Positions 1-64,000 of a DNA stretch of 64,000 nt are shown in pieces; positions within the stretch are counted from its first letter, which is position 1, and every line of letters starts with the position of its first letter. The stretch comes from an uncultured Planctomycetaceae bacterium (GTDB taxonomy: Bacteria > Planctomycetota > Planctomycetia > Planctomycetales > Planctomycetaceae), in assembly GCA_963813715.1 (NCBI GenBank), contig CAWFAK010000002.1:32001-96000 (forward strand), written 5' to 3'. The notes under the pieces were generated by a model that ran no database searches, had not been told where the DNA came from, and saw only the letters and a program-made list of their open reading frames with translations. A program made the position numbers and the translations under genes.

Positions 1-130
1 CGGCAGCGCAACCGAGCAGAACGGCAACGACGATCTTCACGATTGATCCCCCATGAGCTTTCGACCGGGCGCAGGCCCTCCGCAAGGTCAGCATACCGGG
101 GTCGGTGTCTCGCCGCACCGCTTAGCGGTC

Positions 131-212
131 GGGTGACACTGGCGGCTTGTCCGCCAGTGAGCCTCGCCACGCGCTGGCGAAGACACTGGCGGACAAGCCG
201 CCAGTGCCACCC
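131..212. repeat. REP-like inverted-repeat doublet, family A (GGTGxCACTGGCGGCTTGyCCGCCAGTG and its reverse complement)
   Basis: Two inverted copies of an internally palindromic ~28 nt unit; near-identical element at 27613-27698. Confidence 0.85.
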
Positions 213-224
213 CGTGCGCCTGAT

Positions 225-711
225 CTGCGCGATGAACGCAAAGTAGTAGAACAACAAGCCCGTAGCCGAGGTCAGTGCCAGGTCGGTCGCCGAGCTCCAG
301 CCCAGGAACTTGTGCAGCGGGCTGTGGCGGGAGGGGGACGGCGGGTTGCCGAATCTCGGGCAGCGCCAGGCTGATCGTCGTGATCCACAAGAGGGGCGTC
401 GAGATTGCGAAGATCAAATGGACGTAGAGCACCTTACGGGCAAAGTCGAGGCTCTCGGTCGCCATGTCGGGACGGGCCTCTTTGACGATGTTCTCCCATC
501 CGTGGTGCATGCGGATGTCGACCTCGAACGCCGCCACTGCCAAAAAGAGCACGGCCGCCAGCGTCAATTGCAGGCGGCGGTGCCAGGCATACTGTCGACG
601 GAATTTGACGAGGTAGATGCTCGTCGCTAGCGCCGGCACGAGCAGGACCAGCGCGCACACGACGACGTCGAGCATGAACGTCGCGTGATAGCCGAGGAAG
701 CCCTGGGACAT
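225..711 (-). CDS. DUF420-family membrane protein (frameshifted near 360; 3' end uncertain)
   Basis: MSQGFLGYHATFMLDVVVCALVLLVP...WHRRLQL...LYVHLIFAISTPLLWITTI, continuing in another frame as RFGNPPSPSRHSPLHKFLGW...TGLLFYYFAFIA; typical DUF420 hydrophobic pattern. No clean stop before the palindromic repeat. Confidence 0.7.
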
Positions 712-770
712 GATGGGCGTCTGTAGCAGATGCTACGACCCATTCCAAGGGAACGTCGGCGGCGGCCTGC

Positions 771-838
771 GGGAGGGCGAGGCCCCCGCCGAGCCGTTTC
801 TGTGACAAAAAACCCGGCTCAGCAGGAATTTTGCCTTC
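771..838. repeat. REP-like inverted pair GGGAGGGCGAGGCCCCCGCCGAGCCG with a degenerate partner, downstream of fliA
   Basis: 771-796 and a decayed inverted copy CGGCTCAGCAGGAATTTTGCCTTC at 815-838. Confidence 0.55.
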
Positions 839-857
839 GACCGAGGCGCGTCCTGGT

Positions 858-1646
858 TTAGCCGAATTCGGGCCGGCGGCGGCGGAGCTGATCTTTGAGC
901 CGGGCGACGATGCTCGAGTGCATCTGGCTCACGCGGCTCTCGGAGAGTCCCAGCGTGTTGCCGATCTCCTTCATCGTCAGCTCTTCGTAGTAGTACAGGA
1001 TGATGATCAGCCGCTCGTTGCGATTGAGCCCCTTGGTGACGAGCTTCATCAGGTCGCGTTTTTGGATGCCGCGGGTCGGGTCCTCGCCCTTGCTGTCTTC
1101 GAGGATGTCGACTTCGCGGACGTCCTTGTAGCTGTCGGTCTCGTACCACTTCTTGTTGAGGCTGACGAGGTTGACGGCGCTCGCCTCGCACTTGAGCTTT
1201 TCGTATTCGGGGAGCGGGATGTGCAGCCGCGAGGCCATCTCCGTGTCGGAAGGGGGGCGGCCAAACTCGGCTTCGGCCTCTTTGCGGGCCGATTCGAGCT
1301 TGCTGGCCTTGCTGCGGACCAGCCGCGGCACCCAATCCATTGTCCGCAATTCGTCGAGCATTGCGCCGCGGATTCGCGGGACGCAGTAGGTTTCGAATTT
1401 GACCCCGCGACCGAGGTCAAACGCGTCGATGGCGTCCATCAGGCCGAACACGCCGGCCGAGATGAGATCGTTTAAATCGACGCCCTCGGGCAGCTTGGCC
1501 CAAACCCGCTCGGCGTTATAGCGGACCAGCGGAAGATATCGCTCGATGAGGATATTGCGCAGCTCTTGGTTGGATTGGTCTTGTTTGTAAGACTTCCAAA
1601 TCTCGGCTACGTCTTCCGTGACCCGTGTCGCCATACCATCCTCCAT
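858..1646 (-). CDS. fliA: FliA/WhiG-family sigma-28 RNA polymerase sigma factor
   Basis: RNILIERYLPLVRY, DLISAGVFGLMDAIDAFD, KFETYCVPRIRGAMLDELRTMDWVPR, YYYEELTMKEIGNTLGLSESRVSQMHS; follows flhG. Start may be 1634. Confidence 0.95.
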   Translation of the reverse strand: MEDGMATRVTEDVAEIWKSYKQDQSNQELRNILIERYLPLVRYNAERVWAKLPEGVDLNDLISAGVFGLMDAIDAFDLGRGVKFETYCVPRIRGAMLDELRTMDWVPRLVRSKASKLESARKEAEAEFGRPPSDTEMASRLHIPLPEYEKLKCEASAVNLVSLNKKWYETDSYKDVREVDILEDSKGEDPTRGIQKRDLMKLVTKGLNRNERLIIILYYYEELTMKEIGNTLGLSESRVSQMHSSIVARLKDQLRRRRPEFG

Positions 1647-1663
1647 GAAGAAATCTCACCGGC

Positions 1664-1912
1664 TCAGGCTGGCCGAGGCGTGGTTGCCGATCCCAGTGTT
1701 GCTTGCAGTTGCCGCGCAAGTTCGCTCTTGATGTTTTCCTCGACGATCCGTCGCGCTGCTTCGCCCAGAACCAAGCCCAGGACGTAGAACGCCCCCAGGG
1801 AGACCAATGCGGTTTGCATCGTTGCGAAGAAGTCGGTCTCGCAGAACAATCCGCGCAGAGCCGCGGTGGCAAAAGCGATCAAAGCCAGACGTTTGGCGAA
1901 TTGAGTAGCCAC
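1664..1912 (-). CDS. Small two-TM hypothetical membrane protein between flhG and fliA
   Basis: VATQFAKRLALIAFATAALRGL...TALVSLGAFYVLGLVLGEAARRIVEE; operon position; GTG start at 1912 inferred. Confidence 0.65.
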   Translation of the reverse strand: MATQFAKRLALIAFATAALRGLFCETDFFATMQTALVSLGAFYVLGLVLGEAARRIVEENIKSELARQLQATLGSATTPRPA

Positions 1913-2002
1913 CGAATTGACCCGCCGAAGGACCGAGGGAGTGCGGGCAAGGCGCGCCGTCGATGGCGCGTCCGCGCGGGAATGAAAATTCCCGTACATC
2001 CT

Positions 2003-2030
2003 TTATCGGTCGGGCCGACCCGATCATTTC
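2003..2030 (-). promoter_or_regulatory. Possible sigma-28-type promoter upstream of orf-fliA
   Basis: Minus strand GAAA-N16-ACCGATAA versus consensus TAAA-N15-GCCGATAA; imperfect match. Confidence 0.3.
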
Positions 2031-2092
2031 AGAATTTCTTTCGCAAATTTTGCAGTCGATAGGACCGGCAAACTCGGCGGAATGGGTACGAA

Positions 2093-3014
2093 CTAGCCAA
2101 CTTCCAACAATTGGCCGGTGTGCAGCCGGGGAAACAGCGAGCCGCTGGGCGGCTGCGCTCGGAAAAACTGCCGCAGGCGCTGCGCCAGTTGCCCGACCGC
2201 TTGCGAGGCGGGACAGTCGGGCGCGGCGATGACGAATGGCTTGCGGCGGGAGACGGCCGTGACGACTTCGGGGTCTTGGGGAATCCAGCCGGCCGGGGCG
2301 ACTTCCACGTGCAGGAAGGTGCGGGCCGTCTCGCGAATGCGTTCGGCAATCAGGGTGGCCTGCTCGGCCGAGGCGCACTGGTTGATCACGATTTCGAGCG
2401 TCGGCACGCCGCTGCCCGAGAGTGATTTGATCGTCGCGTAAGCGTCGGCAATGGCGGTGGGCTCGGGCGTGGCGATGACGAGCACCAGCTCGCAGGCTTC
2501 CAGGAATTGTCGCACCGAGCGCTGGATGCCGGCCGCCGTGTCGATCACCAGAAAATCGTGGGTTTGTTCGAAGTCGGCCAATTGCCGCACGACGTCGGCC
2601 TGGGCCGTCTCCGGCCAGTCGGCCATCTCGGAGAGGCCGCTGGCTCCAGGGATGACCTCGATGCCGGCCGGGCCCTCGAGCACGATCTCGCTCAAGTTCC
2701 GCGCCCCGGTAACGACGTGCGAAAGATTCCAGTAGCCGTTGAGTCCGCATAAGAGGTCGAGGTTGCCCAGGCCCAAGTTCGCGTCCAAGCAGCGCCGTTC
2801 GCGCGTCGAGCTGGGCGAGGGCGATCGCCAGGTTGAGGGCCACGCTTGATTTGCCGACGCCCCCTTTGCCGCTGGTGATGGCGATCGATCGCGCGCGAGG
2901 CGTGCCCGCTGCCGGACCGACGACGTCGAGACGCTCGGACTGCAGCCGCTCCATCAAGCCGCGGAGCGCTCTGTGCCTGGTCCCCTTTCGGCGACGTGCC
3001 GTTCGGTTGGTCAT
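2093..3014 (-). CDS. flhG: FlhG/FleN MinD-like ATPase (frameshifted near 2790 and probably near 2970)
   Basis: SIAITSGKGGVGKS deviant Walker A, DANLGLGNLDLLCG, DFLVIDTAAGI, TPEPTAIADAYATIK; directly downstream of flhF. Confidence 0.9.
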
Positions 3015-4479
3015 TTCACGGCCCTTTCCTGACCGAGGATCATCCGCGCGATCCGCCGCGGATGGGCCGGCTCGATATCGTCCGGGACGGCCTGTCCGGC
3101 GGTGAGGTAGCTGATCGGCAGTTCGACGCGCCGCGCGAGCGAGAGGATGGCTCCCATCCCCGAGGCCTCGTCGAGCTTGGTGAGAATCACGGCCGTGGTG
3201 CCGGCCGCCTGGAATTTGTCGGCGGCCGCCTCGAGGCTTTGCCGGCTGGAAGTCATGCTCAGCACGAGATGCACTTCGTCGACGTGAGCCTCGGCCAGCA
3301 GCGATTTCAGCTCCTGAATTTGCAGCTCGTCCTTGGGGCTGCGGCCGGCCGTGTCGATCAGCACCAGGTCGAGACCGGCCAGCTCGTCGAGGGCCCGTCG
3401 CATTTCGAGCGGGTTGGTGACGACCTTCATCGGCAGGTCGATGATCTCGGCGTAGGTCCGCAACTGCTCGACGGCGGCCACGCGATAGGTGTCGACGGTG
3501 ACGAGTCCCAGCTTCACGCCGCTCCGCAGACGAAAATTGGCGGCCAGCTTGGCGATGGTCGTGGTTTTGCCGACGCCCGTGGCCCCGACGAGCGCGACGA
3601 CGCGGCGGCGGCCCGGCTTGGCGGCGATCGGCTCGCGGCAACGGATTTCCGACTCGACGAGGGCCGTCAACAGGGCGCGGGCGGCGTCCGCGTCGCCCAG
3701 TTGGGCCGGCGTGGCGTTCCGCTTCAACTTGTAGATCAGGTCGCGGGCGACGTCGTCTTCGACTTCCGCGTCGATCAGCTCGGTGTAGACCTGGAAGAGC
3801 TCGGGGGGAACCTGGTCCTGCCGCGCAGTGGTTCGCCCGGCCCAGGTCGTGGAGCATCTGTTGGATCGAATCGAGCCGCCGGCTGAGCGCAGCCGTTGGG
3901 TCGGATTCGTCCGCGGACGCCGGATTGATCCCGATCGGCCGGCCGGTGAAGCGGTTGAGCCGTCCAGCCGGCTCGAGTGCCTCGAACGGCCGTCTCTGTT
4001 CGTTGGACTCGGCCGGAGGCGCGTCCTTCGTCATGCGGCGGTTCGGTGCCTGAGGGGCGCGGCTGGCCGCGATGCGGGCGATCGTGGCGGAACGCGAGAG
4101 CAGGTCTTCGAGTGTTTCGGTGGGCTCGCTGGTCAGGTCGAGTCGCGAACCGATGGAGCCCGCCCCGCCCGATCGAGCGGAGGGTCCGCGTGACGCAGGT
4201 TTTTGCCCGCTCGGCTTGGGGGCGCTGTCTTGGATGCGTTCGGCTGCTGCCCGGGCGTCGGCTGCGGTCGTTTGCGTGGTGTGCGCTCTTGCGCGGCGCG
4301 GCTTCAAACGTGAGGCTGGCGGTGATTTCGACCTCATCGAGCGGCTTACGCCAAGGGAGGAACCGACGGCGGGCGACCTGGCGCGTATGCAGAATGACCG
4401 CGTCGGCCCCGAGTTCTTCGCGGACGAGGTCGAGGGCCTCGCGCATCGATGCCGCTCGAAAAGTTCGCACGTCAGCCAT
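3011..4479 (-). CDS. flhF: Flagellar SRP-family GTPase FlhF (several frameshifts)
   Basis: N-term MADVRTFRAASMREALDLVREELGADAVILHTRQV; C-term GATGVGKTTTIAKLAA, DTYRVAAVEQL, DTAGRS, TKLDE, GQAVPDDI. Confidence 0.92.
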
Positions 4480-4596
4480 GGCTTCGTTGCTCCGGTCGTG
4501 CTGGTATGCGGCGGTGTGAAACGCGAAGGGGGCGCCCCGCGTCGCGGACGTTGGTGTGAAGTAAACGAGTTGTTTTGCGGGAAGTTGAGGAGTCGG

Positions 4597-6716
4597 TCAG
4601 GCCGCGGTCGCCATCGCACCTTCCAGTGCGTCGATGCTCACCTGCCCCGAGGATTCGACCTCGGTGTCGCGGGTGATTTCGTTCAGGCTGATGACGGCCA
4701 GTTTCGGCAGGGTCGAGGACGTGATTTGTTTGAGTCCGGCGCGGACGTGCGGGCTGCACAGCAGGATCGGCGTGCGGCCCAGCGACACGAGCGGGCTTGA
4801 GTTCGTTGGCGATCGCGCGGGTCACGGCTTCGGAGATTTGCGGCGATAGCTTGATCGTCAGTCCGCGTTCGGTGTAGTCGAAGCCGGCGGCCAGCACGTC
4901 TTCGAGCGCGGGGTCGATCGTCACGACGTGCAGCACGCGGTTCTTGTCGCGGAGCCGCTGGCAGATCGTTCGTGCCAGCGAATGGCGGACGTATTCGGTG
5001 AGGATGCCCAGGTCCTTGGTCTTGTCGGCGTAGTGGCCGAGCGTTTCCAGGATCGTTTCCAGGTCGCGGATGGGGACTTGCTCGCGGAGCAGGTTGTTGA
5101 GCACCTGGTGCACCTGCGGCACTTTGAGCAGGTCGGGGATCAGCTCTTCGATCGACTTGGGGGCCGTCGTCTTCAAGTTATCGAGCAGCTGGTGGACCTG
5201 CTGGCGCGTCAACAGCTCGTGGCTGTGCATCCGCACGACTTCGGTGAGGTGCGTGATCACGACGGCCGACGGCTCGACGACGTTGTAGCCCAACAGCTCG
5301 GCCCGCTCTTTTTGCGATTGCTCGATCCAGCGGGCCGGGCGGCCGAACGCCGGATCCTTGGTGGCGATGCCGGGGATTTCGCCGCTCGTGGCGCCCGTGT
5401 CGATGGCCAAGAGCGCGTCGCTATAGACTTCACCCCAAGCGATGGGAACGTCGCGGATCTTGATCTGGTACTGCCGCTGCTCGAGGCGGATGTTATCGCG
5501 AATGCGAACCTTGGGCAGAATGATGCCCAGCTCCTGCGCGATCCGGTGGCGGACGCGGGTCACGCGCTCCAAGCAGGTCTCCGCCGGCAGACCGGATCGG
5601 CCAGGCGAATCAGTCCGACGCCCAATTCCAGCTCGAGCGGATCGACGGCGAGGTTGTCTTCGGGGCGCGGCTCGGGCCGCTTCTGGGACTTTTGCGTTTC
5701 TTCCTGCTTTTTTTGACTGGCCGCTGTCTTCTGACCGCGACTGAGCGTGAAAGCCAGAACGCCGCAGCCCGTGCTCATCGTCAAGCAGGGGCACGGTGGG
5801 CAAGCCGCTGAATGCCATGGCGAACGAGAAAGACCGAGGACAGGCCGAGCGCCTGCGGATAGCGGAGCATCTGCGCGACGACCTCGGCCGGCAGGTCGCT
5901 GTTGGTCGACGTGCGGGTGACGATCAGGCCGGCGGCCACCGAGATCAGGAAGGCGGGCACCTGGGTCACCAGTCCGTCGCCGATGGTCAGGGTCGTGTAG
6001 ACCTCCATCGCGTGACCCAGCGTCATGCCGTGCTTGAATACGCCGATGCCGAAGCCGGCCAGAATGTTGACCAGCGTGATCACGATGCCGGCGATGGCGT
6101 CGCCGCGAACGAATTTGCTGGCACCGTCCATCGCACCGTAGAAGTCGGCTTGCTCGGTCACTTCGGACCGGCGCTTGCGGGCGATTTCCTGCGTGATCAG
6201 GCCGGCGTTGAGGTCGGCGTCGATGGCCATTTGCTTGCCGGGCATGCCGTCCAAGGCAAAGCGGGCGGCCACTTCGCTGATACGCGTGGCACCCTTGGTG
6301 ATGACCAGGAATTGGATGGCGATCAGGATCGCGAAGATCGTAAAGCCGATGAACAACTGCCCGCCGGCGACGAATTCGCCGAAGGCCTGGATCACGTGGC
6401 CGGCGGCCGCCGTGCCGTCCTCGGCGCCGCGGGTGAGGATCAGCCGCGTGGAGGCGACGTTGAGCACGAGCCGGGCGAGCGTGGTCCCGAGCAGGATCGA
6501 GGGGAAGACGCTGAAATCGAGCGGGCGACCGACGTAGATCGTCGTCAGCAGGATCACGACGGACAGCGTGATGTTGCACGAGAGCAACATGTCCATCACG
6601 ACGGGGGGCAGCGGCGCAACGAGGACCAGCACCGATGCCACGATCAGCACCGGGAAGATCAACGCACGCGAGCGCGCAATCGCGCCGCGCAAACCGATTT
6701 CGGTTTGCGAAGCCAT
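4597..6716 (-). CDS. flhA: Flagellar export gate protein FlhA (3-4 frameshifts)
   Basis: FSVFPSILLGTTLARLVLNVASTRLIL, ITKGATRISEVAARFALDGMPGKQMAIDADLNAG, FYGAMDGASKFVRGDAIAG, LLREQVPIRDLETILETL, LAVISLNEI. Confidence 0.95.
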
Positions 6717-7244
6717 GACCGCTTCCGACTGTGAGGAGACGACGCTGAGGAAGTGACGCTGTGGAGATAACGAGGAGAGACTGAAGTGAGGCGGACGGGC
6801 TCGCCACGACGGCGATTCGAGCGCGCAAGCGCGAGGAGCCGACGTCGTCAGACGAGGGCGGGCCGAGGATCACGTCTCAAGGTGAGAGCACTTAAGACGT
6901 TACAACGGCCACTCGCGGCAGGGCGAACGGTCGCAAACGCAACGAGCAGTTCGACAGGAACGAATGATTTTGGAGAGAGTGGTGGCTTGAATTCAGTGGA
7001 GAGTTGAGGGGCGGATTTTTAATCGAAGCGGCCTCTAGTGTCCAGACGGAAACGCTCGGCAAAAATGGCCGAGTTTTCACTGTTTTCCGCGCGGGAGCGT
7101 CGACGTGAAGCGGCGCATTGGAGGCTCGACGGGCGCCGCCGGCGCGGCGCAGCCTCTTGGTGGGCCAAATGTTTCGCTAAGATTCTGAAGCCGCGCGAAC
7201 GCTGCACTCACCGCACGAGAAATTCATCCAGAGCTGAAGGCCCG

Positions 7245-8165
7245 ATGAACAAATCTGCCAAGCCCCAACGCGTGAAATCGCTGCCCGCGCCCCCGGACCG
7301 GCCGGAAGATGCGAACAAAGGGACGTTTGGGCGCGTGATGGTCGTCGCGGGCAGCCGTGGTATGAGCGGCGCGGCCTGCCTTGCCGGCGTGGCGGCGCTG
7401 CGGGGCGGCGCCGGGTTGGTGACCGTCGCCACGGCCGCCGGCGTCTTGCCGATCGTGGCGGGAATCGAGCCGTCCTTGCTCACGCTGCCGCTGCCTGAAG
7501 ACGCGGGCGGAAAGATCAGCCAGGCGGCCCGTCCGGTGCTCGAATCGGCACTGGCATCCCAAACGACGATCGCGGTCGGGCCCGGCCTCGGACAGTCCCC
7601 CGAACTGGCCGGCCTGGTGCGATGGTTGTTCGAGAGCGTCGACCGCCCCGGGGTTTTTGACGCCGACGCGCTCAACTTGCTCGCCGCTCATCCGGCCGCA
7701 CTCAAAGCGCGGGCCCGGCGGAGTGAGGCCGGTCCGCCCCGGGTGCTGACGCCCCACCCCGGTGAATTTGCTCGGTTAATTGCCCGCGAGATCCCCGAGG
7801 TCGAAAAGAATCGCGAAGCGCTGTCGGTCCAGTTCGCCGCGGAGCACAAACTGGTGCTGGTGCTCAAAGGGCATCGCACGCTGATCACCGATGGTCGACG
7901 GGTGGCCCTGAACTCGACCGGCAACAGCGGCATGGCGACGGGCGGCTGCGGCGACGTGCTCACCGGGTTGATCGCGGCCCTCTTGGGGCAGAAGATGCCA
8001 CCGTTCGAGGCGGCTCAGCTGGGCGTCTACTTGCACGGCCTGGCCGGCGATCTGGCGGCGAAGGGGCTTTCCGAGCCGGGACTCATCGCCTCCGATTTGA
8101 CGCGCTGGCTGGGTGCGGCGTGGCTCACGTTTTTGAAATCAGCCGGCCGCCGCTCGCGGAAGTGA
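7245..8165 (+). CDS. nnrD: ADP-dependent NAD(P)H-hydrate dehydratase (YjeF C-terminal)
   Basis: NKGTFGRVMVVAGSRGMSGAACLA, ALRGGAGLV, GPGLG, DADAL, LTPHPGEFARL, MATGGCGDVLTG, HGLAGD. Confidence 0.93.
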   Translation: MNKSAKPQRVKSLPAPPDRPEDANKGTFGRVMVVAGSRGMSGAACLAGVAALRGGAGLVTVATAAGVLPIVAGIEPSLLTLPLPEDAGGKISQAARPVLESALASQTTIAVGPGLGQSPELAGLVRWLFESVDRPGVFDADALNLLAAHPAALKARARRSEAGPPRVLTPHPGEFARLIAREIPEVEKNREALSVQFAAEHKLVLVLKGHRTLITDGRRVALNSTGNSGMATGGCGDVLTGLIAALLGQKMPPFEAAQLGVYLHGLAGDLAAKGLSEPGLIASDLTRWLGAAWLTFLKSAGRRSRK

Positions 8166-8181
8166 AGCCGGCGGCCGCATT

Positions 8182-8916
8182 TTACTTCATGCTCGGAGGC
8201 GAGGGACTTGTCGCGGGCGTGCGGGTGTTTCGTGGCGACGGCTCTTCCAACAGCGCCTCGAAATAACGCCGCACGAGGTCGTCGTAGGCCGGCAGCACCG
8301 TTTCGCTGAAGTCGACGCGCACGCGCTCGCGGACGGCCGGCGGCAGATGGCCCCAGACCTCGCGGACGAGAGTGCGATCGCCCGTGCGGGACGATTTGGC
8401 CGCGGCCCGGGGGTTGCGGAGACCACCGCGGCGATTCGGGGGTGAACCACCCGCCGTCGCCGTGGGCCCGTCCCCTTTGTCTTGCTGGCTGCCCTGCCCC
8501 TGTCGCGGGGACCCTTGTTGTTGAGGCGAGCCGTCTTCATCTTCGCGGGGCGACTTGCCGCCGCCCGGCGATTTCTGCATACCGTGACTGGGCTGCGATT
8601 GCTGGCGGGAGGCGGCGTCGATCAGCTTGTCGAGATCGCGGACCACCTGCGCTTGAATGCCGCGCGTGTCGGGCCCAGTATCTCCGCCTTTGAGCCGAGT
8701 CTCGGCAGCTTTCATTTGCTTGACGATCGGCGTGACCGGATTGGCGGCCGAGGCGCCGAACCCGCGGGCCGCGGCAGCATCCTCGGGCTTGTTCTCGGGG
8801 CCGGCCATCGCCCGACCGGCGCCGACAATCGCGAGCCCCACGCTCGCGGCCAGCATCATTCGAGACAGAGTCGCTGGAGACAGTGTCACTCGTGAGACAG
8901 ACAAGCGGCCGATCAT
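8182..8916 (-). CDS. Secreted hypothetical protein of the vWA/coiled-coil operon
   Basis: Signal-like N-term, Q/G-rich linker, C-term VWGHLPPAVRER...LPAYDDLVRRYFEAL; overlaps the upstream stop. Confidence 0.7.
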   Translation of the reverse strand: MIGRLSVSRVTLSPATLSRMMLAASVGLAIVGAGRAMAGPENKPEDAAAARGFGASAANPVTPIVKQMKAAETRLKGGDTGPDTRGIQAQVVRDLDKLIDAASRQQSQPSHGMQKSPGGGKSPREDEDGSPQQQGSPRQGQGSQQDKGDGPTATAGGSPPNRRGGLRNPRAAAKSSRTGDRTLVREVWGHLPPAVRERVRVDFSETVLPAYDDLVRRYFEALLEEPSPRNTRTPATSPSPPSMK

Positions 8917-11900
8917 TGCTTGCTCCGCGGCGCGGGGGGCGTGATCTGGTGCTCGCCGTCGCGGTTGCTGAAGAACTGGGCTGCCAGCCGTTCGATGAGC
9001 GACGCCAGTTCGCCCTGCTCGCGAGTCACACGGGACAGCTCGTCGGCCGTCTCGCCCGCGGGATTTGTCGCCGGGTCTTTCCGTGGGGTGGTCGTCGCGC
9101 GCTCTCGGTCGAGATCGCTTGTGCGGCGGAGCAAGTCCTGCTGGACGATCTTGAGCAGTTGCAATTGCGCGACCGTCGGCACGCCTCCGTCCGGCTTGGC
9201 GGCGCGTTCCTCTTGCTGGTTCTCGTTCGCCTGCGATTCTTGATCGGGGCGGCGCGATTTCGCTTCTGCCTTGAGGGCCTGGACGACGTTTCGCAGTCGC
9301 GACCAGGCTTCACGCTCGAGCGCTACCGTCTTGGCGTCGGTCTGACGTTGACCGAGACGGTCGGCGGCCGCCTTGATCTCCTCGACGCCGCGACGCACCA
9401 CGAAGACGTAGGCTTCGGCCGGTGCGAGCCGATCGGCGATGCGGCTCGTCTCGTCCTGCAGTTGCCGTTCGAGCTGCGCGATGGTCTGCACGCTGCGGAG
9501 TTGGCCCCGCGTCCATTGCGACTGCTGGGCCCGTTCGCCGTCGAGACGTTTCGTTTCGTCGAGGACCGTCTTTTGACGGGCGACCAGGCCGGCAATCTCG
9601 TCGGCGATCTTCACCGCCGATTGTTGGGCCAGCTGCGACGCTGCCTCGCGCTTGGCGCGGCTGAGGGCGGCTTGTGCCCGGTTCAGCTGTTCGACCGCAT
9701 GGGCTTGCTCGCGCGACGTCTCGCCGGTGGGGCGCTGCTCGAGCTGCTGCTCGGCCTGCGCCATGTGCTCGGCTGCTTGCCCGGCCGATGCGCTCGGTTC
9801 CTCCGTGCCCAGGCGACGCAGTTCGCGGGCGACGTCTTCCGCCTTTTCGCGAAGACCGCCCTGCTCCTTCCGCAGCTTCTCGATCGCGGGCGGAGTTTGT
9901 TTCGCTTTGTCGGCGCTCAGCTGCTGCGTTCGTTTGCGGAGTTCTTCCTGTTTCTTGCGCAAGGCGTCGATCTGCTGTTCGGCCTGCTCCATCTTGCCGA
10001 CGGCCGACTTCAAGTCCCCTTCGGGCCGCTGGGACAGCCGATTGTCGAGTTTTTTCAGTTCGTCGAGGAGCTGGTGCTGGTTGGTCATCGCCTTGCCGAC
10101 GTTGTTTTCCGCCAGCTGGCCGCCGATGTCGCGCATGGCCGCCTCGGGATCGGACCGCTCGAGCGACTTCAACACGGCCGCGGCATCGGCGGCTGCCTCG
10201 GCATTGGCGGGCGGATCGCGGTCCGCAGCCGGCGCCGGCTTGTCAGGCGACTGTTTGTCAGATGGTTGTTTGTCGGGTGGCTGTTTGGAATTGCCGCTCG
10301 TCTCGCGCAGGCGTTCCTTGAGGTGGGCGACCTGGTCGGCCAGCTGCGCCTGCCGTTCGGCCAGCCGCGCCAGATCAGCCTGACCCTGCGGCGCCAGTTC
10401 GGCAAACCGTTTGGCGACCGTGCCGCGGGAAACGTCCGACGTGTCGGCGTTGAGTTTTTCCTGCGAGTCGACCAGCTCGCGGAGACTATCGTGCACTCCC
10501 TGCCAGTCGCGCCAGCGGGCCAGCTCGCCGAGCATGCTGCGGACCGATTCCAGGACGACTCCCTGCTCGTGCGTGGCCGTCTTCAGGGATTTCGCCTGCT
10601 CGCGAGCCGTGGCGGCGTCGGGGGCGCTGCGTAGCAACTCCGAAGTTTTCACCGCCCGCGTCAGCGTGTCGTCGAGCGCACCCAGGTGTGATTCCCGCAG
10701 GTCGGTTAGCTCGCGCTCGAAGCGTTCGAGCCGCTTCTGAATCTCTCCGCCGGGCAATTGGTTCTGCCGCATTTCGGCCAAGAGGTCGCGGACCAGGCTG
10801 CCGGCCCCCTCGGTCGGATGGGCCAAAAGCTCGCTGACGTCGCGCTGATCGGACTGCACGCGTTTCAAAATGTCGAGATCGGCGGGCTTGAGCCGGCTCG
10901 TCTTTTCCACCTGGACCACCAGATCGCCCGTCTGCCCGCGGCTCCGCGACTCGACCTGTTCGGCCCGCTCCAGAATGCGGAGCACGTCGGCCTGCCGCGA
11001 GACGATCTCCGCCTCCTTCTGCGGGGCCGAAACGACGATCAGCGTGCGGACGGGGCTTTTGCCGACGTGTGGCGGACCCAGGTCGAACCAGTCGGTCGCC
11101 TCGGCATGCAGGGCGATCCGCATCCCCTCACTCAAGGGCAGCTCCCGCAGATTCCAAACGAGCGAGACGCGGTGATGCTGCAGGCGCGGCAGGTCAGAGG
11201 CCATCGGGATCGTGGCTTCGGGCGTCGTCGACGAGTCACCCAAGCGAAAGCGCAGTCGCATCTCGCGCAGACCCAGATCGTCCTTGGCCGTGGCGGTGAC
11301 GGGCAACTGGGCGACCGCGGTGACGGTGGCGTCGGCCGGCGGTTGATCGATGGTCACGTCCGGAACGACGTCGGCAGCTGCTTCGATTTCGTAGCGCGGC
11401 GCCTCGGGGTTTTCGATCCCCTCGGTGTCTTTGAGCTGAAACGAGTAGCCATACGCCCCCGCCTCGGCGATCACGAAGTTGCCGTGAAATTCGCGGGCAT
11501 CGCCCGAGATGGCGATCGTGCCGGCCGGCTTGTCCTTCACCCGCAGCGTGGCAGTGGCGAGCGGCTTGCTCGCGCGGGCGCGAAACGCGACCTTCGTGCC
11601 GACGGTGCCCCGCACCTTGCCGTCGCCGGGCGCCAGCGTTTCGACCGGCCGCGTTGTGTAGGCCGGCGGCGTGAGCACGACTTCCAAGCGTTCGACGATG
11701 GGCGGCAGCACGACCTGCATTTCGCACTCGGGCAGACTGTCGTCGTCTCCGCCTAACGCGCGGAACCAGACGGGACCTCGATCGGCGGGCAGGCTCAACA
11801 GGCAGACGTCATGCAGCGACCCGGACGAGTCGCGGAGCGATGCGTGCCGCAGCGGCTCGCGCACTTCGGAATCGTCAGGGAGCCGATACTCGAGAAAGAC

Positions 11901-12614
11901 GTCGTCCGGCAAGCGGCCCTTGCGGTCCTCGACGAGGAGATCGAGCTTGCGGCCGCGGACGATTTTGAAGGGCGAGGCGGCTTCCGAGTCGAGCGGAGCA
12001 AACTCCGTCGTCAGGTAACGCAGGTTGGTGTGACGCGGCCACGCGCCGGCCGAATAAGGCAGGAACAGCCGTTCGGCCGCGAACAGGGCTTCGGCCGGCG
12101 CCAGGCAGAAGAGCACGGCGGCCACCAGCAGCACACCGGCTGCCGAAACCAGCACGGGTCGCGAGGGGGCCAGCGGCACGGCCTCGGTCATGTCGATCGA
12201 GCGGGCCAAGTCGACCGTCTCGGCGATTGCCTGCCGCTGCAAATCGGGCGAGCCGAGGGCCGGGTCGCAGCCCGCGTTCATGAACTGCAGCGAGCTGGCG
12301 AGCCCCTCGCGAAAGCGGGGAAACCGCGCTTCGATCTTCATCGCCAGGGCGGCGTCGGAAATCGGGAAGACGAAGGGCGAAACCAGATACCGCCAGCAAA
12401 TGAGCGAGGCGGCACCCAGAATGATCGCCAACAGACCGAGCCGCGCGAGGGGCGAATCGAGATGCACCGACCGATCGAGCAGCGACGCGGCCACGATCAG
12501 CCCGCCGACCGTAATCACGAGCCAGGCGGCGCCGGAGGCCACAAGGGTCGCCCGAGCACGGCGGCGAACAAGGCCAATTCCGCGAGACAGCGCCTCGGGC
12601 GTCGGCGGCTGCAT
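8913..12614 (-). CDS. Large membrane-anchored coiled-coil protein (DUF4175-like)
   Basis: N-terminal TM helices, Ig-like stretch (DVVPDVTIDQP...TAKDDLGL), long Q/E/A-rich helical repeats; intact ORF over 1200 aa; start 12614 inferred. Confidence 0.75.
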   Translation of the reverse strand: MQPPTPEALSRGIGLVRRRARATLVASGAAWLVITVGGLIVAASLLDRSVHLDSPLARLGLLAIILGAASLICWRYLVSPFVFPISDAALAMKIEARFPRFREGLASSLQFMNAGCDPALGSPDLQRQAIAETVDLARSIDMTEAVPLAPSRPVLVSAAGVLLVAAVLFCLAPAEALFAAERLFLPYSAGAWPRHTNLRYLTTEFAPLDSEAASPFKIVRGRKLDLLVEDRKGRLPDDVFLEYRLPDDSEVREPLRHASLRDSSGSLHDVCLLSLPADRGPVWFRALGGDDDSLPECEMQVVLPPIVERLEVVLTPPAYTTRPVETLAPGDGKVRGTVGTKVAFRARASKPLATATLRVKDKPAGTIAISGDAREFHGNFVIAEAGAYGYSFQLKDTEGIENPEAPRYEIEAAADVVPDVTIDQPPADATVTAVAQLPVTATAKDDLGLREMRLRFRLGDSSTTPEATIPMASDLPRLQHHRVSLVWNLRELPLSEGMRIALHAEATDWFDLGPPHVGKSPVRTLIVVSAPQKEAEIVSRQADVLRILERAEQVESRSRGQTGDLVVQVEKTSRLKPADLDILKRVQSDQRDVSELLAHPTEGAGSLVRDLLAEMRQNQLPGGEIQKRLERFERELTDLRESHLGALDDTLTRAVKTSELLRSAPDAATAREQAKSLKTATHEQGVVLESVRSMLGELARWRDWQGVHDSLRELVDSQEKLNADTSDVSRGTVAKRFAELAPQGQADLARLAERQAQLADQVAHLKERLRETSGNSKQPPDKQPSDKQSPDKPAPAADRDPPANAEAAADAAAVLKSLERSDPEAAMRDIGGQLAENNVGKAMTNQHQLLDELKKLDNRLSQRPEGDLKSAVGKMEQAEQQIDALRKKQEELRKRTQQLSADKAKQTPPAIEKLRKEQGGLREKAEDVARELRRLGTEEPSASAGQAAEHMAQAEQQLEQRPTGETSREQAHAVEQLNRAQAALSRAKREAASQLAQQSAVKIADEIAGLVARQKTVLDETKRLDGERAQQSQWTRGQLRSVQTIAQLERQLQDETSRIADRLAPAEAYVFVVRRGVEEIKAAADRLGQRQTDAKTVALEREAWSRLRNVVQALKAEAKSRRPDQESQANENQQEERAAKPDGGVPTVAQLQLLKIVQQDLLRRTSDLDRERATTTPRKDPATNPAGETADELSRVTREQGELASLIERLAAQFFSNRDGEHQITPPAPRSKQ

Positions 12615-12631
12615 AAAAACTCCTGCAGAAA

Positions 12632-15052
12632 TCATAACAGCCGCGCGCGGCGACGCAAAATCCACTCGGCCGTCAACAGGCCGGCGAAAACGGCCAGCAC
12701 TTCCCAATGATTCCAGAGCGGAATTCGTTCCCGCGTGCTGAGCGGAATCGGGTGACCGGGGGGAATCCGCGACGGCAGGCTGGCCGCGTCGGCCACGGTC
12801 AAAAAGTCGCCGTGCGTGAGCTGCGCGGTTTGCTCCAATTCGTGGCGGTCGAGGTTGCGACGCAACAGTTCGTCGGAGGCCGCTTCGATGCGGAAGTCGA
12901 CGGCGGGGGCGCTTCGCGGAACGAGGGACTCGCTACCCAGGCGTGATAGACGCCCAAGGGCAGCGACGTCGCCGTCCCCTCGAAGATCGTCGGATGGCCC
13001 GCGCTGCGGTTCAGGGCGACCGTCCGCCGCTCACCGTTCCGCCGTTCGAGCGTCACGCTCACCGCGCTCGTGGTCGCGGGCACAAACCGCTCGTCGAAGA
13101 AGCGGACGCGGAGGTTGGGCGATTCGCCTTGTGAGTAGAGCGAGCGATCGGTGGTCAGCTCGGCCGTGCGGTCGCGGCCTAGCAGGCGCGACCGGCTGAG
13201 ATAGCGGACGGCCCGGCTCCAGAACGGACCGTAATACAGGTCGCCGACGCGGAATCGCCAGCGCCAGAATTCGTCGGTCGTGTGATACACCACTTTGCCG
13301 GCGCCGACCGGCTGCATGACGACGATCGGCACGTCGTTGGTGGCCGCCGGTCCGCGGTGCCAGGTCGCGAAGACTCGCGCGGTGGGCTTGGCGTGGGCGC
13401 TCGGGCCGACCCAGTGCAGGTTCGGCAGCTGTTTCCAGATCTCCAGTGTGGCGGCTTCCGTGTCGGCCATCCGGAAAATCGAAGTTCCTCGCAGACCGTC
13501 GACTGTCAAATCGGGATGAAAGCCTTCGGTGAGGGTCGATTCGTCGACCGGCGCCGGCGTCTCCGACAGGTCCAGCGGCACCAACTCTTCCCAGGGAGTG
13601 CCGCGGTAGGCGCTCGGATTGAATTCGGTGCCGGCAATCATCAACACACCGCCCCCCGAATCGCGGACAAAACTCCGCACCAGCTCCATCGACCAGTTGC
13701 CCAAGAGGGCCGGGTTGAGGTCTCCCAGAATCAACACGTCGTACTGAAAGAGCTCGTCCTTGTTGAGCGGAAAGTGCGAGAGGGCCGTCTGGTCTTCGGA
13801 AGCGTACTCGGGGTCCGACTCCTGCAGGACGGTTTTGACGCTGACCGTCGGATCGCGCTCGAACAGGGCCTTCAGGTACCGAAATTCCCAGCGCGGGCCG
13901 GAGTCGGCCAGCAGCACGCGGATTTTCTCCTTGCGGATGCTGACGTGCCGCGTTTCCCGGTTATTGTCGCGATTGGTTTCGCCCGGCAGCGGCGGGGCTT
14001 CGATCGCCACGTCGAGCTCGCCCGGTTCGGTGGGCACGTAGGCGAGCTCGAAGGGCACCGGCGTGCCGTCGGTCGCCAGGTTGACGCTGCCCTGCGCCAG
14101 CACCCGGCCGCTGTCCCTCTCGGTGAGGCGGACCGGAACGACGGTCGCCCCGAGCCCCTCCCCTTTGATCTTGCCGGAAACAGTGTAGGGATCGCCCACG
14201 AACGCCAGATCTTCGGCCGAAACGTCGTAAAGCTGCACGTCGCGCGAGGGCTGCTCGCTGCCGATGCCGACCGTCTCGACGGGCACGAAGCTGGCGATGG
14301 CCGCTTCGGCAGCGGGCGAGAGCCGATCGGCGTCCCCCGTGCTGGCGACGCCGTCCGAAAAGAGAATGACCGCGGCGGGCGGGCTGCCGCGAAAGTCCTC
14401 CAAGACCTTTCGAAGTGCGGGGCCGGGTCGCGTGCGGCGTGCCTTCGGCTTTAAGGGCTTTGATCGCAGCGATCATTTCCAGGACATCGCCCCCGCCGGC
14501 AAAATCGCGGGTGCCGAGCCGCGTCGCCGTGTCCGAGAAGCGATACAAGCGGAGCTTGTGATGTTCGAGTAATTCGCGGAGGAACTCGCCGTCGTCGCGG
14601 GTGAGGATCGACTGCGTCAGGGCGATCCGCGTTTTGGCCGACTGGTTGGAATCGCGGGCGAGCCGGTCGACGAGTTCGTTCGTGCGATCGTCCGGATAAC
14701 GGTCTTCGAGCCCCATGCTGGCCGAGTCATCAATCATGAGCGCGATGACCGGCAGTCCGATCCGGCCGACCGACAGCGTGAGCTGAAAGAGGCACAGGGC
14801 GGCCAGTGCAATCACGGCCAGCCGCAGCCCGGGCAACAGGGCCTGCATCCGCCGGGAGCCCCGCCCAGCGTCGCGCCGGTAGGCGTACAGCAAATAGACA
14901 ACGAAGAGCCCGCCAACCGTAACGGCCGCCGTGGAGAGCCAGTCGCTGCCCAAGCCGCTGAACTCGAACCGCCAATCGGTCCGCTCCCCCGCCTGGGCCG
15001 GCGGGAGGCCCAGATAGTTTTCGACGAACCGCTGCAGCGCCGATCGAAACAC
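12632..15052 (-). CDS. vWA-domain plus class-I GATase-like (DUF1355-type) membrane protein (frameshifted near 14430 and 12870-12900)
   Basis: MIDAS IDDSASM, ILFSDG, RVLLADSGPRWEFRYLK, YDVLILGD, GGGVLMIAG, WRWRFR, C-term LLTAEWILRRRARLL. Confidence 0.8.
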
Positions 15053-15134
15053 TCGGCATCCCGCCAGAGAGAGTTTCAGGGCCCGCCGGCGTGCACCGCG
15101 GCACAAAACCGGGCCGAAGGCCTAAAATCAATGT

Positions 15135-16073
15135 ATGTGGGGCGCCGAAGGGGGACAAGGAGCCCCGAAAGCCGCGGAGGGGCCGGTGATCAGCGAAACG
15201 ACCATCAAGAACGTGCTGACGCGGACGACCGGCTTCTTGCGGACGGTGACCTCGCACTCGCTGCAGCCCTATTGCGGCTGCACGTTCGGCCATTCTTTGT
15301 GCGGCGTCGGCTGCTACGTGCGTCATAACGGCCGCCTGCTGAAGGGACGGGACTGGGGCAGTTTTCTCGAAGTCCGCACAAATGCCGCCCAGTCATACCT
15401 CGACAATTACGACGCCGAGGCGGCCTGGGCCCGCCGCCGAGCCGGCCAAAGAGGCGAACCCGGGCGCGACCGACGGGCTGTTTTCGATTTTCTGCTCGAG
15501 TTCGACAGATCCCTTCCTTCCCCAAGAATTCCGCTACGGCATCACCCGCTCGATCCTGGAAGCCATGCTCCGCCGGCCGCCCGACCGGTTGATCCTGCAG
15601 ACGCATTCGCACCGGGTGGCCGAGTACTCGCCGCTGTTGCAGGAAGTGGCCGCCCAGTGCGATCTGCGCGTCCACGTGTCGATCGAAACCGATCACGAGC
15701 GAATTCCCGGCCTGCCGCCCCATTCGAGTTCCGTACAAAATCGCCTGGACGCCTGCCGGCAGATTGCGGGAGGCGGGGCTGCGGACAGTCGTCACCGTCG
15801 CTCCGCTGCTTGCCGATCGGCGACCCCGAGGGATTTTTCGCGAGGATCGCCCAGGTGGCCGATGCGGTGGTGGTCGATCACTTCATCGGCGGAGACGGCT
15901 CGGCCGACGGCGGGCGCACGCTGCGGACGCCGCTGCCCGCCGCGATGCAACAGCTCGCCCCTGAGTCACTCGATCTGGCCTATCGCGACCGGATGGTCGC
16001 CATCGCCCGCCGCCACCTGCCTGGCCGCGTGGGAGTCAACGTGGACGGCTTTGCGGGCCGATACCTAGTTTGA
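15135..16073 (+). CDS. SplB-like (spore photoproduct lyase family) radical SAM protein (frameshifted)
   Basis: HSLQPYCGCTFGHSLCGVGCY, SSSTDPFLPQE..ITRSILEAM, LILQTHS, VSIETD, TVVTVAPLL; pieces lie in three + frames. Confidence 0.75.
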   Translation: MWGAEGGQGAPKAAEGPVISETTIKNVLTRTTGFLRTVTSHSLQPYCGCTFGHSLCGVGCYVRHNGRLLKGRDWGSFLEVRTNAAQSYLDNYDAEAAWARRRAGQRGEPGRDRRAVFDFLLEFDRSLPSPRIPLRHHPLDPGSHAPPAARPVDPADAFAPGGRVLAAVAGSGRPVRSARPRVDRNRSRANSRPAAPFEFRTKSPGRLPADCGRRGCGQSSPSLRCLPIGDPEGFFARIAQVADAVVVDHFIGGDGSADGGRTLRTPLPAAMQQLAPESLDLAYRDRMVAIARRHLPGRVGVNVDGFAGRYLV

Positions 16074-16318
16074 GGCGTTCAAAAAAACGAGATGCGAGAA
16101 GTCCGACAAAATAGTCGGAGTGAGCGCGTCTCCGGCGATTGTCGCCGTTACAATTTGCCGACGCACCAAAGTCTAGGCCACACGAAGTCCAAGAAGGCGA
16201 GCGAGGCTCGCGGGGGCGATGAACGCCCTCATCTGTCGGCCTCGGTCGGCGCAGACCGGGCGATTTTCTTGGCGGGACCGGGCAAGACGCCTACGGGACG
16301 AAGGGAAAGGCCCAGAAC

Positions 16319-17683
16319 ATGACGAGCATGTTGCTGCTGCCCGAGCTGCGGTCGATGCTGGCCGAGAACGACCGGGAGGGGCTCACGGCGCTGATGACCG
16401 AGCTGCATCCGGCCACCGTCGCCGATTGGACCGAAGGGCTCTCCGTGGAGGAGACCTGGAAAGTCTTCGAGCATGCGGGGATTGACCGGCAGGCGGAGGT
16501 TTTCGGCTTCTTCCCCATCGGCAAGCAGGTGGAGATGGCGACGGCCGAGGGCCGGGTGCGGATGTCGCGGCTGATCGAGGCAATGGCCCACGACGAGCGG
16601 GTCGACCTGCTCCAACGGCTCGATCCCGAAGTCGTGGAGAGCCTGCTGCCACTGGTCGCCAAGGCCGATCGCCAGGACATCCGCACGCTCTTGAGCTATC
16701 CGGAGCACAGCGCCGGCTCCGTCATGACGACCGAGTATGCCACGCTGGCCAGCGACCTGACCGTGAGCGACGCGATTTCCAAGCTGCGGCTGCAGGCGAC
16801 GTCGGCCGAGACGATTTATTACGTCTACGTGGTCGATGCCGAGCGGCATTTGGCCGGCTTCGTGTCACTGCACGACCTGATCCTGGCCCGGCCGACGGCG
16901 CGGGTCGACTCGATCATGCAGAAGGACGTGATTTCGGTGGCCGTCGACGCCGACCGGGAGGACGTGGCCCAGACGATGGCCCGCTACGACTTCCTGGCGA
17001 TTCCCGTCGTCGACTCGGCCCAACGGCTGGTCGGCATCGTCACGCACGACGACGTGATCGACGTCGTCGTCCAGGAGGCGACCGAGGACGCGCTGCGGAT
17101 GGGCGGCGTCGGCACGATGGTCGAGCACTATCTCGACGCGCCCTTCCTCACCATTTGGCGGAAGCGCTCGGTGTGGCTGTCCTGCCTGTTCGTGGCCGAG
17201 CTGTTTACTTTTTCGGCCCTCACCTATTTCGAGGACGCGATCGCCAAGATCATCGCGCTCAGCCTGTTTGTGCCCTTGTGCATTTCGACGGGGGGCAACT
17301 CGGGCTCGCAGGCGGCCACGCTGATCACCCGCGCGATGGCCCTGCGGCAGGTCACGACGGCCGACTGGTGGCGCGTGATCCGTCACGAGCTGCTGTTGGG
17401 AATCGCGCTGGGACTGACGCTGGGGGCGATCGGGTTCGTGCGAGCCTCGCTCACGCCGGCGTCCGTGCTGGGCGGAGCCGACCGCTGGATGCTGGCGCTG
17501 GTGATCTCGCAAGCGGTGGCGTCGATTTGCTTGTGGGGGACGCTGGTGGGGGCGACGCTCCCGCTGGTCTTCTCCAAGCTGGGCTTCGATCCGGGTTACG
17601 CGTCCAGCCCGTTCGTAGCGACGTTCGTCGACGTGACGGGGATCGTGATCTACTTTTCGATTGCCACGGTTTACCTCTTATGA
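16319..17683 (+). CDS. mgtE: Magnesium transporter MgtE
   Basis: [17 protein letters not shown] pair, [41 protein letters not shown]. Confidence 0.96.
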
Positions 17684-17721
17684 TGTGGACGTGAGCGAAG
17701 AACTGGGCCAGGGGGACTGCT

Positions 17722-18396
17722 GTGCGCGATGGCGGGGTGAAGTCGGGAAGTAGAAATCGCAGACTGACCGGTGTACGGACGGCCGGGCTGTGCTTGTTGT
17801 TAGCGGCGCTCGGCGGCTGCGATGCCGGTGATTCTGCGCGGACCGTCGACCCACCGGTGCGGACCGTGGCCCCGGCCGCGAACACTCACACGCGCGGAGC
17901 TTCGACAGACCAAAAACGGCTGCGGACGGGGCCGTTCGAAAAGTCGTTCGACGGAATCAATTTCTCGGTGCCGGCCGGCTGGCAGGAGGTCGAGCTGTCG
18001 GCCGCCCAGCAGGGCTTCATCGATGCTCGCTTTCAAATCCCGACGCCGCACGGCGACGCCACGCTGACCTGCTCGTCGAATTCGGGCGGGATCGAGACCA
18101 ACGTGCAGCGGTGGGTCGGCCAGTTTCATCCGCCGGAAGGCAAGCGGCCCGTGATCGGCGATTTGGATGTCGGCGGCAAGAAGGCCACGTGGGTCGACCT
18201 CGCGGGCGAATTCGACGCCGGTCCGATGGCCGGGGCGAACGCGGCGAAAAGTGGACCGATCGAGCGGATGCTGGGAGTCGCCATTCCGTTGGGCTCCCGC
18301 GATTTTTATCTCAAGCTGACCGGCAGCGACGCGGCCGTCTCCGACATTCGCTCCGCTTTCCGTGAGTTCGCCCGCGACGGCCGACCGACGCACTGA
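17722..18396 (+). CDS. Hypothetical lipoprotein (PsbP/DcrB-like fold possible)
   Basis: Lipobox LAALGGC; FSVPAGW, GGIETNVQRWVGQF, RMLGVAI..FYLKLTG. Confidence 0.7.
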   Translation: MRDGGVKSGSRNRRLTGVRTAGLCLLLAALGGCDAGDSARTVDPPVRTVAPAANTHTRGASTDQKRLRTGPFEKSFDGINFSVPAGWQEVELSAAQQGFIDARFQIPTPHGDATLTCSSNSGGIETNVQRWVGQFHPPEGKRPVIGDLDVGGKKATWVDLAGEFDAGPMAGANAAKSGPIERMLGVAIPLGSRDFYLKLTGSDAAVSDIRSAFREFARDGRPTH

Positions 18397-18553
18397 AGCG
18401 AGCGAGTGGTTCGGAACGAGCACGCGCAGCAGCCTCTTATTGGTCGCGGCAGCGCCCCCGGTTCGTCCCTGCCAATCATTTCCAAGCAATCGCGCACAAA
18501 GTAGGCAGCGGGCGACAGCCCCGTTCTCAACTTCACAGCCCGGCCGCAGGAAA

Positions 18554-18862
18554 TTAATTGCGGCGGCTGGAGCGGCAGATGGCGTAGAGGGTGCCGCCGA
18601 TGAGGGCGACGACGATGAGCCAGTCGAGGACGGGCCAGCTGCCCCCTTCGGCTGCCGCCGGTTCGGCCGTGGTTGTCGCCTTTTGGGCCTGAGCGAGGAG
18701 CGGAAGAAAGTCCGCTCCCCAACTCGCGTGGGCCGCGCGGGCGTGCGCGATTGTGGTCGTCAGCAGCACGATCGAGAGCCGGGCCAGCGTGCGGGCGACG
18801 GGCCGCCGGCCGGAGGAGCGAGTTTCAGCGGAGGCGGTTGGGGGAGCCGGTGGTTTCAGCAT
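18554..18862 (-). CDS. Small membrane protein
   Basis: Ends WLIVVALIGGTLYAICRSSRRN (TM helix plus basic tail); overlaps the upstream gene stop. Confidence 0.6.
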   Translation of the reverse strand: MLKPPAPPTASAETRSSGRRPVARTLARLSIVLLTTTIAHARAAHASWGADFLPLLAQAQKATTTAEPAAAEGGSWPVLDWLIVVALIGGTLYAICRSSRRN

Positions 18863-19453
18863 CGCAGCAGCTCCGCGACGGAGATCCGCAGGTCGCGGTA
18901 TTCGCGGCTCGGTACGGAAACGGTCTCCCAGCTTTGCGAGCGGGCGTGCATGGCCGTCTTGTATTCGTCGGCCCAGACGCCGAAGAAGGAGTAGAAGCGG
19001 CCACGAAAAAAGAACGGAGCGGCGTGGCCGCTCGACCTCCGAGCTTCGCCTTCTTTTGCCGCGGCAAGTGCCGCTTCGCTGGCCACGTCATCGGCCGCCA
19101 AGTCATCTGCCGACCCGGCGTCGAGCAGCTCGTAGGCAAAGATCAGCATCGAGCGAAAACCGTCGCCAAAAACTTCTTGCCAGCGGAGCAGGCTGTCGAG
19201 GTCGTCTTTGGTCGCCCAGTTTTCCCATTTGTGGCCCGCCCGCCCGCGATCGGGACCGCAGCCGGAGGGGAAGTGACGGCCTTTGACGTCGACGAGTAGA
19301 TTGTGGCTGCCCGGCGCAGTGACGATGAAATCCATCGACTTGAGCGAGACCTGGTTGAGGCGCGCGCGGCGCCTCGTCGACGACGACGAACGGCACGCCG
19401 ACGTGGCGGAGGTAAGCCTCGAACGCCGCGTCGTAATGGTTGGTCCGCTTCAT
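18856..19453 (-). CDS. HYExAFE-family protein (PD-(D/E)xK-like; frameshift near 19370)
   Basis: MKRTNHYDAAFEAYLR...VVVDEA, LKSMDFIV, LLVDVKGR, WENWATKDDL, RSQSWETV. Confidence 0.8.
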
Positions 19454-19685
19454 TGCCCCGCGCCCGGCTGGCCGCTCAAACACGGCCGCGACATTTGTCC
19501 AGCCGACTCCGGTGGCCATCTTAAAGCACGGGCGGACCTTTTGCGATAGGCCTCTTCTGCGGAATGAGGCAACGTGAGGCGGTGCGAGCTGACTCCGGTT
19601 CGCAGGCCGCAACCAGACCCGGCGCATCCCCGGCGTGATCGGCCGGGGGACGCACGGTCCGGGGAATCGCACGGAGCAGGGTTGG

Positions 19686-20938
19686 TCAGGCGACGCTGAA
19701 ATCGAGGCGCGGCTCGTCCGCGCCTTTTCGCGCCCGATCCTCGGCGGCTTTTGCCTCGTCGACCGTGAGCCGCGGGGCACGCGGGCGGCACGCCTCGAAA
19801 TCCTCGAGCCGATATTCAGGGAGCATCGTGTTGATGCGTTTTTCGATCTCGGTGAGCTGTTCCCCCTGCTCGCGCGTCACGAGGGTGATGGCCCAGCCCT
19901 TCTCGCTCGACGACAACCGCCCGCGCGGCCCACGCGGTGAATGTAATCGTCGCAGAATTCCGGCACGTCGTAGTTGACGATGTGCGAGATGCCGCGGACG
20001 TCGATCCCGCGTCCCACCACGTCGGTGGCCACCAACAGGCGAATCTTCCCGGCGCGGAAGCGGGCCATGACCTGGTCGCGCTTGGCCTGCGGCAAATCGC
20101 CGTTCATCATCGCCACGCCGGGCAGCTTGCCCGAGAAGCGGTGATGCAAGCGTTCGGCCCCGCGCTTGGTGCGGGTGAAGACGAGGGCCTGTTGCGGCCG
20201 CTCGGCCGCCAGGATGCGGACCAGCACGCCGAATTTACGGTCTTCGTCGACCGTCATGTAGTACTGGTCGATCGTGTCGACGACGACTGTGTCGCCCGAC
20301 AAGTCGACCCGCTTCGCGTCGCGCATGTAGCGCTTGGCCAGGCGCTCGACCGGCGGCGGCATCGTCGCCGAGAGCAACAGGGTCTGCCGCTCCGTCGGGC
20401 AGCGACGGAGAATCTTTTCGATGTCCGGGCGAAAGCCGATGTCGAGCATCCGGTCGGCTTCGTCCAGCACCACGATCTTGATCGCGTCCAAATTGAGGGC
20501 CCGCCGATCGATCAAGTCGATGATTCGACCGGGCGTGCCGATGGCAATCTCGACCCCTTTTTGCAGCTCGTTGAGCTGCGGCCTGAGGGGCCGGCCGCCG
20601 ACGAAGACCGCCGTGCGGAATTCGTGGTTAGCCGCCAGCCGATGACATTCGACCGCGACCTGCTCAGACAGCTCGCGGGTGGGGCCCAGCACAATGGCCT
20701 GGGTCCGCGTATCGTTGGGATCGAGCCGTTCGAGAATCGGCAGCACGAAGGCGGCCGTTTTTCCCGTCCCGGTGCGGGCCTGGCCAGTGCAGTCCTGCCC
20801 GGTGATTGCAATCGGAATGAAGGCGGCTTGAATGGGACTCGGCGATTCAAAACCGACAGTACGAATTCTTTCGAGGGTCTTTTCACTCAGGCCCAGGTCG
20901 CTAAAGGCGACGGCGGGCGAACTCAACTCTTGCGACAA
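19686..20938 (-). CDS. DEAD-box RNA helicase (frameshift near 19920)
   Basis: Q motif, ARTGTGKT, PTREL, TPGR, DEAD, SAT, GRGID, YIHRVGR. Confidence 0.95.
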
Positions 20939-21308
20939 ATTCTCACCATCCTACGAGCGTCCCTGCGTGACGGGGGTTGCTCCGACGTGTTTCACTCACA
21001 GGCCCTGCCAACCGGACTATCCGGGAGAGCCATCCACGCAAAGTGATCTGGTCGCGTCTCTTGGCCGCCTTTACCCCGCGACCAAATCTCGGCGAGAACG
21101 CCGTGACGCACTCGATTTTCCGCTTAAGAATAGGCCAGCAGGCAGGATGCGTCAACTGGCGTTGATGGATTCACTCGGGACGACCTGAGGTCGCTCGCGA
21201 AACGCGGCCAGATCCGCGGTCAAAACCCTTTGCCAGTCCGTACCTTGCGACCAGTGTTCGGTGCGAACACGGGTAGTAAGGGACCGAGGCTGTCGGGGCG
21301 TGACATTC

Positions 21309-23286
21309 TCAGGGGGTGACCGACGACGGATAGGGCAAATTGAGGTCGGAGGGCTTTTCGCCGTTCTTGCCGGCGCGTTCGCCCAGGATCTTTTTGAGTT
21401 CGGTCTGCCCCAGGCTCTCGTTCTCCAGCAGGGCCCGGGCGAGCCGCTCGAGATCGTCGCGGTGCTCGGAGACCAGGTTGAACGCCCGCTCCTGCGCCGA
21501 CGTCAAAAACCGCTGCACCTCGCGATCGATGACGTGCGCCGTCTCTTCGCTGAACTTGCGCTGCTCGTGGATCTCTTTGCCCAGAAACGGATGTTCTTCC
21601 CCTTGCCGGAAAGCCACCGGGCCGATGACTTCGCTCATGCCCCAGTGGGCCACCATCCGCCGGGCCAGCTGCGTCGCTTGCCGCAGGTCGTCTTCGGCGC
21701 CGGCCGAGTATTCCTCGCAGATCAGCCGCTCGGCCGCGCGGCCGCCCAAAATGAAGGCGAGCTGCGAGTGGAGCCGCTTCTCGCCCGCGTTGTACCGCTC
21801 TTCGTCGGGCACCAGCTGCGTGACGCCGAGCGAACGGCCGCGGGGAATGATCGTCACCTTGTGGATCAAGTCGACGTCGGGCAGGAGCCAGGCCAAGAGC
21901 GCGTGTCCCGCCTCGTGGTAAGCGGTGATTTCCTTTTCCTCGTCGTTGAGGATGTCCTCGCGGAGCGGGCCCAACAGAATCTTGTCGCGGGCGTGCTCGA
22001 AATCTTCCATCTCCACCGCGTTCTTCGAGACGCGGGCGGCGATCAGGGCGGCTTCGTTCACCAGATTCCGCAGGTCGGCCCCGGAAAAGCCGATCGTGCT
22101 CGAGGAAATCGTGTCGAGATTGACGTCGTCGGACAGGGGCACCTTGCGGCAGTGGACCTTGAGGATGGCGGCCCGCCCCTCCCGCGTCGGCCGGTCGATC
22201 GTCACGTGCCGGTCAAAACGACCCGGCCGCAACAAGGCCGGATCGAGCACGTCGGGCCGGTTGGTGGCCGCCAGCACGATCACCGCTTCCGTTTGCTGGA
22301 AGCCGTCCATCTCGCTCAGGATTTGATTGAGCGTTTGTTCGCGTTCGTCGTGTCCGCCGCCAAAGCCGGCGCCCCGCTCGCGTCCGACCGCGTCAATCTC
22401 GTCGACGAACAGGATGCAGGGGGCGTTTTCCTTGGCCGTGCGGAACAGGTCGCGGACGCGGCGACGCTCCCACGCCGACGAACATCTGAATGAACTCGGA
22501 GCCGTTGATCGAGAAGAAAGGGACGCCCGCCTCGCCGGCGACGGCCCGCGCGAGCAGCGTTTTGCCGGTGCCCGGCGGACCCATCAACAGCACGCCCTTG
22601 GGGATCTGCGCGCCGAGCCGCTCGAACTTGCCCGGGTTCTTGAGGAACTCGACGATTTCCTGCAGCTCGATCTTGGCCTGCTCCAGGGCCGCCACGTCCT
22701 CGAACGTGGTCCGCTGCTCGGACGGCTGAAACCGCTTGGCCTGGCTGCGGATGAAGTTGCCCATCATTCCGCCGCCCAGCGGATCCGAGTTCCGCCGCAT
22801 CATATAGATGAGGAAGAAGACCAGAATCACCGAGCCGACGAGCCAGAACAAAGTCTGCTGGGCATAGCTTGGTTCACGGGCCGCATTGTCGACGTCGTGG
22901 ACTTTTTTCCGCAGGTCGTCCCAGAAGGAGCGATCTTTGGCGACCCCTTCCGGCAGGATCGTGTTGAACTCTTCGGTCAGCTTGTCGCCGTTGGGAGTCG
23001 GCGGCGGGGGGATTTTGTTCCAGACGCCGGTCACGTTCTCGCCATACGCCTTGACGCTTTTGACGTTTCCCTTGTCGACCTGCTCCTCAAAGAAGCTATA
23101 CGAGACGCGGGTTCCCGTGTTGCCCGGCCCGCGAAACAGGTAGATGACCGCAATTGCCACCAGCCCCAGCATCAACAGCCAAGGGGCGAACGACATCGAG
23201 CGAGGCGGCTCGTCGAAGCGGCGGCGTGGCGTGGGGCGGCGGGAAGGTGTCGGGTTCGGTCGATTCACCGGCGTCGGCGAGTCCAT
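21309..23286 (-). CDS. ftsH: ATP-dependent zinc metalloprotease FtsH (frameshift near 22460)
   Basis: Two TMs, [42 protein letters not shown]. Confidence 0.96.
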
Positions 23287-23572
23287 GCTCGATCTCAGGA
23301 GGATCCGGTCTAGGCGGCGGTCTTCGCGACGCTACGATACCCCGTCGGTGGCCCCCACGGCCGCAAGATTAACCGAAGGTTAACGGCGGTCTGCTCTGCT
23401 TGGCAACCAAATCTCAGCGGCCAACCTCGGAGCACACGGACGGGCGCCGCCCGGTTCGATCAACCAATTATAGGCAGAAGTGGTTCCTCGAAACCGCCCG
23501 ACGCGTCGCCTGCAGCCGACGACCGGCGGCCAAATCACTCGGACCGTCGGTTCGGAGAGGCGCCGCTGCGCT

Positions 23573-24940
23573 CTATTTCGAGACGACGGGCTTCGGCCGT
23601 GTCACGTCGCCCGCGGCCTTCGATTTGGAGGGACTTTTATCAAGCTCGGCCCGCAGGCGTTTGGCTTCGTCCTGTGCCGCCTTGAGCTGGCCTTGCAGTG
23701 TTTTGACCTCGACGGCCAGTTCCGCCGCCTTGATCCCCTTCTCTTTCGCCTCGAGCGTCCGCTCGCGGAGGTTGACCGACATTTCCTTGACCGAGAACTC
23801 GGACTCCTTCTTGGCGACTTCCAGTTCCTTGCGGGCCAGCTCGAGTGCCTTGGGATCGGGTTGCGTTTTGATCGTCTCTTGGGCGGCCGCGAGCGATTTT
23901 TGCGTCAGGTCGAGCGACTTGCGGGACGCGTCGCGGTCGCGTTCGGCCGCGGCCAGCTTGTCCGTGAACTCGGCGGAGGCGGTCTGCAGCTTCTTGAGCT
24001 TGGCCAGCGCCTCGTCCCGTGCCGCGGCGAGCTCCTTGCGGATCGCTTCCGCGGCCCCGTCGGCTTTGGCCAATGAGGTCTTCAGAATCTCCGCCCGGGC
24101 TACGGCGTCGTCGCGGGCTTTCTCGGCCTCGCTCTTGGCTTTCTCGGCCAGGCCTTTGTCGGCGACGGCTTGCTTCGCCGCCGCGCTTGCCTGATCGCGG
24201 CTCGCTTCGGCCTTCTGGCGGGCCGCGTCTGCGTCGGCCGCCGCCTGTGTGGCCTGGGTTTTCGCACTCTGCGCGTCGGCCAGCGTCTTTTCCGCTGCCT
24301 TTTGGGACGCGAGGGCCGTATCCCGCTCGGCCGCCGCCGCCATCACCTTTTTATTGGCGGCCTCGACGTCTGCGACCGCCGCTTTGAGCTTCAACTCGAC
24401 TGCCTTGAGGTCGTTCTCAAACGATTTTAATTTCGCTTCGACGCGCGACCGGGTCGTCTCGGCCGTGTTGAGGTTCTCTTCGAGCAACTTCCGCGAAGCA
24501 AGGCTTTCGTCGCGGACCCGCTCTGCCTTGTTGCGCTCTTCATCCGACTTGGCGAACGCAGCCTTGGCGGCGTCGCGCTCCTTCAGGGCCAGCGCCCGTT
24601 CCGCATTGTGCTTCTTGAGTTTTTCTTCCGCCTGCTTCTGGGCGGCTTGCGCTTCTTGTGCCGTATGCTGGGCGGCGGCCAAATCGGCCTCGAGCTTGGC
24701 GTGTCGCTGCGCGTCCTGGTTCGACGTGTCGGGCGGCGGCGCCGGACGCGATTTGTTCGCCGCGAGCTGGGCCTCGAGCGTGGCGACCTGTCCCAACGCT
24801 TCCCGCCGTCCGCTTTGCGCCCAGAGCACGGCCGCCAGCAACAGCAGGATCACGCCGCAAGCCACCGGGATCAGCAGGTTCGGCTGGGATGCCGGTTCCT
24901 CGGCCGCGGGCGGCGGCGGGTCTGTGAGGTGAAGTGTCAT
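23573..24940 (-). CDS. Single-TM anchored long Ala/Lys/Glu coiled-coil protein
   Basis: MTLHLTDPPPP..LLIPVACGVILLLLAAVLW then ~400 aa of heptad-like helix. Confidence 0.8.
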   Translation of the reverse strand: MTLHLTDPPPPAAEEPASQPNLLIPVACGVILLLLAAVLWAQSGRREALGQVATLEAQLAANKSRPAPPPDTSNQDAQRHAKLEADLAAAQHTAQEAQAAQKQAEEKLKKHNAERALALKERDAAKAAFAKSDEERNKAERVRDESLASRKLLEENLNTAETTRSRVEAKLKSFENDLKAVELKLKAAVADVEAANKKVMAAAAERDTALASQKAAEKTLADAQSAKTQATQAAADADAARQKAEASRDQASAAAKQAVADKGLAEKAKSEAEKARDDAVARAEILKTSLAKADGAAEAIRKELAAARDEALAKLKKLQTASAEFTDKLAAAERDRDASRKSLDLTQKSLAAAQETIKTQPDPKALELARKELEVAKKESEFSVKEMSVNLRERTLEAKEKGIKAAELAVEVKTLQGQLKAAQDEAKRLRAELDKSPSKSKAAGDVTRPKPVVSK

Positions 24941-25157
24941 CGGTCGGCCCTCTCGCTCTCTCGGTTTGGTGTCGCCCCAGATGGTTTCCGAAAAATCACG
25001 GATAACTTCCGACAAAATCAGCGGATAATGCGCGTAGAAGTGCGGCTCCAGCATGGTCGATCGCGCGGGTCGAGTCAATTCCCATAATCCGACATTAACA
25101 CTTCCGAAACAGTCAATCGGGCCGCTAAAGTGCGCGAGTGGGCGGAGTGTGCTGACG

Positions 25158-26315
25158 ATGGATTCCCCGACCAGTTCGCAGAGCGAGACACAAGCCGCAG
25201 CGCCGGGCGGCGCGCCGTCCGGCGCTCCCCCGCGGGCGGCGTCCGTCTCGACTGCGCCGGCCACTTCGACGGGAGTCGACGCGCTGATTCGCCTCGGCTT
25301 GATTGGGCTGGGCCCGGCAGGCCAGTTTCACGCCGAACGCCTGTCGCTGCGTCCCGAGTTCGAGATCGTCGCCGCTTGCGATCCCGCCGGTCAGCCGGCG
25401 CGACGACTCCCCGGCCCACGCGGCACGGATCGGTCGATTAATTGCGACCTGGCGGAGCTCCTGGCGCGGGCCGACGTCGCCGCCGTATTGATTACGGGTC
25501 CCACCCCACACCGCGCGGATTGGGCCGAGCGGGCTCTGCGGGCGGGCAAACACGTCTGCCTCGACCCTCCTCCGTGCGCGAACGCGAACGAGCTCCGCCA
25601 CCTGCGGTCCGCCGCCCGCGACACGGGACGACGCCTCACAGTCCTGCCCACGTTTCGCGGCAGCGCCGATTTTCGCACGGCGCTCGACGTCGTGCGCGGC
25701 GCGCGCTTGGGCAGCCTGAACGCGGCCCGCCTGGTCTCGTGGGGCAAGGTCGTGCCACCGGTGGTCACCGCGCCGGCGTCGGCAAGCGCGGCACCCGGCG
25801 CCAATGGCTCGGTTGTGGGCGAAGTCGATCTGTTCGCGCACTTCGCTTATCAATACGTCGACCAGTTGCTGCAATTGCTCGGCCGCCGCCCGCAGTCGGT
25901 CTTCGCCCGGATTCTTCCCGCCGGCCAGTCGGTCGCCTCGATCACGTCGACCTCGATCGCCTTCACACTCGCGATCGCCTTCGACACGGGCGTCGATGCG
26001 GCAGCCGATGCACTCATCGACGTGAACCTGACAAGCGGTGCCGTGTTGCAGACGGGTTGGATGCTGGCGGGAGCTGACGGCGGCTACAGTGGCGGCCGCA
26101 TCTATCTGCAGGAAGACTCAGGCGAAATCTGCGACGAGCCCGTGCCCGCAAGCGATCGACCGGCTTCCGACGTGTACGGAGAGTTGGCCGCCACAATGCG
26201 CGACGAATCACACGCCGCGTCCTCCGTCGACGATGCCGAAACGGTCACGCGCGTGCTCGACGCGGCCCGCGAATCGTCACGCATTGGGCAGAGCGTGCCG
26301 CTCGAGACGGAATGA
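25158..26315 (+). CDS. Gfo/Idh/MocA-family oxidoreductase
   Basis: IRLGLIGLGPAG, ALRAGKHVCLDPP, C-term VLDAARESSRIGQSV. Confidence 0.8.
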   Translation: MDSPTSSQSETQAAAPGGAPSGAPPRAASVSTAPATSTGVDALIRLGLIGLGPAGQFHAERLSLRPEFEIVAACDPAGQPARRLPGPRGTDRSINCDLAELLARADVAAVLITGPTPHRADWAERALRAGKHVCLDPPPCANANELRHLRSAARDTGRRLTVLPTFRGSADFRTALDVVRGARLGSLNAARLVSWGKVVPPVVTAPASASAAPGANGSVVGEVDLFAHFAYQYVDQLLQLLGRRPQSVFARILPAGQSVASITSTSIAFTLAIAFDTGVDAAADALIDVNLTSGAVLQTGWMLAGADGGYSGGRIYLQEDSGEICDEPVPASDRPASDVYGELAATMRDESHAASSVDDAETVTRVLDAARESSRIGQSVPLETE

Positions 26316-26366
26316 TCGCTGTCCTTCGTCACATCGCCCGTCGCTCGCATCGCGCGCTTGCGGCGT

Positions 26367-26469
26367 TGTCTCACCCCGTTGGGGCTTTTCGCCCGCTGAG
26401 GGCGGCGTTGGATCCCGGGCCTTCGCTGCGCTACGACCCGGGCTATAGAATCTCGCCCCTCAGGGCTCA
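26367..26469. repeat. REP-like hairpin cluster between convergent genes
   Basis: CACCCCGTTGGGGCT / CCCGGG..CGCTGCGCTACG..CCCGGG / CGCCCCTCAGGGCT stem-loops. Confidence 0.6.
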
Positions 26470-26518
26470 AATCGTCGTTTATGTCGTGTAGGGCAGGCTG
26501 TGACGGCCGCCCCTCCGC

Positions 26519-27550
26519 TCAGTCGCTGGCCGCCGGCAGGTTCGCTTGCGCCGCCAGACGAGCGACCGCGAAGGCGCACGCGGCCTCCGCCACGGCGGGG
26601 CCGAAGATTTCGAGCAGGTTTACGGTCGCGACGTCGGCCAGCTGCGGACAGCTGGTCAACACACGGCGGCCCAGAAAACTGCCGACGCCGGAGAGGAAGA
26701 GGCGGTTGGGCACCAGTGGTTGCCCGCGCAGCACGGCCTCGAGCGCGCTTACGATGTGCCGTCGCTGTGCCTCGGCGAGTCCGCGGGCGGCTGTCTCCGC
26801 GTCTTCCCGCGAGAATTCGTCGCTGTCGCAGCCGATGCAGCGGGCGAGCCGATCACGGGCGCACGAGACTGTGGCCGGTCGAGCGTCGGCCGTGTCGCAG
26901 TCGGCCGGGTCTTCCAGCAGATCGCCCGTCGTGAGATAGACATCGAGCGTGGTCGCGAACAACTCGGCCATCACCGGGCACCAGCCGCCGCGAAACGGCA
27001 CGGAGCCCGCGACCGCGCAGACCGGCGTTCGTCGCACGCCCGTGTACACCAGCTCGCCCGCCTGCAGGCGCTCCCGATCCGTGCGGCCCGCGGGCACGGG
27101 TTGTCCGTCGGCCAGCGGAACGATATCGCAGGTCGTGGTGCCGATGTCGATCAACAGGGCGCCGCCGGCTGGAGCGAGTGGGCCGAGAAAGGTTGCCAGC
27201 GCATGCCAGTTGGCGGCCGCCGTCAGCAGCGGTTCGGCCCGGGCCTCGGATGGCGTCACAAAATGGCCCGTCGTCTGCCACACTTGCACCGGCGTGCCCC
27301 CGGCCGCCAGCTCGACGGAGCTGAGGATCGCGTCGACGCCGTCCCGCTTGGTGCGATAGCAGTCGGCCAGCTCTGCGGTCATGGTGACGGCAAGGCAATC
27401 CGGCGAATTGAACCCGGCCAGGAGCGCGTCGATCTCGGCCGCCAGGCGGTCGGGGTTTTTCCAGACGGCGAACGGACGCGTGATCGCGCGACCGTCCGCG
27501 TCGGCCGCCTTCAGATTCGCCCCGCCGATATCGAGTCCCACCACGTGCAC
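26519..27550 (-). CDS. H4MPT/methanofuran-linked C1 pathway protein (Orf9/MfnF-like, hydantoinase/oxoprolinase N-terminal family)
   Basis: VVGLDIGGANLKAA, AVTMTAELADCY, AAANWHA, LIDIGTTTCDIVP, ELVYTGVRRTP, ELFATTLD, TADARP, RLARCIG. Confidence 0.88.
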   Translation of the reverse strand: MHVVGLDIGGANLKAADADGRAITRPFAVWKNPDRLAAEIDALLAGFNSPDCLAVTMTAELADCYRTKRDGVDAILSSVELAAGGTPVQVWQTTGHFVTPSEARAEPLLTAAANWHALATFLGPLAPAGGALLIDIGTTTCDIVPLADGQPVPAGRTDRERLQAGELVYTGVRRTPVCAVAGSVPFRGGWCPVMAELFATTLDVYLTTGDLLEDPADCDTADARPATVSCARDRLARCIGCDSDEFSREDAETAARGLAEAQRRHIVSALEAVLRGQPLVPNRLFLSGVGSFLGRRVLTSCPQLADVATVNLLEIFGPAVAEAACAFAVARLAAQANLPAASD

Positions 27551-27559
27551 GACAACTCC

Positions 27560-28819
27560 TCAGAATCTTCCGAACGGTGCCGTCGGCATCGAATTCGACG
27601 GAGTTGGATTGTCGGGTGGCACTGGCGGCTTGCCCGCCAGTGTTGCCTTCGCCTCTCTCTGACGAGGACACTGGCGGGCAAGCCGCCAGTGCCACCCGGA
27701 ATGCGTTATTGACCGCACGAGACCCGCAGTACCATTCGCTGGACTCTCGTGCCTCGAAGCACGCAAGCATCCGTGCCGCCAGGTTTGCTCCGGTCAGCCG
27801 GCGATAGCCCACATAAGAAGTTGTCAGCCGCGGATTGACTTCGACGAGCCGCACATGCGGTGCTTGCGACGAGACGATCAGATCGAAGCCGACCCAACCG
27901 GACAGTCCAGGCAGCGTCCGGCAGACTTCCCCGACCAGATCGACCACCGCGGTGGCGAGTGCCGGCGCAAGATCGACCGCTGGAATCCGGCCGCCGCGAT
28001 AACCGAATCGCCCGTCGTTTGTCAGCCGCTGCTCGCCCAAGGGAAGCATGTCGATCCGCCCGTCGCGCGGGTCGATCAACACGGCAGTGGACAGCGCGCG
28101 GCCGGGAATAAATGGCTGGGCGACCATCTCGGAGTGATGATTTTCGGCAGGCCCCCCCGAGCACACTCTTCCCCTCTCTCCCCCGGCGGGAGAGGGGTCG
28201 GGGGTGAGGGGCGCCCTTTACTCAACTTCGTCGCGAACTCGTGAAACTCGTCCGCGTCACGAATCAGGATGGTGTCGACCGATCCGGCGCCGTCGCGCGG
28301 CTTGACGACGATCGGGAACTGTAACCCGTCGAACCCAACAGAACGGTCGAACCGGATCGTAGGAATTGTCGGGATCGAGTGCCGCACCAGGTGTTCGCAA
28401 TAAGGAGAGCTTGTCGCCGCAGAGTTCGATCGCCTTGGCGGTCGGCCCCAGGAAGCGTCCGCCGGCCGCGTCGGTCATGCGTCGGCGTTCAAGCAAGATC
28501 CCCCCTGTTTCTGGGGCGATCACCAGCGTAGCCTGGGCTGCCCGCGCTAATTCGGAGAACAAACAACGCTCGTGCTCGGGCGACTCGACCCAGACCACGC
28601 GCGCCTGTTCCTCGAGGTGGGCGACTGCGGGCAATTCCCGCAGCCGCCGGTCGATCGTCGTCACGACCGAGTCGCGCCGGCTGGGTGCGTCGTCAGGGAT
28701 CTGCGAAAAATCGGCGACGACGGCGGTCAGCATGGCGAGCCCCTCCGCGCGAGCGAACTGTCGCTCAAATCGCCGTCGAATGCGCCGGAGCAGAAGAATT
28801 CGTGGACGAATACAGGCAT
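27560..28819 (-). CDS. ATP-grasp ligase, MfnD-like (methanofuran/methylofuran pathway); several frameshifts
   Basis: MPVFVHEF...EGLAMLTAVVADF, LVIAPETGGIL, LCGDK, PIVVKPRDGAGS, QPFIPG, FGYRGG, GWVGFD, VEVNPRLTTSYVG; adjacent to the Orf9-like gene. Confidence 0.82.
27613..27698. repeat. REP-like doublet family A, inside the ATP-grasp gene 3' end
   Basis: CGGGTGGCACTGGCGGCTTGCCCGCCAGTG ... CACTGGCGGGCAAGCCGCCAGTGCCACCCG; matches 131-212. Confidence 0.88.
28171..28211. repeat. CCCCTCTC..GAGAGGGG..GGGGTGAGGGG palindromic element inside the ATP-grasp gene
   Basis: CCCCTCTCTCCCCCGGCGGGAGAGGGGTCGGGGGTGAGGGG; reads PSPPTPLPPGERG on the minus strand. Confidence 0.8.
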
Positions 28820-28902
28820 CGTTGCCGCCGCGGGAAAGGGACAGGTATCATACCGGCGCGTTTGGCGTCACAAAATCGCGCCCGCCTGCAGAGAGTCACC
28901 TG

Positions 28903-29847
28903 ATGAGTGCCGATTCCGTCTCTCGACGCGACTTTTTGTCGCTGACCGCGACCGCAACTGCCGCCGTCGCAACTCACGCTGTCGCGCTGGCTCCCACGTT
29001 CGCTCCGGCCGCCGGCGACAAGTCCGCCCCGCCACTGCATAAAGCAGTCAAGTTCTCGATGGTCCGCCGCACCGGTTCGCTCTCCGACACGTTCAAGATG
29101 GTCAAGGAGTGCGGCTTCGAGGGGATCGACATCGACCGCCACGTCGATCACGACGAGGTTGCTCAGGCCAAGCGGGATAGCGGCCTCATCGTGCACGGCG
29201 TTGTCGGTTATGACCATTGGGCGAAGCCCCTCTCCGATCCGAGCGAAACGGTCCGCAAGGCCGGCCGCGACAGCTTCATCGGCTCGCTCCACGATTGCAA
29301 AGCCTACGGCGGCACCACCGCTCTGCTCGTCCCGGGCCGCGTCACCAAGCAGGTCTATTACGCCGACGCTTACAAGCGCTCGCAGGACGAAGTCCGCAAG
29401 CTCGTGCCGATTGCCGAAGAGCTGCAGATTTTCATTTGCATCGAAAACGTCTGGAACGACATGCTGATCACGCCGCTGGAAATGGCCCGCTACATCGATG
29501 AGATCAACAGCCCGTGGGTCGGCTCCTATTACGATATCGGCAACAGCGTCCGCTTCGGCTGGCCCGAACACTGGATCGCCGCCCTCGGCAAGCGGATCAA
29601 AAAGGTCGACGTCAAGGAATACAGCCGCAAACTGATGAACACCAAAGGGCCCGGCGCGGGCTTCAAACTCAAGATCGGCGATCCGGGGGGCGACTGCGAC
29701 TGGCCCAACGTCTTGGCGGCTCTCGACGGCATTGGATACCACGGCTGGGCCACGGCCGAAGTCCCCGGAGGCGGAGCCGAAGAACTCAAGGACATTTCGC
29801 AACGGATGGATCGAATCTTCGCCTCGCACGATTTGGCGACGAGGTGA
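28903..29847 (+). CDS. Tat-exported sugar phosphate isomerase/epimerase (xylose isomerase-like TIM barrel)
   Basis: SRRDFL twin-arginine signal; IENVWN, YYDIGN, VDVKEY, WATAEV. Confidence 0.88.
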   Translation: MSADSVSRRDFLSLTATATAAVATHAVALAPTFAPAAGDKSAPPLHKAVKFSMVRRTGSLSDTFKMVKECGFEGIDIDRHVDHDEVAQAKRDSGLIVHGVVGYDHWAKPLSDPSETVRKAGRDSFIGSLHDCKAYGGTTALLVPGRVTKQVYYADAYKRSQDEVRKLVPIAEELQIFICIENVWNDMLITPLEMARYIDEINSPWVGSYYDIGNSVRFGWPEHWIAALGKRIKKVDVKEYSRKLMNTKGPGAGFKLKIGDPGGDCDWPNVLAALDGIGYHGWATAEVPGGGAEELKDISQRMDRIFASHDLATR

Positions 29848-29974
29848 TCGCCAGAAAAGCCCGGCGAGCGGCCCGTGTCAGCTGGCCGGTGCTTCAGTGT
29901 TTTCTCCTCTCAGGCCAGTTGAACCAGTGACCGCCACGGCGGGCACCAGCAAATACAAATAATCGGAGCGACAA

Positions 29975-34063
<4,089 letters not shown>

Positions 34064-34134
34064 GCCGCGGACTCTATTCTTTAACGCCCCGCCCCGCCTT
34101 CAGCTTGATCCGCAGTGCGCCACGCGTCATGTCC

Positions 34135-34530
34135 TTATGGTCCGCTGATGCCTGTCATCACGTAGTAGAGCTGTCGGATCAAGAAGACGCTGACGAAGAC
34201 CAGACCCCAACGTAGAAGAGGGCCGTCGAGTCTGAACAGCCAGCGCGAGCGCAGGTGAGACAAGTAGGCCTTGACGGTCGCTTCGGCCTCTTCCGTCGGT
34301 GTGTCTCCCTGGCGCCAGATATGGAACACGCCGCGGTCGCACTCAGCGTGGCGGCACGTGCGGGCATCTCGAAGAAACGCCCCAGACCTGATCTGTCGAC
34401 GTTCTTGCCGACGGATCCGGTGAACCCGCATCGGACGAAAGCTCGCAATCCTCATCGCACGGCGGAGGATTGGCACCTCGCGAGCAGGCACGTGCCAAAT
34501 TCTTTTCACGCAATGCTTGACGAGATCCAA
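34135..34530 (-). CDS. Possible small hypothetical protein with C-terminal TM (weak)
   Basis: C-term [23 protein letters not shown] is protein-like; the N-terminal part is not convincing. Confidence 0.3.
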
Positions 34531-34747
34531 CGCCTTAGCTACTCATATTCTCACGATCTTAAGAATAAGCGAACGTTTGTGCAGTGAGCAGTTTTGCAGC
34601 GGCCTGCCCGCTCCTGAGTGGGACCGCGACTTCGTTAACGGAGGTCGACTCAGACATCGATTGCGATCCCTAATCACTCGATCGAAATCAACGTCGACCC
34701 TATTCAGATTTGCCGCGGCTCAATCTTTCTCTTTGAGGAGTGCTCCA

Positions 34748-36022
34748 TTGAACGCCTCGATTCTCTCTCGATCGACACGCCGCTCTGCTTGGCACCCAAA
34801 AGGGTTTACGTTGATCGAGCTGTTGGTGGTGATCGCGATCATCGCGGTGCTCATCGCTCTCCTGCTGCCGGCCGTGCAAGCGGCTCGGGAAGCGGCCCGC
34901 CGCAGCCAATGCCGCAATAACCTCAAGCAGATCGCTCTGGCGGCGCACAATTACCACGATGTGAACAACACCCTTCCCCCAGCGTTCGATTTGCTGTTGG
35001 GCACCCTTTCCAACGGCGGCGCCGGCGCATTTTGTCTTTTCTGTCCCACCAACCCGTGCTGCGGCTACTGTCACACCGACGGGAACGTTCATGTTTGGGG
35101 CGAGCGTCTGCTCCCGTTTCTGGAAGCCACCACCGTTTACAACAAGATCTGCATGAACGCGCCGATATTCTCGCCCGCTTGTTTGACCACTCCGCCGTTC
35201 GGCGGCGGTACCTACACCGCTCTCAATTCGGGATCGTGCTGTGCCGGGCTGTCGCGACCGGCAGCCGCCATAATTCCGACATTCGTCTGTCCGTCTGCGC
35301 CGCGGACCTCAAACCCGTTCCAGGAGAACGGCCTCATTACCGAGTTCACCGGCGGCCTGATTTCGTGCAACCCTTTTGGAGTCAAACCCTATTGGGCAGG
35401 TGCCGACGATTACACGGCAATCAACTGTTACTGCAGCGGTCTGGCCAACGCTTACGATAACCAAACGAGCCCCTGCGATCCCCAAGGGGCTCAATCGTTC
35501 CTGACTCCCCGAGGATGCAACCGCCGGGCCGGTGTGCTGAACTGGTTGAGCATCCGCAAGGGATTCTCACCCACGTCGCTCGACATGATCACCGACGGCA
35601 CCTCGACGACCATCTTCTGTGGGGAACTCGCCGGCCGGCCCGACCTCTGGCAGCGGGGCGTGAAGAAAATTGCGAGCTGCCCCTGTCAGGGCGGGAACCT
35701 GGTGCCGGTCGATCCTACGGGGTTCCCCGCACCTCCCGGAAACGCCGGCGGATGCTGGGGCTGTCTCGACAACGCCTACAGCCAGCTGTTCGGCTCGACT
35801 TTTTCCGGCGGAACAGCCCCGGCAACGGGGACGGCACCGGTCTGCTTCATCAACTGCACCAACCAGGCGAAGATGAATCTCTACAGCTTTCATCCCGGGT
35901 CGTGCGGTCTGGCGATGTGCGACGGCTCAGCCCACATGATCAGCGAGAACATCGGCACGCTGCCCTTCTGTCGCATGATCACGTTTAACGGCCGTGCGCC
36001 AGTGACGGATAGTGCCTTCTAA
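34748..36022 (+). CDS. DUF1559 prepilin-type N-methylation protein, unusually Cys-rich
   Basis: [57 protein letters not shown]...DGS (H-X9-DG); GAGGAG RBS before TTG 34748. Confidence 0.93.
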
Positions 36023-36057
36023 ATTGTGCTGCAAGTTCGGAAATGATCACAGCCTGC

Positions 36058-36900
36058 CTAGGGCAACTCGATGCCCGATGGCGGGCGGTCGATCATTTTC
36101 CCGAGCGGCGTGCCTCTGTTTTGCGTTTGGCCTCCGGTCGCCAGAAAGAAGCAGTCGCCCGCCACGCCCGCATCGATGTTGAGCGCTGGGTTGCGGTCGG
36201 CGGTGAAGCGAGCCCGCGTCAGCGCCGTCCACTGCCCGTCTTTCGACCGGATCCAGCCATTGCCAAATCGCGCCCGGCGTGCTTCGGTCGCCGAGACCCC
36301 GTTGCGGCGAAAGTCTTCGATGAATGAGTAGTACCCGCGGAGTCCGCGGCCCTGGCTTATGGTCGAGAACGTCACCAGGTGCTTCCAGACTTTCTTTTCG
36401 GGAAGGTAAAAAAAGCTGGCGAACTCGGTGCGATCTCCGGCGGTGCGGGCCGTCACAAAAAAGCGGTAGGTCTTTCCCACGTTCCAGTCGTAGTCAAAAA
36501 ACGACTGCCCGCCGGTGCCTTCATTGCCAAACCGGCCGACGCGCACCCCTTCTCCCTGATACAGCGTCTTAACCTGCTTGTCCTTGTCGACCTGTTTGGG
36601 GTCAGACTGTTTGCCCGGGTCCCAAACGGAAAAGAGAACCACTTTTTTCCCGATCGCAGACTGCTGGATCCCGAAGTAACCCAGATCGAAACCGCACGCC
36701 ATGAAATAGGTGCCGGCCGCCGATTGACCGACGGTGACCTCGTTGTAAAACGCGACTCCTTCGGACGCCTGATAGAAAAGGTGGACGCTGCGGCAGGCAG
36801 CGGCAGTCGTCTTCTTCTCGTCGGCCCGCGCGGTCGCACACAGCAGGAACAGCAAACCGACTCCTGCCAGCAAGCGGCCGGCGGTGCCGTTTGGTTTCAT
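36058..36900 (-). CDS. Secreted DUF3472-family protein
   Basis: Signal peptide; RSVHL, FYNEVTV, GTYFMACGF, GYFGIQ, LFSVWD, FGNEGTGGQ, YSFIEDF. Confidence 0.8.
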   Translation of the reverse strand: MKPNGTAGRLLAGVGLLFLLCATARADEKKTTAAACRSVHLFYQASEGVAFYNEVTVGQSAAGTYFMACGFDLGYFGIQQSAIGKKVVLFSVWDPGKQSDPKQVDKDKQVKTLYQGEGVRVGRFGNEGTGGQSFFDYDWNVGKTYRFFVTARTAGDRTEFASFFYLPEKKVWKHLVTFSTISQGRGLRGYYSFIEDFRRNGVSATEARRARFGNGWIRSKDGQWTALTRARFTADRNPALNIDAGVAGDCFFLATGGQTQNRGTPLGKMIDRPPSGIELP

Positions 36901-37054
36901 GCGCTGGTATCCGGTGCGAGGGATTCTCAGAAACACGTTCGGAGCAACCTACCACGTCCGCCAACAATTCGCACACATCGACTCCCTCCGCCGGCCGTTT
37001 TGCCGCACGCCGCTTCAAGAGGCGTCAGCGGCAGATATCCAAGCTCCCGCGCGG

Positions 37055-37101
37055 TGTCGAACGGAACACTGTCGAACGGAAACACTGTCGAACGGAAATA
37101 C
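37055..37101 (+). repeat. Three tandem 15-16 bp direct repeats TGTCGAACGGAA(A)(C/T)AC
   Basis: 37055-37069, 37070-37085, 37086-37101, intergenic. Confidence 0.85.
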
Positions 37102-37353
37102 CGACTCGATAAAGAGCGACAACTTTACCGGGCGCGGATCTTTCAGCCGGCGCGGATGTGGATCGGCTTGTACCGACATCTTGGAAGCTATCCGTCGAGG
37201 GTCGCTATTATCGGAATCGCAGACCCGGGCTCGGCGTCATCGGCTCCAAGTGACCGTCTATTTGAGGAACCCTTTCCGGAGGAGAGGGCCATCAAACGAC
37301 CGATAAGTGCCACTGTCGGGAGAAGCAACAGCAGGCCATTGGCGACGCAGAGA

Positions 37354-38436
37354 TCAAGCCGCCGCTCTCGACTCTGCTTGCAGCAAAGATCGTCCCCGTT
37401 TCCACGGGACGTGCTGCTCGGTGACGGGATCCCAGAGCTTCAACCGCAAGCAGGCGGCGATGTCGCGAGGACGCAGCGAGGTCATCACGGGTGCCTGTAG
37501 TTCTTTGATCGCACTCATCGCCTCTGGGAGCCGATAGAACGGAATCTTCGGATTCAGGTGATGCACATGGTGGTAGCCGATATTTCCGGTGAACCAGCGC
37601 ATCAACAGACCCATCTGAATGTAACTCGATGAATGCAGAGCCGCATCGACATAGTCCCACTCACGACCGGGCTGAAGCCTGGCACCCGGAAAGTTGTGCT
37701 GTGCAAAGAACAGGTACGCGCCGACCGCCGAGCTGATCGCAAACGGAATGATCCCAGCGAACCAGAGGTCTTCGAGCCTACCGGACGCCAGCCACAGGAG
37801 AATTCCCGCGTGACAGACGATCGAGAGAGCGGCGTCCAGATGCCGTTTCGGGTTCACTGCGAGCGGCACCACGCACATCCCAAAAAGGAAAATCGTGACG
37901 TATCCCGACACGATCGTCAGAGGGTGGCGTGCGGCGGCATACCGTAGCCGTTGCCAGACGGAGGACTTCTCGTAGGCCTCGACGGTCACCAAAGGATACG
38001 AGCCGACATTGGCGCCAAAGTTCTTGCAATTGTTGCCATGGTGATGGTCATGTGACCGGTTCCACACACTCGGCGGATTCAGGGTCGCCAGGCCGAACGC
38101 CAGCATGACGGCATCGGCAAACTTCGACCCTTTCAAAATGGCGTTGTGCTGGTGGTCATGGTAGAGGACGAAGAATCTGACGATGGTCAGCCCCGAGATG
38201 ATGCTGAAGAGGAACCGGATCTGCCACGGAATCTCACTACGCAGAATGGCCGTGAGCACGCCGAGCACGCCGATCGTCGACCACAAATGCCACCAGCTTC
38301 GCAACCGCTGTTCGCGGGCATACGGACGAACCGCGAGCGCGACCTGCCGCGAATTTCGCGTCCGGCGCGGCCTTGCTTCCCCGGGAATGCCGGCCATCGC
38401 CGGCACATCGAAAATGGCACTGAGATGAACGGTCAT
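37354..38436 (-). CDS. Membrane fatty acid desaturase
   Basis: Three His boxes HDHQH, HDHHH, HHVHH; NPKIPFYRL. Alternative GTG start at 38523 overlaps the lpxA stop. Confidence 0.92.
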   Translation of the reverse strand: MTVHLSAIFDVPAMAGIPGEARPRRTRNSRQVALAVRPYAREQRLRSWWHLWSTIGVLGVLTAILRSEIPWQIRFLFSIISGLTIVRFFVLYHDHQHNAILKGSKFADAVMLAFGLATLNPPSVWNRSHDHHHGNNCKNFGANVGSYPLVTVEAYEKSSVWQRLRYAAARHPLTIVSGYVTIFLFGMCVVPLAVNPKRHLDAALSIVCHAGILLWLASGRLEDLWFAGIIPFAISSAVGAYLFFAQHNFPGARLQPGREWDYVDAALHSSSYIQMGLLMRWFTGNIGYHHVHHLNPKIPFYRLPEAMSAIKELQAPVMTSLRPRDIAACLRLKLWDPVTEQHVPWKRGRSLLQAESRAAA

Positions 38437-38519
38437 TTGTGGCTTCCGAGACGGAGTCGGAGTCGGTATCGAAAGTGATCGCCTGTTGCCGCTGCGCTTT
38501 GCGAGAAAATCGAGTCGAG

Positions 38520-39314
38520 TCACGCAGCGTGCTTCCTTCGATACGCGTCTCGAGAGAGGCCCCGCTTCGACTTTTCCGAAAGAAAATCCAGCAATCGATG
38601 TCCGGCTTTACTCGAGATGTAACCGGAGAGGTGCTCAACAGCTGCGTGATGAGTCAATCCAGAACGGTAGATCACGCGAAAGGCCGCTTTGATTTCTTGC
38701 CTTTCAAGAGACGTCAAACCGGCCCGCATCAAGCCGGTGCGATTTTCACCGACGACCGCCCCGTCTCGATTGGTCATGAAGAACGGCGGTACGTCCTGAG
38801 CGCCCTTGGCTAAACCGCTCACCAGCGCCAGTTCGCCGATTCGGACGAATTGATGAATGGCGGCATTGCCTGAGATCGTCGCTCCGGGTCCGACGCGCAC
38901 GTGGCCGGCAAGTAACGCTCCGCTGACGAGCGTCACCTCGCGCCCGATTTGGCAGTTGTGTCCAATGTGTGAGTTGGTCATCAGCAAGCAGCTGTCACCG
39001 ATGACAGTTCCCGTACCGGCCGCTGTCCCGCGGTGGATCGTGACGCCCTCTCGGATGGTACAACCCTCACCAACCCGGCAGAAACTTTCCCCGCCATCAA
39101 ACGCACGATCCTGTGGGAGATCGCCGATCACGGCATGCGAATGAATCTGGCATCCCGCACCGATCTCCGTGCTCCCAAGGATCACGGCGGATGCAGCGAG
39201 ACGACACCGCGGCCCGATGCGCACCGGACCGCTGATCACAACGTACGGCCCTACGATCGTCGTGGGATCGACTATCGCCTGCGGGTCGATAATGGCAGTT
39301 GGATGAACGCTCAT
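38520..39314 (-). CDS. lpxA: Acyl-ACP--UDP-GlcNAc O-acyltransferase LpxA (probable paralogue)
   Basis: VHPTAIIDP, hexapeptide repeats, IGDLPQD, IREGVTIHRGT, NSHIGHNC, LAGHV, IHQFVRIG, QDVPPF, N..GLMR. Confidence 0.9.
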   Translation of the reverse strand: MSVHPTAIIDPQAIVDPTTIVGPYVVISGPVRIGPRCRLAASAVILGSTEIGAGCQIHSHAVIGDLPQDRAFDGGESFCRVGEGCTIREGVTIHRGTAAGTGTVIGDSCLLMTNSHIGHNCQIGREVTLVSGALLAGHVRVGPGATISGNAAIHQFVRIGELALVSGLAKGAQDVPPFFMTNRDGAVVGENRTGLMRAGLTSLERQEIKAAFRVIYRSGLTHHAAVEHLSGYISSKAGHRLLDFLSEKSKRGLSRDAYRRKHAA

Positions 39315-40051
39315 TGGCCGGTCCGGAGCCGTCGGCATAATGACATTTGAAGTGAAATCCAAGTACGCGACGAACGATTGAGCGCGGCGAGATCAGGAAG
39401 AAGCGTCTGGATCGCTTGGAGGTGAGGCGGGGATGGTCGGGCAAACGGGAATTGCTGTCAATCTCGCGTTTGGGTCAACGGGCTCCGCGCAGAGACTGAC
39501 CTGAAGAAGGTGAAGTCGTGTGCCCAGCTAGGGATGCGGACGCGTCGCCTGTCTCGGACTTAAGGAACTTTTCACCTTCTTAGTGTTCGGCTTTGCGCTT
39601 CGATGTTGGGACGGTTTTGGCCCAATTGCCAAGACCGCGAATGACGCTGGATCCCCGTGCATTGCGGCTGTAATGCGCGCGCATTGGCTGTCAAGCGGGC
39701 CCATCTTGTCGATCGGTGCGGCTTAGCCGAACCCGAAGGGCCGTTGCTTTGCCGTCCCGCAATCGGAGCGTTTTTCCGCAAAAAACGCCGAGCCAAAGTT
39801 CGTCTCGGACTGCTCGGATATTCGACCTCGCCCACGCTGATCTGTCGAAAGGCGACGCGCCAGGCTCGCAGGTCGGGTGTAAGCACTGTAGTGTGGGACA
39901 GGTCGATCGCGGCCCGAGGATGTCGAACGAGCCGCTGGATGGCCGACCAAGAGTTGGCTGAAAGTTCCCGACGGGCCTGTCTGCTGCTTGAGGGCAAGGT
40001 GTTGAACTGAGCCATGAGCGAGGGTGTCACGATTCAGATAGGCCAACCCGC

Positions 40052-42083
40052 TTGAACAAAAACGGATTTGCACGGTCGTTCCTGACGGTCGCCTCCCTCT
40101 GTTGGCTCCTCCCGATCGGAAACGGGCAAACCGCGTCATTCGCTGCCGAGGCGCCGCAGGGTCGTCCGGCGATCGCCAATTTCGCACTCTCTGACATTCA
40201 CGCCCAGAAATGGTCGCTCGATGCTCAGAAAGACAAGCAGATCGTGGTGGTGGCCTTTGTCGGCACAGAGTGCCCGCTCGCCAAACTCTACGGACCTCGG
40301 TTGGCACGGCTGGCGGCTTCATTCGCCGGCAAGAGCGTGGCCTTCGTGGCGATCGACTCGAACGTGCAAGATTCGCTCGCCGCATTGTCGGCTTACGCGT
40401 GCCATGCGAAGATCGATTTCCCCGTCCTGAGGGACGTCAAGAACGAGGTGGCCGCCCAGTTCGTGGCCGTTCGTAATCCGCAGGTTTTCGTGCTCGACCG
40501 GGACCGCGTGGTCCGATATCACGGCCGGATCGACGACCAGTACGGCGTGGGCTTTGCCAGAACCGAGCCGAAGCGAAACGACCTCAAACAGGCCGTCGAG
40601 GAATTGCTCGCCGGCAAGGCGGTTACGGTCTCCGAGACGCCCACGGTCGGCTGCCTGATCGGCCGCGCTCGCCCGCCGCAGGCTGACGCGCGAGTCACCT
40701 ACTCCAATCAGATCGCGCGGCTCTTGAACAAACGCTGCGTCGAGTGCCATCACGCGGGGGACATCGCCCCGTTTTCACTCACCAGCTACGAAGAGGCGTC
40801 CGGCTGGGCCGAGATGATCGCTGAGGTCGTCGATCAGGGACGCATGCCCCCGTGGCACGCCGATCCGAAGTACGGCAAGTTTTCGGACGTTCGCCGACTG
40901 TCAGACGACGAGCGCAAGCAGATCCACGAATGGGTGGCGGCCGGTGCTCCGCAAGGCGACGCCAAAGACTCGTCGCTGGTTCCGAACTTTTCGTCGACAG
41001 AATGGCATTCGGACCGCCCCCCGGATTTGATCCTGGCAATGAGCGCGACGCCTTTTGTGGTCAAGGCGGAGGGTGTGGTCCGATACCAGCGCTTTCGCGC
41101 TGAGACCGGATTCACGTCGGACAAGTGGGTCGAAATGGCAGAGGTGATGCCGGGCAACCGGGCGGTCGTGCACCACGTCCTGGTCCATTGCCTCTCCGCC
41201 CGCGGCCGCGGTGCCGACGCCCTCGCCGGGCAAGGATTTCTGGCCGCTTACGTTCCCGGACTGCGGCCCGTCGCGTATCCCAAAGGGATGGCCAAGCGGA
41301 TTCCAGCCGGCTCGACGCTAACGTTTCAGATCCACTACGTGCCCAACGGCTCCGCCCAGAACGACATCACGCGACTCGGTCTCTGGTTCGCGAATCCGAA
41401 GAAGCTCACGCACGAGGTCACGACGATTGCCGCGGCCAATCCGCTCTTTGTGATTCCGGCCGGGGACGACAATTTCGCCGTCGAGGCCACGTCCAACAGG
41501 CTTCCAGGCGGCGCTCAGCTCTTGTCCTTCATGCCACACATGCACTTGCGGGGCAAATCGTTCTTCTACGAGGCCATCTTCCCCAATGGCAAGCGAAAGA
41601 CGCTGCTCGATGTGCCGAAATACGACTTCAATTGGCAGACGGCTTACCGCCAAGAGCGGCCGCTGAAACTTCCCCCCGGTACCCGCATTCACGCCATCGC
41701 GCACTACGACAATTCGGAAGAGAATCTCAATAATCCGAACCCGAAAGCCTCCGTGACGTGGGGAGACCAGACCTACGAAGAGATGATGATCGGCTACTTC
41801 GACCTGGCTGTCCCGAAGCACGATCAAGCGGGCGGCGAGCGCGGACTGCATGCGGATCGCGGCAGCCGCGGCGGTCTTTCGTTCAGCAGGTTGAGCGAAG
41901 ACGGGCTGAAGAAGCTGCTGAAACAACTCGACGTGAACAAAGACGGAAAGATTTCTCGCGACGAGGTTCCCGAGTGGCTGCGCGATGCTTTTGACCGAGT
42001 CAGCGGTGGCCAGGACCGCATCTCGCTCGAGGACGCTCAGAAGCGGCTTTGTGCGTCTCAATCGGCAAACGGACGGGTCGTAG
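40052..42083 (+). CDS. Secreted redoxin + CxxCH + copper type II monooxygenase-like + EF-hand protein
   Basis: GTECPL redoxin, YHGRIDDQ, RCVECH, RMPPWHAD, VVHH, QIHY, PHMHLRG, YDFNWQ, EEMMIG, DVNKDGKISRDE. Likely true stop TAG 42081-42083 after a 1-nt indel near 42050 (track ORF runs to 42220). Confidence 0.88.
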
Positions 42084-42107
42084 CGCGCTGCGTTCTCTAT
42101 CCGCCGT

Positions 42108-42482
42108 TCACCGACGGCTGGGCACACCCGTCGTGTCGGGCGCGAGCGGCGTGGCATGCGATGGGTACAAATAGCCGACTGCGGCATCCCCGGCTGGATA
42201 CATCGGCCCGTGGCCGATGATGTACGGGGTGTAGTCACCCACAATCCAGAAGGTGCTGCCGCCCGAGGCCCCCAAGCCGCAGCCACCGGCTCCGCACCCT
42301 CCGTAACCGCCGGCCCCACAACCACCGTATCCGCAGCCGCCGCAACCGCCGTATCCTTGCCCCCCGCACCCACCGGCCGAGCCCCAACCATAATGTCCCC
42401 CGGCAGACGTTTGGCCGGTAGAGGCTCCCAACACCAGAATCGCAGTCAGGCAAACGGTGCTCACCGCGCGGAGAGTTTTCAT
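42108..42482 (-). CDS. Small secreted Gly/Cys-rich protein
   Basis: Signal peptide MKTLRAVSTVCLTAILVLGASTGQTSA then GGCGGQGYGGCGGCGYGGCGAGGYGGCGAGGCG. Confidence 0.7.
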   Translation of the reverse strand: MKTLRAVSTVCLTAILVLGASTGQTSAGGHYGWGSAGGCGGQGYGGCGGCGYGGCGAGGYGGCGAGGCGLGASGGSTFWIVGDYTPYIIGHGPMYPAGDAAVGYLYPSHATPLAPDTTGVPSRR

Positions 42483-43009
42483 GACGGACTTCTTTCAGGA
42501 GTAGCGAGGGGTGTGACTGGTGTGATTGGGACGAATCTGCAGAGAGGAGCCAGGGGAATCGCTCCGACCCCCCCCCCGTGACGTCAATGAGCACCCTAAG
42601 TGTGCGCCGAGAAACAACCACTGTCAAATTTCGAAGACGCGTTTGCGGCATATCGAAGAAGGCCGCAGAGCGGATCTGTCGAGAACGCTGTTGCCCACGA
42701 CTTTGCGGTGTTTTGATTTGCGAGATGAGACTTTGGGAATCACCGGCAGACGTCTTTGTAGACTCATGGCGCCCGCATCGTAGCCGCGCGCTCTGTGCGA
42801 ATGGAGCCACGGAAGGGGCGGCATTCATCGCGCCGTATTGACCGGCTGCTTGGTGCTGCTCGCGCGAAGTTCTTAGCATCAGGCCAAACGGTTTTGTACG
42901 GTAGTTTACAGAACGCAACCGCTCAAGCTGGTAGGAAGTGGGTCGGCGGGCCGTCGACCATGGCAAATTGGAGCTTGGTTCGCTGGTCCATCTCAGCCTG
43001 GAGTCTTCC

Positions 43010-44434
43010 GTGCTGCGAAAAGTTTTGCGTTATCTGACCTACCCAGTGTTGGTGGGCATCATTGTCGCGGCGGTGTGGTACTCGATCGTCAATTTTCCGG
43101 CAGACAAACCACGCGCTTCCGGAGGTGTTTACGGTAACCAGCAGGTGCCCAAGGAAGCTTGGAAGCCTTCCTCGAAATTCGACGCGGAAGCCAATGCGGG
43201 TTTCACTGTCGACACCGCTCAAAAGGACAACGCTCCGTTGGCCGGCAAAAGCGTGGGAGCCGACTGGCCGCAATTCAACGGGCCGCATCGCGACAACAAG
43301 TCGCTGGAAAAAGATTTGTCTCCGCGTTGGCCCAAAGAGGGACCCAAGCTCGCCTGGACGAGTCACGGAATCGGCAACGGTTTTTCGAGCGTCGCGGTCG
43401 TCCAGGGCGTTGTCTACACGATGGGGAATAAAGGGACCAGCGAAACAGTGATCGCGCTCGATGCCGGCACGGGGGAAAAGATCTGGAGCACGCCGGTTTC
43501 ATGGGCCTCGCATCCATCGGCCGGAGACGGCCCGCGGAGTACGCCCAGCGTGGGCCAGGGCTCGGTTTTCGCCCTGGGGGGAAACGGCGATCTGACGTGC
43601 CTCGACGCGAAGTCCGGAACCATCCGCTGGCGACAGAACATCATGAAGGAGTTTGGAGGCGACATTCCGGGTTGGGGGGTCTGCGAGTCGGTCCTCCTCG
43701 ACCAGAACCGGTTGATTTGCACGCCCGGTGGTAGCAAGGCCACTCTCGTTGCGCTCAACCCGGAAAATGGAGAAGTCATTTGGAAGGCGCTTGTGCCGCA
43801 GAAGGATCGCGCCGGCTATGCCTCACCGGTGGTCGCCGAGGTCGGCGGCCTGCGGCAGTACGTGCAGTTCACGAACAGCGGGACGGTCGGCCTGCGGGCC
43901 GACAGCGGCGACTTTTTGTGGCGGGACGACAGCGCGTCGAACGGAACGGCCAATTGCTCGTCTCCCCTGGTGGCCGGGGATTTTGTTTTCACCTCGTCCA
44001 ACTATGGAACGGGTGGCTCCCTTGTGAAGCTGGTCGCAAATCCCTCCGGCGTGAAAGCGGAACGCGTTTATCACACGCAGCGCATGTCGGTTCATCACGG
44101 CGACATGGTGATCGTCAACGGTTTGGTCTTCGGCGCCAGCGATCCCGGAATTCTCACGTGCCTCGATCTGGCGACCGGCAAGGTGAAGTGGGCGAGCCGC
44201 GCGGCCGGAAAAGGTTCGATCACCTACGCGGACGGACGGCTCTATCTCCGCACGGAGCAGGGAACGATGATCCTCGTGGAGGCCACGGGGGACGTCTACC
44301 ACGAACTTGGCCGGTTCGAGCAGCCGAATCGCGCCGCGAGCTCCGCGTGGGCACATCCGGTGGTGGCCGCCGGCCGACTCTTCCTTCGCGACCAGGATCT
44401 GCTCGTCTGCTACGATCTAAAAGGTTCGAAATAG
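43010..44434 (+). CDS. PQQ-binding-like (BamB-type) beta-propeller protein
   Basis: N-term TM, DWPQFNGPHRD, ALDAGTGEKIW repeats, GPRSTP, WAHPVVAAGRLFLRDQDLLVCYDL; GGAG before GTG 43010. Confidence 0.9.
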   Translation: MLRKVLRYLTYPVLVGIIVAAVWYSIVNFPADKPRASGGVYGNQQVPKEAWKPSSKFDAEANAGFTVDTAQKDNAPLAGKSVGADWPQFNGPHRDNKSLEKDLSPRWPKEGPKLAWTSHGIGNGFSSVAVVQGVVYTMGNKGTSETVIALDAGTGEKIWSTPVSWASHPSAGDGPRSTPSVGQGSVFALGGNGDLTCLDAKSGTIRWRQNIMKEFGGDIPGWGVCESVLLDQNRLICTPGGSKATLVALNPENGEVIWKALVPQKDRAGYASPVVAEVGGLRQYVQFTNSGTVGLRADSGDFLWRDDSASNGTANCSSPLVAGDFVFTSSNYGTGGSLVKLVANPSGVKAERVYHTQRMSVHHGDMVIVNGLVFGASDPGILTCLDLATGKVKWASRAAGKGSITYADGRLYLRTEQGTMILVEATGDVYHELGRFEQPNRAASSAWAHPVVAAGRLFLRDQDLLVCYDLKGSK

Positions 44435-44595
44435 CGAGGGGCGCTCTCTGTCGCCGCGTTCGTTGATTGCTTTACGAACCTGCGTTACGCTTTCGCGTGT
44501 TCGGCCTCGAGCGAGATCCCGCACTTCGAGTTGGATCTTCCCGAGATTGCTGACGGCTCGACCGTGCATGCGCCGTCGCGCGGCGTAGAAGCGCC

Positions 44596-47500
44596 TCAGG
44601 GAAGAGTTCTGGCCGGGCGGAAACCGAAATTGTAGCCATGCTCGGACGGTGCGGCGTCGCTGCGGTGTGATGGAATGGAGCAAATCCGGGCGATCGTTGA
44701 ACGCACCGCCGCGCAACACACGGTTTGAATCGGACTTGATCGTTTCGCTCTCGCTGCTGGCTCTTTTGGCATTTCGCTGCCACCGATCCTGACACCACTC
44801 GGCAACGTTCCCGTACATGTCGAACACGCCCAGAGCGTTCGGCCTCAAGCTGCCAATCGGCCAGGTTCGGCTGTGTGAGTTGTCCTGATACCAGCCATAC
44901 CGCTGCAATAATTCCAGCGACTCTCCGAACGAAAAACTGGTGTCGGTATTCGCCCGACAGACGTCTTCCCACTCGGTGTCGGTTGGCAGGCGATACCCCT
45001 TGCGTTGCACAAAGTTCGCTGGCGTTTTCATGCCTGCTGCGTAATCCCCCTTTTCGTTTGGCTCGTAGCACCACTCTTCCTTGGGAATGCCCTCCTGGCG
45101 GCTGAGCCAGTTGCAGTAGGCTGCTGCGGCAAACCATGTGACGGTTGTTGCCGGGCAATCGGGTTCGGGGGCATAGCGTCGAATTTGCACGTAGCTGGCG
45201 GTGAACGTCATGAATTGCGCCACGGTCACTTCGTGGGTCGCTATTGCGAACCGGTAGGCGCTGGCGGCTCTGTTCGGCCGTCGTTTGCCGCCCATCAGAG
45301 AATGTTTGTCGCCCACCAGAGAATCCATCGGGCCATTAACCAGGACGAAGGTCTGGCCTTGTGAGTTGATGAACCAACGCCGGTTTGTTCCGCTGTCTTT
45401 CGCCGCCGTCTTCTCGAACGCTGCCTTCTCGAACGCTGCCTTCCGCAGCTCGGCGTCGAGACGGGTGACCGTGTCGACTGCTTCGTATTGCGCGAGCGTC
45501 CATCCGGCCGCCGAGTGGACGCCGGGGTCAGGATCGTTCCGGTAAAAGGCCGACAACTGATTGACTAACGTCCGCCGCTCCTGCTCGGAGAGCTTGCCTG
45601 CGTCGAATTCACCCAGGGCAAGAATCAAAGCCTGCCGAATCGAAGGATCCGATTCCTGCTCCAGGCGATCGAAGAGAATTCTGTAATCGGCTCCCAAACG
45701 AGCCAGTCGGTCGACAATGAAACTCCGCAGCGACGGATTTTCACTGTACTTAAGCAGCGGCCAGACGCGCTCTTGTTCGCTAAAGCCCAAGAGGCAGACA
45801 GCGGCGTTGGCTTGTTTCTTCCACAACCCGTCTCGGACAGTCGCTTCAGCGCCGGAAGGCGGGGACTGACTCAAGATCTGGCGGCACTCATCGACGCACG
45901 CACTGCGATGCGCACTGAGGGCCTGCAGGAACGGCAGAAACTCCCGGTCGTTATCCGCCAGCAGGATCAGATCCGTGAGCTTCTTCGGCTGGTCTGCCAA
46001 GAAATCGGCGATCGCTAAGGCTGCCAACGGCCGTTCTGCGTCCCGAACGGGTCTGCGATCTCGGTAGCGAGCCTCAAGTGGCTCGACGAGCTGCGTGCCG
46101 ACGGGTCGCAGCATGATGATCCACAGATTGGATTCTGTCGGATCGACCGACACCAGAGCCGTGACGACGTCCGAGCGGACCTTTGGCCATTCCGTATTCT
46201 CCGGGTCATAAGCCGCCAGAGCCGCCGCAGCATGCAGGCGCGCGCTGCTTGTTCCCTTCTTGACCGCCTCCCACAGCCGTTGTTGCACACGGCTTTTATG
46301 CGGCTCCATCAACTTGATGATCACCGGGACTTCCTCGACCTGTACCTGGGCACGAGTAAGTGCTCCGACAGGTAATCGGCTTGCGACGGATCGTACGCAA
46401 GCAGGGCGAGGCTGGCATGCAGCTTCTGCTTGCGGCTGAACTCTTTGCCGTCGACGACGTTCCTCAACAGGGGAACGGCTCGCTGGCGGTAGTTGTCGAC
46501 GTCGCCGACGAGATCAAGGACGTTGGCGGTCTTGACGCCCAAGAGCGTTTGCACCAGGACCCGGGCGTTTCGATCTTGATACCGTGCGTTGACGGCGAAT
46601 CCCACCGCAATCACCGCGACGATCGCCAGGCAAATCAGGCCCGATCGAGTGCCGTGCACGCGCCCGGCCTTGCCCATCATGTTTCGTTCCGACGAGGCCC
46701 ATCTTTTTCTGTCGGTCAGCAAACGGATGTTGAGAAACTCCCAGAGCGACGGCAGATGGCGGTTCTCTCGCTTCTGACTCCACAACGCCGCGCGATCGGC
46801 CAGTCGCAACTCGGCCCGACCCTGCCGAGTCTCCCTTTGCTTGCGAGTGAGCCAGTCCCGCAGCGAATGAACCAAATAGTCGTGAGTGAGTTGGTAATGC
46901 TTCTGGCCAACCTCGATGGCGGCCTTCGTCTCATCGGCCGCTTCAGTTCCCTCTGGGTCGGTTGGGGTGATGAACCGGATTTCACTGTCCAAAATCCGCA
47001 ACAGATCTTCGAACTCCCTGGGATGACTGCCGTAGCCGGACGTTTCCAGGAGTTCCTGATACGAACGCATGTTGCCTTTGATGTCAGTGCCGGATTCAGG
47101 CAACAGGGCCTTGAGCGTCGCGCGAGCCGCTTTCTGGTGCAGACGATGCTCGGGAGATGCGGTCGACGCGCTGAACGTCTCCTCGAGGAACGTGACTCCC
47201 ACGCCTTGGGTGCCGCCGACCTCAACAAGCGTGGAGGGCGTCCACGGCTTGCCCTTCATCATTTCGGCGAAGAGGGCCAGGCGGACGCAAACGATTTTGC
47301 CATCTTCAGCCAGGCCGGTTACGGCCTGCCTTAAGAAGGTGTTGGCCTCGGTTGTCGAGTCACTCTCCTTTTCCGGGAGACGGGCGAAAGCTCGCCCGAA
47401 GGCACGCAAGATCTTCTGCGCGTGATCGACATCGACGAGATCGACCAAGCCGAGGTTACGTCCTTCGACCAAAGGGACTTCCAACTCGCGCATAAACCGG

Positions 47501-49086
47501 CTGACCCCGAGCCAGAAGTCATCGCGGACCATCACGATGCACTGGGCCCGTCCGCCATCACACTGCCGGACCGCCTGGACCAACTCGGTGTTCTCTTCCT
47601 TGCCTTTGCTGTGGAGCCATTGCTCGAACTGGTCCAGGACGATCAGCACCTTCGTGCCGTGGGGAAGGTCTTGTCCGCGTCGCAGCGCCGCCAGCGTTTC
47701 TTTCAGGTCCAGATCGACGGGCAACGCCGGACAGCGTTTGCGTAGTCCGTGCAGCAACCTGGTTTCGGTCTCAAGGGCGGTTGACTCGACGTAGACCGGT
47801 ACGACATGCTCGCCCAGTCGAGGGAGCAGGCCCGCCTTGACCAGCGAGGATTTGCCACACCCCGATGAACCGTAGATCAGGCCGACGCGGAACGTCTCGT
47901 CCGGATCGGTCTGTTCGATCCGGTTCTTCCAGAAGCGGATGCTGTCAGGCAGGCCGTCCCGGTCCCGCGGGCCAGGAAGCAGTTCCAGGAAAAAGTCAGC
48001 ATCCTGTGCATCGAAAGATCGCAACCCTTTGGGCACGATCTTGATCGTCCGGCCGTCGGAGGAGGGGGTTCTCGCGGCCTCGCGGCGTTCAACTGGTGTC
48101 GCTTTGGTCGCTTGCTCGATGGCACCCTGTGGCAGCAGATCGAGAAAGTGCCGCAGATCGTCGGAAAAGTCCTTAGCCGTCGTGTAACGGTCGGTGGCCC
48201 GTTTCGACACGGCCTTCAGGCAAATCCGCTCGAGTTCCTTGGGAATGGAATCGTTGGTCTGCCTGGGGGGCTTTGCCTCTTTGCTGGTGATCAAGAAGAG
48301 GGATGTTGACCTATTCGACGCTCGGAAAGGATTCGCACCCGTGAGCAGTTCGTAGAAGACCACGCCCAGGCTGAAGACGTCGGATCGTCCATCAACAAGA
48401 TGTCCTTCCCCGCGAGCCTGCTCTGGGCTCATGTACGTCGGCGTTCCGACAAGTTCATCCTGTGAGCCTTTGCCAAAGTCCTCGTCGCGAAGGGCGAGCC
48501 CAAAATCAGCGACGTAGGGCTTCGCCTTGTCATCAATCAGGATGTTTTCCGGTTTGATGTCTCGGTGGACTAATCCCTTCGTGTGAGCATAGTGAAGCGC
48601 TTCGGCAACGGTGGCGACAAGTTGCGCCGACTCGGCAGCAGGCAACCGATTGTCCCGGGTTCGGTGCCGCAGATCAGACCCTTCGATAAACTTCGACACG
48701 ACGAAGCACAGGCCGTCCTTTGTCCGCCCCACGTCATGAACGGGAACGATGTTGGGGTGGTCCAGACGAGCGAGAATGCGGGCCTCGGTCAGATACGCCT
48801 CGGCATCCGCAATTCGCTCGGGATGCGGAACCTTGACGGCGACACGACGCTCTAAGTCTTCGTCATAGCCCAGGTACACCGTGGCAAAACCACCGCAGCC
48901 AAGGACTCGCTCAATTCGGTAACGCCCAATCCGGTCGGGAACGGGGACCGCCTCAAAGACCGGGGACGCGCCATCGCTCCGGGGAGGAATCGTGGTGCTC
49001 TGGGCGATCCACGGTTTCGTCAATTCCGGCGGTTGGAACTTCGTCCCAAGAGGCTCGTTCGAAGTGGGATCGCGAGGGGAATCCAT
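44596..49086 (-). CDS. Ser/Thr kinase + P-loop (STAND-like) NTPase + helical repeats + FGE-sulfatase (SUMF1) domain; frameshifts near 46340 and 44665
   Basis: LGCGGFATV, HRDIKPEN, DFGLA, GTPTYMSPE; GSSGCGKSS, IVLDQFEQ, YQLTHDYL; HEVTVAQF, YRLPTDTEWE, DMYGNVAEW, RVLRGG, GFRPART. Confidence 0.88.
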
Positions 49087-49300
49087 TGCGCGCCGGGCCC
49101 GTAAGTGACGCGTCTATCCGACGATTCGGCAGCCACATTCTGGCCCGCCCCAATGGGTCATGCAAGATGCGGAGCTGGGACGGGTGTTTTCCGGAATCAG
49201 GCCGGTAGTGGAGAAGACAGACCAAAAAAGGTCTGTCGCCTTTGGTCCAGGCTTCCAACGGGAGACTCAAAAAATGCCCCAGAATCATTGACCGGTCATC

Positions 49301-49330
49301 ATCTACCATGGTAGATCTATTGCGGTAGTC
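49301..49330. promoter_or_regulatory. Putative BlaI operator(s) overlapping the blaI promoter
   Basis: Perfect palindrome ATCTACCATGGTAGAT (49301-49316) followed by imperfect CTATTGCGGTAG; TTGACC at 49288-49293. Confidence 0.65.
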
Positions 49331-49372
49331 GACACAGGGACTGCCGTCTTTGAACCGCCGGGAGGAACCAGT

Positions 49373-49765
49373 ATGTCCCGCGTCCGCATGGGCAAGGTTC
49401 AACTGAGGATAATGCGTGTGCTCTGGGATCGCGGCCGGGCCAGCGCTCGCGAAATCACCGAACTCCTCAACCAGGACGAGCCGATCGCCCACAGCACCGT
49501 GCAGACGCTGCTTCGAAAGCTCGAAACCAAGGGGGCCGTCGGGCACGACGCGGCCGAGCGCACGTTTGTCTTCTTTCCCCGCGTCGCCGAGGAAAACGTG
49601 CGCCGGGGCGCGACGCATGATCTCGTCGAGCGCGTCTTCGGCGGTTCTCCCGCGCAACTGATGTCGTACCTGCTGAAGAACGAGCGGGTCTCGAAGAAGG
49701 AACTGGAAGAAATTCGTCGCCTGATCGAGGAGCGGGCCCAAGAGCCAAAGAGGGGCAAGCGATGA
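49373..49765 (+). CDS. BlaI/MecI/CopY-family repressor
   Basis: QLRIMRVLWDRG, STVQTLLRKLETKG, RTFVF, VFGGS, ELEEIRRLI. Confidence 0.93.
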   Translation: MSRVRMGKVQLRIMRVLWDRGRASAREITELLNQDEPIAHSTVQTLLRKLETKGAVGHDAAERTFVFFPRVAEENVRRGATHDLVERVFGGSPAQLMSYLLKNERVSKKELEEIRRLIEERAQEPKRGKR

Positions 49766-52700
49766 ACTCCACACAATTCACGGCCGACGTCAACACGCTG
49801 ACATCGTTCGGCGCGGCACTCGCCGCCTTCGTCCTGATCCAGACCACGGCCGTTCTCGCCATTGGACTCCTGTTCGCGCGAACCTTTCATCGCCGCGGGG
49901 CAGCCGTACGGTCCGCTTGGTACCGGATCATCCTGGCTGCGGCGATGCTCACACCATGTGCGTGCGCTCTGGTCGGACCGGCCGTCGCGCGGGTTCACAT
50001 CCCAATCCCCTTTCTCAATCGGCCCGTCCACATCGCGGGCGATCCAATCGTCGCCACGGCGCCGCTCGTGGATCGGCCATCGCCATTGGCCGAAGACCCG
50101 TCGACAAACTCGCTGATTCCGCGCGAACGGCCGCCGGTCGTACCGCCTCAACCCGCGGTTTTCCCGGCCGCCGCATCGGACCGACTCATTCACGCCGACC
50201 AACCTGTGCGGCCCGCACCACCGCCATCCGCACCGGGCTCATCGTGGTTCAACTTTGGGGTTGTCGCGTTTTACATGCTGTGGCTCTTGGTGTCGGCATT
50301 GCTGATTGCGCGACTGAGCCGTTCGATCCTCGGAGCAATGCGCCTCATCCGCACCGCCGCGGATCCGGAGCCGCAGGATGCCGCCCGTCTCCGGCAGCTC
50401 GCGGTCGAGCTACGCGTGCGCGCTCCGGATCTCAAGCGCAGCCCGTTCGTGACGGGCGCGTGCGTATTCGGTTGCCGACGCCCTGTGATCCTGCTATCCG
50501 AGACGGATTTCGGAATCGGTGATGACGTCCTGGTTCACGAGCTGGCGCACGTCGCGCGACACGATTGCATCTGGCAGCTGATGGCCGAATGTGCCGTGGC
50601 GATGCTCTGGTTTCAGCCTCTGTTGTGGCGTTTAAAAAGCCGGATGGAGGAATGCGCGGAGGAAGTCTGCGACGACTACGTTCTGCAATTCGGGGCCGAC
50701 CGCTGCGGTTATGCCGATCAACTGACCCGGATTGCCGAGCGTTTTGTGCCGCTGGCAACGCAAGTCGGGATCGGAGTGGTCTCCCTCCGTTCTTCCCTCC
50801 GCCACCGCGTGACACGCATTCTCGACTCCTCGCGTCGATTGCAAACGCGGGCGGGACGGAAAACCATCGCGGGCCTATTGTCCGGGGCGGTTGCCGTGGT
50901 TCTGGCAGCCAGCTTGATTGATGTCGGTCGCCAACCCGATCGCGCTGCAGGTGCCGCGACCGACGTGGTGCTGAGGCCCCCAGCGACTGATCAACCCAAG
51001 TTGACACCCGCGAAGGAAGAACACGGTGACGTCGTCACCGTTCGCGGGCAGGTGTTGACCGCCGAGGGTCGGCCAGCGGTGGGAGCGAAGGTCTCGGCGA
51101 TTTGGGACGTGCAGACGTGGGACGTGTGGTATCGACCGATCGCGACAGTGAACACGGGGCCGAATGGTCTGTTCGAGCTTGTCTTTCGAAAATCGCAATT
51201 CGGCAAGAGCCCTAACCGCATCGATGAGTGGCAACAAACAGTGATCGAGGTCCAGGCCGACGGCTGCTGCTTCGAATGGATTTACTGGCCCAAAATCGAT
51301 GCAACGAGACCGCTCGTGTTCAAACTTTCGCCTGATTTTCCGATCCATGGACGTGTGGTTGACCTGCAAGGGCAGCCGGTGGCCGGCGTGGCGGTTTGTC
51401 TCCTTTCTGTGAGTGAATCGCGCAACGCAAGCCTCGATTCCTGGCTCAAACGATTCAAAGGGGATAGCCCGTCCGGAGCGGAGTCCGCTCCAGCTATTGG
51501 CCGTAGGCGGCCGCCGCGCGATCGCACTGACCCGTGGGCCGTCACGAATCAAGAGGGCCGTTTCGTGATCCGAGGAATCCACGCCGAGCGCTTCGTCACC
51601 GCGGTGCTGCGAGGGGACTCGATCGCGTATGAGGAACTCTCGATCGTGACCAAGAACACGCCGCCAGTCGTCCGCGGTCCGTCCGATTTCGAGCGTCTGA
51701 TCGACAAGGTCTACGGGGCTGACTTCACCCATCCCGCCGCACCCGGCCGATCGATCGTCGGTACGGTCCATGACGCCGCCACGGGCAAGCCGCTGCCCGG
51801 GGTCGCCGTCGAGGCATGGCGAATTGCCGGCTCGAATCGAGAGGGTTTCGGAGAGCCAAGAGTTTTGACCGACGCAAACGGGCAATACCGGCTCATCGGC
51901 ATCCCCAATGGGAAAGGCAATGAACTGTTGCTGCGGCCGAGCGATGATCAGCCCTACCTCAAGCGACAAGTGGACGTCCCCGCGTCACCGGGATTTGAAG
52001 CGATCAAATTTGACATTCCACTGCACCGCGGGCTGTGGATCACCGGACGAGCCACCAACAAGGTCACCGGTAAACCCGTCGCGGCGCGGCTGTACTATCT
52101 TCCATTTCGCGACAACTCATTCGCACGTCAGCTCCCCGAATTTCGCAGCCGCTCGGTGGACGGAGAAGATCGTCCGACTTGGACCTGGGAAGACGGCACG
52201 TTTCGGATTGTCGGGCTGCCCGGACGGGCAATCGTCGGCGGATGGACTGCGTCCGCCGAACACTACCGCGGGCGTCGGCGCCTCCGAAATTCAAGGGATT
52301 AACAAGAACGGCTGGTTTCCGACTTACGGCTATTTCCAGGCCGGAAGCAAATGGCCCGACGTGCTCAAAGAGATCAATCCGCGAAGGAGTCGAAGAAGTC
52401 CGTTGCGACCTCGTCTTTGACCCTGGTGAGACGATCCACGTCTCGCTGATCGACCGCAACGGCAAGCCGGTGAGCGGCTCGAATGTCGTCGGCGGATGGA
52501 CCGCCCCGAGCGACGACGCACTCCCCAAGCCGTCGACGTTCGCCATCGTCAATCTGGCGCCCGGGCGAGAAACGGCCGATTTTGATCCGAAACGACCACT
52601 TGAACCTCGGCAAGTTTTTGCTGCTCGACCCGACCGAGAAGACGCCAAAGTCGTTGACGATTACGCTCGAGCCGTGCGCCACGATCGTCGGCCGGCTCGT

Positions 52701-52959
52701 CGATCCAGACGGCATCGGAGTCCAAGGAAGTCTGGTCGGAATGCCTCGCCCGACTGGTGACTTTTGGCCGCAGCTTCCGCCGGTTGCGAGTGAGCCTGAC
52801 GGCAAGTTCAAAGTCGCCGTTCCACCCGGCTGTCCATACGGCCTACGCGCGGATGTTCGCGGATTCCGGACCGACTTTACGAGGGATGTCACGGTAGAGC
52901 CCGGCAAGACAATCGACGTCGGCGAGGTCAAGCTCCAGAAAGAACGGCGACGGCGATGA
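49762..52959 (+). CDS. BlaR1-like M56 peptidase with extracellular carboxypeptidase-regulatory-like repeats (frameshifts 52270-52580)
   Basis: HELAHVARHD, WFQPLLW, EEVCDD, LRHRVTRILD; repeated GRVVD.QGQPVAG / TDANGQYRL units; ATGA overlap with blaI. Confidence 0.9.
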
Positions 52960-53766
52960 GTGCTGGCGACGCCCTGGACCCGGCACTTTTCGGCAATCTC
53001 CGTTGGCCGCTCCGATCGTTTCGCCGCGGGAAGGTGTTGGTCCACAAGACCTTTGGCGCCAGCGAGCGTGGGCACCTCTGTGTCATCAACTCATGCGTTT
53101 GCGCCGGCACCCGGATTCAGGGTCGCGAGAACGATCCGCTAGCGCGCAGACTCGACCTCCTGCTCGCCCTTCGGCCATTGCGTGCCCGGCGCGGTTGCGA
53201 CGAACAGCGTGCACAGTGCCGGTTCTGGAGCGGCGATGGCAAACGGCATCGGGCCGAAAAATGCGGAGTGAAAGCCGGCGCCATTTTCCCGTGACATCAG
53301 GCAGACCCAAGTGACCCGGACGTTCGAGTGTTGTCCCAACGCACGCGCCCTTATGCTTCCACCAGAATCAGTATCACCGTTTGATGGGGTTTGCAAATCG
53401 ACGTCTCCTCGCATGGTCTCGACGCCGGCGGCGTTCAGGTGCACGCGATGCCACGATAGCGCCGGGTCGTGCCACTCCAAGACCGGAGTGGCGATGGACG
53501 CCCTCACGCTCTCGGGCGTTCGCTCGAGTAAGCTGTCGAGGGTGCAAGGCGAGGATCGAAGCCGCGGTCGGCGAGGAATCTCAGAAAATTGATCTTGGAG
53601 GAATCGGATTTTTGTGGCTGAATGGAGAGAGCGGCTCTGTGAGCGAGCGTCTGGTTCGCGCGCTTCTTGGGTGTCGACGGCCGCCGTGCGCGCAGGCGTC
53701 GGAATCCGCCGCGGCGACCGCTGCCGGTCGACGCGGTTAACGAAATGTCATCCCAAGGGGGTGTGG

Positions 53767-54550
53767 TGTGGTCACCTACTTTCACCAGGTAGTTGACCAC
53801 AGAGATAGTTGACCACGGGATGCCGGCTCGGGACGGGACACGTTGTTTCACCGAGAAAGTCCCGAGAAATCTCCCCTCACGCTTGACCTGTCCAGCTCGA
53901 CTGTCTTCGAGCCTGAGACCCGAAGGGAGCTCGCCGAAGTCAGAGCCGAAGTTCCATCCGAAACGGATGGGCGAGGGGAAAGCGGGACGGGATAAGGACC
54001 GGACAGAGCCTGGCCGGTGGGTCCGGACACTTTGATTCAATAGTGAGATGACCCACAAAGTAGTTGACCCACCACCCGCTTGAGTCCAAGGTCCAAGGTC
54101 CAAAGTCACGGCGGACTGCACCGGCAGGCCCGAATGTGTCTTGGGGGGGCCCCGTGGCTGCGGGTCGCGACGGCGGGACCGGGACGGGACACGTTGTTTT
54201 ATCGAGAAAAACTCGGCGAATTGGGTCGCACGCCCGGCCTACTGTGCGGGACGGACACATCCCTTATGCCCAGGGTCCAAAGGTCCTGGACTACACCGGC
54301 GGGCGTTTCTAGATGGGCCTCGCGGGGACGGGACGGGACACTGGGACCGGGACGGGACAAGTTGTTTTATCGAGAAAATCCAGGGAAATCGGCCCTCACC
54401 CCGCCCCTCTTCGGCTCGACTGAGCTCGCCGAAGTTCAGCGGACTGGGAAAGGGTGAAGAACTAGGACGGGACACTGCGACCGGACGGGACTGGGACGGG
54501 ACACGTTGCTTTATCGAGGAAAGCCCGGAGGTCCGGTCCGGTCACTTTCT
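53767..54550. repeat. Repeat mosaic: four 29-bp GGGACGGGACACGTTGTTTTATCGAGAAA copies plus nested palindromes
   Basis: Copies at 53830, 54181, 54349 and 54493; shared GAGCTCGCCGAAGT (53927, 54422), TAGTTGACC (x3), GTCCGG.CACTTT (54021, 54536). Confidence 0.85.
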
Positions 54551-54639
54551 TTGAGAGGTCGTCGACCGAAGAGAGAGGCGGCCGCAGCGGACACAGGTTG
54601 TCCGACGGAAGGTGAACTTTGGACCTCAGTCCGCCTTCG

Positions 54640-57397
54640 TCAGTTCCGTGACGCCTTCGCGTTGGGCTCCGTCGCCACGCGGGTGGGGTCGGCTTCGGCG
54701 CTCATCACGCGGCCGAAGGTGAAGTGGGAGCCCATCGGCAGCGTCTGGATCTCCTCTTTATCCGCGACCGTGCGGCGGAGCGTGACTGGGTACGGGACGG
54801 GGAAATCGCTCGATTCGTTGGGCTTGAGCGTGAACGGTCCGCCCCACGGGCTTTGCGGGCCGCGGACTTCGTAGGTGATTGGCTCGGACGTTCCGTTCGT
54901 GATGCGGGTCCGCGCGGGCAAATACGAGAGCGAGATGAACGGGCCGATCGTCTCGATCTCGGACACCCGCAGATTCGAAGTGCCGATCAGGCGGTCCTTC
55001 ATCGCGACTTCGTCGACCAAGTCGAGCTTGCCGGCCGCCTCCCAGGCGGTCCGCAACAGCTCGGCGATTGCCTCCGGATGCAGCGTTGAATCGGTGGCCG
55101 CATAGCCGGCAGCGAAATGTCCCTTCACGTCGATCTGTTCGGGAGACGTTTTCTTGAGCCGGAACGTCCGCTCGGTGAAGGCCGGCTCGCGGACGGTGAG
55201 CTTGAACTCCTGCACGGCGCGGAGATCGAACTCGGCCGCCGGTTGCCACTTGGCCTGCGACGGGGATGTTTTGATTTCGATGGACACCACCAGGTGCGGC
55301 AGCCCGAGCTGCACGAGACACTTGGGGACGGCGTTGGCCGCGTTAGTATCGGCCGATTTGGTATTGGCCGAGTTCGCGTCGGCCGACGATTCGCCAATAC
55401 CCCGGGCGGTCACGGGGACGGTGGACTCGATGGCGTTACAGAGAATGGGCTCGACCGCGAGGAACCGCGTGCGGATCTGGAGGTTGTTGCCGTATCGCAA
55501 GAGGTCGGGCACCGCCTTGGCGATCTGGTCGATCTCGCCGAACGCCCCAAATTCCTTGATCGACATATCGTTGGCGTTCATCACCGCCGCGCCCGAGTCG
55601 ACGATGGTTCCCGTCAGTCCTTCCGCCATCGCCCCGGAGAATCCCAGGGTGAAGCCGCGGCTGACGTTTAAGTTCTCGAGCTTCACGGCCGGGCGCTCGA
55701 CTCGGCGAACTGGACGCGACGTGGGATTGAAGCCGGGCTGCGCGAAGACGGCCCCCAGGATCATGCCCACGCCGCCCTGGTTGACGTTCAGGGAATCGAC
55801 CCACAGGCGGTATCGCGGCTGCAGCGCCGGCATCGGCCAGCCGCCGATCTCGCGGGTCGACGTCAGCGACTTGTCGAGTTCTTGTTCCAGCCGCTGGACG
55901 AGGCCGGGCACGGCGTCGACGACTTTCTGTTCGATTTCGGTCTTACGCTCGTAGGCCCCCTGCACCAGCTTGGACGACACGGTATTGGCGATGCGGTTGC
56001 GGATCAGCGGCGTGCCGACCGCGACGCCCACCTGCGGCGTGGTCACGTAATAGTTGTCGTTGGGGATGTCGAACTGGCGTCGGCCGATTTCAAATGTCAC
56101 TCGCTTATCGACGACGGTCGGCCGCACATCGAAGATCAGCCAGACGGGCCGCACCTGCCCGACGACGATATCCATCGGGCCGGCGCTCGCGGCGATCATC
56201 CGGCTACGCACGGTGGTCGAACCGATTTCCGCGATCAGGTTTCGCAGACCCAGGTTGATCGTCACCCAGCCGTTGTCTTTGGTCGAAACGACGACTCGTT
56301 CGAGCGTGCCGCGATAGTTGATGCCGGCCAGCGTAATGCGGAAGCGGCTGACGACCCCCTGGCGGCTCTGATAGATATCGGGCGCAGTCGCCGAGAGGGC
56401 GTCGGCCGGCACCAGGTCCGGCAGCGCGTAGCAGAGCGTTTCGATCGCCTGTGGATCGAGGTGGACATAGACCGCCTGCGGAATCTCGACGCCCGGCACG
56501 AACGGCTGCTGGAAGTCGTGCTGCATCTGCGGCTTCTTGAGCGGCCGCCGGACGCTTTGCAGCACGCTTTCCGGCTTCGGCTCCGTTTGCGGGTTGAGCA
56601 TCCATTCGTAGACCGCGTCGTTATTGAAGACGATGTTCAGGATGTTGTGCCGCACCTCTGGCAGCAGCGTGAAGTAGGCGCGGCCGCCCGCGTCGCGGAC
56701 CGCTTCGATCATCCGCTTTTGCTCGGCCGGCTTGACCTCGAGGTCCTTGCTGCCGTGAAACGCCCAGACGGGGACGTTCTTGAGGTTGCGGGCCTTCGAC
56801 ACATCACCGAGCCCGGCCACCGGCACGATCGCCGACCAGCGCGACGGCGTGGCGGCGGCGATGTTCCAGGTGCCGAAACCGCCCATCGACGCCCCGGCCA
56901 GAATTTCGTGCTGGCGGTCGACGTTGAACTCTTTTTCGACCTCGTCAAGGATCGCCAGCGCTCGCTTGGCGTCGGGTCCGTCGGTCCGCCAGCCGACAGC
57001 CGCCCGCCCTTCCACGTCTTCGCACTGCGGGAAGACGACGAGCATGGGGAGCGTCTCGGCGCGGGCTTCGATCTGCGGACCGATGCCGCCGATCAGGGGC
57101 AGCCGTGCCGTCCGTCCCGCGGGAGCCGGCTCCGTGCAGGTAGAGCAGCACGGGCCATTTCTGGTCCGCCCGGTAGGCGGCCGGAACGAAAACGGTGTAT
57201 TTATGCTCGCCGGCGTCGTCGCGGTAGATCCGCCGGAGAAAGCCGGTTTTCGGTGCTCCGGCCGGCTGCGTCTGCCCGTCGGCGGCGCTCGCCAGGCTGA
57301 CGGCGACGACGGCTGCGTACAGTGCCGCAAACGAGGTCACCGGCACTGTCAATCGACGAAACGATCCCCAAACGCTCGTGCGCGTCAGCATCGACAT
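54640..57397 (-). CDS. Secreted alpha/beta-hydrolase (esterase/peptidase) fused to a long C-terminal region resembling a BPI/LBP fold (frameshift near 57105)
   Basis: Signal peptide; YTVFVP..WPVLLYLHGAG, VVFPQC, GASMGG, FHGSKD, PEVRHN; then ~600 aa beta-rich region. Confidence 0.85.
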
Positions 57398-57786
57398 CAG
57401 CCCCTCGTCTCAAAAATTTTCGGCCGCCCCTCGTGCGAGAGAGGGCTGCGCGCCGGCCGTGCATCCTTGCGTGGCTGATTCGATTCCGTCGAAACGGTCG
57501 CGTCTCTTGTATCGGCGGGCTGGCAGACTCGACTGTCCGAGCCGGAACAGCACGCATCGTGAAACCCCGAGGTTTCTTCGGGCGAGGCGGCACAATTGAA
57601 GCGGCCGTTGCGTCGTGGACTTCACGCGCGAGCGGCGCCCGAGGCACGCGCACGACAGGTCGCAAAGTTTCCGATCACCGCGCGACCCGCTGTGCCGAAA
57701 CATCTGGCACGGCTCTTCGCGCGCCAAGCGAGATGCGGCGGCGGGCAGAGTGGGCGAATCGCCGGAAATTCGACTACGATCGGGAG

Positions 57787-58737
57787 ATGGCCCTGAAGGA
57801 ATTGCAATGCACCGTCAACGCGCGGCAAACCGGGCGGATCGATCGGGTTGTGCAGGCGCTCACCGGTCGGTCGCGAGGCGACGTCCGCGGGCTCTTCGAT
57901 CAAGGCCTGGTGCGACTTGACGGCGAGATCTGTCCCCACGCGGGCGCACTGGTGGCTGAGGGGAATGTCGTGAACGTCCGGCAGGATCCGCGCATTCACT
58001 ATCGCTCCAAACCACGCCAACGGGCGGCGTCGGGTACGAACGCGGCGACCGGGCCGTTCCGGCTGGTGTTCGAGGACCGCGACTTGATCGTGGTCGATAA
58101 GGCCGCGGCGGTGCTCACCGTGCCGACCGATCGCGGTGAAACCAATACGCTCCTGAACGCCCTGACCCGTTCACTCGAACGGCGGGGCCAGCGCGGACGG
58201 GTGACCGTCGTGCACCGGCTCGATCGCGGGACCTCGGGCTTGTTGGTGTTCGGCAAGAATCCGCTCGTCGGCCGCGAACTCCAGGCGCAATTTCGCGTCC
58301 GGAAAGCCGAACGAGAATATGCGGCCCTCGTCGCCGGTCGGATCGAGCGATCGGCCGGCACGTTCGACAGCCGCTTGGGAACCAGTCGCAGCCTGCAGCG
58401 GTACTCAGTCCGCGAGGATCGCGACGGTGAACGGGCTGTTACCCATTACCGCGTCGAACGGCAGTTTGCCGACGCGACTCTTGTTCGCGTGACGCTCGAG
58501 ACCGGCCGGCGGAACCAAATTCGGGTCCATTTCGCCGAGGCCGGCCACCCCGTGCTCGGCGACGGACGCTACGGCGTCGAGGCGGCGCGTCATCCGGGCT
58601 GGCGCTATAAGCGGTTGGCGCTCCACGCGACGAAGCTCGGCTTCGATCATCCGCACACGCACGAAGGGTTGCGATTCGAGTCACCCCTGCCGCCTGAGTT
58701 CGAATCGTTCATCGCCCGACAACGCCGGAGCGACTGA
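57787..58737 (+). CDS. RluA/RluD-family pseudouridine synthase with S4 domain
   Basis: RIDRVV, FEDRDLIVVDK, VHRLDRGTSG, LETGRRNQIRVH, HPVLGD, LALHA. Confidence 0.94.
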   Translation: MALKELQCTVNARQTGRIDRVVQALTGRSRGDVRGLFDQGLVRLDGEICPHAGALVAEGNVVNVRQDPRIHYRSKPRQRAASGTNAATGPFRLVFEDRDLIVVDKAAAVLTVPTDRGETNTLLNALTRSLERRGQRGRVTVVHRLDRGTSGLLVFGKNPLVGRELQAQFRVRKAEREYAALVAGRIERSAGTFDSRLGTSRSLQRYSVREDRDGERAVTHYRVERQFADATLVRVTLETGRRNQIRVHFAEAGHPVLGDGRYGVEAARHPGWRYKRLALHATKLGFDHPHTHEGLRFESPLPPEFESFIARQRRSD

Positions 58738-58770
58738 GTTCGACGCGAGCCAACACGTCGATGCGAAGAA

Positions 58771-58830
58771 CCCTCGTTGACGCTTCGGGTTGGTGTCTTC
58801 GCCTTTACTAACTCGAAGCGTGAGCGAGGG
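58771..58830. repeat. REP-like doublet family C between convergent genes
   Basis: CCCTCGTTGACGCTTCGGGTTGGT ... ACTAACTCGAAGCGTGAGCGAGGG; second copy at 62674-62732. Confidence 0.8.
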
Positions 58831-58864
58831 CTCTTCCTGGCGAATTGCCCGACAGCCGCACCCA

Positions 58865-59253
58865 CTAGTGCCACAGGCCGAGGATGGCGGCGAAGATCAA
58901 GAATCGCACGACATGATAGCTCGAGTCGATGAGCCAATGCCGCCACGGGCGATTCTCGAACGTGTCGTTGACGCCGAAGCTCGCCGCCACCAAACAGACG
59001 CCCACGATGAGGCCTTGCCGCATGGCAAAGCCGGGATCGGGAGCCGCGCCCAACAGCAAGGCGAATCCGGACGCGGCCACGAGCTGCAGCACAAACAGCA
59101 GAAGGAACATCTGCGGCGTCGGCGTGGGGGGCTTTTGAATTTGCGCGGCCCGAATCCAGACGTGCAAAAAACCCCAGGGCGAATACCAAAGCAGGCCCAG
59201 GGCGTAGCCGGCGAGTGCCGCCACGATGCTGCCTCCCAGTTGATGCCAGACAT
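58865..59253 (-). CDS. DUF1761-family membrane protein (5' frameshift)
   Basis: MSGINW..., ALGLLWYSPWGF, NDTFENRPWRHWLIDSSYHVV. Confidence 0.8.
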
Positions 59254-59281
59254 GCTGCTTCCTTACTCGAGTTGCGATCGA

Positions 59282-60041
59282 TCAGGATTTGCGGCCGATA
59301 TGGCGTGCCGCAAAATCGGCGACGGACTGCAGAGTTTCCGCAGCGCACCACATTTCGACAAGCGCACTCCCCTCGGCGGCCGTCAATTGCCGGGCCGAGT
59401 CGCACAGGGGCTTGCGCAGCGCGCGTTTCGTGGCGGCGTAAACGGCGCTCGGAATGGCGGCCAGTTCGCTGGCCACGTCGCAGGCCCGTTCGATGAGGCG
59501 GTCGGCATCGACCAGCTCGTCGACCAGGCCGCGAGTCGAGCGCCTCCTCGGGCGGCCAGGTGCGGCCGCTGAGAATCAGCGTCGCCAAGTGTTCCGGCGG
59601 AGTGGCGAACCGCGCGATCTCGAGCGCCCACGAGGGGAACTCGACGCCGACGCGAATCTCCGTGAGGCCGACGCGGGCCTTACCACGGGCGAGGATCCGC
59701 TGATCGCAGGCCAACATGATGATCGCGCCGCCGGCGATCGCGTGTCCGTTCACCGCGGCCACCAGCGGTTTGGAGAACGTCGCCAGTCGCTCGAATCCGG
59801 CCACCATCCGCGGGACGAAGCGGCGGACATAATCGGGGCCGCCACCTACCAGCGCAGGCAGATCGACGCCCGCTCCGAACACGGCTCCATGTCCCGTCAG
59901 CACGACCGCCTTCGTCGGACCGCGCTCGAGAGATTGCAAGCATTCGTCGAGCGCCTGGGTGAATTCGAGATTGAGCGCGTTCCCTTTGCCAGCGACCATT
60001 CGCAAGAGGGTGACGACGCCTCGCTCTTCCAGCTCGATCAT
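59282..60041 (-). CDS. Enoyl-CoA hydratase/isomerase (frameshift near 59535)
   Basis: FGAGVDL, KPLVAAVNGHAIAGG, GLTEIRVG, C-term YAATKRALR. Confidence 0.9.
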
Positions 60042-60583
60042 GGTGTCTCTCCCGCAACGGATCGGTCGTGCGGCGCATCATAGCGGATCCCCTCGGCGCT
60101 TGGTCGTATTCGCAAACTGGCCGTCCGTATCTGCAAACCAGGCCGACGTTATGCGGAACGGGCTCGAAATTTGCGGCTCCCGGGCAGGCTCGGAGCGAGG
60201 CGCGGGATTCGTGCGAATAACGGCAAGAACGGGTTGCTGAACTGGGATCCGGCCGAATTGTGTGGTTCGGCTGGCGCCGAAGTGGGCCGAAAATGACCCG
60301 GGAAATCGCTGAGATCCTGCCCGGATTATCGGCTCTTAAGCTTAACGTAAGGTGTTGCAACATTTCAGTCTCGCTCTGGTTGCGGCTGTCTCGCGATTTG
60401 GGCATAGTGAGCGCAGCCGCAGACCGTCGGTGCGCCAACGCGGGCCGTGGCCAACGCGGGTTGGCCGCTGTCGACCGAACGGTTGGTCCCGCGCCTTTTG
60501 TATTCAACATCGTGTATCAGCCCAGTCGGGTTTTCGATCCGCCGCGACGGCGGAGCTTCCAAACAGCAGTCAGGAGAAACGTC

Positions 60584-61333
60584 ATGCTGAGAAAGAGTTT
60601 GGTTCCGTGCGTGGCGATTGCCGCCCTCGCTTTGATGGTTGACGTCCAGGTTGCCAACGCGCAAGGGCGCCGCGGTGGTGGCGGTGGCATGATGCGCGGC
60701 CCGCAAGGCGTCAACGACATTTACGTTGCCAGCCAAGCCGCCGCCCAAAAAGAAGTCAACATTAAGCCCGACCAGAAAGAAAAGATCGACGATCTGTCGA
60801 AGGACGTCCGCGAAGAAGTGATGCAGGCCATGCAGGCCTCCGGCGTCAGCTTCCAGGGCTTGCAGGATCTCTCGCCTGAAGAGCGTCAGAAGAAGATGGC
60901 TGAGATGGGCGCCAAGATGGCCGAGGTCTCGAAGACGGTCAACGAAAAGTTTGCTCCGAAGCTGGCCGAGATCCTCGACAAGACGCAGGCCAAGCGGATT
61001 CACGAAATCGCCATTCAGCTGGCCGGAGCGCCAGGCCCTGCTCGACGCCGGCGTCCAGAAAGATCTGAACGTGACGGCCGACCAGAAGGAAAAGCTCACG
61101 TCGATCAACAAGGACTTCCAGAAGCAGCTTGCGGAAGTGCCTCGCGCCGAGCGCAGACGAAGATGCACGAGCTCAATGAAGAGCAGCTGGCCAAGTCGAC
61201 CGAACTTCTGACCAAGGACCAGCAGGCGCAGTTCGCGTCGCTGAAGGGCAAGGCGTTCGACACGAAGTTGCTGCGGCCGCAAGGCGGCGGACGTCGCACG
61301 CGCGCGAACGCGGGCGGTGGCAACGGCCAGTAA
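60584..61333 (+). CDS. Secreted helical protein with LTXXQ-like (Spy/CpxP-type) repeats (internal frameshifts)
   Basis: AGGAG RBS; signal peptide; ILDKTQAKRIHEI, VTADQKEKL, LLTKDQQAQF. Confidence 0.75.
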   Translation: MLRKSLVPCVAIAALALMVDVQVANAQGRRGGGGGMMRGPQGVNDIYVASQAAAQKEVNIKPDQKEKIDDLSKDVREEVMQAMQASGVSFQGLQDLSPEERQKKMAEMGAKMAEVSKTVNEKFAPKLAEILDKTQAKRIHEIAIQLAGAPGPARRRRPERSERDGRPEGKAHVDQQGLPEAACGSASRRAQTKMHELNEEQLAKSTELLTKDQQAQFASLKGKAFDTKLLRPQGGGRRTRANAGGGNGQ

Positions 61334-61343
61334 TTGATCCTCA

Positions 61344-61393
61344 GCGCAGCCCTCCGGGCTGCGCAGTTGACCAGCGTAGCCTCCCGGCTGCGC
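61344..61393. terminator. Twin GC-rich hairpins after the stop codon (terminator or REP)
   Basis: GCGCAGCCCTCCGGGCTGCGC and GCGTAGCCTCCCGGCTGCGC; no poly-U tail. Confidence 0.45.
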
Positions 61394-61548
61394 CAGTCTG
61401 TACAGAACGCACGGCGCGCGGGAATTCAGCGGCGACAAGGCCGTTGAATCCCGCGCGCCGTGCTGTTATAACCGCGCAGTTGCGCCGTGCAGGGCCTGAT
61501 GACGAACTCGGAAAACCGCGACCTCCGTTTTACATTCGGGAATCAGTC

Positions 61549-61893
61549 ATGGCGAAGGACGATGTTAAACCTCCGATCACACCAGCCGCACCAGCCGCCG
61601 GAGACACGCCTCCCCAGACGATGGTGCACGTCGACGATTCGTCCTGCGTGGCCGGCTACGCGAATTTCTGCCGCGTTTCGAGCACGGCCGAGGAGCTGAT
61701 TCTCGACCTGGGGCTCAATCCGCACCCCTATGCCACAGGGGAAGCCACGGTCAGAGTCTCGCAGCGGATCATCATGAATCACTTCACGGCCAAGCGGTTG
61801 CTGGGAGCGCTGGCCGCGGCGCTGCAGCGCCACGAAAACGCGTTCGGCACGGTCGAGACCGACGTTCGCAAGCGCGTCCGCTCGACCCCGTAA
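61549..61893 (+). CDS. DUF3467-family protein
   Basis: GYANFCRVSSTAEELILDLG...VSQRIIMNHFTAKRLLGAL..HENAFG. Confidence 0.85.
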   Translation: MAKDDVKPPITPAAPAAGDTPPQTMVHVDDSSCVAGYANFCRVSSTAEELILDLGLNPHPYATGEATVRVSQRIIMNHFTAKRLLGALAAALQRHENAFGTVETDVRKRVRSTP

Positions 61894-61962
61894 GCACCCG
61901 ACCGGGGGCGCGGCGCATCACGATCGCGGCCCCGCCCGAACCCTACCAGCGAAGCTGCCGCG

Positions 61963-62637
61963 ATGCCTGACCACGGACCTCCGGACAATCCCGCGATGGG
62001 CCCGCATGCGCCCGGCGACGAGGGGCCCTTCTGCGAGGAGATTCAACACGCGCAGATCAGCGCCGTAGTGCCCGAACGGGTCGCCCGCGGCGTCTTCAGC
62101 ACAGGCGCGGTGGTCGTCCAGGGGCCGCACGAATTCATTCTCGATTTTTTGCTCCGCATGTCTCAGCCGCAGCAGGTGGCCGCCCGCGTCGTGCTGCCGC
62201 CGGGCGTGGTGATGCAATTCATCGCGGCTTTGTCTGAGAATTTGAAGAACTACGAATCGAAATACAGCATGCCGCTGGTGCCCGCGCCGCAAACGGCTCC
62301 GGGAGCCGGGGCCGGCGGACATGTTTCCGCGCAGGAACTCTACGAGCAGCTCAAGCTGCAGGATGACGTCCTGTCAGGCAGCTACGCCAACGCGGTGATG
62401 ATCGGCCACACGCCGAGCGAGTTTTGCTTCGACTTCATCACCACGTTCTATCCGCGGTCGGCCGTTTCGTGCCGCGTGTTCATGGCGGCCCCGGGTGTGC
62501 CGCGGCTGCTCGAGTCGCTCAAGCACTCGTTCGACAAGTTCCAGCAAAAATCGGCGCAGCACGCGAACCCGCAGACGCCGCCCCCGCCCCCTGCTCCGCC
62601 GACTCAGCCTCCTCCCGAGGGACCCCGCGAGTCGTGA
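61963..62637 (+). CDS. Tandem two-domain DUF3467 protein
   Basis: GVFSTG..EFILDF..ARVVLP..YESKY and GSYANAVMIGHTPSEFCFDF..CRVFM. Confidence 0.82.
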   Translation: MPDHGPPDNPAMGPHAPGDEGPFCEEIQHAQISAVVPERVARGVFSTGAVVVQGPHEFILDFLLRMSQPQQVAARVVLPPGVVMQFIAALSENLKNYESKYSMPLVPAPQTAPGAGAGGHVSAQELYEQLKLQDDVLSGSYANAVMIGHTPSEFCFDFITTFYPRSAVSCRVFMAAPGVPRLLESLKHSFDKFQQKSAQHANPQTPPPPPAPPTQPPPEGPRES

Positions 62638-62673
62638 ATCGGCGGGATCTGGCTCGACTGATTTCGATTACGT

Positions 62674-62732
62674 CCCTCGCTGAGGCTTCCGGTTAGTGTG
62701 CGCGAGTCACCAACCCGAAGCGTCGGCGAGGG
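62674..62732. repeat. REP-like doublet family C between convergent genes
   Basis: CCCTCGCTGAGGCTTCCGGTTAGT ... ACCAACCCGAAGCGTCGGCGAGGG. Confidence 0.8.
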
Positions 62733-62785
62733 CTCTTTGATTGCATCAAGCTCCCGAACGGACTGAAGAGCCGGGGCGAGCCAGG

Positions 62786-63937
62786 CTAGCGGCGGGCCAG
62801 CTTCTTCAGCACTTCGACGCCCCGTTCAAGCGTGCGACGCTCGGCCGAATACGATAGGCGGAAGTGCGTGTCGCGGTCGCTGAAAACGTTACCGGGGATG
62901 ATCAGCAGATTGTCGCTTGATCGCCTCGGCGACGAATTCGCTCGCCGTTCCCCAAGGTGCCTTGGCGAAGAGGTAGAACGCGCCGCCGGCCGGCGCGAAC
63001 TCGTACAACCCGGACAGCTCCGCCACCATAAAGTCGCGGTTGCGGCGGTATTCGGCGACGCGCTCGGAGACGTCGACGTCGCAAGCCGTGAGCCCCGCCC
63101 ACTGGACTGGCTGTGGCGCGCAGACGTAGGTGAACTGCTGCAGCTTGATCATCTGCTGGATGACCTCGGCCGGGCCGTGCGGCGTAGCCCAGCCGCAGCC
63201 CGGTCATCGAGTGCGATTTGCTGAAGCCGTCGATGACGATCGTCCGCTCGTTAAACCGGGCCGGGCTGATGAACGGCCCGTCGTAGACAAACGTGCGATA
63301 GATCTCGTCGCTGATCAGGGCCACGTTGCGCTCGGCGGCCAACTCGGCCAGCCCCCGCAGGTCGGCTTGTCGAGAGCACGGTCCCGGTCGGATTGGCCGG
63401 GCTGTTGCAGAGGATGACTTTGGTGCGATCGGTGAGCGCCGCGCGAACCTTGTTGAGGTCGACGCGGAAATCAGGATACGTGTCGACGGCGACCGGCGTG
63501 CCGCCGACGAGCGTCGTGAGGTGCTTGTAGACGACGAAATACGGATCGAAGAACAGCACCTCGTCGCCGGGATTGATCAGCACCGACAGGGCCAGCATCA
63601 AGCCGCCGCTCGTGCCGCTGGTGACGAACAACGAGCGGTCGGCATGCTGGTATTCGGCGTCGACCCGCTCCTGCAGCTTGCGCACGAGCGGGGCAATGCC
63701 CTGCGTGGGGCTGTAGGCATTACGCCCCTCGTCGATGGCCTTCTTGAGCGCGTCTTTGACCGGTCGCGGCGTGTCGAAATGAGGCTGCCCGATGCTCAGA
63801 TTGATCGGGTCCTTCATCGTCGCCGCCAGATCGAACACCTTGCGGATGCCGGAAACGTCGATCCGCTGCATCCGCTCGGCGATCCAGGCGCGCTTCCCGT
63901 CCGCGCGAGAACGGGAACCGGTGTCGGACGCGGTCAT
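62786..63937 (-). CDS. Class I/II PLP-dependent aminotransferase (frameshifts)
   Basis: INLSIGQP, NSPANPTG, ISDEIY, GFSKSHSMTGLRLGY, GAFYLF, HFRLSY. Confidence 0.92.
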
Positions 63938-64000
63938 TCCTTTTCCGCCATCAGCTTGGCCACGCTCGGCTCGATCGAGCTGGCCCAGATCTCGTAGCCG
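63934..64000 (-). CDS. 3' end of an upstream gene, probably a GDSL/SGNH hydrolase (partial)
   Basis: GYEIWASSIEPSVAKLMAEKE* resembles an SGNH C-terminal helix; ATGA overlap with the aminotransferase. Confidence 0.45.
   Translation of the reverse strand, partial: GYEIWASSIEPSVAKLMAEKE

Follow-up and report, generated by a model that had tools for sequence, protein, structure and literature searches.

Organization of the gene

The analysed stretch of DNA (the window) comprises 64,000 nucleotides from an uncultured Planctomycetaceae bacterium. Two open reading frames on its minus strand, 56945..57397 (150 aa) and 54640..57330 (an 896-aa frame), were found to be two frames of one gene. The intact form is represented by the homologue P0003 with 918 aa, with which it shares 99% identity over the last 632 aa. 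The main features of the gene, read from its 5′ end, are listed below.

54640..57397, minus strand: complete gene of about 918 codons and a stop codon, reading across one extra base (open reading frames; intact homologue P0003)
57284..57397, minus strand: Sec-type signal peptide, residues 1-38 (sequence read by eye)
56587..57250, minus strand: alpha/beta-hydrolase esterase domain, P0003 residues ~50-270 (Pfam, PDB sequence search, Foldseek)
57106..57107, minus strand: single extra base splitting the frame within the esterase domain (alignment to L001)
56497..56586, minus strand: linker of about 30 aa between the esterase and TULIP parts (low pLDDT in the full-length model)
55729..56496, minus strand: predicted N-terminal TULIP barrel, model residues ~15-270, boundary approximate (predicted structure)
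54910..55653, minus strand: predicted C-terminal TULIP barrel, model residues ~296-543, boundary approximate (predicted structure)
55321..55428, minus strand: low-complexity insert in the C-terminal barrel, model residues ~371-406 (low pLDDT)
54706..54909, minus strand: predicted beta-sandwich, P0003 residues 830-897 (predicted structure)
54643..54705, minus strand: disordered C-terminal tail, ending in SRN in close orthologues (pLDDT <50)

The product thus begins with a signal peptide, followed by an alpha/beta-hydrolase esterase containing a Ser-Asp-His triad, about 530 aa without a Pfam hit and a 70-aa beta-sandwich. On the basis of the structural models, its architecture is that of an exported three-part protein composed of an esterase, a predicted BPI-like double TULIP and a beta-sandwich. 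The signal peptide was recognized by eye from a basic N-region, a hydrophobic core and the residues A-S-A followed by A-D-G, and this stretch had low pLDDT in the full-length model. In the same model, the linker had pLDDT values of 62-63 in two 10-residue blocks (residues 281-300), with residues 289-294 below 50. An Rfam search of the repeats downstream of the gene gave no match.

An earlier note on this DNA, made by a reader of the sequence, had proposed a single secreted fusion protein with an unannotated region at about 56500-54920 and a small beta tail. The unannotated region agrees with the modelled double TULIP, which spans 56496-54910, and the tail corresponds to the beta-sandwich at 54909-54706, one of the most conserved parts of the protein (TRITN, Y, WGGP, G). 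The gene is indeed a single fused one and not two, as the frameshift interrupts the esterase domain itself and not the junction of the parts, and many intact fused homologues exist.

The esterase domain

The three motifs on which the earlier note had based a complete Ser-Asp-His hydrolase were all present, and the catalytic codons were assigned within them.

56878-56895, minus strand: GASMGG motif (window sequence)
56887..56889, minus strand: catalytic Ser codon, Ser170 of P0003, within GASMGG (sequence and alignment)
56743-56757, minus strand: HGSKD motif (window sequence)
56743..56745, minus strand: catalytic Asp codon, Asp218, within HGSKD (sequence and alignment)
56644-56655, minus strand: VRHN motif (window sequence)
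56647..56649, minus strand: catalytic His codon, His250, within VRHN (sequence and alignment)

The window protein matched the Pfam model PF00326 with 27.4 bits, above the cut-off of 22.6, and PF12146 and PF00756 were further matches of this domain. The sequence search against the PDB returned 3doh_A (E 2e-17) and 3wyd_A (E 5e-14) for the esterase part. Foldseek superposed 3doh with an rmsd of 2.7 over 237 columns (28% identity) and 3wyd with a TM-score of 0.88 and an rmsd of 2.0 A, the identities to the two structures ranging from 25 to 29%. The triad was nearly invariant in an alignment of 76 hand-picked homologues, mostly long ones: among the rows with a residue at the respective position, Ser was found in 66/66, Asp in 67/67 and His in 72/73, while the His of the HG motif was found in 67/68. 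The GxSxG elbow, the acidic residue and the His in this order, together with the HG motif, identify a serine alpha/beta-hydrolase. The domain is a compact serine carboxylesterase of the EstA/LC-Est1/“PHB-depolymerase-type” alpha/beta-hydrolase group. In the PDB, its closest relatives are esterases of the short-chain, feruloyl, xylan or PHB type, with no known lipases among them.

Predicted fold of the C-terminal region

The earlier note had further proposed, as a fold hypothesis, that the C-terminal region forms both barrels of a BPI/LBP/CETP protein, and had named structure prediction followed by Foldseek as the test. With the AlphaFold2 model, LBP, BPI and CETP were the top matches in Foldseek and VIA-align and both barrels were covered, which supports the hypothesis. 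BPI was the best match of VIA-align, with BPI residues 2-455 aligned on model residues 20-543. The modelled N-terminal barrel contains a strand, helix A, long twisted strands and a long helix B in this order, and the predicted tandem barrels with helix A, twisted sheet and helix B agree with a BPI-like double TULIP. The insert in the C-terminal barrel is rich in A, N, S, D, and T, with a mean pLDDT of about 49-66 per 10-residue block. The TM-scores to BPI and CETP were modest (0.4-0.53) and the rmsd values were high (6-9 A); the modelled barrels therefore deviate from those of BPI and CETP in their relative angle or in finer detail. The identity to BPI, LBP, and CETP in the structural alignments was 9-12%. 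Wherever the title of a matched solved TULIP structure names a ligand, it is a small lipid or hydrophobic molecule.

The earlier note had also given seven by-eye pairings with human BPI. All seven window segments exist and are colinear, and in each half they sit where a TULIP would have the respective element, namely a strand followed by helix A, the long strands, or helix B. At the sequence level, the pairings may be no better than chance, and the sequence searches gave no match to BPI. Neither PF01273 nor PF02886 was matched at E ≤ 1 by the window protein or 15 family members. Since the profile of the 76-homologue alignment was swamped by esterase matches, a C-terminal-only alignment was made, and its profile retrieved no BPI, LBP, or CETP from all PDB sequences, the two matches being unrelated ones with a best E of 1.1. 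A PDB chain spanning both the esterase and the C-terminal half was not found. In the ESM Atlas, all scores were below 0.9, and the leads to clusters with PF02886 were weak (0.76-0.79). The likeness to BPI, LBP, and CETP is thus real at the level of the predicted fold and not at that of the sequence.

Distribution and neighbourhood of the family

The search for relatives yielded 37 close homologues and 225 cluster representatives at E ≤ 1e-3. Most representatives were 860-920 aa long, and the match began near residue 270-290. Rows of 630-690 aa either retained the esterase end or began within the TULIP part, and therefore resemble truncated gene calls. The esterase-TULIP fusion is real.

The same genome encodes a paralogue with an identical layout. 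Of the 20 other genomes sampled from this family, 17 had a match, each at one or two distinct loci; elsewhere in the phylum, one of 380 genomes had a match, which was weak (E 3.7e-4). Eighteen loci covered almost the full length of the protein, and a contig ended within a nineteenth; all of them are labelled Planctomycetota. Close DNA relatives occur in soil and peat metagenomes, and the protein-search matches listed include no named cultured strain. The flanks of 16 loci had no recurring gene and nothing in common that pointed to lipid metabolism; an ECF sigma factor adjoined the gene in three of these loci.

Proposed function and alternative explanations

Our main reading, to which we assign a probability of roughly 60%, is that the protein, made by a soil bacterium, is a Sec-exported esterase with a double TULIP and a sandwich, in which the TULIP binds lipid so that the tethered esterase cleaves a lipid ester. 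In the manner of BPI, LBP, CETP, and TipA, the double TULIP would bind a membrane or aggregate lipid by its acyl chains and would either bring the lipid ester to the enzyme or keep the enzyme on the lipid surface. The tethered esterase could then cut a lipid ester bond otherwise beyond the reach of a lid-less esterase. Bdellovibrio TipA is described in a preprint as a lipid-holding bacterial double TULIP that is opened by the beta-sandwich TipB (bioRxiv 10.1101/2025.09.09.675085), and the fused sandwich may act like TipB, the separate adapter prising open TipA. Such a protein might serve lipid turnover or lipid scavenging, either in the envelope or extracellularly. Lipid extraction may be coupled to hydrolysis, as the earlier note had proposed for a lipid or lipid A drawn through the TULIP tunnel. 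The predicted docking of the esterase (residues 49-292) with the TULIP and sandwich (residues 295-897) scored 0.21, against a mark of 0.32, and counts neither for nor against an association of the two. A more specific version, in which the TULIP lifts a membrane lipid, the TipB-like sandwich gates the barrel and the ester is passed to the tethered esterase, the whole being kept across the Planctomycetaceae for envelope lipid turnover or scavenging, is put forward tentatively and is itself rather doubtful.

It is unlikely that the protein is instead a membrane-attacking weapon, whose BPI-like TULIP disturbs the outer membrane of another bacterium while the esterase acts as a phospholipase-type toxin in competition or predation. 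This explanation is suggested by BPI being the best VIA-align match and by the deposition of 4q82, a PDB relative of the esterase, as a “phospholipase/carboxylesterase”, and it has a parallel in TipA of the predator Bdellovibrio, which is reported to be secreted into prey and to adhere to and destabilise bilayers (bioRxiv 10.1101/2025.09.09.675085). However, the presence of one or two loci in each of 17 of 20 family genomes looks housekeeping rather than like a variable weapon, the 16 examined loci had no recurring immunity-like or secretion-system neighbour gene, and the export signal recognized in the esterase-TULIP protein is of the Sec type.

A polymer esterase acting on PHB/PHA, cutin/suberin or feruloylated xylan, with a TULIP that does no more than anchor the enzyme to a hydrophobic surface, as the substrate-binding domains do in PHA depolymerases, appears quite improbable. 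Homologues are named “poly(3-hydroxybutyrate) depolymerase” in the source databases (the JGI names being automatic), the PDB relatives include the PHB depolymerases 8daj and 9byu as well as CE1 feruloyl esterases, and soil and peat are the source of the metagenomic relatives. The NCBIfam PHA/PHB depolymerase models NF050058 and TIGR01840 also gave weak matches, but these were far below the cut-offs (36.1 vs. 150 bits and 20.7 vs. 107.85 bits, respectively), as scored with the 896-aa frame, which is without the first ~97 residues. The small lipid or hydrophobic ligands named for the matched TULIPs likewise argue against a polymer substrate, and we know of no TULIP that serves as a polymer-binding module.

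That a 1-nt insertion has made the gene a true pseudogene in this strain, irrespective of its state in the rest of the family, has a low probability. The extra base and the two overlapping frames are present in the window as given, and the alignment to L001 places one extra base in the window at 57106/57107. However, the contigs of soil metagenomes over this position had one letter fewer in four of four runs; as these runs contain less than half of the sampled words, the contigs are those of relatives and are no proof for the window strain. In runs X1 and X3, the contig cover of the stretch was incomplete, and the gaps carry no evidential weight. Moreover, the remaining frame is open for 896 codons at the near-identity to the intact homologue given above. 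The window differs from L001 at 32 indel sites in about 9 kb, many of them 1-nt, and L001 itself carries an indel in this gene, at the site corresponding to window position 55744. The window's own genome consists of 18 contigs with a completeness of 82.6%. The frameshift is most likely an assembly error, and the gene is therefore probably intact in the organism.

Finally, it is very improbable that the modelling has produced a false TULIP match and that the C-terminal region has another fold, even though the fold is known from prediction, the sequence searches gave it no support and the ESM Atlas leads all stayed below 0.9.

Significance of the architecture

BPI-like double TULIPs were for a long time considered a eukaryotic feature, and few bacterial ones have been solved. 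With a TULIP welded to an enzyme and a putatively TipB-like sandwich, the substrate of the enzyme should name the cargo of a bacterial TULIP, and, if extraction and cleavage are coupled as proposed, a lipid-transfer fold would serve as the substrate channel of an enzyme. Current pipelines label the family as PHB depolymerase or hypothetical. As little is known of the envelope lipid biology of planctomycetes, a tractable candidate is of use.

The earlier note had considered the fusion undescribed, which it is not: the same architecture was reported for Planctomyces sp. SH-PL14 (bioRxiv 10.1101/2025.09.09.675085). Among the matches listed, literature searches for “double-TULIP” and A0A142WTQ2 gave nothing relevant beyond this TipA preprint. 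The architecture is common in one planctomycete family and was noticed once before, in the preprint. Relative to that brief mention, the new elements are the large size and the conservation of the family (225 cluster representatives), its occasional duplication, its presence in 17 of the 20 genomes sampled from one planctomycete family, a triad kept throughout and a highly conserved sandwich.

Comparison with known systems

The nearest solved relatives of the esterase part are the Thermotoga maritima esterase 3doh and the C-terminal domain of LC-Est1, 3wyd, whose accessory parts are unlike those of the window protein, neither of them carrying a TULIP. Acyloxyacyl hydrolase combines a saposin-like lipid-binding subunit with a GDSL esterase that deacylates LPS. 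It shares the logic of a lipid-binding module joined to a membrane-lipid esterase, but the folds of both parts are unrelated, so the likeness is an analogy only.

The two-barrel fold of the eukaryotic proteins BPI, LBP, and CETP (1ewf/1bp1, 4m4d, and 2obd) aligns nearly end to end with the model, whereas the window protein is bacterial, has two extra domains and contains a disordered insert of about 35 aa in the C-terminal barrel. Bacterial tandem TULIPs are also found in clostridial P47 and OrfX1/2/3, which were matched by Foldseek with E values of 5e-9 to 2e-4. By its description in the preprint, TipA of Bdellovibrio bacteriovorus is a hairpin-locked dimer without an enzyme domain and has TipB on a separate gene, whereas the window protein has the sandwich and the esterase fused in one chain.

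The closest system is A0A142WTQ2 of Planctomyces sp. SH-PL14, which was found by a Foldseek search of AFDB50 and in which, according to the legend of Fig. EV2, an esterase-like enzyme at the N-terminus is followed by a double TULIP and, at the C-terminus, a TipB-like beta-sandwich (bioRxiv 10.1101/2025.09.09.675085). It is known as an AlphaFold DB model mentioned there in passing, and by this description it shares both the three-part layout and the planctomycete host with the window protein. From the same architecture and bacterial group, the two likely belong to the same protein family.

Architecture and proposed working

The predicted product of the esterase-TULIP gene is an exported protein in which a serine esterase with an intact, conserved triad is followed by a two-barrel TULIP (tubular lipid-binding barrel) fold and a conserved sandwich. 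The apolar pockets of BPI and LBP bind acyl chains, those of LPS and of phospholipid, and CETP has a tunnel in which it carries neutral lipid esters. We propose, with a probability of about 0.6, that a lipid is bound or extracted by the TULIP part, or that this part serves to anchor the enzyme on a lipid surface, that the lid-less esterase would then cleave an ester bond of the TULIP-bound lipid, and that the sandwich may act as a gate to the barrel in the manner of TipB, the separate β-sandwich adapter of the Bdellovibrio double TULIP TipA. The uncertainty concerns almost entirely the coupling step; the fold contributes little to it.

Two overlapping minus-strand ORFs are pieces of this single gene:

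56945..57397, minus strand: ORF 1, 150 aa, opening with a signal-peptide-like stretch and containing the first part of the esterase
54640..57330, minus strand: ORF 2, an 896-aa frame overlapping ORF 1

Esterase domain

The Pfam search of the window protein matched PF00326 with 27.4 bits (cut-off 22.6), with weaker matches to PF12146 and PF00756, and the sequence search of the PDB returned the esterase 3doh (E 2e-17) and LC-Est1C 3wyd (E 5e-14). With the full-length model, Foldseek aligned 3doh with an rmsd of 2.7 Å and 28% identity across 237 columns, and 3wyd with a TM of 0.88, followed by CE1 feruloyl esterases, 4q82 ("phospholipase/carboxylesterase") and PHB depolymerases. The motifs GASMGG, HGSKD and VRHN, given in the earlier note as those of a complete Ser-Asp-His hydrolase, are all present. 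Conservation was counted in A2, an alignment of the window's C-terminal part with 76 homologues that were hand-picked, mostly long, from 37 close matches and 150 listed of 225 cluster representatives; only rows with a residue at the given position were considered.

Conservation of the esterase site in A2
Catalytic Ser: 66/66 rows
Catalytic Asp: 67/67 rows
Catalytic His: 72/73 rows
HG-motif His: 67/68 rows

A BPI-like membrane-attacking effector carrying this domain as a phospholipase warhead is a rather unlikely alternative. The NCBIfam PHA-depolymerase models scored far under their cut-offs (36.1 vs 150 and 20.7 vs 107.85), and therefore the source name "poly(3-hydroxybutyrate) depolymerase" is not backed; a polymer esterase with the TULIP part as a hydrophobic surface anchor is likewise unlikely. 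Cleavage of a TULIP-bound lipid is the reading that we prefer.

The frame break

The coding text of ORF 1 stops at ...LHGAGSRGTDG and is followed by Arg/Pro-rich nonsense, while ORF 2 resumes at ...RLPLIGGIGPQ. The intact 918-aa homologue P0003, with 99% identity over the C-terminal part, reads unbroken across this point (...GTDGRLPLIGG...). Alignment with L001, the closest named relative locus (95% identical), places one extra base in the window at 57106/57107, so the break lies within the esterase domain and not at the junction between the esterase and the C-terminal region. The possibility left by the earlier note, that the two parts are separate genes, thus fell away. In the contigs of all four soil-metagenome runs that cover 57106/57107 there is one letter fewer, and in one such contig only 2 other letters in 198 differ from the window; these runs contain less than half of the sampled words and therefore represent relatives, not the same strain.

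The genome that holds the window comprises 18 contigs, 7.49 Mb in all, but has a completeness score of only 82.6%. Between the window and L001 there are 32 indel sites, mostly single-base, over about 9 kb:

58848-63466: 28 indel sites
54486-58769: 4 indel sites

L001 has its own extra base in the esterase-TULIP gene at a different site, corresponding to window position 55744, and a straight translation of its 2755-nt match contains 5 stops. As judged from these alignments, the indels point to errors in one or both assemblies, and the frameshift at 57106/57107 is probably not real but a product of an indel-prone assembly. A true pseudogene in the window's strain is quite unlikely.

Fold of the C-terminal region

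The C-terminal region had no Pfam or NCBIfam match. Residues 265-896 of the long frame (window:54643-56538:-) were folded with the A2 alignment, giving a mean pLDDT of 89.5, a pTM of 0.85 and pLDDT values of at least 90 in 502 of the 632 residues. The predicted secondary structure comprises a strand, a helix, several strands of 12-19 residues and a long helix, all repeated once, and then eight short strands. Foldseek ranks 1-5 against the PDB were LBP, BPI and CETP entries only: LBP 4m4d (E 7e-17), BPI 1ewf and 1bp1 (E ~1e-15, TM by target 0.49-0.52, ~555 columns) and CETP 2obd (E 3e-15, TM by target 0.53). Ranks 6-23 held OrfX1-OrfX3, P47, OrfX2, Der f 7, Der p 7, beta-carotene-binding protein and JHBP, and takeout and SPLUNC1 were found lower, interspersed with other folds.

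Structural alignment of the C-terminal model (target: score; aligned residues; rmsd in Å)
BPI 1ewf: 15.0; 425/456; 6.8
LBP 4m4d: 13.8; 413; 9.4
CETP 2obd: 13.2; 428; 5.7

A second, full-length model built on a different 33-row alignment (pLDDT 81.9, pTM 0.73) had identical top matches. The full two-domain BPI/LBP/CETP fold put forward from a by-eye comparison is thus confirmed on predicted structure, and the seven window segments quoted for it all exist, are colinear and fall in elements of the kinds that a TULIP would have. That the match is a modelling artefact is highly unlikely.

The likeness, as modelled, is at the level of fold only. The profile of A4, a C-terminal-only alignment of 15 sequences, had two unrelated matches among all PDB sequences (best E 1.1), Pfam found no LBP_BPI_CETP family in any of the 15 members, and the ESM Atlas gave weak leads only (0.76-0.81), some to clusters with PF02886. 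From the TM values of 0.4-0.53 and the rmsd of 6-9 Å, the barrels would differ from those of the eukaryotic proteins in angle or detail.

The sandwich is highly conserved. Asn548 (C-terminal numbering) is invariant in the 15-row and 77-row alignments, and Tyr556 is invariant in the former and nearly invariant in the latter. Separately, the disordered C-terminal tail (window 54643-54705) has an ...SRN end common to the close orthologues P0003, P0004, P0008 and P0019 and absent in the paralogue; no fitting known sorting signal was found for it.

Distribution of the fusion

Exhaustive HMMER searching across 1.84 billion cluster representatives returned 225 at E<=1e-3, of which 170 reached E<=1e-10 and 88 reached E<=1e-30. 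The majority, 860-920 aa long with a match that begins around residue 270-290, are of the fused form. Rows of 640-690 aa retain the last esterase motif and those of ~530-630 aa start inside the TULIP part; by their lengths and start points, these 530-690-aa rows look like cut gene calls, not stand-alone proteins. On another contig, the window's genome also encodes a 958-aa paralogue (L081:1456-4329, contig 9, minus strand) with a signal peptide, an esterase (GWSMGG), a double TULIP and a sandwich; the identity across the C-terminal part is 31%.

Among 400 evenly sampled other genomes of the phylum, matches were present in 17 of the 20 from the window's family and in 1 of the remaining 380, the last being weak (E 3.7e-4 over 113 residues). 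The named-genome scan yielded 18 loci that span almost the full protein and a further one truncated at a contig end; the labels of all 19 are Planctomycetaceae, Schlesneria, Planctomyces sp., Planctomycetales or Planctomycetota. Another 60 loci were kept, from many phyla, and these matched the esterase only.

Gene neighbourhood

The esterase-TULIP gene stands alone, with the following flanks:

57322-58737, plus strand: pseudouridine synthase gene, divergent, on the start side
Past the pseudouridine synthase gene: DUF1761 gene and enoyl-CoA hydratase gene
Past the stop of the esterase-TULIP gene: repeats, ~1.3 kb
Past the repeats: BlaR1-type M56 peptidase gene

Among 16 related loci, no gene recurred in the flanks; in three of them (L005, L012 and L013) the homologue has an ECF-type sigma factor gene directly beside it. 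The 1.3-kb gap contains four copies of a ~43-nt repeat (53823-54528) with the core GGGACGGGACACGTTGTTTTATCGAG, which occurs 67 times in the genome at <=2 mismatches (39 forward, 28 reverse), often clustered, while the reversed-pattern control occurs 0 times. The repeat had no Rfam match and, from this pattern, resembles a dispersed element of the REP or MITE kind.

The enoyl-CoA hydratase gene (59282-60041, minus strand) looks frameshifted: its ECH domain ends at profile position 166/251, after which the frame is rich in Arg, Gly and Pro; a different frame holds a 64-aa ORF that resembles the C-terminus without a Pfam match; and window-vs-L001 indels fall at 59342, 59536 and 59629. On the other side, 49762-52302 (plus strand) and 44417-49086 (minus strand) encode the M56 peptidase with CarboxypepD_reg domains, next a Ser/Thr kinase that carries a STAND NTPase, and after it a HEAT + FGE-sulfatase protein. 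In L001 the kinase ORF is much nearer to the esterase-TULIP gene, and the M56 gene region has no match there.

Comparison with known systems

Full-text literature searches found one relevant paper, a preprint by Caulton et al. about the Bdellovibrio proteins TipA and TipB (bioRxiv 10.1101/2025.09.09.675085). According to this preprint, crystal structures show TipA to be a BPI-like double TULIP that holds several lipids and binds bilayers, and TipB, a small β-sandwich, opens TipA by clamping its N-terminal sheet. The preprint also reports that Foldseek on AFDB50 turned up fusions of double TULIPs with other domains, "including enzymes". The esterase, double-TULIP and sandwich architecture is thus already noticed there, as a model only, and the earlier note's view that the fusion was undescribed did not hold. 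The present analysis adds how large, how conserved and how taxonomically focused the family is, that the triad is universal and the sandwich conserved, and that the frameshift is likely an artefact. The double TULIP in question, A0A142WTQ2 of Planctomyces sp. SH-PL14, carries an esterase-like enzyme at its N-terminus and, at its C-terminus, a sandwich with TipB-like topology whose predicted seat is helix A together with the sheet of the N-terminal barrel; by this description its architecture matches that of the window protein.
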